Positions 1 to 64,000 of a DNA stretch of 64,000 bases are shown here, piece after piece (position 1 is the stretch's first letter; every line of letters starts with the position of its first letter). The position numbers and the translations under genes are program-made. The notes under the pieces are model-generated. The model worked only from the letters and a program-made list of their open reading frames with translations, had not been told where the DNA came from and made no database searches. This DNA comes from Paramecium tetraurelia. Taxonomy: Eukaryota. The DNA lies in NCBI GenBank assembly GCA_000165425.1, contig CT867991.1, positions 124,001-188,000 of the forward strand, written 5' to 3'.

Positions 1-888
1 TTCGGAATACAAACACTGTATTAATCTAAATTATATATAAGGATCAATCTACATCTGAAAGTCGAATATATAATGAAATCCTTGTTTGGATTTGATATGT
101 TTATCTGTGAATTGCATGTCTTGATTAAATGATTACTCAAACAATCCACCTACTTCTGTTCGTCATCTGGACATTGTGATACACACACTCTTTGATATAA
201 ATACTCTTTCATTGGATTGTTCAAATAAATGAAGGGATAGCTTTCTGCTTTACCATAACCACAAAGCGTGCCTAATTTAGATAATACGATATTACCATCC
301 AAATCAATGCCTTTGTTCCATCTTCCCAAATACTAATATCCTTAGTTATTGAGAATATATGTACAGTATAAGACAGTTTAGAAAACACTAATCAGAATCA
401 AGAAATAAACCCATTTGATATCTCTTTTGTAAAATTAGTTAGATTTGTATTAATTGAGTAAGTTATTCCTATAATCTTGATATAGCTTACTAAAAATTAG
501 TTTAAGATCTATCTGAGCTATGAAACTCTCCATTATAGACTGCTTATTGATATAATCTCTGCTGAAGATAGGTTTTACCTGTAGAATCAATTAGATGATG
601 AGCACTATGATTTTATAATGTAAGTTGAGGTTCGAAAACATGAATTGATGGTGGTGTTGATCGATTCAAATTTTGGTTAGCTTATCTCTGCACATCTTCG
701 TGTTTCTTATCAGTTTCGATGACCTTGATTAAATCAATTTTTGTTTGCTTATTGTCTGAAATCTCAATAAATAAATTATTCCCTGATGGAGTCTATTGAA
801 TCACTGTTTTTTCTTGAAAGAGATACTGCGATGAATTTTCGAATACTCTATGAGAGATCTCTTATTCTACGATTTATTCAGGTTGCAT
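1..888 (-). CDS. Choline transporter-like (CTL/SLC44) protein, 5' part; runs off the window start
   Basis: ATG at 888 (MQPEQIVEQEISHRVF...). A TM segment (DIKWVYFLILISVF) is followed by GIDLDG..CGYGKAESYPFIYL..RVCVSQCP, resembling the CTL N-terminal extracellular loop. Confidence 0.65.
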
Positions 889-1032
889 TCAAAAATATAA
901 ACTCGCTAATGAAAATTAAAATATTGTTATTTATTCATTAATTTGTAATTCATATGCTATTAAACAGTTATAAAGAATTTTCATTTTTCATAAGCCATTA
1001 ATTAGAATGAATATCATGAATGTGCAGCATTG

Positions 1033-2797
1033 ATGATTGGATTCAAAAGTAGAGGGGGGAAATGAAGCAGTTTAGGAAGAACAGAACAATAAATATTTAA
1101 ATTTAGAGGGAACATTTTGTATTAAATAATATTTTAATAATTAAAAGTGCAATTATTTCTTCTATTGATGTTACCAACAAATAAAATTGATTAAGGAGAA
1201 ATTATGCTGCAGATATCGCAAAGAGAACAGGAATTGTAAAATCAACAATCGAGTGCTTTAATTCAATTCTCATCTAATCCTATTTGCAATGATAATGCTA
1301 CCATTTAAATCTCCAGGTTGGATCAAGAGGGTGAGACAATACAATAGCATTCTCATCAAGTAGAAACATAACATAAAGAAGGTTTAAATGATAACTCATT
1401 GGAGAACTAAAACATTGATTTTGATTCTGCAAGCTACTCTCATTTATAAGTCGCTGATGAGCAGAATCAATACAATACAAAAAGATAAGAGTTACAATAG
1501 GCAGTCAAAAAGGAAGACGTACAAATTCAATTCAATATTGCAACTAACAATCTTTAATAGAGTAATAGTCAGAAATCCATATCAATTATAAAATTTGATG
1601 ACAATTCCGAAGTTAGGAACAATGGTTAAACAGGTAAAACTTAAGTTAATATCCAGAATCAAAACCAATTGCACATTATATCTTGATTCCAGTTTATTAA
1701 AGAAAATAGAATTTTCAAGACAATAATCCATAAGAAGAATCAGATTTTCAACAGCTTGACTAAAATCCAAATTGTCCCATTTGCAGTTCAAATTTTGAGA
1801 GAATCGTCAGACTTTTAGAATGTGAACACATGTTTTGCGAGTATCAATTTATCATATTCCAAAGGAGTTGCTACAAAGAATACTTAGAAGACAGAATCAA
1901 AATTGCCAAAATACATAATATTCCTTGTTTACAAGAAGGATGCACAATCCTTTTTTCAGAAGATGTGATTAAATCCATTGTGAGTGAGTAGAAATTCCAA
2001 TTATATTTGGTTTTCAAGAGAAAGTATGAAATCGAGAATGATCCAAACAAAAAGTGGTGTCCAGCAAAGGGCTGCGATCGCTATATTGAAAAAGATCCAA
2101 AAACCAACTTGATATAGTGCGAATGTGGTTAGTTAGTCTGTTTTAATTGTGGCCAGGTTGCCCATCAAGGAATGCTATGTGAAGTATACGCATTTCTTTA
2201 CTTTAGGATGCAATTTAAGGGGACTTTAAATAGGCTTTGGCTAAATATTGTATAAAGTATTGTCCAAAATGCAAATCCCATATTTAAAAAAACGCAGGAT
2301 GCAACCATATGACTTGCGCCAATTGTTCATTTCAATTTTGCTGGGTTTGCTTATAACCTTATCATGAATACCACTATCGATATTGGTCAATCAGAGGATG
2401 TGCTAGTACTTCATTCAATTAATTGTAGTATGGACGAATGGTCGTTTTAACACTACGAAGGAGGTCTCAAACCCTGATAAAATGAGGAGAATCTACTTCC
2501 TTCCCAGAGTGTTTCTATATACATTTAGATGTCCTGTTCTGATAGTTAAGTTGACTGTGAAATCTGCCTGCAAGTCTGTTGTGAAGCCCTTCGTATTCCT
2601 CAATAAGTAATTGTGCAGATCATCAAAGCCTAAATTTTGGTATTAGATTGTTCAATATTAGTCTTTTGGCGTGCTTTTATTTTCTTTTCGCAGAATTATT
2701 AATCTTGTTAATTGTAATCCTAGTCTCTCCTTTTTTTTTGTTTTATCAATGCGCAAAAGAAATAAAGTGGCTTTCCATTAAGGGTTGTGCCTATTGA
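1033..2797 (+). CDS. RBR (RING1-IBR-RING2) E3 ubiquitin ligase, Ariadne/RNF144-like, with hydrophobic C-terminus
   Basis: CPICSSNF..CEHMFCESCYKEYL..PCLQEGC (RING1), KWCPAKGC..CECGQLVCFNCGQVAH (IBR), [31 protein letters not shown] (RING2). TGA at 2795-2797; several tiny introns; start approximate. Confidence 0.85.
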
Positions 2798-2849
2798 ACA
2801 TTTATCATCTTTATTAATTTACTATTATTTATTCTAAAAATATCATATA

Positions 2850-4151
2850 ATGGGGAATTGTTGTGGAGGCCATAATTTGGCAAATGCGAATTTTTAGATC
2901 GCCAGTTACGATCTGTAATTCTCAGATCCCTCGAAATTTGACTTAGTACTTCTCAATAAGAAGGCTTTGTAGATTTAGAGTATGTTTCAAAATATATGAA
3001 ATCTAAGAATTATTCAGAGGTTATGTAGTAAGAAAGAAGATGAAGAAATAACAGACAAAGGCATTGGCACAGACATCGGACGAGAGTTTCATTTATCAAT
3101 ATCGAGCGAATCAGAAGGAAGATGTTAAGAACAACCAAAATGTTTTAAAATTTAACATTGATGGTTAATAGCATATTCCTGTGTTTAATGTAAAAGAAGT
3201 TAATATCAGTTCGAAGTACTCAGATAAAATTAAAAGTGTAATAAATGATCCTTCTATCCAAGGTTCTTGATAAGTTGGATCCATTTAATTTCAATTAAGA
3301 TGCCTAGTTTTTAGAGTACCCTTCCTCAAAACCACTGCTGATTGGCGATGTTATCTACGAAGGTCAATGGAACAATTGGTATTCAACTTTAGTTTATGAA
3401 GTTAAAAACACGGGAGAGGAAGATAGTTTTGGATTGATGGGTCATATTATGAAGGATATTGGTTCAATAATTGTTAACATGGCAAAGGCAGGTTGCTATT
3501 GGCCCAAGGAGACATTTACGAAGGAGATTGGAAGAATGATAAAGTTCATGGTTTTGTAATTTTATTAATTATTAATAGTAGGGTACTTACATTCATTAGA
3601 ATGGAGCTAAGTATTAAGGCTATTGGGAGAACGATAAGCAGCATGGAAAGGGTAAGGAGTTCTGGCCAGATGGAGCTACTTTTGAAGGAGACTACAAGAA
3701 TGGATAGAAGAACGGTGAGGGGATCTTGAGAGAGGCTGATGGATCGGTTTATGAAGGGGAGTTTTAGGAGAATAGGTTCGAAGGTCAGGGGGACTATAAG
3801 ATTGTGGGTGGAAAGAGATATGTTGGACAGTACAAGAACAATAAGATGCATGGAAAGGGAGTGAGTAGTCTTGTTTATATTTATAGACATTTTATTGGAA
3901 AGATGGCAAGAAGTATGAGGGGGACTATGTCAATGGTGTGAAATAAGGATATGGAGTGTTGTATTATCCGGATGGGAGGGTATCTATGAAATAAATTCAA
4001 GATCTTTAAAGGCTATTGGTAGAATGGGAAGCAGCATGGGATCGGGATTTATATAGGGAAATCAAAGGTGGAGAAGGAAGGGGAATGGATTGATGGGAAG
4101 CGAGTCCGATGGATAAGGAAAGGAGGAGAGTTTGCTATTAATGAATCTTGA
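2850..4151 (+). CDS. MORN-repeat protein with MGNCC acylation motif and probable IQ motif (paralog A)
   Basis: Starts MGNCCGG; IQ-like [10 protein letters not shown] region; repeated YEG.W....HG.G MORN units; TGA 4149-4151. Confidence 0.85.
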
Positions 4152-4328
4152 TTAATAAATTTTTCTTTGGAATTTTAAGTTAATTTTTTATAAGGGGATT
4201 TTTTGATTAATTCTAACTCAAATGATATTTTTTGATGAGTCGATTAAGGGATCATGAAGCAAGAATGATTTAGTTGCAAATTTATATAATTTAATATAAT
4301 TTTTATATAAATTACTGCATAACAGATT

Positions 4329-5703
4329 ATGGGAAGTTGTTGTACAGGATAATAAGCATGGTGTGGTGATCAAAAAACACAAGTAAATTTAGGAGCAGGT
4401 CAATCACAAGATCCAGATAAAAAAGTGGATGAGCAGTTGGATGAAAATTTAGTTAAGGAAAAGGCTACAAAAATATAAGGTAATTTCAGTTTGGAATTAT
4501 GAATAGCACATATAAGAGGTCACAAGGCGAGAGAAGAGGTTAAGAAAATAAAAGAAACCCAAAAGAGTTCAGAACAAGTTTCAGATAAGTGCATTAAATA
4601 AAGTCTTGAACCTAAAAGAATGGAAAACCATCAATAATAGGAAGAAAAGGCATCTGTAACAGCAAAAGAAGGTGCCTATACAAAGGGTCCAGAGTAAGGT
4701 GCTGGTGCCAATTAGCATGCTCCAAATGATAGAGTAAGAAAAATTGAAAGGGTACCTGACTTTTTGACAGATCGAACTAGACAAGTATATTTTAATTATA
4801 CAAAGGTTTTGGAGAAATTGGATGAGTTTGTTTACGATTAAGATTAAGAGGAATACAAAGATTTACCACAATTGGGTCCTTATGAATTTGAGAACGGGAG
4901 TGTTTATATTGGTTAATGGAAGAACGGGTATATTTTTGCATCTATTTTATCTAGATAGAGGCATGGCAGAGGAAAACAAATTTGGCAGGATGGTTCATTG
5001 TATGAAGGCTATTGGTACTAAAATGTAGCATGTGGCAAAGGCAGATTAATTCATTCTGATGGTGATATTTATGAAGGAGAATGGAGAAATGACAAGGCTC
5101 ATGGTTAAGTAAAATTTTAGATGTAATTCTAGGGAAAATATGTTCATATGGATGGGGCTTAGTATATTGGCCAATGGGAAGATGATAGATAGAACGGGGA
5201 AGGATAAGAAATTTGGCCAGATGGTGCTAGTTATTAAGGATAATATAAGAATGGAAAGAAGGATGGTAGGGGTACATTTAAATGGGCTGATGGCTCTATT
5301 TATGTTGGAGACTTCTATTAAAATAATATTTAAGGACAAGGAGAATATAGTTGGGAAGACGGTAGAAAATACGTTGGAGAATGGAAAAATAATAAAATGG
5401 ATGGCAAAGGAGTATGGTTATTTATGCTAATCAAAGGTTTTTACTTGGCTGGATGGCAGAAGATATGAAGGTTAATATAAGGATGATAAAAAACATGGTT
5501 ACGGAGAATTTAAATGGCCTGATGGCAGAGTATGATTTTTTAAAGATTATCAGGTCTATAAAGGAGACTGGTCAAATGGCAAATAGCATGGCAGAGGAAT
5601 CTACATAGGTTCATCAAAGGTGGAAAAGGAAGGAGAATGGTAAGACGGTAAAAGAGTAAGGTGGATTAGAAGAGGAGGCTAACCAATAGAAGAGGGAAAT
5701 TGA
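4329..5703 (+). CDS. MORN-repeat protein with MGSCC acylation motif and IQ motif (paralog B)
   Basis: Starts [24 protein letters not shown] motif spans an intron; about 10 MORN repeats; TGA 5701-5703. Confidence 0.88.
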
Positions 5704-5775
5704 AATTCACTTTTATAACAAAGTTCCCTCACAGAAATTTTTTGTTTTTTAAATCTTTTATTATTTATTGTTTAT

Positions 5776-6729
5776 TCAAAAGATTTTAGAGCTTTTTCTA
5801 ACATCTGATTTTGCTTCCATTTTCTTTTAATCCTATGCTGCTTTATCGGCTGCTTCAACCTATGCTAATTATCTTTTAAGATCGGATATCTTTTATTAGC
5901 TTTCCTTATAATTTTTCTCTAAATTTGTGTACTTCTTCATCCATGTTTCTACTTCACTTGATGCATAAGTGACTTTCTCTGTTATTATAACTTAGTATTC
6001 TTCCTATAACTCTTACAATTTTAATCTTAGTTCTTTCATAAATTCTTCATCATCAGACATCTTTTTTTCTAATTCTTGTTTTTAGTTTAATAAGTTCTTA
6101 ACCTTTGTGTCATCTTATACTTCTTAAAAATTTTCCTCTACAATTGTCCCATTGTTCTTTTTTATTTGAATTTGTAACTCTAAAATTTATCTTTCCAAAG
6201 CTGTGCATTTTTACTTCCATGGAGCCTCAATATCTTTTAAAATCGATTAGAACTTTTACCATCGGCTTTTACTACTTGTAATGGTCTCTCTAAATGTCTA
6301 AATTCCTAAGCCTATCCTTAAGGTTACGATGTCTAATCATAGATTATTTATTAAATTTACTTGTTAACTTTGACCAACCTTTTAGGATTAATTAGTTGGT
6401 TTAATGGTTTTAGGATTTGATGTATTTATGGGGTTTTATTAGGTCTATCTCGTTGGTATAATCGGACTTTATTGTAATTGTAGCTGTTTCATTTGTTGTG
6501 ATAGTGGAGATCCCTAAATCATTTAACATAATAATAACCATTAATTATCTTTGTTGAGGAGATAACATTTAGGCGTTGTTATAATTTGGAGATTACTAAA
6601 ATTGTCTTGGAGATTGAACCTAATGAAAATTTTATTATTCATTACAAACTGATTTTATCTTGGTGAAACCTGGAACTGATTAGTTTATTGACCAAATTGT
6701 TATTGCAATATAGGATTTGTTGAATACAT
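5776..6729 (-). CDS. Hypothetical protein: Gln/Pro-rich N-terminus plus coiled-coil C-terminus
   Basis: ATG 6729 (MYSTNPILQQQFGQ..), heptad-rich ..LERQILELQIQIKK..; ends KSSKIF-TGA at 5776-5778. Confidence 0.7.
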
Positions 6730-6938
6730 CAAATAATAATTTTAATAAACTAAATACTATTCATTTTTTCCATATCATTTAAAATACTTTGGACGATTGG
6801 GAATCTAAATAGCCATAGTTATTTAGCTTATTCTAATAGTAGTTATATGCTGAATTATCGAAGAATCAACAGATATCTATACAATTATTTTATGTAATAT
6901 ATAACACGTATATAATTTATTCTAGAATTTTAATAATT

Positions 6939-9193
6939 ATGTTGAAAATCATTTTCTTAGCTGTTCTGTGCTCATTTAGTGCAGCATTATTTGAGAATTC
7001 TTATCTGATTAAACAAGCCAATAAATTAGAAGATTTTAGAGGTATTTTAGAATCAGAATTTGTTTCTCTTGTGTATTTCTATTCAGATCAATGCGAAAAT
7101 TGCCAAAGAGCTGCTTCACTAATAGAAAAAGTAGCAGAGGATTAGGAAGGCATAATAAATGCATATGGAGCAAATTGCGATGAAATAAATAAAGATCCTA
7201 AATCTAAGTATTTATGCAATCTAAATCTAGTGATTAATTACCATATTGCAGTTAAGATGTGATATAACATCTACCTTAAATTACTTTCTTTGAACCTCCA
7301 ACTCAACCAATAAATCCATATACAAAAGAAAAGATGATAGCAACAGAACACAGATTTTAAGGGGAAGCTACTCCATAAAGTTTGGGGTAATTTGGATACA
7401 AATTCATCCCAAATCATGTTATTAGAATTAATACATTGGAGGAACTCAAGAAGTTTGAGACATCTGATCCAAAATTGAATAAAGTTATTCTTTTTACAAA
7501 GAGGAAGGAAACTTCACCTCTACTCAAAGCCATGAATCTCCATTATTTGGAAAGAGTCAAATTTGGAGAAGTTGTCGCAACTCCAGAAACATAATCATTA
7601 TTAGATGAATTTGATATCAAGGAATTACCACAAATAGTGGGCTTAGAAAATAATGGAGATAATACTTATAATAGAGATCTATATGATGGTGATCTATTAT
7701 TCAAACCAATCAAGAAATTTGTCAGGGGATTGGCTGCTAAAGATAGAATTCCATATGAATAAATCAATGAATAATCAAAGAAGTAGGAAGAAAGAAAGAA
7801 TAGAAGACAAAAACAAGATGATTAAGAAAAAAGTAATGAAAAACAAAATGTCATTACTCCTACTAAATTAGATCAAAATATTTTAAATAAATAATTATTA
7901 AGAAATGATAAACCAGCATTTGTGCATGTTTATAAAGAGACACCTCATAAGGCATGGGAGGAAACCATTAAAAAATATAAATCTTTATTTGATTATTATG
8001 AATTTTAAGTAAACACTCAAGAGGATGAAGAATTAGTCAAAGAATTGCAAATAAAAAGCTACCCTAGCATAAGATTTTATCAAGTAGGAAATACTGCAAA
8101 AAAGAGAGCTTCCAAAATATCATTTACTAAAGAATATTCATTAGATGAAATAAATAAAGACATATAAGAATTAGTTGATGATAAGACTATTAATATCAAT
8201 GAACAAACATTATAAATGTAATTGAGCCAGTATATTGCTGATAATAATATTGTTGTGCTTTATTTTTATTAGACTCCTTAAGTTGGATTAACTTATAGAG
8301 TCTTAAGTTAATTGCAAGAATATCACGGTAAGTATAAATTCTTGTCTTTTAAAAATGCTTCCTAAAAGGTTATTGAACAATTTTAGATCCCTAATCAACC
8401 AGCATTAACTATCATCTTTAGAGATGTCAAGGATAAGAAGGAATTAGAAGAAGAACTAAAACCTGATTAAGTGAGACAAGCACTATTTACTGGAAAGCAT
8501 GGTTATGATGAAATTAAATCATTCTTAGATTCAGTATAATTATAATCAATATTTAGTTTGATGAATCCAAAAAGACATCCAGCAAAAAAGTATAGGAAAT
8601 ACATAATTAAGAGTAATTAGAAGAATATTGTGAAAAGAAGTAAACATTATGTTACATTGCATTATTGAATGGTGAACATAAATAAGTGAAACATGATGAT
8701 ATTTTAACAAAATGGGAACATCAATTGGAAGTGCTAGACAAAATAAAAAACACCCATGGAGCAAAATAAGCATCTTTTGTTTTCATTGATGCTTCTTGTC
8801 ATGATGAATTATTATTAAAATTTGATATTTCTGATGACACATTACCTAATTTCGTTGCATACTCGAGCAGCAAAAAGATGTAATTAATATTATAATTTTA
8901 GTTATTCTAAATTAATTGGAAGATTCGATTATGATGCTCTTAGTAAATTTATTGACAAATAATATAAGGGATAATCTAACAATATCAATATTAATTCTAT
9001 TTAAATTATAGAAAAAAATTGTGAAGAAATATTCCAAAAAAGAAAAGAGGCTAGTCAATAATCAGGATTATCAGATTTTGATGAAGAAATCCTGAAAGAA
9101 ATTTTGGAAGAAGAAAGATTAAAAAAGAAAGAATTAGAAAAAGAATTAAAAAAAGGAAAGAAAAAAAGTAAAAAGTCTAAAGATGATTTATGA
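6939..9193 (+). CDS. ER-lumen multi-thioredoxin-fold (PDI-like) protein
   Basis: Signal peptide MLKIIFLAVLCSFSAA; FVSLVYFYSDQCENC CxxC motif; C-terminal KSKDDL then TGA 9191-9193 (ER-retention-like). Confidence 0.8.
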
Positions 9194-9432
9194 TTTTAAC
9201 TCGAATTTTATGTTGATAATTGTTATAAATTCTGCTATGAAATTTCTTCTCTCAATTTCCTATAAAAATTACTAACATAATATATACATGATAAAAAATA
9301 AATATATGATTTTTAGACCAAAATTCCAATAAAAGAAGGTCTCTGTATCATTTCTTATGAATACTTTCATAATTGTTAAAAATTAATACCAATTTCATAA
9401 AATTAAAAGTAGAAATACTCATATTTATAAAT

Positions 9433-12400
9433 TCATTTCTTCTTCTTTTTTGTTCCCATAGCTTCCCTCAATTTTCTATCTTGTCTTTGAAATATTTCAA
9501 GGTTTTCTTTCCACTATTATGCTTAATCAAAATCTCTCAATTTCCACATAAGAACATCCATTCTGAAATTAGCATCTGATGGTAATGGGTATTAGGCCAA
9601 TTCTAACTTGATTGGGAAGTCTGTCATTATAGATATCAATCGTTGATTATCAAACTTAGATAAGAACTATTCTTACTTTTAATTCTTGGTTCCAAACCCC
9701 TTTAATTATGCTTTTAACCGACTTAACTTCAGATTTTAAATCAAGTCCCTTATATTTTCTATAGCCTTCTCTTAAATATCTTCCTATCGCTGCGTCTGTA
9801 ACCTCACAGACTCCTCCAGCTACAAAATCTGAATATGGAAGATGTTCAATATTAAAATATTGGCAGTATTTTTTATCAGGCTTGAATGCACATTCCATAA
9901 CCCATTTATTATTTAAATCAAATAGAAATTATTTTTCTAAAAAGTCCATTGATTTATCACCAAATGTAGTCCCATAAATACAACCAGGTGCTAATAGAAT
10001 AATGACTTCTTAAGGAGGATTTTCAAATATCACTTTAACTTCGCCTACGTTTCTACCAACAACAGAATTTGAATGAAAGTTAGCAACTAGTTCTAGACGA
10101 GCATCAATTCTATTCATATTTAGACTATTGATACTTATATTTTCGACCATAATATTATATAATGCAAATTGGAGGATGATGACTAATTTATTCGCAATAT
10201 ATCGGACAATTATCAAAATAACCTTAAAAGGTTTCTCCTAAAATAGGATTGAAGGGCTAGAATATATTAGGTATGGATCATACTTTTTCCATAGATAAAT
10301 ATGAAAAGATAAATCCGAAAGAAAACGCTGCACACTATTTAATCCTATAGAATTTATCCTTCGATATAGCAGCATCATCCAAAAACACTGGAGCAAAGGC
10401 CAAAGAACTACAAGCTCTTTCAGTATTAGATCTGGATTCGAATATTGTTACTGGCATAGATATGCTTGTAAGAGATCTTCCCATCAAAAGTGAAGTTCCT
10501 TTAATATATATAACTTTTTACCTATTCTAGCTAATAAAAATTTAACCACACTCTTCTATGCATTTACTTTTACCTCATTTATACATTTCAATCCTCCATT
10601 CTTTTCATCTCTGATAAAATCCTTTCTAAATATGTAGTGTCCTCCTTCTTATTCTTTCATATACTTTCTATTCTATATTATTTGATTATATATTTACTTT
10701 GATATCTGACTCTAATGGATTCAAAATATGTTCTATATCAATGGCAATTTGACAAAATTTCCCACTGAAATAAGCCTACATCTTCTTTTCTACCCAATCT
10801 TCAATATTTTCAATTGTATCACTTTAACTTTACACTTAGTGATTCCTGTTCGTTGGCTATCTTTAAGTTATCGAATTCCTGACTTCTATCACACTTTAAT
10901 CAGAACTATTAGCTTATTGATCTTATTATCCAATAAACAACTTATCATTCATAGCATCTATATCATCCTAACAATCGTAATATTGAGTGAGGTTTCCATC
11001 AGATCCCTCATTTTCAGGTTCAATTTCATCATTTTCACAATCATCCTCTATTTTTGGTTACTGAAATAAGATATTTTATGAAATATTATTTCCAACAACT
11101 TGAGAAGATTCTTAAGAACTAGAAGTTTTCTTTAGTTTCAATTATTCTAAAGTACCTTAAGAAAGATTATTTTAATCATTTTTTCCTTAATTAATGTCAA
11201 AAGACTTAGCTGATTTTTTCATATTGACTTACTATTAAATTTATTAATCATCCTCTTTCAGATTTCCAATTAATGGAATATGTTTATCTTTAGAAGGTAA
11301 TAACATTTAATTTGGTGATTAAACTTGACTTTATTAACTTGGACCTTAGAGTGAGGAGGAGACTATAATAGGTTATTGAGTATTTGGATTTTGAATTGTT
11401 TATTTAGGGATATCAGCTTACTAAGCATCTTTTATAACTTTTACTTTTGACTTTGAAGTTAAAAATTCATTTTGAGGACTATTATTTGGATTTATACCTT
11501 AACCTTTATCCTGCATTAGTTGTTTATCAGGATCAGTTTTTGATGTCTTTATTATATTTTCAAATTACAAAAAATATTGTTATGAAAGGATTGAGTCTTC
11601 TTCAATAAAGGCTAATCCATTGTAACTCTATTCGGTAAATAATACAATATTAGTTTGATTATTTTCAAATTAGAGACCCCAAACAGCAAATTTTAGGAGC
11701 CCTGACACTGTGCCTTAATGTATTTTGTGATCTGCTTTTTTTTCGATAATGATTTTAGTGTTTTCTTTTTTTTTAAATTCAACTACATGTCTTAAATAAG
11801 TGAATTCTCTTTTGAATTAAAACCAATTTTTGATTAATCTTATTTCAGTTATCATTTGGGATTTATCAGATTTGAAATCTTTAATTTAAGTGTATTCTTT
11901 GATATTGTGCGCATTCCAATCATACTAAGATTCAAATAATTGGGTTTGACATTTTGCTAAGCCTAAAGAAATAAAAAAGGAATATTACAATTTCCAGGTA
12001 AAGTAATAAATACTTTGAAATTGAGTTAATTGTTTTTATTTCTATAAATCTTCACTATTTGATTTTGCGTGAGTTCATACTATTCCAATTGGAAAGATTT
12101 AGATCTGATATTCTGAATACTAGATTAAATTTTAAAATTTACGCATCTCGAATTTCAGGCATTTCAAAAAAATGTGGAATGTCGTAATCATAATCTCTTA
12201 TAGATGCTGCGGTTTAATAAAATTTATCATACAATTAGGTTTTGAAGATAAACTAGGCTCGAACAAACTTTATGTTCGAAGCTATTATCCACACATTTTT
12301 TTTAGGAATAACATAAGCTCATTGGCAAACTTCTCATTGTCAGATCCCATTAATATATTCTTTTCCCCTATTGTAGAAACCAATTCAAATTAAAATCTAT

Positions 12401-12617
12401 TATTTTTTCTTTCTACATTTGCTATCTATCAGGAATGAGGAATATACTTTACTTAATAATTTGCTAGATGATAATTTTTATTTTATTTTGAACTTTTTAT
12501 TGAAAATATTCTAAGTTCTTGATCAATGATGTATTTTTTTGGTTGCCAAAGACCAAAGGTCTTGCCTTTAACTAGGATCTCCCCTTCCAAAAGATAGTTG
12601 ATTTTTGCCTTATCCAT
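9433..12617 (-). CDS. Oxysterol-binding protein (OSBP/ORP) with N-terminal PH-like and START-like domains
   Basis: SISMPVTIFESRS, KPFNPILGETFQG and EQISHHPPI ORD signatures; N-terminal LEGEILVKGKTFGLWQPKKY is PH-like; TGA 9433-9435. Confidence 0.85.
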
Positions 12618-12748
12618 AAATTAATAATATTTTTAGGGAGATATTTTGTATTAAATTGGATTTTTAGTGTAATCTATTATTCCACCCCTGTTTGGCACTT
12701 TACATCATATAAATTTATTTTATACTAATATTGTTTTTTTGTTGCAAT

Positions 12749-15491
12749 ATGATAATACAACCTAGGTACTAGCAAAAGATGGCTGACACATTCTCCAATA
12801 GCAAGGACTTTTACTCCTTTCAACAAAAATAACTTACAGTTCAAAAACCATAAGCACTTCGTTTGGAACATTGGTCTATCTCACAAAGAACTAAATTTCA
12901 ATCTATCAAATACAGAACGAATTCTGAGATCCTGACTGCTTTTATCAATAAAGGACTACTGTAGACCTAATAAAAAGAATCGTCCTAGAAACATTATGAA
13001 AATTCTTCCAGCATTTCAATCAAGTAGAGTTTAGATGAAAGAGTAACAAGAGAACATTTACTGTCATATTAGGCTCTGTAAACCATAGAGGATACGGAAA
13101 AAAGTAATTAACGATAATTAATTATTTAGGTAAGAAAATTCTTCCACCATTAAGTTTGTATGCGGATAAATTAATACTAAAGGAAAGGCAGAATTAATCT
13201 AAAGAAAAACTAGAAACCTGTAAAAATTCTATAAATGAAACGTAAGAATTAAAGACTATAACAAGTCCAAAATTGTAGAAGACAGTGGCAAGGAAAAGTA
13301 GAGGATTCATTCAAGGGGAACACAAGTCAATTTATGAGAGTGAACTAAATGCTCATAAAATGGGAAGAACTTCATCTACTCCATTAATGCAGAAATCAAA
13401 GGAAGATAAAGAAGAACAAGCTACAAGTAGATCTGGAACTCCTTAAAAAGAAACCCCGAAAATTAGTCCAATAAAGCATCCTTAAAAGAATTTAACTAAG
13501 TAGTTGAGCATATAGACACCTTAATACAAAGTGATGAAAGAGAAGAAATTTCATTCCGGTTTGCATTTATCATAACAATAATAACAATAATAACAATAAT
13601 AATAATAACTATCATAATAATAATAATAATAATAATAATCAATCTAAATTGATAAAAAATTTATTCCAAGAAAAAAAAAAATGTCAATTTCCAATAATCT
13701 AATATAGTAGCAGAATCTCTAAAAAGAGAAACTCACTCTACGTCACACATCTTATCGCTGCTTTTTAAATAAGATTAATTTTTCAAATAATTAATGCATC
13801 TCTTCTCCAAGCAAAATGGAAGTTCCTACCTATTATTATTATGTAGGTCTTGGAAACAATGGAACTTTAGTCAAAAATATATTCAGATAAAGATGGTGGT
13901 GGACAGAGGCAGAGACTTTAGATACGACAAAAGTAAATATGTCATGGACATAATTGAAATAGAATATTTGTATTGAATAATTACATCCGTATTGCATGGA
14001 CTAGGGAGCTTAGAGTTCTGAATCTTTTATCTTGAGTCATGAGGAAACTATTGGGGATACAAGTGATTCAGACATAGATGTAAAATCAAAATAGGTATGC
14101 TAAAGTGGTGGGGTGTAAAAACAGTAAAGCTCTTCTTAGCATTAATAAAAGAAGCCTCCCAATTACTTTTCGATTAAAAGAATATTAAATGCATAAGATT
14201 TACAGAAATTGTTAAATTATATGGAGGATACTAACTGCTATGATAGTTCAATAATTTTTAGTGATTGCTCTGAAAAATTGTTAAAAGATATAAAATAATA
14301 TCACACTGTTCAAAAGCTTGATGGTTAAAGTCAAAGGATGCACAATCATATGGAGGACAATTGGCATCTGGGTAATAAAAAAGCTCTCTTCTATAATATG
14401 AAACATTACTTTTAAATTGTCAAAGAGGATTATAACAAATTGCTTCCTGTAACATTTCATGTTCAAAAAGGGTTAAGCGATATTGAGTATTCGAAATTTT
14501 TGGATTATTATAACAAAAGAACTGAAGAACTTCGTGAGCTTGAAAAGAATAGGGATAAAAAAGATAAAAAGAAACCACTTCTAAATTTATGGATAATTAA
14601 ACCAGGAGAATTGACTAATAGAGGCTATGGGATTACGGTTTGTAATGATTTAAATGAAATTAATAAGATAATAAGTGAAGAAATTTAAGAAGGCAGATAA
14701 AGAACTTATATAGTTCAATAATATATTGACAATCCATTTTTGTATAATAAACGAAAATTCGATATTAGATGTTATATGCTACTGACTTCTTAAAATGGAA
14801 TATTTAAAGGTTATTGGTATTAGGAAGGGTATATTAGAACTTCATCCAAAGAATTTACTACTAAATGCTTAGATAGATTTGTACACCTAACTAATGATGC
14901 TGTCCAATCAAAAGATTAAGACTATGGTAAACATGAGCCAGGCAATAAGATTTCTTATTTAGAGTTCTAAAGATACGTTGAATGCAATTATCCTAATTCT
15001 AAATTTAATTTTTTTGTTGACATCTATCCAAAAATGAGATCTGCTGCCTTGGATATGATGAAAGCTACCTATGGTAAAATAGATCCGCATAGGAGAATTA
15101 ATAGTTTCGAAGTATTAACTTGTTAAATATATAGTTATATGGATTAGACTTTATGATTGATGAGAATTTCAAATTGTGGTTAATTGAAGCTAATACCAAT
15201 CCCTGTCTTGAGTAGTCTTGTCCTCTTCTTAGTAGAATAATACCAACTATGGTAGAAAATCTGTTTAGGATCGCTGTTGATCCAATTTTCCCTCCCCCCT
15301 TTTTTGAAGAATGGCCTTTAAATAAGAAACTATTTATTCCTGATAATGTGATTGAGAATAATAAATTTGAGCTTATTTTCGATGAATTGATAGAAAAGAA
15401 AAACATGCTTAGTTTATTTCGAGACAATAAAATTGAATAAGAGTGTTTTGATATTGAAGAAGAAGAAGAAGAGGAAGAAGAAATAGATTGA
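12749..15491 (+). CDS. Tubulin-tyrosine ligase-like (TTLL) enzyme
   Basis: WIIKPGELTNRGYGI, IVQQYIDNPFLYNKRKFDIRCY, HLTNDAVQ, GLDFMIDENFKLWLIEANTNP; acidic tail EEEEEEEEEID-TGA. Confidence 0.9.
13573..13640 (+). repeat. TAA/CAA trinucleotide tract = poly-Gln within the TTLL gene
   Basis: Run of taa/caa codons in frame within the CDS. Confidence 0.8.
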
Positions 15492-15620
15492 ATATATCTT
15501 ATAACTCAATTTTTATTAGATTTATTTATTATAATTTTCCTTTAAAACTTTTTAACATCATGATTAAATTCTACAAAATTATATGATGAAATTTATTTAT
15601 AAAAATATTAATTTTCTTAA

Positions 15621-16881
15621 ATGCAGAGAACGATTGTTTACTATGCGTTTAAAATTATAGATGGTCTCTTTGTTGGAAATAGCCGTGCACCATTAGTATA
15701 AACTATATTTTTATATATGATGAGGAAAGAGATTTTTTGTTAATAAACAAAATAAATAACATAATTAATTGTGCAGCCTCAGAACTAACATATAATGGCC
15801 TCGGGAACTGCCTCTGCTTCAATTGGAGAGACTCAGTGGAACAAGTAAATTATTTTATAGATTTAGATTATTGTTACAATTGAGAACATTGAAAAAATCT
15901 ATGAGTTTATTGAAGCAGCCATTAATAATGGGGAAGGTGTTTTATTTTTCTCGCTTAGAGGATAGAGCAGAGCTCTAACAGCCTTGACAGCTTATTTAAT
16001 GTACAAGTAACTTTATCACTGAATTTAATAGATATAGTTGGAATTTGAATAAAACAGTCCAATTCTTGAGTACAAGAAAGAAAGACTTTGAAATCACACA
16101 AGCGTTTCTAAATTAATTAAAGAGTTTCGAGAAAGACTATTTAAAAGGTAGAAAATTAAGTTCCGAATGGGATAATAATGCAGAAAATTAAGAAATTTAG
16201 ATTATATAAAATACTTATCTGAATTCGTTACGGCAACCTCCAATGATTTAAAAAACAGTTGCAAGGTTTTCAAGTCCAAATGAAACAAAGCAAAATGTAA
16301 CTTGGTCTATTAACTTAATATAATAAATTTAAACAATTGAACCAAATGAAGATAAATAAACTCCAAAAGAGTTGAAATCTATTTTAAAAGGTTCTTCTAG
16401 ACTTTTAAAAAAGGACAAATAATTAAGATCCATTTCAGTAAACGATAATTCAAAACCAAGTTTGGAGGATTTTATTTTACAAAATATGTTAATCACTAAA
16501 AAGTTACAAACACCCAAGATTAACAGTTTTAGTTTAGAGAATAAGGGTAAAAAGAAGGACTTGACGGAAGGAATAATTTCATAGCATAGAGCCAGGCCAA
16601 AAAGGCCATAGCATTTTACTCCTGAAAGATAAAGAATTATGTAGAATACTAAATAGATTATGGATACATATCTAAATTCGCAAATTAATAATATTTAATT
16701 AATGAGGGGCAGATCCATTTATACTCCTTAAAAAGAAAGAATAAGAGCAGTTTCCTAATTTAGTTAAAGTCCAAACAAAACTCCTAGTCTAACGAAGTAA
16801 TAATTTTTTATTGAAAATTAAATTGGGAATTTTATGAAATGGAGTTTAGCTAAAAAATAGCCTTAATTTAAAATAAGATGA
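15621..16881 (+). CDS. Dual-specificity phosphatase-fold protein, predicted catalytically inactive
   Basis: KIIDGLFVGN, INNIINCAA, active-site loop GVLFFSLRGQSRA with Ser at the catalytic Cys position, then LTAYLMY; TGA 16879-16881. Confidence 0.8.
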
Positions 16882-16946
16882 TTCTTGTCATCATTCTATT
16901 TATGTGTTAATGTTGAATTACAAAATTTATTAATATATAATTGTTA

Positions 16947-18971
16947 TCAATCAAAACTTGGTTTATTGGTTCTGCTACTTTTGATTTCAGTGATCAATTA
17001 TCTACTAGTTGCAGCTTGTCCTTTTTTTGAACTTTATTTAGTCGAGACTAAATTAAAATTAAATATTTACTCCCACTTTTTTTAACTCTCATATCCCTCA
17101 TTATTTAAAATATGTCAATACTAGTTTGCAATGTATTTTTTCTATTTTACAAAATATCAATACTTATCTGACATCTTTAGCTATTCGTGACTCATTTTAT
17201 GAGATTCTTCTGATTTCAAAATTTCTGATTATTTTCTTGAATTTGGATGGGGTTACATGATGAATCCAAATAATCTACAATAGCTTAAGTTAGATATTAC
17301 TATTTTGATTTCTTATTGCCTCCTTTAGGAGACATTTGTCTTACATCTTTCTGCTTTTCTCCAAGAGAAAATAAGAGACTTGCATAAGACTTTGAGTTTT
17401 CTTATTAAGCCCCTATTTTTGCATTTAAGGTTTGTTTGAATTTTTGGGTAACTTTGCCATCTGGAGATTATGTAGAATAGGACTCTTTTCTTAAAGCTTT
17501 ATTGATCATATTCGAACAGTTAGTTAAGTCCTATTTAAACGATATTAATTCCCCAACTGAAGTGCTGTTTTTAGTGCTATTTCTTAGAATAATCTCTTAC
17601 TGCATTTTATTATTATAATTCACATCTTCCTTGTAAACTTTATTCTTCTAGAGGTTTGTTAATTAAAGCTATTGTTATTCACCCACTGAACTATAATGAG
17701 CCAAAGGAGATATAATTCGATTCTTTTTATTTATAAAGACTTCTTGTCTTCTCTCTCCTTAGTAAACATAATTAAGGGATAAATTGAGAGGGTATTTTTA
17801 TGAATTTAAAAGACTGGTTCTGCTGTCTTTACTAAGGGATTGTCCTCTATTTTAGGATTATGGTTGGATTAGAGGAGAGTGACTTTGCTACAATTTATGT
17901 GTTTCTAGTAGTAAATTTGGATTGATTTGCAAATACTTTTGTGTTTCTAAGATTTCAATCTATTAATAGAATAGATGTCATAGATACATACGTTATTTTG
18001 CAATTTCAAAATTTCATATTGAAGTTTTGCATTTTCTGATGTTTTAGCGTTCAATTTTTGTAACAAATATACTAATTTATCATTCATAGACAATTTATGA
18101 GGTAATAAATCATTGGAAAAGTCAGTGATGTTATTTAGATCAGTGCTTTTTTTTTATTCTAAAATTTAAATTTTGGATTGTAATAGCATATTTTCTTAGA
18201 CTAGAGAACAATTCTTTTATTTCTGTTGAACCAATTCTTATTCTAATTTTTGATTTTAATTTTAAAGTGATTAGATCTAAGTTTACAAAGTTGTTTCAAT
18301 AGCATTTTTCTAATCATTTAATTCCTTAATTTGTTTAATCAAATCATCTTATACACTTTTGGGAATGGTTTAGTTGTTATGCTGCTTAACAAGTGTTTCT
18401 TCAAATTCACTCTGATTTCCATGATTAATGATTATAGGTTATTCAACACAAAGTTGCTTTTTCACTAAACAATTTAATTTTGAATTTGTTACAACTACTG
18501 AAACAACCACCTTTTTGAGGAAAGCTAAATTTAGTCAAGTTTTTATTTTAAGGAGCTGGAGGCTCTTACATAATGTCTTTAGGACTTGGTTGAGAATCGA
18601 TTCTTTAATAATTGGATTCAGATTAGCCAGAATTGATGCTTTGGGGATGAAACTCTACAAATTCAATATATTGTATAGGATGTGACTCTTAAATTTCATC
18701 TTATTTTTGATCACTAAATTTTGGATTGTATTGAAATTCTTGAGATTCTTGCAAATTGATAGGTTGAGAACTAAAGGATTTGGATTCCTTAGTAAAATTG
18801 AGTTCTTAGTTTTCAACATCTGGTATGTTGCTACAAAATTCTTCAAAAGTGTCTAATTCTTAGATCTGCATAGTAGATGAATAATTTTACTTATTGTTAG
18901 ACAATTTTGTCCTCTTCAGAAGATTGGATGATCAGATTAGCTGGTTTCCTTTGTTTGAATAATGGTTACAT
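16947..18971 (-). CDS. Hypothetical Ser/Gln-rich coiled-coil protein
   Basis: ATG 18971 (MQPLFKQRKPANLIIQ..), long frame under the ciliate code; ends NKPSFD-TGA. Confidence 0.65.
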
Positions 18972-19030
18972 ATTGAATTTTAAATTGTATTTTCTTAATA
19001 ATAAAAATATCGATAATTAAATAGTATGAG

Positions 19031-19800
19031 TCATAAGCAAAGTTTACAAAAGAATTCGGAATCATCCAATTCTCCCTCTTTTAAACCCACACACTCCAGA
19101 TGGTACCATTAATGACACGAATCGCACTAGTTTAGATCTATTCATTTACTTATATATATTTTCTATCGGGATTGACCGGTTATTGACACGAACAGAACTT
19201 TTGAAGTTTTTCTAAACCTTAAAATTATTTTTTTTCCATATCCCAACTTAATCGGTTAAAATAAAGAGTGGATTCAATTTCATCAAGATCCACGTATTCC
19301 TTACATGTGAAAATCTGACACGAGTGTATCACAGTCTAGGCCAAAATATAATCTTCGTGTTTAGTTTCAAACAACTCCTGTTCTGAAACCCATTCATTGC
19401 TTTTCGGATGTGATTTGATCACTTCACTTTTTCTCATATACCATTGCACACGACATAAACATATAAGTTTAAGTGTTGTTGGTTCTTTTATTGATATAAT
19501 TTATTTTATGGTCCCTACATAATCTTCATCATGAGCATCTCCACTATTAATTAGCACAGTCTCTCCCAACTTGATAACTTTCTTCTGAACCTTAATACAA
19601 TCGTATTCCTCAAATAAACCTTTGGTTTGTTTGGCCATCTTGATAAGGTGTTCCCACTTTTAGGATTTGTACAAATCTCTAATGCTACTCGAAGAATGTT
19701 TCGAGATTTGCTTTTTAGTGATTGTAGAACTCTCCCTAGACTCTTTTTAGAATTTATTCTTGTTATATATAGCTTTTTTGATCCAGTGAGAATAGTTCAT
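19031..19800 (-). CDS. BAH-PHD chromatin reader protein (EBS/SHL-like architecture)
   Basis: BAH: KLGETVLINSG..YVGTIKQI..CRVQWYMRKSE..EQELFETKHEDYI..YFNRLSWD. PHD: CSCQQPVNPDRKYIQCDSCHQWYHLECVGL..FFCKLC-L-TGA. One 23-nt intron. Confidence 0.85.
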
Positions 19801-19850
19801 ATTTATATTTAGATCAGATTTTTTATTTGAATTATAATTTAATTAAAAAT

Positions 19851-22747
19851 TCAATTGGATATACAGCTGCTTTCTGAAATATTTATGTCATCTTGATCTT
19901 TGAATTGAGGCGAACAAAACAAACTCTTCTATTCTTCTTAGACTATTTCTAAATTCTTATTATTTTGACTTAATTCCAAAGGGTGATTTCTTGCCTTCAA
20001 ATCACTGAAGTGCATCAACTCCCTGAAATTCAAAATCTAACCAGTTTCTTTCAGATCACTTTTCCCATATGAACCCACATTTTATTGATCATCCCATAAA
20101 TTAACTTTTTTCACTGACTCCATCAATTAAGATCTCTTATCTAAAGCTTTTTTGCAAGTTTCTGTATCTTACAAATATTATAGATATTATAAATTTTCAA
20201 GCTCATTCTTCTTCAAATCAGGAGTTTCTAACACCATAGTCTAATTAGATTCAATTGACTATTAAAAAAACCTAGGTTTATATTTTAATACTTTATACTG
20301 TTAAGTTTTTGATGAATTATTCGAGATTTTGTTTAATTTTGGTAGATTCTTATCACTCACCTCTTTACATTATAAGACCTCTTCATTCATCTTTTCAATG
20401 CTCTGTGGATCATCAATGTTCTCGAATAATTTTCGAAAAGTGCTTTTCTGCTTCTAAATCACATCTGAACTAATTTATTGTGTATCCTCTGTCTTAGTCA
20501 CTGTTCTTTAAATGGATTATTTCATTTATCCGCTAGCAGGGCTATGAGGAGTTGATTTGGGTGAATTTTACTCGCTCATCTAATTCTCTTAATAGTGTTA
20601 AGATTCTATCATTTATAACTATTATTTCTCTTCATGAAAACTTTTTTTAGCCTTATATTCTTATTCTACAATATTCATAAACAAATCTTTATTTTCAAAA
20701 GAAACATAAAGGTTGTTATTTTTTGGTTATTGCAATTTTGAATGATTCACTTGAATGATGTTGTCATGAATCAATTTTTAATTTGAATTGAATTATCTAT
20801 CCTATTACTGTGACTAAGTTTCTAATCCACTGCTAAAATTTGTACGAATTCTTTATTGAGTCATCGATTGTTGAAATGGCATCTCATTATCCTCAGTTTT
20901 TTTGTAAGCAGATGTCATTTAAGTGAACTTAGGTTAATTAACATTTTAATTGCTACTATTCTAAATTAACAATCGTTTTTCATCTTACAATTAAAAGCTA
21001 TTATATATAAACTAATCTATTACTTTTAAGTAATTAAAGCAATTATGGGTTTAATGTCTGGATTTATTTGTTGTTTCAATCCAATTGTAATTGAAAGCAT
21101 GGATTACGTAAATTCATTCATCTTTACTAACTCTATTTAGTGATTATCCATGATCTTTTAAAATGGCTCCATTTTTATTGTTTTTAATACTGCATTCCAG
21201 TTGTTTTCTATATCCTATCTAATGTTATTCGTTTCTTAATGATGTTATTGTAAGACAAACAATAATATTGATATTTATTTTAACGATTCTTATTATTACA
21301 TTTATAGATTAGATATGCAATAATTGCTAGCTTCATTCAATAGGTTTTAGAGTTCTAATCTAGATTCTTCACACTTTCTTATCTAATTCTCATACCATTA
21401 TGTTATCTATTCAATTTGGAGTTGCATTTATCCCAGAATATCTTATCTAAGAGTTTAGGATGCATCCAACTTTTTCAGAAACCCACTTAATTATTTCTCC
21501 TTGAATTACATCTCAGTTTAATTTGCATTCCCATTTAATTCTATTAATTTAGATTAAAATGTAGGTATCTGGGTTTCAGAAGATTTAATTTTTAGTTAGT
21601 TAATTTCTTGAACCACTTTTCCTTAGCTTGCAACTTCAATGGCACATTAAGAACAGTAATATGTAAGTTTAGAACATTCTTCTACCTTATACTTGGCTCT
21701 CTTATTTCTATGATTTGCACACGTCTTTGTGGGTAATACATTTTCCAAATTATCATTTGATCCAATTAAGGGTGAATATTAACTTAGTAATTTTCCTTAT
21801 TAGAATTTATTGCCTAAGCTTTCATCAACCTAAATGTCTATTCAATCTTATTACACTCTGCTACTCAATAGAAATTTTAGAATGAAGGTAAGTGCTGGGA
21901 GTACCAATATTCAAAATTTTCATATCATTTTCTCTATCTTAATCATAAATAATAGCTTTGATGGATTATTCTTTGTTAATAGATTTACATTTGCTATACT
22001 CAGTATTAAGAGTAGTGGTGGTTAATTTAGTAGGAGTGTGATTCGTATTCTAATCTAATTTCCTAACGAAATTGGATTTGCTATTGCTAGAGAGTGAATT
22101 GGTTGAGGAATGGCTTTGTAATTTGAGAGGGCATCTTTATTGGAATTGTTGTGCTGAGCTATACGATCCCACTTGCTAACTAACCTTTAATTTTGATTCG
22201 GTTGAATTCTTTGTCTGGGGGATTGCTAAATAGTAAATTGATATCGTCTACCTTGTTTATCGAATGCAGTTGTTACAATGCTCTCTTATAAATCATGTGG
22301 ATTAGGAGACTTAGGTATCAGTCTCTATTTATGGGATGCATCATTGGCAAAAGAGGCAGGTCTTCTTTGTTGTTGCTCATCATTTAACTATGATTGATTA
22401 TTGAAGGAATTGGGAGATTAACTTCTTTGCTTATTAAAATTATGACTCTTATCTTGGATTTGCTCTGTGATGTTATTGCTCTTATTTTACAATTGCTTAA
22501 TATTGCACTTTTGAGTATGATTTTGCTGTGAGGGTTTTTAGGATGGTTTTAGTATATAATTGTTGAATCTTTGGGATGGGGATTCTTCTTTGTGTCTTTC
22601 GTTGTTTTGCTTATTAGAACTTTTTTCATTTTATTATTCAGCCATGAGGTTTGAGGGTTTCATCTTCTCTTATTTGGTAGAAAATTATTGAGCCAAGAAC
22701 TATTGGGTTTGATGCTGTTTGAATAGTTGTTACATCTGGATTGACAT
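19851..22747 (-). CDS. Hypothetical protein with B-box-like zinc finger and coiled coil
   Basis: ATG 22747; CANHRNKRAKY..YCSQCAIEVA motif near 21620-21720; frame continues over an intron near 21000-21023 to TGA 19851-19853. Confidence 0.65.
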
Positions 22748-22969
22748 TTTCTTTGACAGAATTTCAAATTCAATTTTCTAAATTTAATAATACAAACAAA
22801 TAATCTAAATTATTTATAAACTATTATTATGTTTGGATATATTATTTGAATTCTTTAATTCATTGATTAACAATTAATTCTTAATTTTACGATAACTTAT
22901 TTGTTTGTGTTGAAACCCAGAAATGATAGATTATCATTAATATAAAATTGGATTTATAATAATATAATT

Positions 22970-23503
22970 ATGATTGATTAGGCTATCTAATTTTATTATG
23001 TCATGGAACCGCCTATTTCGTTTCTTGAAATTTTAAACTAACCTCTGATAGACAGCTCGTCCAAATTGAGTTACTTTAAAATGAAATATGCTCACCAATC
23101 AAATAAATTCAATCAGCTTAGAATTTGCACAGAACAAAATTTAATATCCGACAGCCTAATGATAAACCTCAATATTTAAAGTCCCAATTTCAAAGTCCAT
23201 CAGAAGTTCGATTACAATCAGCACGAACTAACTATTCATTCTCAAATTATAACATAACAGGCTACTCCAAAATCGTCACGATCAGCAAGTCCTCTAAGGA
23301 GAGTTTATTTAAGTTCTAGTCTAGTAGCTCGCAGACAATTTAATGATTATGTTAAATGCAACAGATCCCCTGACCCTTATGATATTAATCACTACACTCA
23401 AGATATTCATCAATAGAGGACTAAAAAGGTGAAAAAAAAAGAAACCGACACTTCTGCTCTCATCTCGAAAACAACATATCATTTATCAAAATATGGTATC
23501 TGA
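22970..23503 (+). CDS. Hypothetical protein (177 aa, intronless)
   Basis: ATG 22970 to TGA 23501-23503 is open under the ciliate code. Confidence 0.6.
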
Positions 23504-24071
23504 TTACTCATTTAAATATATTTATTAATCATTAAAATAATTAAATTGATGATTATCCTGTCGTGATTTAATATTACACTGTTGAATATGTAAACATGTA
23601 TTTAATTAAATTTATTATTAGTTATTTTTGATATCAATAAGTAAGTATCATATAAATTAGACGTATAGGTATACTACTTATTCCAGACCAAAAATATTAA
23701 TACATAGATTTATATAAAATCATTCTTTTGTTTTTTAATTAATCACAATATATAATTAAATTATTCTATTATTTATTGTATTCATTAAAATAGCTACTTC
23801 AAAAAAAATAGAACCTTTTAAATCATACTCTTTAAACTGAAATTACAAATATAAATTGATATAATAAGAAATACTAACTCATAAATAGAACTTATTTAAA
23901 TTTTTATTATATCCTTTGATTAAATTACTCTATTTTTATAGGTAAAAAAGAATAATTTGAATACTGAAATATAATCTTAAATATTAGTACGAAGTCCATA
24001 GTAATAATTTGTCTTTAATATCATCATAATTTGTATATTAAATTAATTTGGTCTAATTATTAATAACTAAT

Positions 24072-27000
24072 ATGCAAGTGATTACAAATTATGATAGTGA
24101 GCCCTTCTAATTGATAAATACGAAGAGACAAATATTTGATGGAGAGTCGGATGCTAAGATGAGACAATTTTATGAAAGAAGTCCTTCTTTAGAGGAGATA
24201 GATGACATGATAGATGATTAAGACAAAAGTGCTAACTACTGTTCACATAATAGTAATAGACCTTCATCGTATAATTTGAGTAAGGCTAACAGTAACTACA
24301 AGCCTCCGACTATAAATATTAAAAATATCATTGCAGACAAAAGAGAAACTTATATTTTCGACAATCTGAATTTCGATTAGAAGGAGCCAGGGTATTATTT
24401 GATACAAATTGCATAGATTTAGTCCAGTTTGGAAGCATGGAAGCTTGAAGATCATCAGATTGGTTGCTAGACTTTTATATTAGTTGAAAACAAAAGCAGA
24501 AACTCTGAAGCTAAAATTAATGAATCATCATATATTCAAATACATTGATGACAAAGCAAGCGATTTTAATGAATTCAAATCTGGAAAGACTATAGATGAC
24601 CATACCTTTAACAATAGAATCTGTCGAAATATCAAGAGGACTCATGCAATTTTTTCTACCATTAAGACTATTTTAGAATAATTATTTAGTAGAATAGGAG
24701 TTATTTATCCTGAGAGTACGTTCAAGATTATATGGGATTCTATCGTGGTATGTTTTATAGTAATCAATATATTCTTCATCCCTATGTCCTTGAGTTTTGA
24801 ACTGGATAAATCAAGCACTTTAGTTTGGTTGTTCTTTGAAACCATTCCAAGTTACATTTTCATAGTTGAAATACTCCTTAATTTTAATACTGCATATTAT
24901 AATCATGGGGTAATTCACACAACCAGGAAAGAAATATTTCATCATTACGTTTCTGAAAATTTCTGGTGGGATTTGATGATATCCATACCTTATATCCTAT
25001 CTTAATTGGATATCCCCTATATTCAATTTGTATTGTTATTGAGAATTACAAGAGTTAAGTCGATGGTTTAAAATGTAGAGGATATGTTAAATGCTAAGGA
25101 ATCAGTTTAGGCAGCAGTGGAGTTATCTAAACTCATCTATTTTATTATATTCGTTGCACATATGTGTAGTTGTGCTTGGCATCTATTGGGTAAAATTGAA
25201 GTTGATGTCTATGGAGATACTAATTCATGGTTGATTCATTATGGTTATTACGATGAACCTTGGCACACTCGATATATAGTAAGTATCTATTGGAGTGTGA
25301 TAACAACATTGACAGTTGGGTATGGCGATATTGTGCCTTAAACTTCCATTGAATAATTGTTTGTAGTTATTATTGCTATGATTATTTGTGGTGTGTTTGG
25401 TTATTCTATATCAACTATAGGAGAGATCCTAAAGAATTTAGAAGAAAAGAAAGGCCAATTCAAGTAACTGATGAAGGAAGTGAATTCATACATTAAGGAA
25501 AAAGAACTCAATTTATAGTTATCCTTAAAAGTCCGAAAGTATTTTGAATTCTACTATCAAACCTAACAATCTCAAAAACGCTCCTATCAAACTTTACTTA
25601 ATAATCTGAATGAATAATTAAAGTAAGAGATTATGATAGATCTTTATAAGAAGATTCTCATTCAATCCAAATTTATCAATGATACATTTAATGATAGTTT
25701 GATTAATCAGCTCTGTTAGAAGGTTCAGTAAGAAAACTTTGGTCCTGGAGATGAAATAATTGACCTAAAGAATAAAAGTGAAAAAAAGTTAATTTTTGTT
25801 CTGAATGGATAAGTGGATAGTTATTTTCATATCTAAAGAACTCAGAAGGAATAATCACATTCTATCAATCAAGGCAAGCTCTCTCGCACTTATAAGAAAG
25901 GTGACATCATAGGTGAATTTGAATTCATCACAAATAATGACTATTCTGTGTAATACAAGGCTATTAAGTTTACTCAAGTTGCCATAATTCATAGATAAGA
26001 TTTACTCGAGATCATCAACTAAGATAAAGAGCATTTGTATAAATTCTAAACACTCATTGATTCTCTAACCTACTCTTAGAAATTAGGTAGAACTTGCGAA
26101 ATTTGTAAATGGACTCACTTATATTAGAAGTAATTATAAAATGTTTTATTTTATTTAAATTTTAGTTGTCCATTTACATTCTATTAGCCAAACATTTGGA
26201 AGATAGTTAGATAAACTTCTGCTTCTGTTAATATAAAGCGCATCTCTTTTGAACGTAAGTCTCGTCAAAGATACAAAACAATTACAAATTCTCAGGTGGC
26301 AATAGCTACAATTCTCGATTTTATGATAGTTCATAATTTTATCTAAGAAGAGTAAACTAATTACATTAATTTAAGTTTATTGTGTAGTAAAACATTAAAA
26401 AGATTAGGATTCAATAGTAACCTTAGAATTAGTTAGAGAGAGATACAGGAAGTTAGTTCAGAGTCCTCTCAATCTTCAAGCAGTAGGGAATCATAAGTTT
26501 TGCGTCATGATAACAATAAAAGTGGATAAATCAAAAACAAGAGAACCTCTTTATAGTCTTAAAAAGATAAAAATGATAAATTTGAAAGACTTCGAACAAA
26601 TCTAAATATGAAGGAAAGCGTTCAAAATAATCTATTAATGCCAATCTTATAAAAGATGAATTCTATTGGCTAATTACCACTTGATGATCCCAATAATTAA
26701 AACTCTACTCCTAATGTTAAAGTGCTTCCTTAATTTTACAAGAAAAAACCATCTATTTCAACTATAAAACCTATGATAAAGATTGATCAACAAGCTAATG
26801 AAGCTGACAACATTGAAGATACATTGAAAATATTCTCATTTAAAAAAGGGCCTCAAAATTTTGATGATATGGATCTTATGATGCAAGAGGATAATGATTT
26901 TTACCCAGAGTTTAATGTCTTCAAAGTTATAGATACCTACAATAAGTGCAGAATAAGAAATTTGAGTTTTAGAAAAAAAAGATAATTCCATGAAAAACTA

Positions 27001-27072
27001 AAATCTATAAGATTGTAAAAACAATTTAATCTAAAAATCCTGACACCTCGTTCATCATAACAAATTATTTGA
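24072..27072 (+). CDS. Cyclic-nucleotide-binding-domain voltage-gated K+ channel (EAG/HCN-like)
   Basis: FKIIWDSI S1, pore YWSVITTLTVGYGDIVP, C-linker, CNBD (KGDIIGEFEFI) and a CEICKWTH....CP knuckle; TGA 27070-27072. Confidence 0.92.
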
Positions 27073-27305
27073 ATAATTTAACGATATCAATTGTTTTTGT
27101 TTATATAATATTTAAAAAATTTGAAGATTATTAATTCTATTATCACAGCTGTTCAATAAGCATTAATTTTTAAAATCAATTATTTAAGATATCTTCCCTT
27201 ATTTTTAGAAGGTAGCATATATATGATTAAAGAAATGATTATTTCTATAACCAAAATTTCTAAATTACATATGTATATTAAATCTATCTAAAATATAATA
27301 TTAAA

Positions 27306-29825
27306 ATGAGCAAAACCAGCTTAATAGAAAATAATTTCAGTTTAAAATGCTTAAACCACTAGAAAGCTTAAGCACAATATTTTTGCTAATTACCTTAATG
27401 TCAATAACATAGAATATTTTGTGAGAAATGTCTAAATGATTTTCATTCCCAACACTCTGATTCAATATGTCATCTATCAAAGCTGTTTCTATTACTTGAT
27501 GAAAAGTCCCTAAAAGCAGAATAAATCCTGCAATCATATTACAATTAATTCAAAAGTCTATAAGAACATTTTAGTGTCACAATTAGAGGATTGCGATATA
27601 TGTTCGGAGGGCTGTCAAATGATTTATTAGAGCTTGATTAGAATCAAATTATTTAGTTTCTTGACCAATTAATTCACTTTGACGAAATAAACTAATTATA
27701 TAGAGATTAAGTAGAGAGCAAATTACACAAGATCTTGGAAATTCTGAACCAAATATTTTCAAAGTTACCATTACAAGATATTGCATATAGGATACCCTAA
27801 GATTTAGCACAAAAACTATAAAAATATTAAAATTTTGGTTAAATCATTAAAATATATTAGGCATGCAATTAAAAGAATAAGGTCTTTATAGTGAGGCTAT
27901 GATCTAATTTGATAGAGTACTTGAGATAAGCCCGTATAATATCAATGTTTTGTTTGAAAAAGGCATATTATTATATTAATATCTAAATAGGAGAGTGTTT
28001 AATGAAATAGAATTAAGAATATGAAGCATATCTTAAATATAAAGAAATAATTTTCTTAGATTCAAAACATTAGTAAGCTTTATGCAGAATAGGTAAATTA
28101 CATTTTAATATTTAAGGCAGTTACCTATTTAAGTGCAATAAATATAATGAAGCATAAGAGTATTTTTCAAAATGCCTATGCATCAACTAAAATAATTATG
28201 AAGCTCTGTTAGGCTATGGTAAAGTTGATTTATATTTAAAGCTGACACTCTAAGATTACAGAATTAATTAATATTGGCAAATTATAATTATGAAAGAGCG
28301 ATTAATATTAATTCATTGGATTATTAAGTGTTTTATGGAAGAGGTATACAAAAGAATCTCATGTTAAAAAGGGGTATGCTTAAAGAGTTTGAATGATTTC
28401 GAGAATTCCTAGAAAATGTTTAAAAAAGCGTTAATGCTAAACTAAAGCCATTTTGAGTCATTATTCAGTTTAGGTTATAAAAATGTGTTATTTTAGCGGA
28501 TTACTTAAGATAAGTAGATAAATACATTGAAGCCATAGCATATTTTGATCAGGCTTTGTAAATTAAACCTCAGCATCCAGAATTATGGGAAGGAAAAGGT
28601 TATTAGATCATCATAAAATTAGCCTTTTGCTTAAGAGAGTTAAACGATAATGAAGAAGCAGTAAATTGCTATGAAAAAGCTCTGAAATACGACCCTACTT
28701 CTTATGAGGCCTTGAAAGGAATGGGTTAATAAGATCAATTAATTTAATAGGTTTAAGCTTACGAAAGTTATATAAATGCGATGAATCAATTGTTTTTTTT
28801 GAAAAAGCACTTTAAATCCAGCCAAATAATGTATTTTCTCTAAAGGGAAAAGGTCTTAAACTTCAATATTAATAGCTGAATGCTTAAGATTGCAGGGAAA
28901 ATGGGAAGAGGCCTTAAAGTATTATTCATGGGTTTTGCATATTCATCCTGGTTAACACAGGGCTTTGTTTTTCAAATGTATAATTAAATTTAAAGGTCAT
29001 TTCACTAGCTTAAATGGAATCAATAGTGACAACTTTAAGGTAACATGAAAACGATATTATTCTTAATCCTCAAAACACTAATCCAATTTTTGGAAAAGGT
29101 TACTCTTCTTACTATATTTTTAGCCGAGTGTCTAAGGATGCTAAATGATTTTGATGGAGCTCTGTAATTTTATATGAAAACTTTATAAATTGATCCTAAT
29201 CACATTAATTCCTTAATAGGATATGGTAAACATAATTGAAATTTTAGGCTTTTGCTTAGGATACTAAAATAAATTTCAATTGGCTTTAGAATAATATGAT
29301 AAAGCCTTAACTTTGAATAAATACTCAACAGATGCACTCTGGGGGAAAGGTTAAATTTCTAAATATCATAGGGGAATGTTTAAGAATGCTGATGGATTTT
29401 AATAATGCCTTAGTTTATTATGAAAAAGTCTTGATACTTTATCCTTGCCATTATATTTCATTAAGTGGAAAAGGTAAGAAATGTGTAAAATTAGGTGATT
29501 GCTTAAGGATGCTTGGTTTGTACCAACAGGCTCTAGATGTATATAAGTAGGCACTCTTCATATAAAGTAACTAACCAAGTTTACTATATGGTAAAGGTAA
29601 AAATAATTATAAATTCAGCTGTTTGTCTAATAGCTCAAAATAATTTTGAAACTGCGCCTGATTTGTTAAGGTAGGCAAAAAAAGTTGCACCTCCAAACTT
29701 TTTTGTAGATAAAGCAATTTGTATTATTAACTTTACATCATTTAGAATTTTGTGAATTCAAAAAATAAATCCTAGAAATATGTTTAGAAATCATCATAAA
29801 TGAGAATTCAACAAAGATTAGTTGA
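27306..29825 (+). CDS. TPR-repeat protein: N-terminal Cys/His cluster plus 15 TPR exons
   Basis: N-terminal CLNH..YFCQLPQCQQHRIFCEKC..H. Fourteen 102-nt exons and one 90-nt exon, each one TPR-like unit (e.g. GECLRMLMDFNNALVYYEKVLILYPCHYISLSGK), separated by phase-1 introns; TGA 29823-29825. Confidence 0.88.
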
Positions 29826-30551
29826 ATATTATTTTAATATTATTATAAATATACAATTAAATTAAATATATTAAATAATATTACTGATCATTAGAAAAAT
29901 TAGTATTGTGCAAATTTTCTGAAATGATAAAAATTAGTATGCATCATTATAATTTCATTTCGAATTCGATTTGCTTAAATTTTCATCTTACTCTATGACA
30001 AAAATAAATGAGTTATTTGTAAAATAAAAAAAGCTATCAAAGTTTCTTCATTTTTAATTTGAGAGTTTAGATTCCTTTACATTAGATTTGTAATAAAATG
30101 AGATGTTAATTGTTGTTTTAAATAATCTGTAAATTTTTTAAGATCAATCCTCTACTTATGTCTCATGAACAATTTACAAGATTTTCTTCTAAATTTTAAA
30201 GCTCATCTTTTTCTATTATTTTAATACATACATTCAAACAAACTAATCAATCTTGGAAAGCAGAATACTACCTAATTGTTAATCAAGTCTTATAAAATTT
30301 GGTTTACATAAGAGCTTCAAATTCTTAATTATCAAATTAACAAGATCAATATCACTCTATGGTAGGGGAAAAGTTTATATACTTAAAAATATAGAGTAAC
30401 ACGAAAGAGATAAAGTTAATTGCATCACTTTTTTCATTATATTCGACAAAATATATAAATATGAGAGTGTGTATACGTTGATTAGTTTTTATTCTTTAAA
30501 ATATTGATTAAAAGTTTATAAAATAATTTATAAGACCACTATGATAATGCA

Positions 30552-31500
30552 TCATAACTTTGATAGTTGGTATTTTATAAAAGCATCCTGAAACCCATTT
30601 CCTATGCGGCAAAATAAAAGTATTTAGCTTCTGATTTCCTTTATAATTCTAATAATGAATCAGCTAAAAAGAAAATTACAGAATAATTTACCTTTACATT
30701 TAAATCTAGAAGCATCAGTTTTTATTTTAAGGGCTTGTTCAAAATTTTAGAGTGCATCCATATTTTTCTATATTTTTTGTAGGATTAAATCTGAATAAAA
30801 AAAATATTAACCTTTCCTTTCATATGACGAATCAAATTTTGGATTAAAAGATATTGCTTCATCATAACATTCAATTTCTTCTTGATATTGTTTCAATTAG
30901 TTTAATGCACGACCTAAATAATAATATTAAACAATTAATTGCCCTTGCAAGTCCAAGTAATTTCAGATTTAGGATTAATAGATATAGCTTTATTGTAACA
31001 TTAAATTGCTTCTTCATATTAATTCTAATCGCCTAATGTAATTCCTAATTATCATAATTTTACAATTAATTACCTTTCAAAAACCATGAATAATCATTTT
31101 TAGGATTTATAGAAATTCATTGAAACATTGAATAGCTTAATGATATTGATACAAATTGCCTAATGCAAATCCTAAATATTAATAATTAACAATGAATTAC
31201 CTTTGCCATTCAATGCAGTGTCAGATTAATGGTTAATGGAAATAGTTTCGTTGTAACAATTAATTGCTTCTTGATATTGCTTCAATTTGGTTAATGCATC
31301 ACCTAAAATTTTAAAATAATATAAATTACCCTTGCCAATATATGCAGAATCATATTTAGGATTAATAAATATGGCTTAATTATAAAATAAAATTGCTTCT
31401 TGATATTAATTTGAATTGTATAATGCAGATCCTAAATATTATATTTAACAATTTACTACCCTTATCATACCACACTTATTCTTCTTAAGAATTAATAGAA
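30552..31500 (-). pseudogene. Decayed TPR exon-array gene
   Basis: TPR exons (GSALYNSNQYQEAILFYNQAIFINPKYDSAYIGK etc.) between phase-1 introns. Exon 31171-31074 is 98 nt (4-nt deletion, frameshift into TGA). No recognisable 5' end. Confidence 0.75.
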
Positions 31501-32070
31501 AAAATAATGATTATAATTAATTATACATTTTTCTTTTAATATATCATAAATTTCAAAATTGAAAAATGCATTACATTACTTTAAGGTCATTGTGCTTCTC
31601 AATACATTTATTTTTCAAATTTATTCATCTTATTCCAAGAATTGGTTTAAGGAGAAATAAAGTAGAATACATTTCAAAATTTTATTACTACTGCCTTTTA
31701 ATATCATTCAAAATTTGATTAAGGTATAAATCTATAGGATATTGAATTAAAAAAATGTTATTTTTCAAGGAAAACTAAATATACATTTTACAGTATAATA
31801 ATATCATACTTTAATTCTTCTTTAGACACATAGATAGCAAATATTTAAAACGTTAAGAAGAAATGATAAATCAGTCAGGATATAGAACCAAAAAGGCTAG
31901 AAGAATCATTTATTTTGCTTAACTCAACATTATACAAATACATCAATATTTCAATTAAATAGATATATTAAAGTTTGGAATCTAAATATGTAAAATAGGA
32001 AGGATTATTCATGCGGATATTTAAAATGTTAGTATATATGATAAAAGTATTCGAAGAAGCAATATAAATT

Positions 32071-33604
32071 TCATTCTATACAAAGGAAGCAATTAATTGA
32101 TTATTAATTTTTTTATTTATTTTGATACCCTGCAGTTTCTGTGTCTATTTTGATTATCTTTTTATTTAATTAGAACTCTTTTTGAATTAATTGTGATTGA
32201 GGATAATTAAAGTATAATTTTTTGAATTTATGATTTCTAACGATAAAATCTCCTACTGTAAAGTGTAATAATGGTATTTTCTCTTAAAATTTTGAGTTAA
32301 TTTAATCTAAAACTCTATTACGAGTAGTATCAACCCATTTATATACTTAATCCTCTTGTTCTTAGAGTAAACTGGAATCAAATTGAATGATATTTTTATT
32401 GAATTCCTCTTATACTGTGGATAGTTTAGTTAAAATTTATAATTTATCCTGATATGACTCTTCCTTTTACATAAAATAATTATGGGCATAGGTAAGGTCT
32501 ATTGATAAAATTGTAATAGGTTTTCTACTAATAATCACATTTTAATCATTGTAGAAGGATGTGCAAATATCAAAAATAACTTTAGAGTCAAATTGTTTTG
32601 GGTTCTATATTTACTAAAATATGAACAATATGGTTTCGACATCGGTTCCATGTATAGGCAGTCGGTATTAAAATTGATCAGCGGGTATCTTAGGAAAAGT
32701 ATTAGAAATTTCTATTGAATCAAACATGAGAATTTTGGCTATTTTGAATTTACTAAAATCTCTTAGGAATCTATTTAGTTTAATACCTCCACATTCTATT
32801 TATTGAGATTAAGATTTCGATAGATAGATTGCATCAAAGTTGTATCCATTATCGGATAAATATTTTTACCACATTAAAGCAAATGTCTAACTTGTAAATA
32901 GGAGAACTATTAGATAAGCTTTGGAAAGACTAAGAAATATATAAAAATAAGAAGATATTATACATTCTTAGAGTGTTTTTGAGATCACTTCTTAGCGTAC
33001 ATGGACAATAAGGACTATCGCATTGTTCAATTACTCTACCTATTGAAAATGAATGGCAGATTTTCAAATCAGTTTTATGATCCCAAAAGTTCCTTTTTGA
33101 TTGCAATAATAAATCTAATCAATCATATTTGTAGTATACTTTCAAAATTCAAAACAATAACTTTATCCAAATATTCCTCTCTATTATTGATATTAAGAAA
33201 GAGGCATTTGATCATAATACCCTTTTGTAATTCCTCATATTATTTATTTAAATAACGTAATTGGATTACATGTTCTAAACTCTTTTGTTTCTTGATAACA
33301 GGCTTGGCTTTCAACTGCCGACTTTGCATTTTCATCCTAACTACTTATTAGGTCGATGACAATTGTGGCAAGATCTGCTATTCCTTTTGCATAAGCCTAA
33401 GATTAGTCATATATTTCTTATTAATTTCCTTTTTATCCACTTGCTATATTTATGAGTCCTCGATATTTGTGTTATCATATGTTATTCTTCTCTAACTTGG
33501 CATCTATTGGACTGAACTTGAAACGAAGACTGACTCTTCAGGTTCAGATTACTTGCTATCATATCTTAATTTGTTTCTAGTTTCTAAAATGCTAAAATTA
33601 GCAT
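32071..33604 (-). CDS. Hypothetical protein
   Basis: Long open frame from about 32750 to TGA 32071-32073 (..SINCFLCIE); 5' exon structure and start uncertain. Confidence 0.55.
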
Positions 33605-33724
33605 TTTTAAAAACAAAATATCCACGATAAATGTTTTATTTGAAATGAGTGTGCTTTGTATAGTAAAGGGAATTCGAGACTGTATTATTTTACATATTAA
33701 TTTTATTATAAAATGTGAATTATT

Positions 33725-35674
33725 TCAATCAGGTTTTCTTAATTATAATGAAAATAAATCTTATCTGTATTATTATTTTTATACCTATGTCAGAACCATT
33801 TATTTAATGATAAAATTGTTTGGGCTTATTGAATGTTTTATAACATCTATCCCACTCCCAACTCCTTTTAATATACCTATTTTTTTTGGTGAATTTTAAC
33901 ATGACTTTGCTAAGCTTTTCTTTAATTAATGTTCACCTTGACTTCTCCTGTCTGTTAAACACACTAATTATTGATGAGAATCCTCTTAAGGTGAATTTAA
34001 TTATTTTCCTTCAGATTTATTCTTTTTGTGCATTATTTATATTGCTTAAATATGGATAAAGTATATTACATTGCTAATTCAGTAGGTTTTCGTTTATATT
34101 AATGATCTTATCTTAATTTGACCTAAATCGGAGGTGAATATTTGGTTGTATCGATTTCCTATTAGGTGAAGAATCTATATTTTTTTGGCTTTATTTTTAT
34201 GATATTTATGAAACAGCTGAAATCTAACCTGAATTCTACTTCAACATATTAATTTGTAATTCATTTTAAGCTCCACTTTATAAAATAGGACTATTTCTAT
34301 TAAAGAAGAAGTTTTTGGTATCAGAATTAGGTCTCTGAGTTTATGCCCCATTTTTCCATTTTAATTCCTATTGAAAGAGATTATCATCAATTATGATTTT
34401 AGAAATCTATTTGAGATTTAATTTGTCTAATGAATAGAATTAATAAAGTAATACTTATATATGTTTGATTAGTTGCCTATATTTATAATTAATTATTGCA
34501 TTATACTGGAGATGAAATTGGATTCTGATTTTGTAGTTTAAGGAGTTGAGGATTTGATTAAACATTAAGCCTGAAATTTTGAAAATATTATTGAGTTGTT
34601 ATTTTAGGTTACACATTTGTTATATATTTAGGACTAATTTATTATTTTATTTCAAAATTTTAATCCATTCTTGCATGATTACTTTATTGTTTTTTTTATG
34701 GAGAATCAACATGATTCCTTTGATTTATATCACTTGATATTTTATTCTTTTGTTATAATAGTTCTGCATTTTATTTTGAATATTGTGAACCCAACCTAAG
34801 TTTATTCTCATCCTAACACTATTTTTAAAGAAGGCTGAAAACTATATTTGGTTAGCTCAGTTTTTTGGTTTATATTTAAGACACTTTATCTACTTGACTC
34901 TTTTAGGTTTACTAATTTAGATAAACCTAAAATCTATTCAGTTCTATCTCATCTCCTTTCCCAGCAAAAATTAATAGAGGAGATTATTCCACAGTTTCTT
35001 TTCCTAACTATTTACAAATTTCTTATAATGTATAGGATATTTCCATTTACTTTTTCTAGATTTAGATTGATGATCTATTCAACCAACTCAAATCTTTTAA
35101 AATTAAGGTATTCTTAATTCTTTTAGTATTGGTCTGGGATTCTTAATCTTTTTGACTCTATTATGAATTTGCAGGTGATGGTTTATCTCCAATAATATGT
35201 TTTGATGGCCCATCAGGATTTTTCTTGTCCTCTTCCTCGACCAGAAGAGCTATTCTATAATACTCTTGTCTGCGCATCTTATCATAGTATTTATTCAACA
35301 ATTATATTATTGGTTCCATGAAGAATCGCGGTATTTCTGTATGAAACTCTGTTAAATGGTTCAATTTACTTTATAATATTCGGACAGCAACTTGAATTTC
35401 TGTGGGTATTCATCCTCGTAACAGTAGAACCTCTTCAAATATTCATCCTTAAATGAAACTACACACTTACATAATCATCATACCCAATCAAATCTTTATA
35501 CCGTACTACTGCCTTTGATGAAACATCTCTGAGGATATCATTGATATCTCTTGTGTAATAATAATTCTAAGATTGGCAATATTTTTTAAATAGTGTTTTA
35601 ATGATCCAAACTAATGGGTTTGCTACTATATGAGATTATCTTATTCTCTTTAATTCTTCAAATTCAACTTCCAT
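33725..35674 (-). CDS. Hypothetical protein; N-terminal domain resembles a ciliate-expanded family, with a low-complexity tail
   Basis: MEVEFEEL..KKYCQSQNYYYTRDINDIL..DEYLKRFY..LSEYYKFHTEIPRFFM; two tiny introns; TGA 33725-33727. Confidence 0.7.
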
Positions 35675-35722
35675 TTTCAATTTTTTCTTGTACTTCATTC
35701 AGATTGCTTTATATATTTATAA

Positions 35723-36724
35723 ATGCAATATAAGAATAATTTTAATCTAAGTAAACTACTATTAAGACTATATTTATTCAAAAATTAATTTTAGATATCA
35801 TATAACTAGGTGTGATAAATTTCGATCTTAGAAGTTGTAAAATGATAACTTCTATACCAATATTTGAAAAAATATTTTAGAGAAAATGAAATTGTTCTTT
35901 CATTTTAGTTTGTATGCTATGTAGGTAAAATTCTAAGGCATTTCAAACAAAGAAATACAGAACGTGTTCCTCGATAAAAGTAGTCTAAATGGGCCTAATT
36001 ATAAAGGAATTATAAAATCAATTATTGGAAATAACTTTGACTCTGGTAAATGGATAATAAAGTTCAAAATACTATAACTAAGTTAAATCTATATTTCAAT
36101 AAGAATCCATCCTTAAATGATCTAAATTATTTATCAGGTTCAAAATTTAATGCCTAAATATTTAATTTGTTTAATTCGTCGAATAGAATTATATAATACA
36201 TATTATTATTAATAATTATGTATTAGAACACTGGTTTGACTTATCATAATGTAGATTCCTATATAGAAACTGAAGGATTCTTTTGCTTTGAACAATTTTC
36301 AAGACTTGATCTGAAGAAGAAAAATTGGGAGGATAGTTTAAATAGTCTGACAGATGATTTAATTGCTCTTAAAAGTGAATATGTAGATTTAGAAAATCTA
36401 GAAATATTCAATGCTCTCTTGGAATTCTTAGAATAGAATATTCAATAATCGGAAATAGGGTCCACTTATTATCAATTAAGATAAGGCATGAGCTAAACTT
36501 CAATTAATAATTATATAAATGACATGCTTGATAATATTGAAAATAGTTTAACTTGTGATTCAAATGACTATAAAGCAATAGACTTCGCAGGATTATTGAA
36601 ATTGGAGGACATATTGAGCTTTTTAAAGGAATCCAAATTCATTAAATCCTATTCAAAGAAAGTAGATTAATTACTTAAATTTTAAAAGGAAAAGAAATAG
36701 TAATAGATTAAAAGGAAGAAATGA
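35723..36724 (+). CDS. Hypothetical protein
   Basis: Coding-like frame including ORF 36236-36436, continuing through TAA/TAG to TGA 36722-36724; start uncertain. Confidence 0.5.
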
Positions 36725-36760
36725 CCAATCTTTGTTTATATATTTTAATAAATATAGCAT

Positions 36761-39700
36761 TCAACCAATTAATTTTAAAAATTAACTCTTTTTTCTTAAG
36801 CTATTCACCATCATACTTGGTCTTTATGCTTACAAAATACTGGATCGAATAACCATTTTATTGGTTTAAGTCTTTGTTTATGAACTCTTCATAGAAGAAG
36901 GTATAACATCAGCCTTTTATTATTATTGTTATTATTGCTATTATTATTCTTATTGTTTTTTTGTATTTTATTATTATTACTATTATTATTTCTATTGTTT
37001 AAGCTCTTCCTCTCTTATCTTATCTCGTTATTATTTAATGCATCTTAAAAATTTCATTAACTTTTCTCCGAATTTATCACTTGCATCAGCAGGATTCTCG
37101 CATAAAAATTTAGCTGTCTTTTTATAATCCGTGTCCAATTTTTGTATTTTTAATTCCAAATCCTTGGTATTCTCTTATAATTTTGATTATACATCCTTCA
37201 AAGTATCAACAATTTTATCATTTTCATCATTTGATTTGCATTCAATTGCTTTAGATACTGTATTCAGACCTTTTTTAATTTCATTTAAATTTGTGTTCAG
37301 TTGAGTTATAGGTAATTTAGTAATGATATCAAATCTGTCCAAATCTATCTCTTCATTGAACTTAATCTGCTTAATAATATATTATAGAACATTAGATTTA
37401 TTATCTAAGCCTTTCACATCAGTTAATTTTTCAATTTATTCTAATTTGAATCCCCAAGCTCCTCCTTTGGCAGATTAACCATTCAGATAATTACCAACAG
37501 CCAACGAATATTCAATCAATTAAGTAACCCATCCCATGGCAAGTAAATCATTAAACACATCAAGTGAAGTAATTTAAGCATCTAGATCCGTTACGTATTC
37601 AACGTATTAGCAAGAAAATTTAAGGGCTTTAATTCTGATAGAGAATCCCTTTAATTGGGAAATCTTCAGGATGTATTTCTCCGGATTACCAAGCAATTCT
37701 TTATCTCCATCGTAACCCTGCACAGTTCCTATTTCATCTTCTGTTGGTGTGATTACATCTAAACTTTCTAGTGTTGGTAATGTTAGGATTTTTTCATCAC
37801 ATTTAATCAAAGCTTCATATAATAAAGTTGGAGATATTTTCAATTTCATCAAGACTAACTCCATATTCTTTTATCTCTCAGGTTGCAGTAAGGAGATTTT
37901 TTAAGGCTAAGCTGATTAGGATTTAGGATTTGAATCTGCTTATTGAGCTTATTGTTTTTTTGAGAATTCTTTTTCTAAAAATTCAATATCCAATTTCACA
38001 TCTAAATCCTTGATATTCTCAAATATAGTATCTTTTATTTATGCTTTTTAAGTGATTATCGTCCATTAAACAGGTTTCATAGGAACGCTGGGATTTTATT
38101 TTTATTTTAAGCCTTAATTTTGTGGCTATGGAGGAGCTCCAAAAGGGGGAGGTGGTGCAGATCCTCCAGGTGGTTATGGAGCTCCTGGAGGAGGAGGTGG
38201 TGGAGGACCACCTGCTTTACTACCAGGAGGAGGTGGTGGTGGAGGGGGACCTCCAGGAGGACGGGGAACTCCTGGAGGAGGTGGTGGAGGTGGAGGTCCT
38301 GCTTTCATGGGCGGTGGTGGAGGAGGAGGAGGTGCTGCAATTTTTGGAGGAGGAGGTGGTGGAGGTAAAGGAGCTGATTTAACTGGAGGAGGAGGGGGAG
38401 GTGGAGGAGGAGGAAGTGAAGGAGCATTTGGAGGTTATTGGGGCACTGATTAAGAAGTATTTGAAGGCCCAGCGGCTTAAATAGTTTAGTTAAGTTTTTC
38501 AAGGTTCTTAATTTGATTTTAAAGTTTCTCAATTTCTTTTGATTACTCAATATTTTGAGCTTCTTTTAAGATTGTTTAGGCTTTGATAGTTTCTAATTCT
38601 TTGGTTAATTTATCAATTTAACTTAGATATTCTTATTGCAAGGAATTGGTTTGAGTAATTTTTTCATTTAGTTTAATAACTTCCTATTCTTTTGAAGTTA
38701 GCTACATTTGGGCCTGCTTTTAACCCTGGATTATTGATTTAATTTATTTTTCTAAGTCTCTAATGGATTGCTGTGCTTTTTCGTAATCCTCATAGATTTG
38801 ATCATGTTTAGGAATCTCAATAATTTCATCATCTTCTTCGTCTATAAGCAACCTTTAGAGAGCTTATTCACTCAATTCCCACATATCTCTCACTTTTAGA
38901 TTTGACATGAAATTTAAGATGGTTAGGAATTTACCGTAGGAATCGAGTTGTAGGGATTATTACTTAACAATATCAAAAAGCTTTTGATCTGAAAATTCAA
39001 TGATTTTGGTAGGTTTTCTTTCTGAATCAAATTCAAAGTTACGAATTTCCTTAATGATTTGCAAGAGGTCTTAAATAATGAAAAGTATTACTTTGTTGTT
39101 ATAATTGAAATGATGCTTCGTCATGTTTTTCTAAGTAAAATTGTGCCTCTCCTTCTTGAGGTAATTGGGTAAACTAAATAGTTTCAGTTTTAGATTGATC
39201 TTCACGAGATTCATTGAACAAAATGGGATTCTTAATGAAGGGTGATTTTTGTTTAAAGAAATGATCAACATTTTGATATTTAATCAACTTATTTTAGATA
39301 GATTCGTATGTACAAGCATCAATATTATATTCGTTGATTCTTTGTTCAATGAGCTTAAGGATGGCAGCAAAATTGTAAGGAGAGATGACAGAGGATTCTA
39401 ATTCATTTCTAATGTGAGGTTAGATATTTCGTAAGAATCCCAAGATATTGACTACCATCATGATGTTATCCGATTAGTACACAGTCCTAACAAAGATTTC
39501 AAGTCGATATTTTAATGAGTGATCTTTACGATAGGATGCGAAGGATTCTACAATATCTTCAACATTATCCTTATAAATTAGACCATTTTCACCAGCAAAG
39601 ATCTCCAAGACTAGGCAACTCATTTCTATGTGAACAGGGTGAAAATTAGCAAATATTATTCTGAAGGCTCCAGGAATGGAAGATAAGTCATCGCTTGCTA

Positions 39701-40269
39701 GTTCTGATTGATTAATGAAATAGATGAATCTAAGGAAAGCAACGCATAACTTGTAATTTTTAGTTGATCTTGCATTGAGTTCACATTGTTCTAAGACTTC
39801 TAATAATTTAAATAAACTACATATAATAATTATAATCAAATTACCCTCGATATATAAGAAACTGATCCCATTCATCCTCCTCTGGATTTTCCAATTTTCT
39901 TTGCAGATTTTGCAGGGCTATAGTAGATGGTTTAGAAACACATTCATCAACGAGATGTTGTATCTCTGATTTCTCACTTTCTTCCAAATGCGGAATTATA
40001 TCTGACAGTTTTTCTTTTTCGATATTATGTCTATGTATTAATCTCCACTTGATTTTCAATGGTAATTGTTCAATAATGTGTTTATCTGAGGGAAGCAGGA
40101 TGATTTCATCTAGAAATTTACGAAATTCCTCTAAAACAAGTGTTTTTTTATTTGGCATTTTAGGGAATGTGAAATTGCCTTTCAGATCTTCATAGGTGAT
40201 TGAAATGGTGCCAAGTTTATTAATGATTTGATACTCAAAACTAGCATCTTTCGGGATATTATTTCCCAT
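36761..40269 (-). CDS. Formin (N-terminal regulatory region, FH1 polyproline, FH2)
   Basis: MGNNIPK start; poly-Pro FH1 near 38121-38430; FH2 (MKPVQWTII, LAVGNYLNGQSAKGGAWGFKL); poly-Gln tail; TGA 36761-36763. Confidence 0.92.
38121..38430 (-). repeat. CCT/CCA-rich polyproline-coding tract (formin FH1)
   Basis: GGA/GGT repeats on the + strand are Pro codons on the - strand. Confidence 0.9.
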
Positions 40270-40291
40270 TTTTATAAAATATTTTATAATG

Positions 40292-42085
40292 TCATTTGAT
40301 TTGATATAACTCTCTAAGTTTTGGATCCTAAAGTTCTTTGTTTATTTCATCTCTCATTTTGAATTTTTGTGGCTTGCCTGTTACAGTATATGGAAAATCA
40401 TTGACAAATTTGACATACTTTGGAATTTTGTAATGAGCAATTCTCTTGTGACAAAATTGGTAGACATCCAATCCAGAAAGTTCTTCAGCTCCCTTCTTCA
40501 TTTTAATCAACGCAACAACTTCCTCTCCATATTTCTCATCAAAACAACCGACTACTTAAACCTATTCAACTCCAGTCATATGAGATAAATAATCTTCAAT
40601 CTCCTTTGGATAGATATTCTCACCACCTCTTATGATCATATCCTTGATTCTACCAACAATGGCCACATACCCATTTTTGTCCATGGTAGCCAAATCTCCA
40701 CTATGCAGAAACCCATTTTCATCAATAGCATTTTTAGTAGCCTTTTCATCACCCCAATATCCTTTCATAACAGCATATCCTCTGGAACAATATTCCCCTG
40801 TTGTGTCACAAGGAACAATCTTTCCATTTGAGTCAACGATTTTCACTTCCATGTTCATTGGTAATCCAACTTTACTTGTTTTAATCTCAAAAGAATCCGA
40901 TGTTTTAGTCTAGGATGTAACTGGACTTGTTTCAGTCTATCCATAACAATTTGAGATATCTTTCACTCCCAAAACATTGATAATTTATTTCATTAATGCT
41001 TCAGAGGCCAGAGATCCAGCAATTAAACCAGTTCTCAAAGAAGATACATCATATTTTGATGGATGCCTCTCGTATTCATTCAAATACTCAATAAACTAAG
41101 ATTATTAATCAATAATAATACCATTGTTGGTACTCCGTAAATAGAAGTACATTTATAGTTTGTGACTGCTTCTAAGGTAGCTCCTGCACTAAAGCCATCA
41201 CTTGGATAGACCATAGTAGATCCATAGTTGATACATGCCAGATTACCCATGACCATGCCGAAACAGTGATACAATGGCACAGCTATAGCTACTCTGTCTT
41301 TTTCTGTGTAATGAACTCTTTCTCCCACATATTTTCCGTTGTTCAATATGTTCAAGTGACTTAAACAGGCTCCTTTGGGGGCTCCTGTGGTTCCAGATGT
41401 GAATTGAATATTAGTGATATCGTCTGGATCTTGTTTTGACATTCTCTGTTCAACCTCATTCAAATGGGAGGAACCATAAAGAGAGAAGAGTTCTTTAAAA
41501 TTGAAAAAGCCTTTCTTATGGATATCATCAATTAAAATGGTGCCTAATTCTATTTTATATTAATACTTTTCAAAGATGGGATTCTCTTAGAATTAAGGTG
41601 GCCAGGTTAATCTAATTCTGGAGCTAGTTCTTTGATCATATTAACATAGTTAGAATGCTTGAAAGTAGATCTTAGTACCAAGGCTTTGCATCCAACTTTA
41701 TTCAGAGTATATTCTAATTCATTAGTTTAATAGGCGGGGTTAATATTCACTAAAATCAAATCAGCCATTGCAGCGGCGAATTAAGTTAACGCCCACTCCA
41801 CATTGTTTGGTGAAAAGATGCCTATGCGATCTCCTTTCTCCAATCCGAGAGCCACAAAGGCAGCAGCCAATTCTTTGGATCTCGTGTAGAATTCTTTGTA
41901 AGTCATCTGAACATCTTGCAATTAGGAGGCTACCTGAAATCCATATAAAGCTTAGTTACTGCTAAATTGTCAGGGTATTTCTCAGTAATATCGTGTAACT
42001 GCTACCCGACAGTTTTATAGGTTAGTGGAATGTTCGAAGCACCGTGAAAATAACTCTTGGCGTATCTTATTCCTTTGAAAAGCAT
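40292..42085 (-). CDS. AMP-binding acyl-CoA synthetase (ACSF2-like, possibly mitochondrial)
   Basis: [16 protein letters not shown]-binding motif, [45 protein letters not shown]; start [12 protein letters not shown]. Confidence 0.92.
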
Positions 42086-42358
42086 AATAAGAATTAATAA
42101 AATTGATTTACATTACTTAACAATATGAAACTTAAAATAATTAATTGGATATTAAGTAACACAATTAGTTCTAGAATTTCTTCATCTGAGTCGTTATAAC
42201 TAGGGCATATTAATTAAATTTCATATGACGTGATATCATTCATTAATATCAATTTGGCATCTCAATTAAGTACAGAATTGAAACAAAATAATCGATAAAT
42301 AGCTAAAAACGGAATTTTGTAATTATTTGTAAAGATTTAATAAAAATCTTAATATAGA

Positions 42359-43053
42359 TCAAAAAAGCATTTTAATGTTATGCAGTCCAAATAAGACAAA
42401 TAGAATACCCCCACAGAGATGAATCTAAATTAAAATCTTTTAAATATAATACGTATTTTTCAGAAATTTTTGATGAGATCATTTTTCCCCCAAGTACTGC
42501 TGTACTTGTACAGATAAAGTGACCAAGCAATGCGCCAACTAGTACAACGAAAGTCTCCTCAGTAGCCAATGCAATCGTTGTGATCTGACTTCTGTCTCCC
42601 CATTCTGCTAAAAAGGTTAATGCAATTGCAGCTCTCAAGACCTCCACGTTTGATACATTCTTTGCATCTGATTATTTGCTAAGCTTTGACTTGACCTTAT
42701 TCACTTCTAGTACTGCCTCTTACTCTTCATCGTCATTTTCATTCTCCTCTGAACTCCAGAACTCCCTCAACAATTTTTATCCAAAATAAAAAAACATCGC
42801 ACAAGCTATTGCATGTGTGTAAGTTGGATTCAAAATTTAAGGTAACAAATATCCGAAGAAGCAAGACAATAAAGTCATTAAAACCATGGCTGTGTATGAA
42901 CCCAAAAATACCAAACTCATTGAATAAGTCATTCCCAAAATTGCTGTAATAAAGAATGTCTATCATATGTATTTCAAATACCTTATCTCCTATTTCTGAC
43001 ACAATAATAGAGGAAAATGATGAAGCGAATGGAGACAACTCAGAAAACAGCAT
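42359..43053 (-). CDS. GDT1/TMEM165 (UPF0016) Ca2+/Mn2+ transporter
   Basis: Two signature motifs, SEIGDK/TFF and AEWGDRSQ; two introns; TGA 42359-42361. Confidence 0.92.
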
Positions 43054-43108
43054 TAATTAATTATTATGAATATAAATTAAAGTTTTATTCGTTTTATCCC
43101 TTGTTTTT

Positions 43109-43821
43109 ATGGATCTTGAAGAATTGAATGGTTTATTCCAAATTCAACACCTGCCAAACCTATTAAATATGTTCGTAAGGGCAGAAACACAAATTCAGGC
43201 TTCTTAAATTATTTGATTGCAATTTTAGCATTAATAATACCTGCACTTTTTCATATATTGTTATTGATATAACTGGTTGTGAAATCATGCATCTTTCCTT
43301 CAAATCATCGAAGAAATCAAAAAATATGACTGATTAACTGCCCATCCCACAAAATTAAATTGATACTTTGAATTATACTTCCTAATTGGACAATTAATTA
43401 TTGGATGATACTAATACTAATAATGAGGATCATGGGGCTCAAACTGAAGAATATATGGATGACAATTTCTCAACTTAGGATGAATAAATTCAAAAAGAGG
43501 AACAATAATTTTGAAAATCAAAAAGGAAAGTATAAACAATCCAGAGTGCTACCTTCGAAATTAGCGATTAATCAGAAATTGAAGATTAAGCTTAAATACT
43601 TAATGATGATTAACAACTTGAATAATATTCCCTACTTTAATCAGGGTCTAGAATTATTCAACCAAAGATAGATAACTCTAAATATAATTATGCTGAATTA
43701 CCTAAATAAAATGAAATTCTATTGTGCTCATCTTTTTTATTTATTCTTCATATTGCTTGATTTTCCATTAAAGGTTATTATTGATTATGTATATGATATC
43801 GTGATACTCTGGTTGATTTGA
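43109..43821 (+). pseudogene. Probable pseudogene of an acidic hypothetical protein
   Basis: Coding-like frame interrupted by in-frame TGA at 43512-43514 and continuing about 100 codons beyond it; disrupted 5' end. Confidence 0.45.
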
Positions 43822-45337
43822 TAAGAGTGAGCTATCGGAGTCCTTTAATAATTTCAGAAGCATATTAATTAATTTTGCCACCGCTCCAATTTTTACTTTA
43901 ATTTAAGGATCGTTACTCAAAATAGGTTGTGTTGTTTTGATAAAAGACTGAAATTAATGAATTTTTACATACCATCAAATCATTGCATTTGCCAAATATA
44001 TCATAATCCAACACTTACAAGGCATTTAATTCATTTATTTCTTAATTTGACATTTAAAATATTTATTTTTCAATATAATTAATAATCAAAGCATAATTTC
44101 AAATTCATCAATTTAATCTAAATTTTATTTATCCGGAGCATCTCGTGAAACTCATTATGTAATAAATTATGTCTCTATTACTATAAATTGCTTTTCCTTA
44201 TCCTTTTCCTTTTAGGATTGCCATCTATTTTCATAATCTTTTGTGATCTAAAATGATTTAGGCAATGCAGAAATATATTCAAATAATTTTAAGGATATTA
44301 GTAGACTAACTACTTTGCTAATTGTGATGAATGTATAATTACTGTCAAAGAAGAGCAAACCTAATATTTCATTTAAACTAAATCTGATCAAATTTTGACT
44401 AGCTTTACTGAGTTAAGCAAAGCTTTAAATAAAACAAAAAGGTAAAAATATTCATAATTTTGGAAGAAATAATCAGGTAAAATAACTTTCTTTATTGATG
44501 ATTAAAATAGAAGTACAAATATGGATAATCTAGAAATAATTCAATTTAAATGAAAATCAAAAATCTTCTATTTTATTTTTGTTCAATTTATTCAAATAGC
44601 AAAAAATATAATGCAATAATAAATTATATTACTATCTAAAATTTATTGATTTGTTTCTTGTAGTTTTAAATTTTCCCACAAACTTGATGTTGTTATGCTC
44701 AACAAACATAAAGTAATTGAATTTTGTTACCTATTACAATTTTAATATAAACTAGTAAAAGTAATTTCTATATTAAACTACTTCACGGAATAAATCTAAT
44801 TAATTTTATTTTATTTATTATCAGTTTTTCTTTATTCTTAATCATCTTATAATTATTCTGTAAAACGCATCCAATTATTACCTTTTTATGACATGATATC
44901 TTCAAGAACCCTTTTTATCAGAAATGACTTCTTATATTTTTTTAATCCAATTAAAATGAACATGTAATTACAATAATCCCCTTAATTCCACTTTATAGGC
45001 TCTAATTTATATGTCAAATAGGAATAAATTGATTGAATTGAAGCAGAAATGTTAATCATAGAAAATTACATAATATTGCCAAATTTTTTTTTTCAAATCA
45101 AGAATATTTTAACTTTGCATTCATTTCTATAGTAAGCAGGCGCAATAATCTCTTATAATATCAATTAAAAGAGATAGTTTTTGATTTTGATTGGTTAAGC
45201 AATTAAAATTGTCTCTTCATGCAAATAAAAAAAAAATGTAGAAATTTGGTAAAAAAGGCAAAATATGAACATGCAGAGAAAAATTGTATAAATAATATAT
45301 AAATCTAATTAGTCTCTGTATTTTCTTTTTTTTATGT

Positions 45338-45628
45338 TCATATCTAGTCAGAGCACATCCTATAACTTCTTCTCGAAAATAATTCTGAATCCATTGTTAA
45401 TGAAATTCTTCTTTAAGATTTTGGGGGAGTTATAGCTGAGTCTAAGGAATACAATGAGTTTCTTTAATTAGAATGCTTTTCGACTTAGATCAATTAATTA
45501 ATCCCTAGTTAATCCAAATAGGACACAATTGACTGTTCAACATCATTTGTAATCGGAAGCCAGCCCTGAGTAAATTATTCGCCTTTTGTTGACCCTTCAT
45601 TTGATTTCTAGAATTAAGGTGATTGCAT
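45338..45628 (-). CDS. Small hypothetical protein (96 aa)
   Basis: ATG 45628 (MQSPQFQKSNEG..) to TGA 45338-45340; intronless. Confidence 0.55.
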
Positions 45629-45671
45629 AAATATTTTTTTTATATTTTTAATTATTTCACATGATTTTGAA

Positions 45672-46185
45672 ATGAATTTACTTAGAACAATAAGAGTTAT
45701 CTATTCAAAAAGTGATAATTAAATTTCTATGATTTCGATAAAGGCATTGCATTAATTTGGATTGGAGATACAAATGATTCATCAAAATATTTGTGTATGT
45801 ATTCTAAAAATAATCTTGAAAATTATTCTCTTTTATTGTTTTACGTAATTTTATCTTCTGATACCTATAGAAAAGTTTCAATAACTAATAAAAACTTAAA
45901 TCATTTGCATTTATCGACAAATATATCTCATTAAGATTCTGGTTAAAAAGGTAAACATCTGGATCATTCTAATGATTGAATTATCTCTTAATATCTCAAT
46001 AGGATTTTATGATATTTTGTATAAGATCAATTTATCTTTATATTTTGTTTCATTTATAGGTATGAGAAACCAGATGTGATGTTTTCCTTATCATTTCTCC
46101 CATCTCTCACTCTCTAAACAAAGATTTATCAAGTAAGATCTCAATTTAGAGATATTGGAAAGACATCACTTTATTTAATTTATGA
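45672..46185 (+). other. Possible small gene or remnant
   Basis: Coding-like composition with candidate introns, but no consistent exon chain could be built. Confidence 0.25.
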
Positions 46186-46227
46186 TTCTAATTATTATTT
46201 TTATATATTCAAAAAATCAGACATATA

Positions 46228-48408
46228 ATGAGGTACTAAATTCAACATTGAATTAGTTATACATTAATAAGCGGGATAAACAAGTAGGATATAATAGAGT
46301 AAATAAATTATAGAAATGCCTAAGAGAGAAAAGATTAGTTAGATCAATATTTAGATAGACTAAATGCATTGGGATTTTACATTGAATTATTACCATCCAT
46401 TGAACCACTGTTCTTTGTTGAGAAGTAAGGATTTTCGATCAAAGAAGCTTTGCTATTGACAAGAGGAAGACAATAAAGCCGGCCAAATAATGAAGAGATT
46501 TAGAGTTTATAAATTGATAAGGAGTCAAATATTCTAAAACTGGAATATGAAAATGTAGCTTTTTAAGAAAATTAAAGTTATACTTATATAATTATTCTTG
46601 GTCCACCGAACAGAGGAAAAACCACCTTTATCTTTAATATAATAAATAAAATCTTCAATGTTTAATATTACAGTCTTTATAGAGTGAGAAAGAAGTAAGA
46701 TGAAACTAGAAGATATTATGATGAATATTTCATTTAAATATAAAACAAGAACTATGTGTTTGTGGATTTTAGAGGAATTGGCGATTCAAAATTGGATTTT
46801 TTAGGTTTGGATTATAGTGGAAACTCAAATATCTATATCAAGATTTTGGAATATATTTAAAACAAGGCATTGGCTGCAATATTTTATGTGAATTCTTCCT
46901 CCATCAATCGATTGTCTGAAGATGAATCCTATTGTTTATAACGTTTCTTTGAATTAATTCCAAAAAGCATCATCAACCAAAATAAATTCTTTTTGGTGCT
47001 GACCTATTGCACTGATAATTAACCTAAAATGACTATTTATGAACAATCTAATTCTACTCCTGAAGACTTGAAAGACCTTCTAAGAGATTCAAACTTGGCA
47101 GATCAAAAAAAGTTTTGGTATGGTATTAATAATAAGCCTCTTTATGAACCAGTAATATATTTTAATGGTTCAGTAGAAGTGTAAAACGATAAGCTTGATA
47201 TATTAATAAAAAACATAGGAGAAGATGCATTTTTAACACCAGAACAGAATTTGAATGATGGAAATTAATTGGGTTCGGATGAAAGAAATGAAGATGAGGA
47301 ATAACGAGAGGATCAGCCTGAAATATAAGAAGCATAATTAGGAAAATTCTAGTTCAATTAGATGTCTAAAATCATAGAAGAAATAATTTAAAAGTTGTAA
47401 CTATTAAACAATCGATAAGATAATGATGCCATTGATAGAAAGTATTTTAAGAATAAATTAAATTTTGAGAAAAATATAATAGAATTATTAATAATTTACA
47501 GATTAAGCACAGAAGGATTAGAATTAAAAGATTTGGAAAATGAACAATTTCAAACTACATTTTTAGTGTATGAATTAAGAGACTCAAATGAAAGAGAAAC
47601 ATTTAAAATAAAGTAAGGATCTCGACTACTTTTATGCGAAACATGTAAGATTAAATGTCATGTTAATTGCCGTTTTAACAATACTGGTGAAATGGTAGAT
47701 GATAATAATATGTGTAGAATGTTTGTTAAAAGAAATGGAATTTTTGAGTGTAAAAAGTGTTTAAAGCATGGGCACAATAAAGGATGTCAACCTAAAAATC
47801 ACATATTGGTTGATAGAGCAGGAGAAATTAATAAAAAAATATAGGTTTCGATGATTATTTCTAATAATTATGATCAATTTAAGACTAAGATGTCTTTGAA
47901 TAGAAAATCAAAAGCAATATATCGACTTTAATAAACAGCAGCCATGAAAGCAAAGCTTAATTATCAAACTAAAATTGATGAGATTAGAGACTATATGGCA
48001 AACAATACTAAAGATAACGATTGCATAGCTGTTGATTTACATTAAAGAGCAAAGTATTTGAATGCTATGATGACTTAATTAAAAGAGAACAATTAAAATG
48101 GTGATGACTTTTATAAAAAGTTAGAGGAAGTAAATCAAATTTATTAAAATTTTTTTTTAATTGATAATACTGCATAAGTGCCATAATAAGCGAATATTAT
48201 ACCTGAGTTAGATATGGATGACTAGAATGTCCCCTAAATGGATAATAATATTTCTTTTAGACAATAATTTCCTGATTAAAACATAATTAATCATGAGAAC
48301 TAATTCTCACAGTAGATGATAAATGGATCTCCATTGAAAAATCCTCTATTTAATTCTGCATACTTCAATAATGCAAATGAATAGTAGCCATTAATCTCTA
48401 ATTAATGA
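46228..48408 (+). CDS. Septin/AIG1-like P-loop GTPase with coiled coil and C-terminal Cys/His cluster
   Basis: G1 IIILGPPNRGKTTF, G3 VFVDFRGIGDS, G4-like FLVLTYCTD; LCETCKIKCHVNC..CRMF..ECKKC..H..C..H. One 24-nt intron just after the ATG; TGA 48406-48408. Confidence 0.75.
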
Positions 48409-48702
48409 AATGTCAAATAAGGCAACAATGATTCAAAACAATTCATTATTTTAAATTAAATTGATCTTTAATCATCATCATAATTTATAAAATCAAATTA
48501 TTACCATCGATCTAACCAAAAGTACTTGCTGAAAAGTAAGGTTTTGATTCAAATAATTAAGGCACCAAAATTTTGGCAAATTTAGCAATCAATTTTTATT
48601 ATATAAATTGAAAACTTTCTAAGATAGTATATTCACTAGAAATTCAAATATATCAATTATTCATCATTATAATATATATTAATTAGCAAATATAACTTAT
48701 TC

Positions 48703-50221
48703 ATGGATTCAATAAAGAACTTTGCCAATTCATTTGTAAACAGAGACCAAAAGAATAATACAGAAGGAAAAGTTGTTCCATTGGAAGACAAAGACAAAGA
48801 ACCGTTATCTATTAAACGTCCCTTGGTTAGGTAGTTATATAATTGGATGATGTAGTATGGCTGATGATCTCTAGATGGTGGCGAGTAAAGGACTCTAAAA
48901 GATAATTTAATAAGTGGACAATGCAAAGTCTGATGTAAAATAAGGTTTCTCTTAATTGGATGATAAGTAATTGAAAGTCGGACAATAATAGATTAAAGAT
49001 GATGTTGAAGTAGTATACACAGTAAATTAATGTCTGGGCAAGATCAAAAGTGATATCATCGGTAATCATCGTGATTGAGAAATTTCGACCTACTGTCAAA
49101 GAAGGACTCAAAGATCCTGATATGTGTTAGTGCGTGAAGAATTTGGTATTTTAAACAGTTATTTAAACAGGTTGATGACACTGTTGATGCAACTTGGCCA
49201 GAAATAGTTGATGAAGTCAAATATCAATTAATGTTGTAAATGGCCGATCCTTATATAGAAATAGAGGAGAAAAAGCAATCGATCATTTGTTTATACCCCT
49301 TTGTTTGGATTCGCAATTGGTATCTCTATGCAAATTATCCATTTGACAGGAGCTCATGGAAATAGTATAAGACTATGTATTTATACGAATTAATAATTTA
49401 GATCATATTGGTTTTGGTATTTGGTCTCGGCAATTCCATTTTATGGTGTTTCAGAATACTTCTATGTTTTTGATTTCTTGATGATTGATAAGGGTGATGA
49501 ATACTAGTTGGCTAGTTTTATTTTAAGTTTCAAAACGTAATTTAATACGATACATATAGGATGTTTTTTATTACTTAAGGAGTAATGAAAGCATTAATCG
49601 GATATTTCATGCTCTACGCTTGCACAACTATGAATTATATTGGTAGTACTTAATAAGAAGATTGCACAAGGAAGGGACCAGGAGCTAGCATTGAAGTCTT
49701 TTCGGAAGTTGTTGGATAGATTGCTTAAGTAGTTCTTATTTGGGTCGCCTTTTTCCTTTTGGGATGTTCTAAATAAAAAGGAAAACCTATTTTTTAATAT
49801 GATGACACTCCCCCAGTTAAGGAGGGATGCTTTGAAAGAGGTGCTCGTCTAAGGTACTTCATGTTTTGGGACCTCTTTGCATTGGGAGGCAGCATCGGAC
49901 TTTTTTGGTTAGTGTATATGACATAGGACACTAGGCCTAATTTTGATAACTCAGGAGATTTCGTAATTAAAAATAAGATAAAAATAGATTTACTTTACTG
50001 AAATTTGTTATGGAATGTTGAGTTTTCCATTTTTAATCTTTAATGTGCCTTTTATAAATGGAAGATTGACTAGGGCCAAAGAAACTGCATATGATAGAAA
50101 AGGTAACTGCGTCCCAGCTATCGATGGATTAAGAAAAACCGTTAAGCCTAAATAAGAGGAGGATGTAAATCTTTTGCTGAATACTTTGACAATTGATGTA
50201 GGAGAAGTGTTTGATGGTTGA
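48703..50221 (+). CDS. Hypothetical multi-pass membrane protein
   Basis: MDSIKNFANSF.., KDPDMC, YPFDRSSW, DEYQLASFILSFK, several hydrophobic segments, multiple tiny introns; TGA 50219-50221. Confidence 0.7.
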
Positions 50222-50270
50222 TTTACTAAATTTTTTATATTTTATTATAAAAAATTTTAATTTATTAATA

Positions 50271-51200
50271 ATGGATTCCAAAAGATAAATTTGATAATAA
50301 ACCTAAATCCATTCAGCTTGACTCAGATGTGAAAAAAATAATTCAGTATAAAGTCTATAGAATTAGTATGGAAAGAGTAATGAATTACCTAAGAGAATTA
50401 TCTTTGATTTAAACGATCAAAAGGGGAATTTGAAAAGGAATTCTTACTGAGTGATTAATATTGAAAATAGCAGAATTCTGAGAATTAAAATCAGAAGAGA
50501 TAAAATGAAATTGAAAAAAGTTTCAAAAAAAAAATATCCTATGAATAAGTTTTATTAATCTTAATAATATGAGATTTTAATTAGAGAATTATATTTGTTA
50601 AAAAATATAAAAGGATATAATAAATTTAGATAAGTCTTATTAAAAGGAGGTTTTTCTTGGCCACTATCTAAAAAGATAAAGGGAATATTATTCAGAATGT
50701 GAGAATATAAATATGTGGAATAAGAGGTAAGAAAAATAATTTATTGGATTTGAAATATCATAAATAATTTATAAATTAGAAATTACACATTTTAAAACAA
50801 TTTTGCTTAATGGTCCTACTGGATGTAAAAAGGATTTTTGGCTAGAGTTTTATGTACCTAATGCAATATTGCTCTTGAAGTAATAAAGGGATCTGAAACT
50901 TTCAGTAAGTACATGTAGGAATGGCAGTTTTTCCTTTTTGGAAAAATATTAATTATATATTAATGAATTTTATATAAAATATCATATGTTAAAAATGGTG
51001 GATTTTAATAAAGTTTTTGTTTAAAATAAAGTTCTATTGTTTTTGAATTAAATTAATAAAATAAATAACACTGATCATTAATTCAATCCTCTAATGAGGA
51101 GTAGTGCAAAAAATAAATCGTCTCTTAATATTATTAAGGAAGCAATTAGTCAAATTTTATTATTATATTCAGTTATCATAGTCATAAATCTTGATTAAAG
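50271..51200 (+). pseudogene. Decayed gene with a P-loop remnant
   Basis: Many TGAs in all frames; the remnant TILLNGPTGCKK near 50800-50830 resembles a degenerate Walker A motif. Confidence 0.35.
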
Positions 51201-52500
51201 ACTGTATTACTAGTTTTTTGAGATTTAAATGTTGTATTATATTAAATATAGTATATTAGTCAGACATCTAAAAAAATATTCATTATTTTCCATTAATTCC
51301 TAGTATCCCTTTAACAGTGATTTTATTCTTCTATACAGTTTGTAAACCAATTCTTTGTTCTCCTGGTTTAGATATTCCAATCACAAAGTTATGATTAGCT
51401 ATTTTTCTAGAGCAGAATTCATTTTCTGGTAAGAAATGAATTCTATCTTCTAAATCAGTGTCTTAGGGATTGTTCAAATTTTAACACATAGCATTCTGTG
51501 ATTCTTCTTCTTTATATATGTAACTCATTCAAATTATTTCGAACTGAAGAGAAAATTTTAAATAAATTAAAAATGTGAGAAAATAATATATGATTATCAT
51601 AAATAATAGAAATAACATGAAATTTAAAAGTGCTACTAATTTAAATTTAGCTGATAATTTCATTTCAACAGGAATGATCTGAGGATGAATTGCCACATTC
51701 TAAAATTTGATTATCACACCCATTTATTTAACAATTTTAGGCAATTATGCTTTAAGATTATAGCTATTCTGAATAATTAATAATTTTGATTTATTTCATA
51801 TCTTATTTAAGATCACGAATGGATACAATAGACACTCCACGCTAACTATATTTATCTCTAAAAGTTAAATTTTGGGCATAGGTGATTGCCAATATAAAAT
51901 ATCTTAATTTTTTAAAGAATACTTCCTTTGGTCTAATCATAGCAGATCCAAATATTCTGAAATATAATTCTATTACTAAAAATTTATGACATCATTCTTC
52001 ATATTTTAATGAATATAGATCCTATTTGTTTATACAAATATTTATATTAAATAATATTAATATATTATAAAATGTGCAAATTAAAAAAAGCAATTTAAAC
52101 TATATTCTTTATATTTTTGTATAATAAAGGGAATTGATAAATACTAAATATTAGGATCTTCAACAAAATGCTTCTCAGATGATTTTGATATTTCATGTTT
52201 ATAAACTGGTATTGTACAAACTATGTGTTAAAATGAATATAAGAGAGTTTTATTTTTTTGTTTTAACATTTTTCATATAATTAATCATATCAATTAATAT
52301 GAATTCTATGTATAATTTAGTTAAGTTTGAGTTCAACTTCAACAGCTTTTGGATATTTTGGTAAATTTATACTAAATTTATCCAATTAATATTGGCGAAT
52401 ATTTACTTTATTGTTAATATTATCCATGATCTTAATTAATTATTATTCGTGATTTTGAGAAGGAGGTCTTCATTTTCAAATTCTACAGATGAAATGTGGA
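51200..52500 (-). pseudogene. Decayed coding-like sequence
   Basis: Short coding-like stretches broken by TGA and frameshifts; no full ORF. Confidence 0.3.
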
Positions 52501-52547
52501 ATAAAATATGAAGGATGTATATAATTAATTAAATTTTATTTATTTTC

Positions 52548-53486
52548 ATGTTGAATAAATCGAGATCAAGACTACCTCCTCAATTACTGATTACTCCTAA
52601 ATATGATGAAAACCTTGCAATTTGCAAAACGTAGGAGGACATCACGAAAGAACATAGAAGAAATACTAGCTACTAATAAAGACCTAAACAATAGAAATAT
52701 AATTTTCAGTTGTGCCATTAGATAGGAAAGGGATAATTCAGTAAAGTGATGCTTGTCAAGTAATCATTAATAATATGTCCAATTAGAAATGCAGGTGTTT
52801 TATACGCTTTAAAAATGATTGACAAAAAACTGATCTAAAAGTGCAATATTGCATAATAAGTTTAAAGAGAAATCGACATACAATCATCGATATAACACTA
52901 AAACATAGTTAAAATGTTTGGCAATTTTCAAGACAATGAATATGTTTATCTAATAACAGAGTATTGTGAGAAGGGGAATTTATACTAAAAATAATTCTCT
53001 AAGGAGGAGATTAAGAAAATAATCAAATAGGTACTGCTCGGAATTCAGTATCTCCACTCAATGGGTATAATGCATAGAGATGTGAAGCCAGAGAACATCT
53101 ACTTAACCTCTAATGACACAATTAAGATAGGTGACTTTGGCTTCTCAAATTATAGAGGTCGAAGAAAGACATTCTGTGGTACTCCTGAATACATGCCTCC
53201 AGAAATTGTGCTATCTTAGACCAATAAGAACTATTACTATGGCTATGACGAAAGAGTAGATATCTGGGCTATCGGAATCTTGTTGTTTGAGTTATGCAAT
53301 GACACAGTCCCTTTTAGAGATGCTGATCGCAACAGATAGCAAGATAGGATATGTAGGGAGAATATACAATTCAAAGAGGGGGAGGATAAGGATCTTATCG
53401 ATTTCATTCAAAAATGTTTGAAGAAGGATCCAAATCAGAGGGCTGTAATATAAGAATTGTTGCAACATCCTTACTTATAAATTTGA
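52548..53486 (+). CDS. Ser/Thr protein kinase, Aurora-like
   Basis: IGKGQFSKV, ALK, REIDIQ, HRDVKPEN, DFGFS, TFCGTPEYMPPE, DIWAIG; TGA 53484-53486. Confidence 0.92.
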
Positions 53487-53533
53487 TAATTAATTAATTT
53501 CATTAAATTTATAAAATTACTGATATTTTTGGA

Positions 53534-54853
53534 ATGAAGACAAGCTCCTATAGATCTAGAGTAGACGCATCTAAATCTGATGATTTGGATAATAAAAACA
53601 CTCAAGTAATGCTTCCACCAATTAATCTTAGAATCTGATCTAACTAACCTCTTAGGTAGAGAGACTTACTCAAGTATTATATATGAAGAATAATGAAGTA
53701 GAGATGTTGAGACAGTAACTTGATCTTTAAAAATCGTCTGCAAATCCTAAGGAGATTGAAAATTTGATAACTGTACTTATCTATCTCAATTTATTAGACA
53801 GTTGAAGAACAAACTAAGGAGATCGAGAGATGGGCAGAAAAATACAAAAAATTACAATTACAAACTTAGTAATTGGAGCTTAAGAATACTGATTTAGAGA
53901 AAGTGGTTAGTTTGCTATAAAATAGTACAAGTAGCTCATAGTACATCAAATCTAACGATATTTAATAATCATCTTAGAGGGATACCTAATCCAAAAGAAT
54001 CTATTAAAGTAACATCAGAAAAGTGGATGACTTGTCCTTGAATGAAGATTTGAACTACATTAACACTCAAAATCCTTAGAAGAAATAAGATGAAATAAAT
54101 CAATTAAAATTATAGCTTTCCTAATTGTAACAGGAACTTCTAAACGAGAAACAATTGCATAGAGAATTAATTTCTGCAGAGGAATCTAGAATTAGAGAGC
54201 AAGAAAGAAGAGCATTGAATCAATACAAATAGGACACGTAAAGATAATTGCTTTTATATCAAAACTAAATTAATGCTCTACAGAATATGTTAGAGAATTC
54301 TCAAAAGAAAGATGTCAATAGGTCTTAAATTAAAGAAATAAACCAATAAATTCCTGAGAGAAGCAAAAGAGTAGTGATGTACGATGAAGAAGTCCAAAAT
54401 GTATAACCAGTTACTAGAAAGTCATCATCATCGAAGCCATAGAAAGAATAAGTCAGCCAAGTGAAACAATAGAAAGTGAACCTTCTTCCCATTTATCCAT
54501 CTCAGACATTTAGAGTAGCTCCTTTGGAGAACAACTCTTTTTCTTTAGAGGCTGCTCCTGAGGAATCCCAGCTGAATTCGAGCAAGATTAATTAAATTTA
54601 AGAGCAAATTAATTAAACGATGGCTCAAATTGAAAAATCAATTATACAGGTGGATATGATGAAACAGACTAATTAAGTGCATTAGAAGATATTTCAAGAG
54701 TAAATCTACTCTTCCACTTCTAATCATTAAACAAATTCTTAACCTCCTCAACATCAACCTAGTCCTAAATACTCAGATAATTTGAAGTCTATCTCTTACT
54801 TAGGCCAGTAATCAAACAATTTCAATTAATTTAATCAAAGATAGTATTTTTGA
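53534..54853 (+). CDS. Hypothetical coiled-coil, Gln-rich protein
   Basis: ATG 53534, two tiny introns, EEQTKEIERWAEKYKKLQ..; TGA 54851-54853. Confidence 0.7.
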
Positions 54854-55378
54854 TATTTTATTTATGTTGGGTTTTTGAATCATTTGTAAAACAAAATTTA
54901 GTATGTATAATATTGTTGAATAACTAAAATAATTTAAAAATAAAGGGTGTGGCAAATGACTCTAAAATATTTCAATTATTCGCTATAATATTTATTATTG
55001 AAATAACACTCAATATATATAATAAAAATTATTTTAATAAATCTAAAAATTATATTATAAAATAGAGTATTGTGGGAGTTATATAAACAGAATTAATTTA
55101 TGAGAATAAGCAAATGTCTACAAGATTGATTGGGAGTGAAATATATTTCTCAGAAAAAGAGTTATCACTGAAGTTCAGCATGCCACTGTTCTTTTCTAAT
55201 AACTGAACTTATCTATATAATTGGTGAATTTAATACATATAAAATTTATTTTATGTTATTGACTTACACAACTGGAGGGAAGTAGTTTTGTATATATTCG
55301 AATAATCAAACAAAATTAGTTTTAAAATAGTTCATATATATAGCTAATTGCGAAGAATTAAAATTCAATAATAAATAT

Positions 55379-55910
55379 ATGGATAATCTTAACACATGTT
55401 TAATGATGCTGAATGTTTAAAGCACGTAGGAGAGTGAATGTCCAAAAGATGAATTGAATGATTCGATAGATCTATATATGGACTCAAAGATTAGTGCAAT
55501 TGAAATTCGGATTGTGAAATATTTGCATGGGATGGGAATTTAGACCAAAACAGATCCAGGACAGAAGGAATAACAATATTGGAATTCGAAAAGGCTTGAG
55601 AGTAATAAGAAATTAGAACAGTTTTGGAGTGGTACCAATCTTCCAATGAACTCTTCCTTAACTCGTTTATTGAAGGGTCGTTAATCTCAAACATTTTAAC
55701 ATTTTGGACAGAGTGGAAAATCTGTTCAAGATTTTGGAACTTACTGAAATTCGAGTACGTGAACAGTTGAGTTAATTGATTTTAGTATATTAAATTTATT
55801 CTTTTGAAATTTATACATATGGAAAAATAGTTTATTTTTTAAAGAAGCTATTTGAAGGATTTAGAAAAAAGGGATGTAATATAACCTTCATACGACTTCA
55901 AAAGAAAATG
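55379..55910 (+). CDS. Small hypothetical protein
   Basis: MDNLNTCLMML..SIDLYMDSKISAIEIRIVKYL; 3' exon structure uncertain. Confidence 0.5.
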
Positions 55911-56051
55911 ACCTAGCCAAGAAGTCTGTTGAGGAAATTTCTAGTGTATTCCATTCTTACAATTAATAGTTTTTAAGCTTAACAATTGGGATTTCTCGTA
56001 TATTCTAAATTGATTAATATTGTTTTATAATAATATTGGAAATTTTTACAT

Positions 56052-59000
56052 TCATTCATATTCACTGATTGCCTCTAAAATGCAAGCAATTGACCAAGCT
56101 TGAGCTCTACATGAAAATATATTGTATTCTCCATTTCCATTGGTCATCTCAGGCAAGGAATACCTAGGTCTAACTTTAATAGGAATACCATTCGTTTTGA
56201 TGCAGAGTTATTTTGTGGTTCGACAAATAGGAATAAAACAGCTGTCTGTTGATGTGTTCCTTGCCATGGATAGCAATCAAGGCCTTGATGAAGTATCCAT
56301 ATACCCACACCCATTCTGGTCCATTATGATAAGAGAAACCGTGAGATACATTGAAGATGTGAGATTAATCGTTGTTATCATAAAAATGAACATATTCCGA
56401 AGCAGCAGGATCAAGAGTCTTGACCCCAATGGAGCCTTCTCTTAACAGACAGGCTTCAACAGTAGCCAAATGGAACATGGCCTTTTCCTTGTGAAACAGT
56501 TCAGGAGCCAATCCTATAGCAATACTAGCATTGCATCTTAATTGATATTCATTTCTGGGCTTCGATGATTTAACAAGATCCTTATAGATTTGGCGATGTC
56601 TAACATGTTTTTCAACAATATGATATTCTTAGTAATTTGGATCGTTTTATTTTGGAATGTAGTAATACTTTTCAAAATTAACAAGTAAGAAATGAGACCA
56701 TTCTTTGAAGAGTAGTTTCTTACCATTAGGACATATAACACCATCATAAGGATAATGATTTTGAGCATGACTGACAAAATCTAAGCAAACCTTGAGTAGA
56801 GCTGTCAATTCAATTGGTGCCCCATCTCTACTAGTAGCAGGAATTCCTCTATTAACATCAGATGAGCCCATTTTATCCATCCATGTCAAACAATTTAGCC
56901 AATTTCCACCTACAATAAAACCAGTCTATTCATCCAAACACAATGAAAATGTTGAATCCTTCTGATTACATGCAATTATCTATTTGATTTCCTGCTCTCC
57001 ATTCTCTATATTTAATTCCAGAAGCATGACTCTAAAAGATCTTTTGAATAATTTCTGCAATAGTTTTCTTAATGATAACTCCTTAAGATTTCAATTAGTA
57101 GTGTTTATCCATATCATCATCTAGGAATATCATTTGGACTTCTTCATTAAGAATGTCAGTCTTTCCTGCAAATTGCACGTAATCTTTGACTGCTTTAATG
57201 TACCACCAGCAAGCATCTCTGCAATTGTATCTTGGATTATGGCCTGAATCCAATAAGTTAGGGATGAGGCCATGTCTTAAACAAGAACCAAAAGTTAATA
57301 AAGCCTCTCTTGCTTCAGCCAGTAATCCATTTTCTAGATAAATTCCTTTAAAGGATATGAAAGTGTCTCTGCCCCATGATCTGGCCCAACCAGTAGTAAA
57401 ATGTGGTAATCCTGCTGACATCGATTTTGAGGAAGGTAGTTCGGCAATGAAATTGATATGAAGCTAGCTTCAACTCTCTTTTAAAACTATGAACTTTAGA
57501 GATTAGTAATGGATAACATACAGTTGTTGTAGATGCAATCAACAAACTTACAGAAATAGGATGGAATATGAAAACGAGGTATGTTCTTAATTTATTGTGT
57601 GATAGAATTGATTAATTTAGATATTTCCAATTATCCAAGTTAGCGTTGTACTCTATCATTCAAATAGTCCAATAACCAATCTCCATTTCTCAAATTTTCA
57701 CAGATGGGATGTGCCAAATTATTAACAGTTTAAGCTTCTCTGGTGGCAGAGCGAGGACCAGCAAAACCAGCATAAATAAGTTGTCTGTAGTTGGGAATGA
57801 AATACAATCCAGTATTATTTTTGTCTCTTTCTTCAGGTTCAGACATAAAAAGTAAGTAATTTAATTAGGATGAACTCAAAGCTTTGAAATGTTGCAATTA
57901 GGAAGCATCATTTAAAATGGTTTCTAGGGATTGTAAATTCTTCTGTTATTCAGGGTCAATGTGGCATTCGATGACTGCAGTGAATGAGGAGGGTAAATTG
58001 ATGAATCTTAATTCATTGTCTTAGATTTCAGCGAATTCCCTAATATTCTGATGCTAGATGATCCTGACTTATGATGCCTCTATGATTTGATTATTCTACT
58101 CAGGAAATTATATGAAATCTTCATGATAGAATATTGCATCTACTTTGACAATTTGTCCTGGCAATTTGATTGAACTAAATGAATTGGGAATTCCAAATGA
58201 AGGGACAGTAATCAAAACCTTAGATCTGCACTTGTCTTATGTTTCTCTGGTGATGATTTAAATAGTATCACTTTAATTTTAACAAAAGATGAAAGGGAAG
58301 GATTGATTAAGTTCCTCCTTAATCTGATGTAATTTGAATCTAACTAATTCCATGGTTGTCAGTAACTTAGTAGGATTAGGTTCTACTATTAATTTCCTAT
58401 TAATTTGATCGACCCAATTGGAGTTGACTTTATATTTATATTCATAAAATCCTTCATTCAACTTCAAAGTTGAAGTATAAATGTTATGATGAGCATTCAA
58501 AACTAAACCTCTTTGCCAATTATCCCAGGATCCAAACACTTCTACAAATTAATTAGGTGATCCATCAAACCTGAATGCTATTATTGATTGTCTTTCTACA
58601 ACCACATTTTCAGTGGGAGGCACGATATTATATATTCTCCTTTCATCTACAACTGATAACCTATTTGGCAAGAAACAATCATATCCCCTGACAGTTCCAC
58701 CCATACAACTACTAAATGTAATTAAAGCTGCAATTGGTAATTGATGTCTGTAACCATGAGTGGAGATCAATGACTCATTATCATGTGATTACTCATAAAT
58801 CAAAGCAGGACTATATTAAGGTTAGAGGATAGTAAAGGTTTCATTGATTGATTCAAATTATTCTTGTAATTTGGGTAAAGATCCAATGGACATTCTACCA
58901 TCTCCACTATAATAATGTAATTCCCTATTCAAATGACCAGCATCATGACACCTGTTAGTTTCTCTAACCAAACAATTGATACCCATAGTTTTTGTAAATA

Positions 59001-60731
59001 TTGAATCTTTCTCCGGAGATCCCGTGAACAACTCAGCAAAGACTAGGATGTTTGGATTGGCTTTCCTTGCCTTCCTCATCATATATTCTCTAGGTTAAGA
59101 TCAAATAAACTAAATACCCTACGATCATGGGAGTTGAATGGGCATTATCCAATCTCAACCCTGCGAATATCTTGGCCATCTATTGAACATATTTCTTCAT
59201 GTATTTCCACAATGCAGGACTGTCCTATTTCTTGTGTCCATATCTAAGCTTCACCAAGTCTCCCCATATTACAATTGTCCTTCTCAAATAATGATGTTCC
59301 TGGTTCTCTGCGAAATTATTCAAAGGATCGAAGCCTTAAATCCATCCATTATTGGCCACATATTTTCCATTGCTTAACTTAGTGAAATATCTTGGAACCA
59401 GAGAATCTCCCTTTTCGTTTACTTCCACGAAGGGATTCTTCAATGTCAATTTCCACCAAGTGACTTAGCCTCTGGTAGAATTCATAGCTTCTCTGATGTA
59501 GGATTCAGCTTCGTTCCAAAATTGGTGATTATAATATTGCAACAATTCTTGGATGTATTCCAAAGACACCTTCTTGTAATTCTCATCTTTGCTACCATTA
59601 TTATTGAAATATATACTTCAGAAATTCAATTATTGCATCGTAATTTAATGATACTCCATATTCCTTATAACCTTTTAAGATTGTCTCCTTTCCTATCAAT
59701 TGGAGCATGACTTCACTTGCACTTTTAATGAAGATGTTTTGATTCTCCTCCAATTACTCACTCTTGTTTTTTACTATTTTATTGCATCTAGTCTGTATTT
59801 CATTTACAACTGCATTTATATTGAATTAGAAGTATCCATGAATATTCAATTTTCTTATGTACTCATGTTCCAAAATGTCCATAACTTGATTCAGATCATT
59901 TTCGTTATAAATTGTGTTTCTGGGATATTGAGTCAACACACCTGATCCTAATTTATTGCTAAATTCTGCAATAGCACAATCCATTAGAATGGCTGCTTCT
60001 AAATGGGGTGAATTCTTAACATTATAAGTAGCATTTTCAAATTCTGGTTGAACTAACCAACTGGAATCAAACGCAGTGTGATTTAATAGGATATCTATAA
60101 AAAAGTAAGTGTTTGGAAATTTAGCAAAAAGTTATTTTAAATCATCATATGTGTGATTCCCAAAAATGTCAGTATTCAACTTTTGCTGATCAGCAATTGC
60201 ATATAAACTGGGTGATTGTCCCAACTGTTAAATAGGCGGGAAATGGAAAGCCTCGTAACCCAAATCGACTTGAGAACGAATTTACTTTTCGTAATCCTCA
60301 AACTTGCCCAAACAGTAGGGTAGCAGTGTCTATATGGTGATTTCCTAGAGTTTATCGACATGATTTGGCTAAACTATTATGTGATTCTCCACTCCCAAGA
60401 CTACAGGCTTATCCTGAGCAACAAACCAACACAATCTCAAATAAGCTGCACCAGTCAATGCAAATTCAACGTCCACCTTCCAATCACCTGATGAATCGAG
60501 TGTAAATCCTTTTACTTCATGATGTTGCTAAATTTATTTCAAAGTCAAATTATCCATCTCATATACATGCTTATAACCTTTTTGCATGATCACGTGTGGA
60601 TGATAGCCTTGTTTGCGATTGCGAACGAAGATTCTAACTATCTGATGTTGGCGCACATAGATGGCCTTGTCGTGACTACCTTCAATTTCTCCCTTTTAAT
60701 TTAGTTCTAAGAAGAATCTATCCTGTTGCAT
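56052..60731 (-). CDS. AGL: Glycogen debranching enzyme (4-alpha-glucanotransferase/amylo-1,6-glucosidase) with internal CBM48-like module; apparent +1 frameshift
   Basis: [88 protein letters not shown] 60731, TGA 56052-56054. Confidence 0.93.
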
Positions 60732-60783
60732 TATTAATATATTTTTTCTTTAATCGAATCTAGATGAATTAACATAAATAATT

Positions 60784-62079
60784 TCAACGATTAATACAAC
60801 CAAGAGAAATAAGGATTCTTCTGAAGAAAGTCTGTTCTGGCTGCTCGTTTAAGGGCTAAGTTTGGTGGAACACAAAATGCTGAGATCTGTTTTTCATCTC
60901 TTCCCATTCCTTGCTGTTGGTTTTCCTTTCAGAAACAAATGTTGGACAAGATTTTATAGGAGAATGACTAAATTCGTCCATCAGCACAGAGATGCTTTTG
61001 GAATTTAACTGATCGTTGCGAGACTAATACTTTGACTTCGATGACATCCATTTATGATTGAGAATACCTTAAATAGAAGGTCTATTAAATGGATTCGCTT
61101 GCAGAATCATGGCAATCAATGCTTTGCAGTCTTCACTCACGAACTCCTCGTACTTCAACTGCTACCCTGACAGAATGGCTACACACTTTTCCTAATCATT
61201 TCTTCCTGTAAAAGGAGGCTTACCTTGAACCATCTCATACAACAATACGCCCAAACACCAGATGTCCAATTTGAAATTGGTACTCTGAGACTTGATCATC
61301 TCTGGTGCCATGTACTCGATGGTTCCACAAAAGGCCTTCTTTAGATTATCCATTTCAGTGGACCACCCAAAATCGCATATCTTTATATTCCCCTTCGCAT
61401 CCAGCAAAAGATTCTCTGGCTATATAGATATGACCCATAATTCAACCTTTATGTCCCGGTGGATTATCTTCATCTTGTGTAAGTACTCTATTCCTAAACA
61501 AGTCTGATAGAGATAATGAAAGGCTTCCTCCTCCGAAAGTCGACGCTCCTTTTTGATCTTTTTAAATAGAGAACCTCCTTCCGCATACTCCAAAATGAGA
61601 TAGACATTGGTCTTTTCTTTAAATCATACTCATACCTTGTCTTCGAAATAACTATCCAATTTAATAATATTAGGATGATGCAATTTGCGTTAAATTTTTA
61701 TCTCCCTCTTCAAATTATCCACTGTACAGTACTTAAAGAGTTCTTCCTTCCTCATCTATGACATTGAACATTCAATAATACTGCTTTCATGGCAAATAGA
61801 TTTCCAGTCTTAATCTCCTTAACTAAAGTCACCCAACCAAAAGAGCCTTATCCCAACGTTTGCTGCATTGACTAAAAGTCACTACCTTCAAATGTTTTCA
61901 ATACCTGTGGGTTTTCTTTTGAATTTTGCTTGAAGATGCTTTGCTGCTTGATCCAGGCATATTCGTACTAGTCTTACTCCAAAAACATACCAATTAGAGT
62001 CATGCTTTGAAATCGAGGTGTTCAATTTTAGACTCCGACTTTCGCTTTGACTCTCTATAAATACTGTATTAGAGTTCAT
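60784..62079 (-). CDS. Ser/Thr protein kinase, Aurora-like
   Basis: LGQGSFG, AMK, REIKIQRKLHHPNI, HRDIK/PENLLLD, DFGWS, FCGTIEYMAPE; ends FFRRILISLGCINR-TGA. Confidence 0.92.
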
Positions 62080-62879
62080 TAATATATAAAATATATTTTA
62101 AAAAACTCAAACAACATCTTACGCCTCCACTATTCCCCACAAATTTCGGTTTTTCCAACTAACTCCAAGACCTAACATGCAGTCCCTTATCAACTATTTC
62201 ACATTTGTATCTTGCTCTTAACGCTTTTTCTCAAACTTATTGTTAGCTTTCCCCTTCTTGTTTTAGTCGTACTTACGATCCTACGAACTTACTATGATTT
62301 TAATAAGTAATCCTACTCTCCTAATAGTGATTTTATCAATAATTTTCTTAATTGATTTATACTTTATAGTTGATGTATTTTATGACAAATGTAATTCGCA
62401 AAGAGAACAAACAATCAAACAACATTAATCAATTCAACCTTACTGGTTTGATTAAAACCTCAATTCCATTGTCCAACCTTGATTGAATATCTTCATTTAT
62501 TCAATCTACTTGCTGCTAATTTACAATGGAGTATGAATACCTACACTTTTTTCGTTTTTTTTGATTTATTTAGTAGTAATATAAATTTATACTTATGTTA
62601 TGTTTAAGAATGGTCAATATTTGGTTTTTTTTGTTTCGCATTATATCAGTCTGGCTGATTAAAATAGTTCTAAATATCAACTTGCCGCTGGGTTTCTACT
62701 GAGATATTCTATTTGGAAGGCTCGTATATTTATAAAAAATTAATTAATTTATATTGGAACATTTTTCAATTGTTTTATTCTATTTTGTTATGCTTAAAAA
62801 TATATTATATAATCACTAAATATTCAGGCACTTGATATCGAGGTAATAAATAATTATTATATTTTAATATAGCAAATTA

Positions 62880-64000
62880 TCAAATTATTTAGTTATTGTC
62901 TGATTTCGATGAAAATAATCTACTAATTATCTTCGTTTAGGGAGTTCTTTGCAGAAAATTCTTTGGTTTCTATGAACCTCCAGTTGATTAAAAGGCAAAT
63001 TGCTATTTAGTACTTGCTTGAGGGGATTAGATTTACGGTAACTGATTGAATTGATCGGGCTTATCCATACCAATTATTTTGTATGCTTATTTCATTTGAT
63101 TTTGAGATTCAAGAGAGTCTCTTAGATGCTCTTAAGCAGTTCTTGATTTTCTTGCCACATCATCATTTGGTAGATTGAAACTAATAAATTCATTGACAGG
63201 AGTAATAGTCTATTTCGAGGAATTTGTTCTCAGAGCTGTTTCTTATTGGGATTATTGTCCAATGGAACCATACCCAATTAGTTGATTGTTGTATATTTTC
63301 TTTGTTTAATTAATTCGGGGTAAAAACGCAGTTGAATTAGACTTTTGCATTTATTCACTATTGTATTGAGATTGTCTGCTATCTAACAATGATTTTTGAT
63401 AGGATGGATATTCTGGTTAAATAAAATCTTCATTTTATTTGGTAGGTATGAGTTTTCGAACAGGTTATAAGTCAGCCATACTGATGTTGAATTCGTTGTC
63501 TGAAATTTTGAGAGGCTAGCCAAACTTGATATTGGCGTTTCTTTGGAAGCCAGGGGCCACAGAGTTATTCTGGAGTATATTAATTTATTCATTGTTTGTT
63601 TTGGGCTGGGGTGGCGAGAATGGTTTAACCGAAGGAACTTTATTTAATTTAGGAGGGGAGCTAATTAGAGATTATTTGATACCCAAACTTATGCATGACA
63701 GGAGTGATATGATTATTTTATGCAAACTATTTAGTAGATTTAGCCAGCGTGACTTTTTTCAAAGTTTGAGATGGTCTCTTTTCAATATTTATTTGAGGTT
63801 ACAAATTCTTTTTGCCTTCTGAACTAATCTTGAATGCCTATTCTTTAGGTGATTTGAAGGGCACTCTTTATATTTGTTTTTATTAAAATTTAATGGATTG
63901 TCCCAATGAGCTTAATTGTGGATTAAAAAATTAAGCTGTTTACTTCATTTCCTATTATAATCGACTATCATCAAATGAAGCTTAATCTTGGTGATTTATC
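62880..64000 (-). CDS. Hypothetical Ser/Gln/Asn-rich protein, 3' part; starts beyond the window
   Basis: Coding-like frame under the ciliate code ending DNNQII-TGA at 62880-62882. Confidence 0.55.

Follow-up and report, generated by a model that had tools for sequence, protein, structure and literature searches.

The LRR arrays of Tetrahymena are composed of 90-bp exons separated by phase 2 introns (2019, PLoS Biol, PMC6564038). In the available portion of that paper the LRR genes of Paramecium tetraurelia display no 90-bp peak, and no exon-length feature is reported for TPR genes. A second comparable system is found in the brown alga Ectocarpus, where the NB-ARC-TPR proteins are regarded, in the available portions of the reports, as candidate immune receptors whose TPRs are encoded by repetitive exons (Zambounis et al. 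2012, PMC3341825; Teng et al. 2024, PMC11378527). A search of the literature on 102-nt exons and on the exon-intron architecture of Paramecium TPR genes found no description of arrays such as the one presented here, which is located in a 64-kb stretch of P. tetraurelia DNA (the window). The locus is probably one gene that carries an ancient exon-duplication array, frozen in repeat number and order, and that now encodes an ordinary protein-interaction scaffold.

The macronuclear gene is at positions 27306..29755 of the + strand and has 16 exons, 15 introns and a spliced open reading frame of 694 codons. It is translated by the ciliate code, in which TAA and TAG encode Q, and terminates with a TGA at positions 29753-29755. 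Exon 0 (27306..27837) begins with the ATG at 27306 and is 532 nt long, i.e. 177 codons plus one base. It is followed by intron 1 (27838..27860), a 23-nt GT-AG intron in phase 1 that is retained in the database models P0121 and P0136, by TPR exon 1 (27861..27962), and by intron 2 (27963..27990), a 28-nt GC-AG intron whose unusual donor went unremarked in the initial annotation; database model P0002 begins just downstream of intron 2. TPR exons 2 to 9 are at 27991..28092, 28117..28218, 28242..28343, 28372..28473, 28497..28598, 28623..28724, 28751..28852 and 28876..28977, and exons 4 and 9 are out of frame in P0002. Exon 10 (29009..29098) is a short, degenerate repeat of 90 nt, or 30 codons; its place and length are unchanged in P. 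pentaurelia, and it has 50% identity to its positional counterpart there. TPR exons 11 to 14 are at 29124..29225, 29248..29349, 29372..29473 and 29495..29596, and the last exon (29619..29755) encodes the TPR-like unit 15, an 11-residue tail and the TGA. TPR exons 1 to 9 and 11 to 14 are each 102 nt in length, and all exons are on the + strand.

The initial annotation gave the starts and lengths of all 15 TPR exons correctly (14 of 102 nt, one of 90 nt at 29009) and also their common phase, as all 15 introns ahead of TPR exons are in phase 1. The ends of the gene had to be revised. The start had been placed at 27861, and there is an entire first exon upstream of this position; a terminal intron had been placed at 29721-29745, a region through which the C-terminus of the P. 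tetraurelia model P0002 reads to the TGA. The 15 introns, as deduced from the sequence and from ortholog protein models, are 21–31 nt in length; 14 of them are GT-AG and one is GC-AG. The codon split by the intron encodes G in eight cases, A in six and S in one.

The P. pentaurelia ortholog P0001 (706 aa) is collinear with the gene product over the full length and shows 77% identity (531 of 689 aligned residues). In P. tetraurelia the same sequence is divided between two models, the 198-aa P0121 and the 529-aa P0002, on contigs of equal length (304,222); both are identical to the merged model except at retained introns; the exon 0 product is identical to residues 1–177 of P0121. Since a single collinear ortholog spans both exon 0 and the TPR part, the sequence comparison indicates one gene and not two. 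The public P. tetraurelia models therefore appear to split and misread the gene, and the merged 694-residue model corrects both faults. A further relative, P0003 of P. octaurelia (685 aa), has 42% identity to the gene product. It is considered a paralog because P. octaurelia also has an orthologous N-terminal stub, P0136, which is 84% identical to P0121.

The spliced TPR part has no in-frame TGA in 505 codons, and the three unspliced frames contain 9, 19 and 12 TGA codons. The chance of a TGA-free run of 505 codons, calculated from the TGA frequency of the window, is ~9e-6.

The exons encode a tandem array of 34-residue TPRs that match TPR profile HMMs. In Pfam searches with single exon peptides, 11 of the 15 match TPR families (E<=1), and these matches share a single register. 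The exon 7 peptide is the sole one to exceed the curated cut-offs by itself (TPR_11, 32.1 bits vs a cut-off of 26.8; TPR_1, 28.6 vs 27.8), and the full-length relatives score far higher with TPR_1, 188.1 bits for P0001 and 166.2 bits for P0003, against the same cut-off of 27.8. The 14 units of 34 residues have G or A at position 8 and L at position 11 without exception; A or S is also found at position 20 in all 14, Y or F at position 24 in 13, and P at position 32 in eight. Residue 2 of the exon peptide corresponds to position 10 of the Pfam TPR profile, which places the intron within the TPR position 8 codon, inside helix A. The initial annotation equated each exon with one TPR. This holds in that an exon spans one repeat period; the exon is not one structural repeat, since the intron cuts helix A.

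There is another TPR exon array on the minus strand at 30664..31459, with exons of 102, 102, 98, 102, 102 and 99 nt. Its introns are at 31459-31432, 31329-31303, 31200-31172, 31073-31045, 30942-30914 (GC-AG), 30811-30791 and 30691-30664. TRF detects a period of 127–131 in this array. The four 102-nt exons show 66%–75% nt identity among themselves, the introns are alignable and homologous, and the 98-nt exon carries a 4-nt deletion that results in a frameshift. Its introns share position and phase with those of the main gene, and the TPR matches are in the same register. The neighboring array is younger than that of the main gene and probably decaying. Its similar exons and homologous introns show that exon+intron units have been duplicated in this genome.

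A crude scan of the whole window for candidate intron pairs displays a 102-nt peak on the + strand (14 pairs vs a mean of 1.4 per length). These pairs represent 11 distinct exon starts, of which ten are exons of the gene and one, 28018, is within the gene and corresponds to no model exon. On the minus strand, the same scan gives seven 102-nt pairs vs a mean of 1.6, with five distinct starts, three in the neighboring TPR array and two elsewhere. The 102-nt phase-1 module is found in both of the two TPR-coding regions of the window.

The product of exon 0 has a B-box-like zinc finger at residues ~13–51, followed by a long helical hairpin. The putative zinc ligands are C15-x2-H18-x8-C27-x4-C32-x6-C39-x2-C42-x4-H47-x2-H50, and we take the spacing of these eight Cys/His residues to be B-box2-like. 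C27, C32, R36, C39, C42, H47 and H50 are invariant in 12 sequences, and C15 is present in at least 90%. The Pfam zf-B_box profile (PF00643) gives E=0.054 and 14.1 bits with exon 0, below the cut-off of 24.1, and none of seven relatives matches the B-box profile at E<=0.01. The AF2 model of exon 0 has a mean pLDDT of 79.4, with values of 86–94 over residues 11–60, and shows helices at 57–100 and 112–153. A Foldseek search with the N-terminal domain returned no match at E<=0.001; the best rows are the B-boxes 2csv, 3ddt and 3q1d, with target-normalised TM values of 0.47–0.65 and weak E-values (0.19–0.46). The assignment as a B-box is a weak one. The N-terminal domain is characteristic of a multigene family that spans five P. 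aurelia species, with 12 representatives at E<=0.001. Inspection of the sequence showed neither a signal peptide nor a membrane segment.

Transcripts of the locus are present in oligo-dT RNA. Two runs, X19 and X20, have 21 and 51 reads of 58 nt, respectively, which map to both exon 0 and the TPR part and are too few to report any splice joint. The first mate is on the minus strand in 21 of 21 reads of X19 and in most reads of X20. Separately, 12 runs labelled “RNA?” contain 0.53–0.66 of the sampled words, where 0.62–0.68 is the value expected for fully spliced mRNA; these runs were not counted as evidence.

The GC donor at 27963 raises the question of whether the gene is intact in P. tetraurelia. 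Mutation of T to C in the intron 2 donor could have blocked splicing in the tetraurelia/octaurelia lineage, leaving the locus with a 198-residue N-terminal product at most and the TPR array as a relic orphaned not long ago. With intron 2 retained, the frame stops at a TGA at ~28024. The P. tetraurelia P0121 and P. octaurelia P0136 models both end after exon 0, and the search for a model of the TPR part gave none in P. octaurelia, P. primaurelia or P. sonneborni, which could reflect decay or patchy retention rather than stable conservation. Low RNA coverage is in keeping with decay as well, as is the GC donor in the frameshifted neighboring array. Nevertheless this explanation is unlikely: TGA is absent from the 505 codons downstream in spite of the low chance expectation, these codons are 78% identical to those of P. 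pentaurelia, and the RNA reads cover the TPR part as they do exon 0. In general, GC-AG introns are the commonest non-canonical class handled by the major spliceosome. No literature on GC-AG introns in Paramecium was found. The intron at 27963-27990 is presumably spliced, and the locus is better read as one intact gene with a long-established array.

Comparison of the array repeat by repeat with the protein models of two full-array relatives, P0001 and P0003, bears on its age. The best match is the positional counterpart for all 15 repeats in P0001 (50%–94% identity) and for 12 of the 15 in the P. octaurelia paralog P0003. Within the gene, repeats are only 26% identical on average, with a maximum of 53%, and TRF detects no DNA-level repeat. 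Identity to the ortholog is 78.3% in the TPR part and 75.1% in the N-terminal part, hence the array is no more diverged, and the differences from the ortholog are scattered across the repeat without clustering.

These data bear on the proposal in the initial annotation that the locus is a TPR receptor diversified by exon shuffling, in which skipping, duplication or exchange of symmetric 102-nt exons would yield variable binding surfaces for recognition or defence. The architecture on which the proposal was based is confirmed: the gene is built from symmetric (1-1) exons in a modular array, formally like the 90-bp phase-2 LRR exon arrays of Tetrahymena, and gain, loss or swap of any exon would preserve the frame. 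The same module recurs in the TPR array 1 kb away, where recent duplicates stand beside a broken unit, as birth-and-death evolution would predict; the N-terminal domain belongs to a multigene family; and there are precedents in the Tetrahymena 90-bp LRR exons (PMC6564038) and the Ectocarpus NB-ARC-TPR exons of 126 nt and 102 nt (PMC3341825), as far as the available portions describe them. The shuffling itself is unsupported here. Repeat order and number are fixed, one of the outcomes that the initial annotation itself had named as refuting its proposal, with repeats clustering by position in every case against P. pentaurelia and in most against the paralog; the array has no nucleotide-level repeat, and it has not diverged further than the N-terminal domain. 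Genome-wide RNA-seq detected no exon skipping in Paramecium, according to the available portions of the reports (PMC5663052, PMC8997360). Neither NB-ARC nor a kinase nor any other signalling domain is among the Pfam matches listed for the ortholog, and the product lacks a recognizable signal peptide or membrane segment. A diversifying receptor is quite improbable for these reasons, and an array that stopped changing in number long ago remains the preferred reading.

The history of such an array may be outlined as follows. The ancestral unit would have been ~125 bp in length, comprising a 102-nt exon and a tiny phase-1 intron placed in the codon of a small residue at TPR position 8. This unit was probably duplicated in tandem many times, and because the intron was duplicated with the exon, every copy would have the same intron position and phase. 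Growth of the array appears to be ancient, i.e. before the split of P. tetraurelia and P. pentaurelia and before an older gene duplication; since then the array would have been fixed in number and order, evolving like an ordinary scaffold. Independent gain of the introns at one proto-splice site (..AG|G) per repeat, after the array had formed, might be suggested by the AG that ends 12 of the 15 intron-preceding exons and by the lack of an obvious common sequence among the main-gene introns beyond the splice signals, but is very improbable, as fifteen insertions at one codon position are far less parsimonious than one, the units of the neighboring array were duplicated with their introns included, and in an unrelated TPR gene the intron interrupts the same TPR position in the same phase. 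Paralog protein models were also screened for retained-intron artefacts as a proxy for intron position, and clean cases were confined to P0002, the model of the window itself.

The product of the ancient array is predicted to be a soluble protein of ~694 residues in which a B-box-like zinc finger leads into a helical hairpin or coiled coil, followed by a superhelix of 15 TPR units; one unit is reduced to 30 residues. It may function as a scaffold and oligomerise via its N-terminal part. Splicing in Paramecium recognises tiny introns, and therefore exons are not expected to be skipped and the modular layout would give one protein and not a repertoire. Intron-definition splicing precludes combinatorial skipping. 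Modular genes are thus not necessarily generators of diversity, and symmetric exons can stay frozen for long periods. Its 15 introns greatly exceed the average of 2.3 per gene given for Paramecium in the available portion of PMC5663052, and the gene provides an unusually clean record of repeat-protein growth by exon+intron duplication.

The two TPR-coding regions in the window are not close relatives of each other; what they have in common is the module and its register. It is conceivable, and put forward tentatively, that they belong to a genome-wide Paramecium class of TPR genes built on a shared 102-nt phase-1 exon module, with the intron at the codon for TPR position 8, which expands and decays by tandem duplication of exon+intron units. 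If so, the class would parallel the 90-bp LRR arrays of Tetrahymena with TPRs in place of LRRs; the main gene would exemplify its old, frozen members and the neighbor its young members in turnover. A genome-wide 102-nt module would provide a second, independent ciliate case in which to study the origin and turnover of exact-length exon arrays.

The gene product resembles the “B box-type / tetratricopeptide repeat” proteins of the P. aurelia complex, e.g. P0001, P0003 and P0126 (the latter from P. tetraurelia, source name GSPATT00011756001), which have the same N-terminal Cys/His pattern and a helical region ahead of their TPRs. Members of this family vary in TPR number, and P0128 has WD40 repeats instead of TPRs. 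TRIM/RBCC proteins consist of a RING, a B-box, a coiled coil and a C-terminal repeat domain that binds the substrate, and the present protein has a comparable order, in which a long helical hairpin directly succeeds the B-box-like zinc finger and precedes the repeat domain. The best Foldseek rows are the B-boxes of TRIM29, MuRF1 and TRIM54, and the B-box-coiled-coil chains of KAP1 and TRIM5alpha are also among the rows, none of which reaches E<=0.001. Unlike TRIM proteins, the protein has no N-terminal RING and starts 12–14 residues ahead of the B-box-like ligands, and this N-terminal start is common to P0001, P0003, P0121 and P0136.

The Ectocarpus NB-ARC-TPR genes resemble the present gene in that TPR units are on separate, symmetric exons of equal length, and the exons described in the available portion of PMC3341825 include 21 of 102 nt (34 aa). 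They differ in that the exons are mainly 126 nt (a TPR plus linker) and are fused to NB-ARC, a domain that is absent from the Pfam matches of exon 0 and from those listed for P0001, which comprise a precomputed set and 25 of the 26 families of a profile scan. In addition, Ectocarpus has inactivated exon copies in long introns and paralogs that are unalignable, whereas the TPR gene has tiny introns and aligns repeat for repeat with its relatives.

The Tetrahymena LRR arrays, as presented in the available portion of PMC6564038, are similar to the TPR gene in having one repeat period per exact-length exon, an extreme bias to a single phase and a shared “junction” codon. Here 14 of 15 exons have the exact length and no intron departs from the single phase. 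The repeat is a TPR and not an LRR, the exon length is 102 nt and not 90 nt, and the phase is 1 and not 2. In Tetrahymena, exon number varies from 1 to ~50 even between inparalogs, and the exon phylogenies are scrambled (PMC6564038), whereas the 15 units of the TPR gene are kept in number and order in P. pentaurelia, and 12 of the 15 retain positional matches with the paralog. For both systems, growth is inferred to have been by duplication of exon units.

The main TPR gene (27306–29755, forward strand) encodes a predicted 694 amino acid protein and consists of an exon 0 followed by 15 TPR exons. The window is AT-rich, with a GC content of 0.23–0.37 in 2-kb windows, and long open reading frames appear only under a code in which TAA and TAG specify glutamine. 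Higher values (0.33–0.37) are found at 2001–6000, 38001–42000 and 56001–62000, with 0.23–0.30 elsewhere, and there is a strong GC skew at 2–6 kb. The exon coordinates of the initial annotation are all correct, i.e. exons of 102 nt that start at 27861, 27991, 28117, 28242, 28372, 28497, 28623, 28751, 28876, 29124, 29248, 29372, 29495 and 29619, and a 90-nt exon at 29009. Its statement that the introns share one phase also holds: 15 of 15 introns preceding TPR exons are in phase 1. The predicted introns are 21–31 nt long (n = 15), and the codon they split encodes G in eight cases, A in six and S in one. Each exon had been equated with one TPR; it does span one repeat period, yet does not coincide with a structural repeat. 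Pfam alignment of each exon peptide places residue 2 at TPR profile position 10, thus the intron splits the codon of position 8, inside helix A.

The gene does not begin at the first TPR exon; the ATG is upstream at 27306. It opens exon 0 (27306–27837, +), which is 532 nt long and is followed by an intron at 27838–27860. The exon 0 N-terminus is also annotated in P0121 (P. tetraurelia), P0136 (P. octaurelia), P0001 (the P. pentaurelia ortholog) and P0003 (a P. octaurelia paralog). A proposed last intron, 29721–29745, is unsupported, and the P. tetraurelia model P0002 continues through it to a TGA at 29753–29755. The C-terminal end of P0001 matches neither version. The donor of the intron at 27963–27990 is GC and not GT. 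GC donors are present in 2 of 22 introns across both TPR genes, the other being 30942–30914 (−) in the neighbouring minus-strand array, where homologous introns of sister units begin with GT. No report of splicing of GC-AG introns in Paramecium was found in a literature search. Directly upstream of the TPR gene, an 889-codon open frame at 24403–27069 (+) displays Ion_trans, Ion_trans_2 and cNMP_binding domains and a TVGYGD pore motif; it is a predicted potassium-channel-like gene with cyclic-nucleotide binding.

From sequence comparison, the main TPR locus is one predicted gene that the public P. tetraurelia models split and misread. P0121 (198 aa) retains the first intron and ends at a TGA. 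P0002 (529 aa) begins with the first Met downstream of the GC-AG intron. It is identical to the spliced model wherever exons agree, and its record is labelled macronuclear, so the window is macronuclear DNA of P. tetraurelia. It keeps two in-frame introns as coding and reads two exons in the wrong frame, since the introns on either side add up to 51 and 54 nt. P0001 (706 aa) is a single protein collinear with the 694 aa model (77% identity, 531 of 689 aligned), and internal gaps between them are only at or beside intron sites. At residues ~223–231, two codons past the site of the GC-AG intron, P0001 carries 9 extra residues after GECL; the junction of exons 1 and 2 may have a different organisation in P. 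pentaurelia.

The P. octaurelia stub P0136 has 198 aa, as does P0121, and the two are 84% identical. A database model of the TPR part was not found in P. octaurelia, P. primaurelia or P. sonneborni, which could reflect annotation trouble or loss. Decay of the main gene in the tetraurelia/octaurelia lineage is nevertheless unlikely. In-frame TGA is absent from the 505 codons of the spliced TPR part, for which the chance is ~9e-6 as computed from the TGA frequency of the window; the unspliced part has 9, 19 and 12 TGA in its three frames.

The main gene is probably a frozen scaffold protein. Repeat identity within the gene has a mean of 26% and a maximum of 53%, and Tandem Repeats Finder found no DNA repeat inside it. 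All 15 repeats best match the same position in P0001 (50%–94% identity), including the degenerate 30-residue unit. Against P0003 (42% identity overall), which is a paralog since P. octaurelia also carries the orthologous stub P0136, 12 of 15 do so. Differences between the orthologs are distributed along the repeat without clustering. Positional matches and even divergence thus indicate an old array of fixed number and order. The orthologs share 78.3% identity in the TPR part and 75.1% in the N-terminal part, so the array evolves no faster than the remaining protein. The exon-shuffling receptor of the initial annotation fails this comparison, which it had itself named as decisive, and is quite improbable; the architecture and its origin stand, the variable-receptor function does not.

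Exon skipping in P. tetraurelia is denied in passages of two papers (PMC5663052, PMC8997360). Oligo-dT reads on exon 0 and the array amount to only 21 and 51 short reads in two runs, too few to bear on skipping, with no reportable joints; the first mate is on the minus strand in all reads of run X19 and most of run X20. At 27250–29850, 12 runs labelled "RNA?" contain 0.53–0.66 of sampled 31-mers and DNA-like runs 0.96–1.00, where fully spliced mRNA is expected to keep 0.62–0.68. These shares are suggestive of splicing, though two such runs gave no contigs and the shares are not taken as evidence for it.

A second TPR region with the same 102-nt phase-1 module is located at 30664–31459 (−), ~1 kb downstream of the main gene. 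Its exons are 102, 102, 98, 102, 102 and 99 nt long, in the same TPR register as the main gene (Pfam), with introns of 21–29 nt and a period of 127–131 (TRF). The four 102-nt exons are 66%–75% identical in nt sequence. The introns are also alignable to one another, so whole exon and intron units were duplicated in tandem. The array appears young, and the gene is probably decaying; its 98-nt exon is frameshifted by a deletion of 4 nt. In-frame TGA codons precede the first unit. The older main gene would have grown by the same unit duplication, for which the minus-strand array supplies the mechanism. The exons of the main gene display 46% nt identity versus 28% in a register-shifted control. Independent gain of an intron in each repeat is very improbable.

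A crude scan of candidate intron pairs over both strands of the entire 64-kb window shows a plus-strand peak at exon length 102, with 14 pairs versus a mean of 1.4 per length. These represent 11 distinct exon starts; ten belong to the main TPR gene and the eleventh, 28018, is within it but absent from the exon model. The minus strand has seven 102-nt pairs with five distinct starts, three in the minus-strand array and two elsewhere. Literature searches returned no account of TPR exons of 102 nt in Paramecium. The minus-strand array also makes it conceivable that the module is common and undergoes turnover in other parts of the genome.

The nearest ciliate precedent is the Tetrahymena LRR arrays. 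As described in part of one source (PMC6564038), these have 90-bp exons and >98% phase-2 introns, exon number differs among inparalogs and exon trees are scrambled; P. tetraurelia LRR genes are described there as lacking a 90-bp exon peak. The main gene has this architecture in common, but its dynamics differ. Ectocarpus NB-ARC-TPR genes, in the portion of the report concerned (PMC3341825), carry TPRs on repetitive 126-nt exons together with 21 exons of 102 nt, fused to NB-ARC and unalignable between paralogs. Here again the architecture is common, whereas the main gene displays neither such dynamics nor a signalling domain. One repeat per symmetric exon is a kind already known, to which the main gene adds a member.
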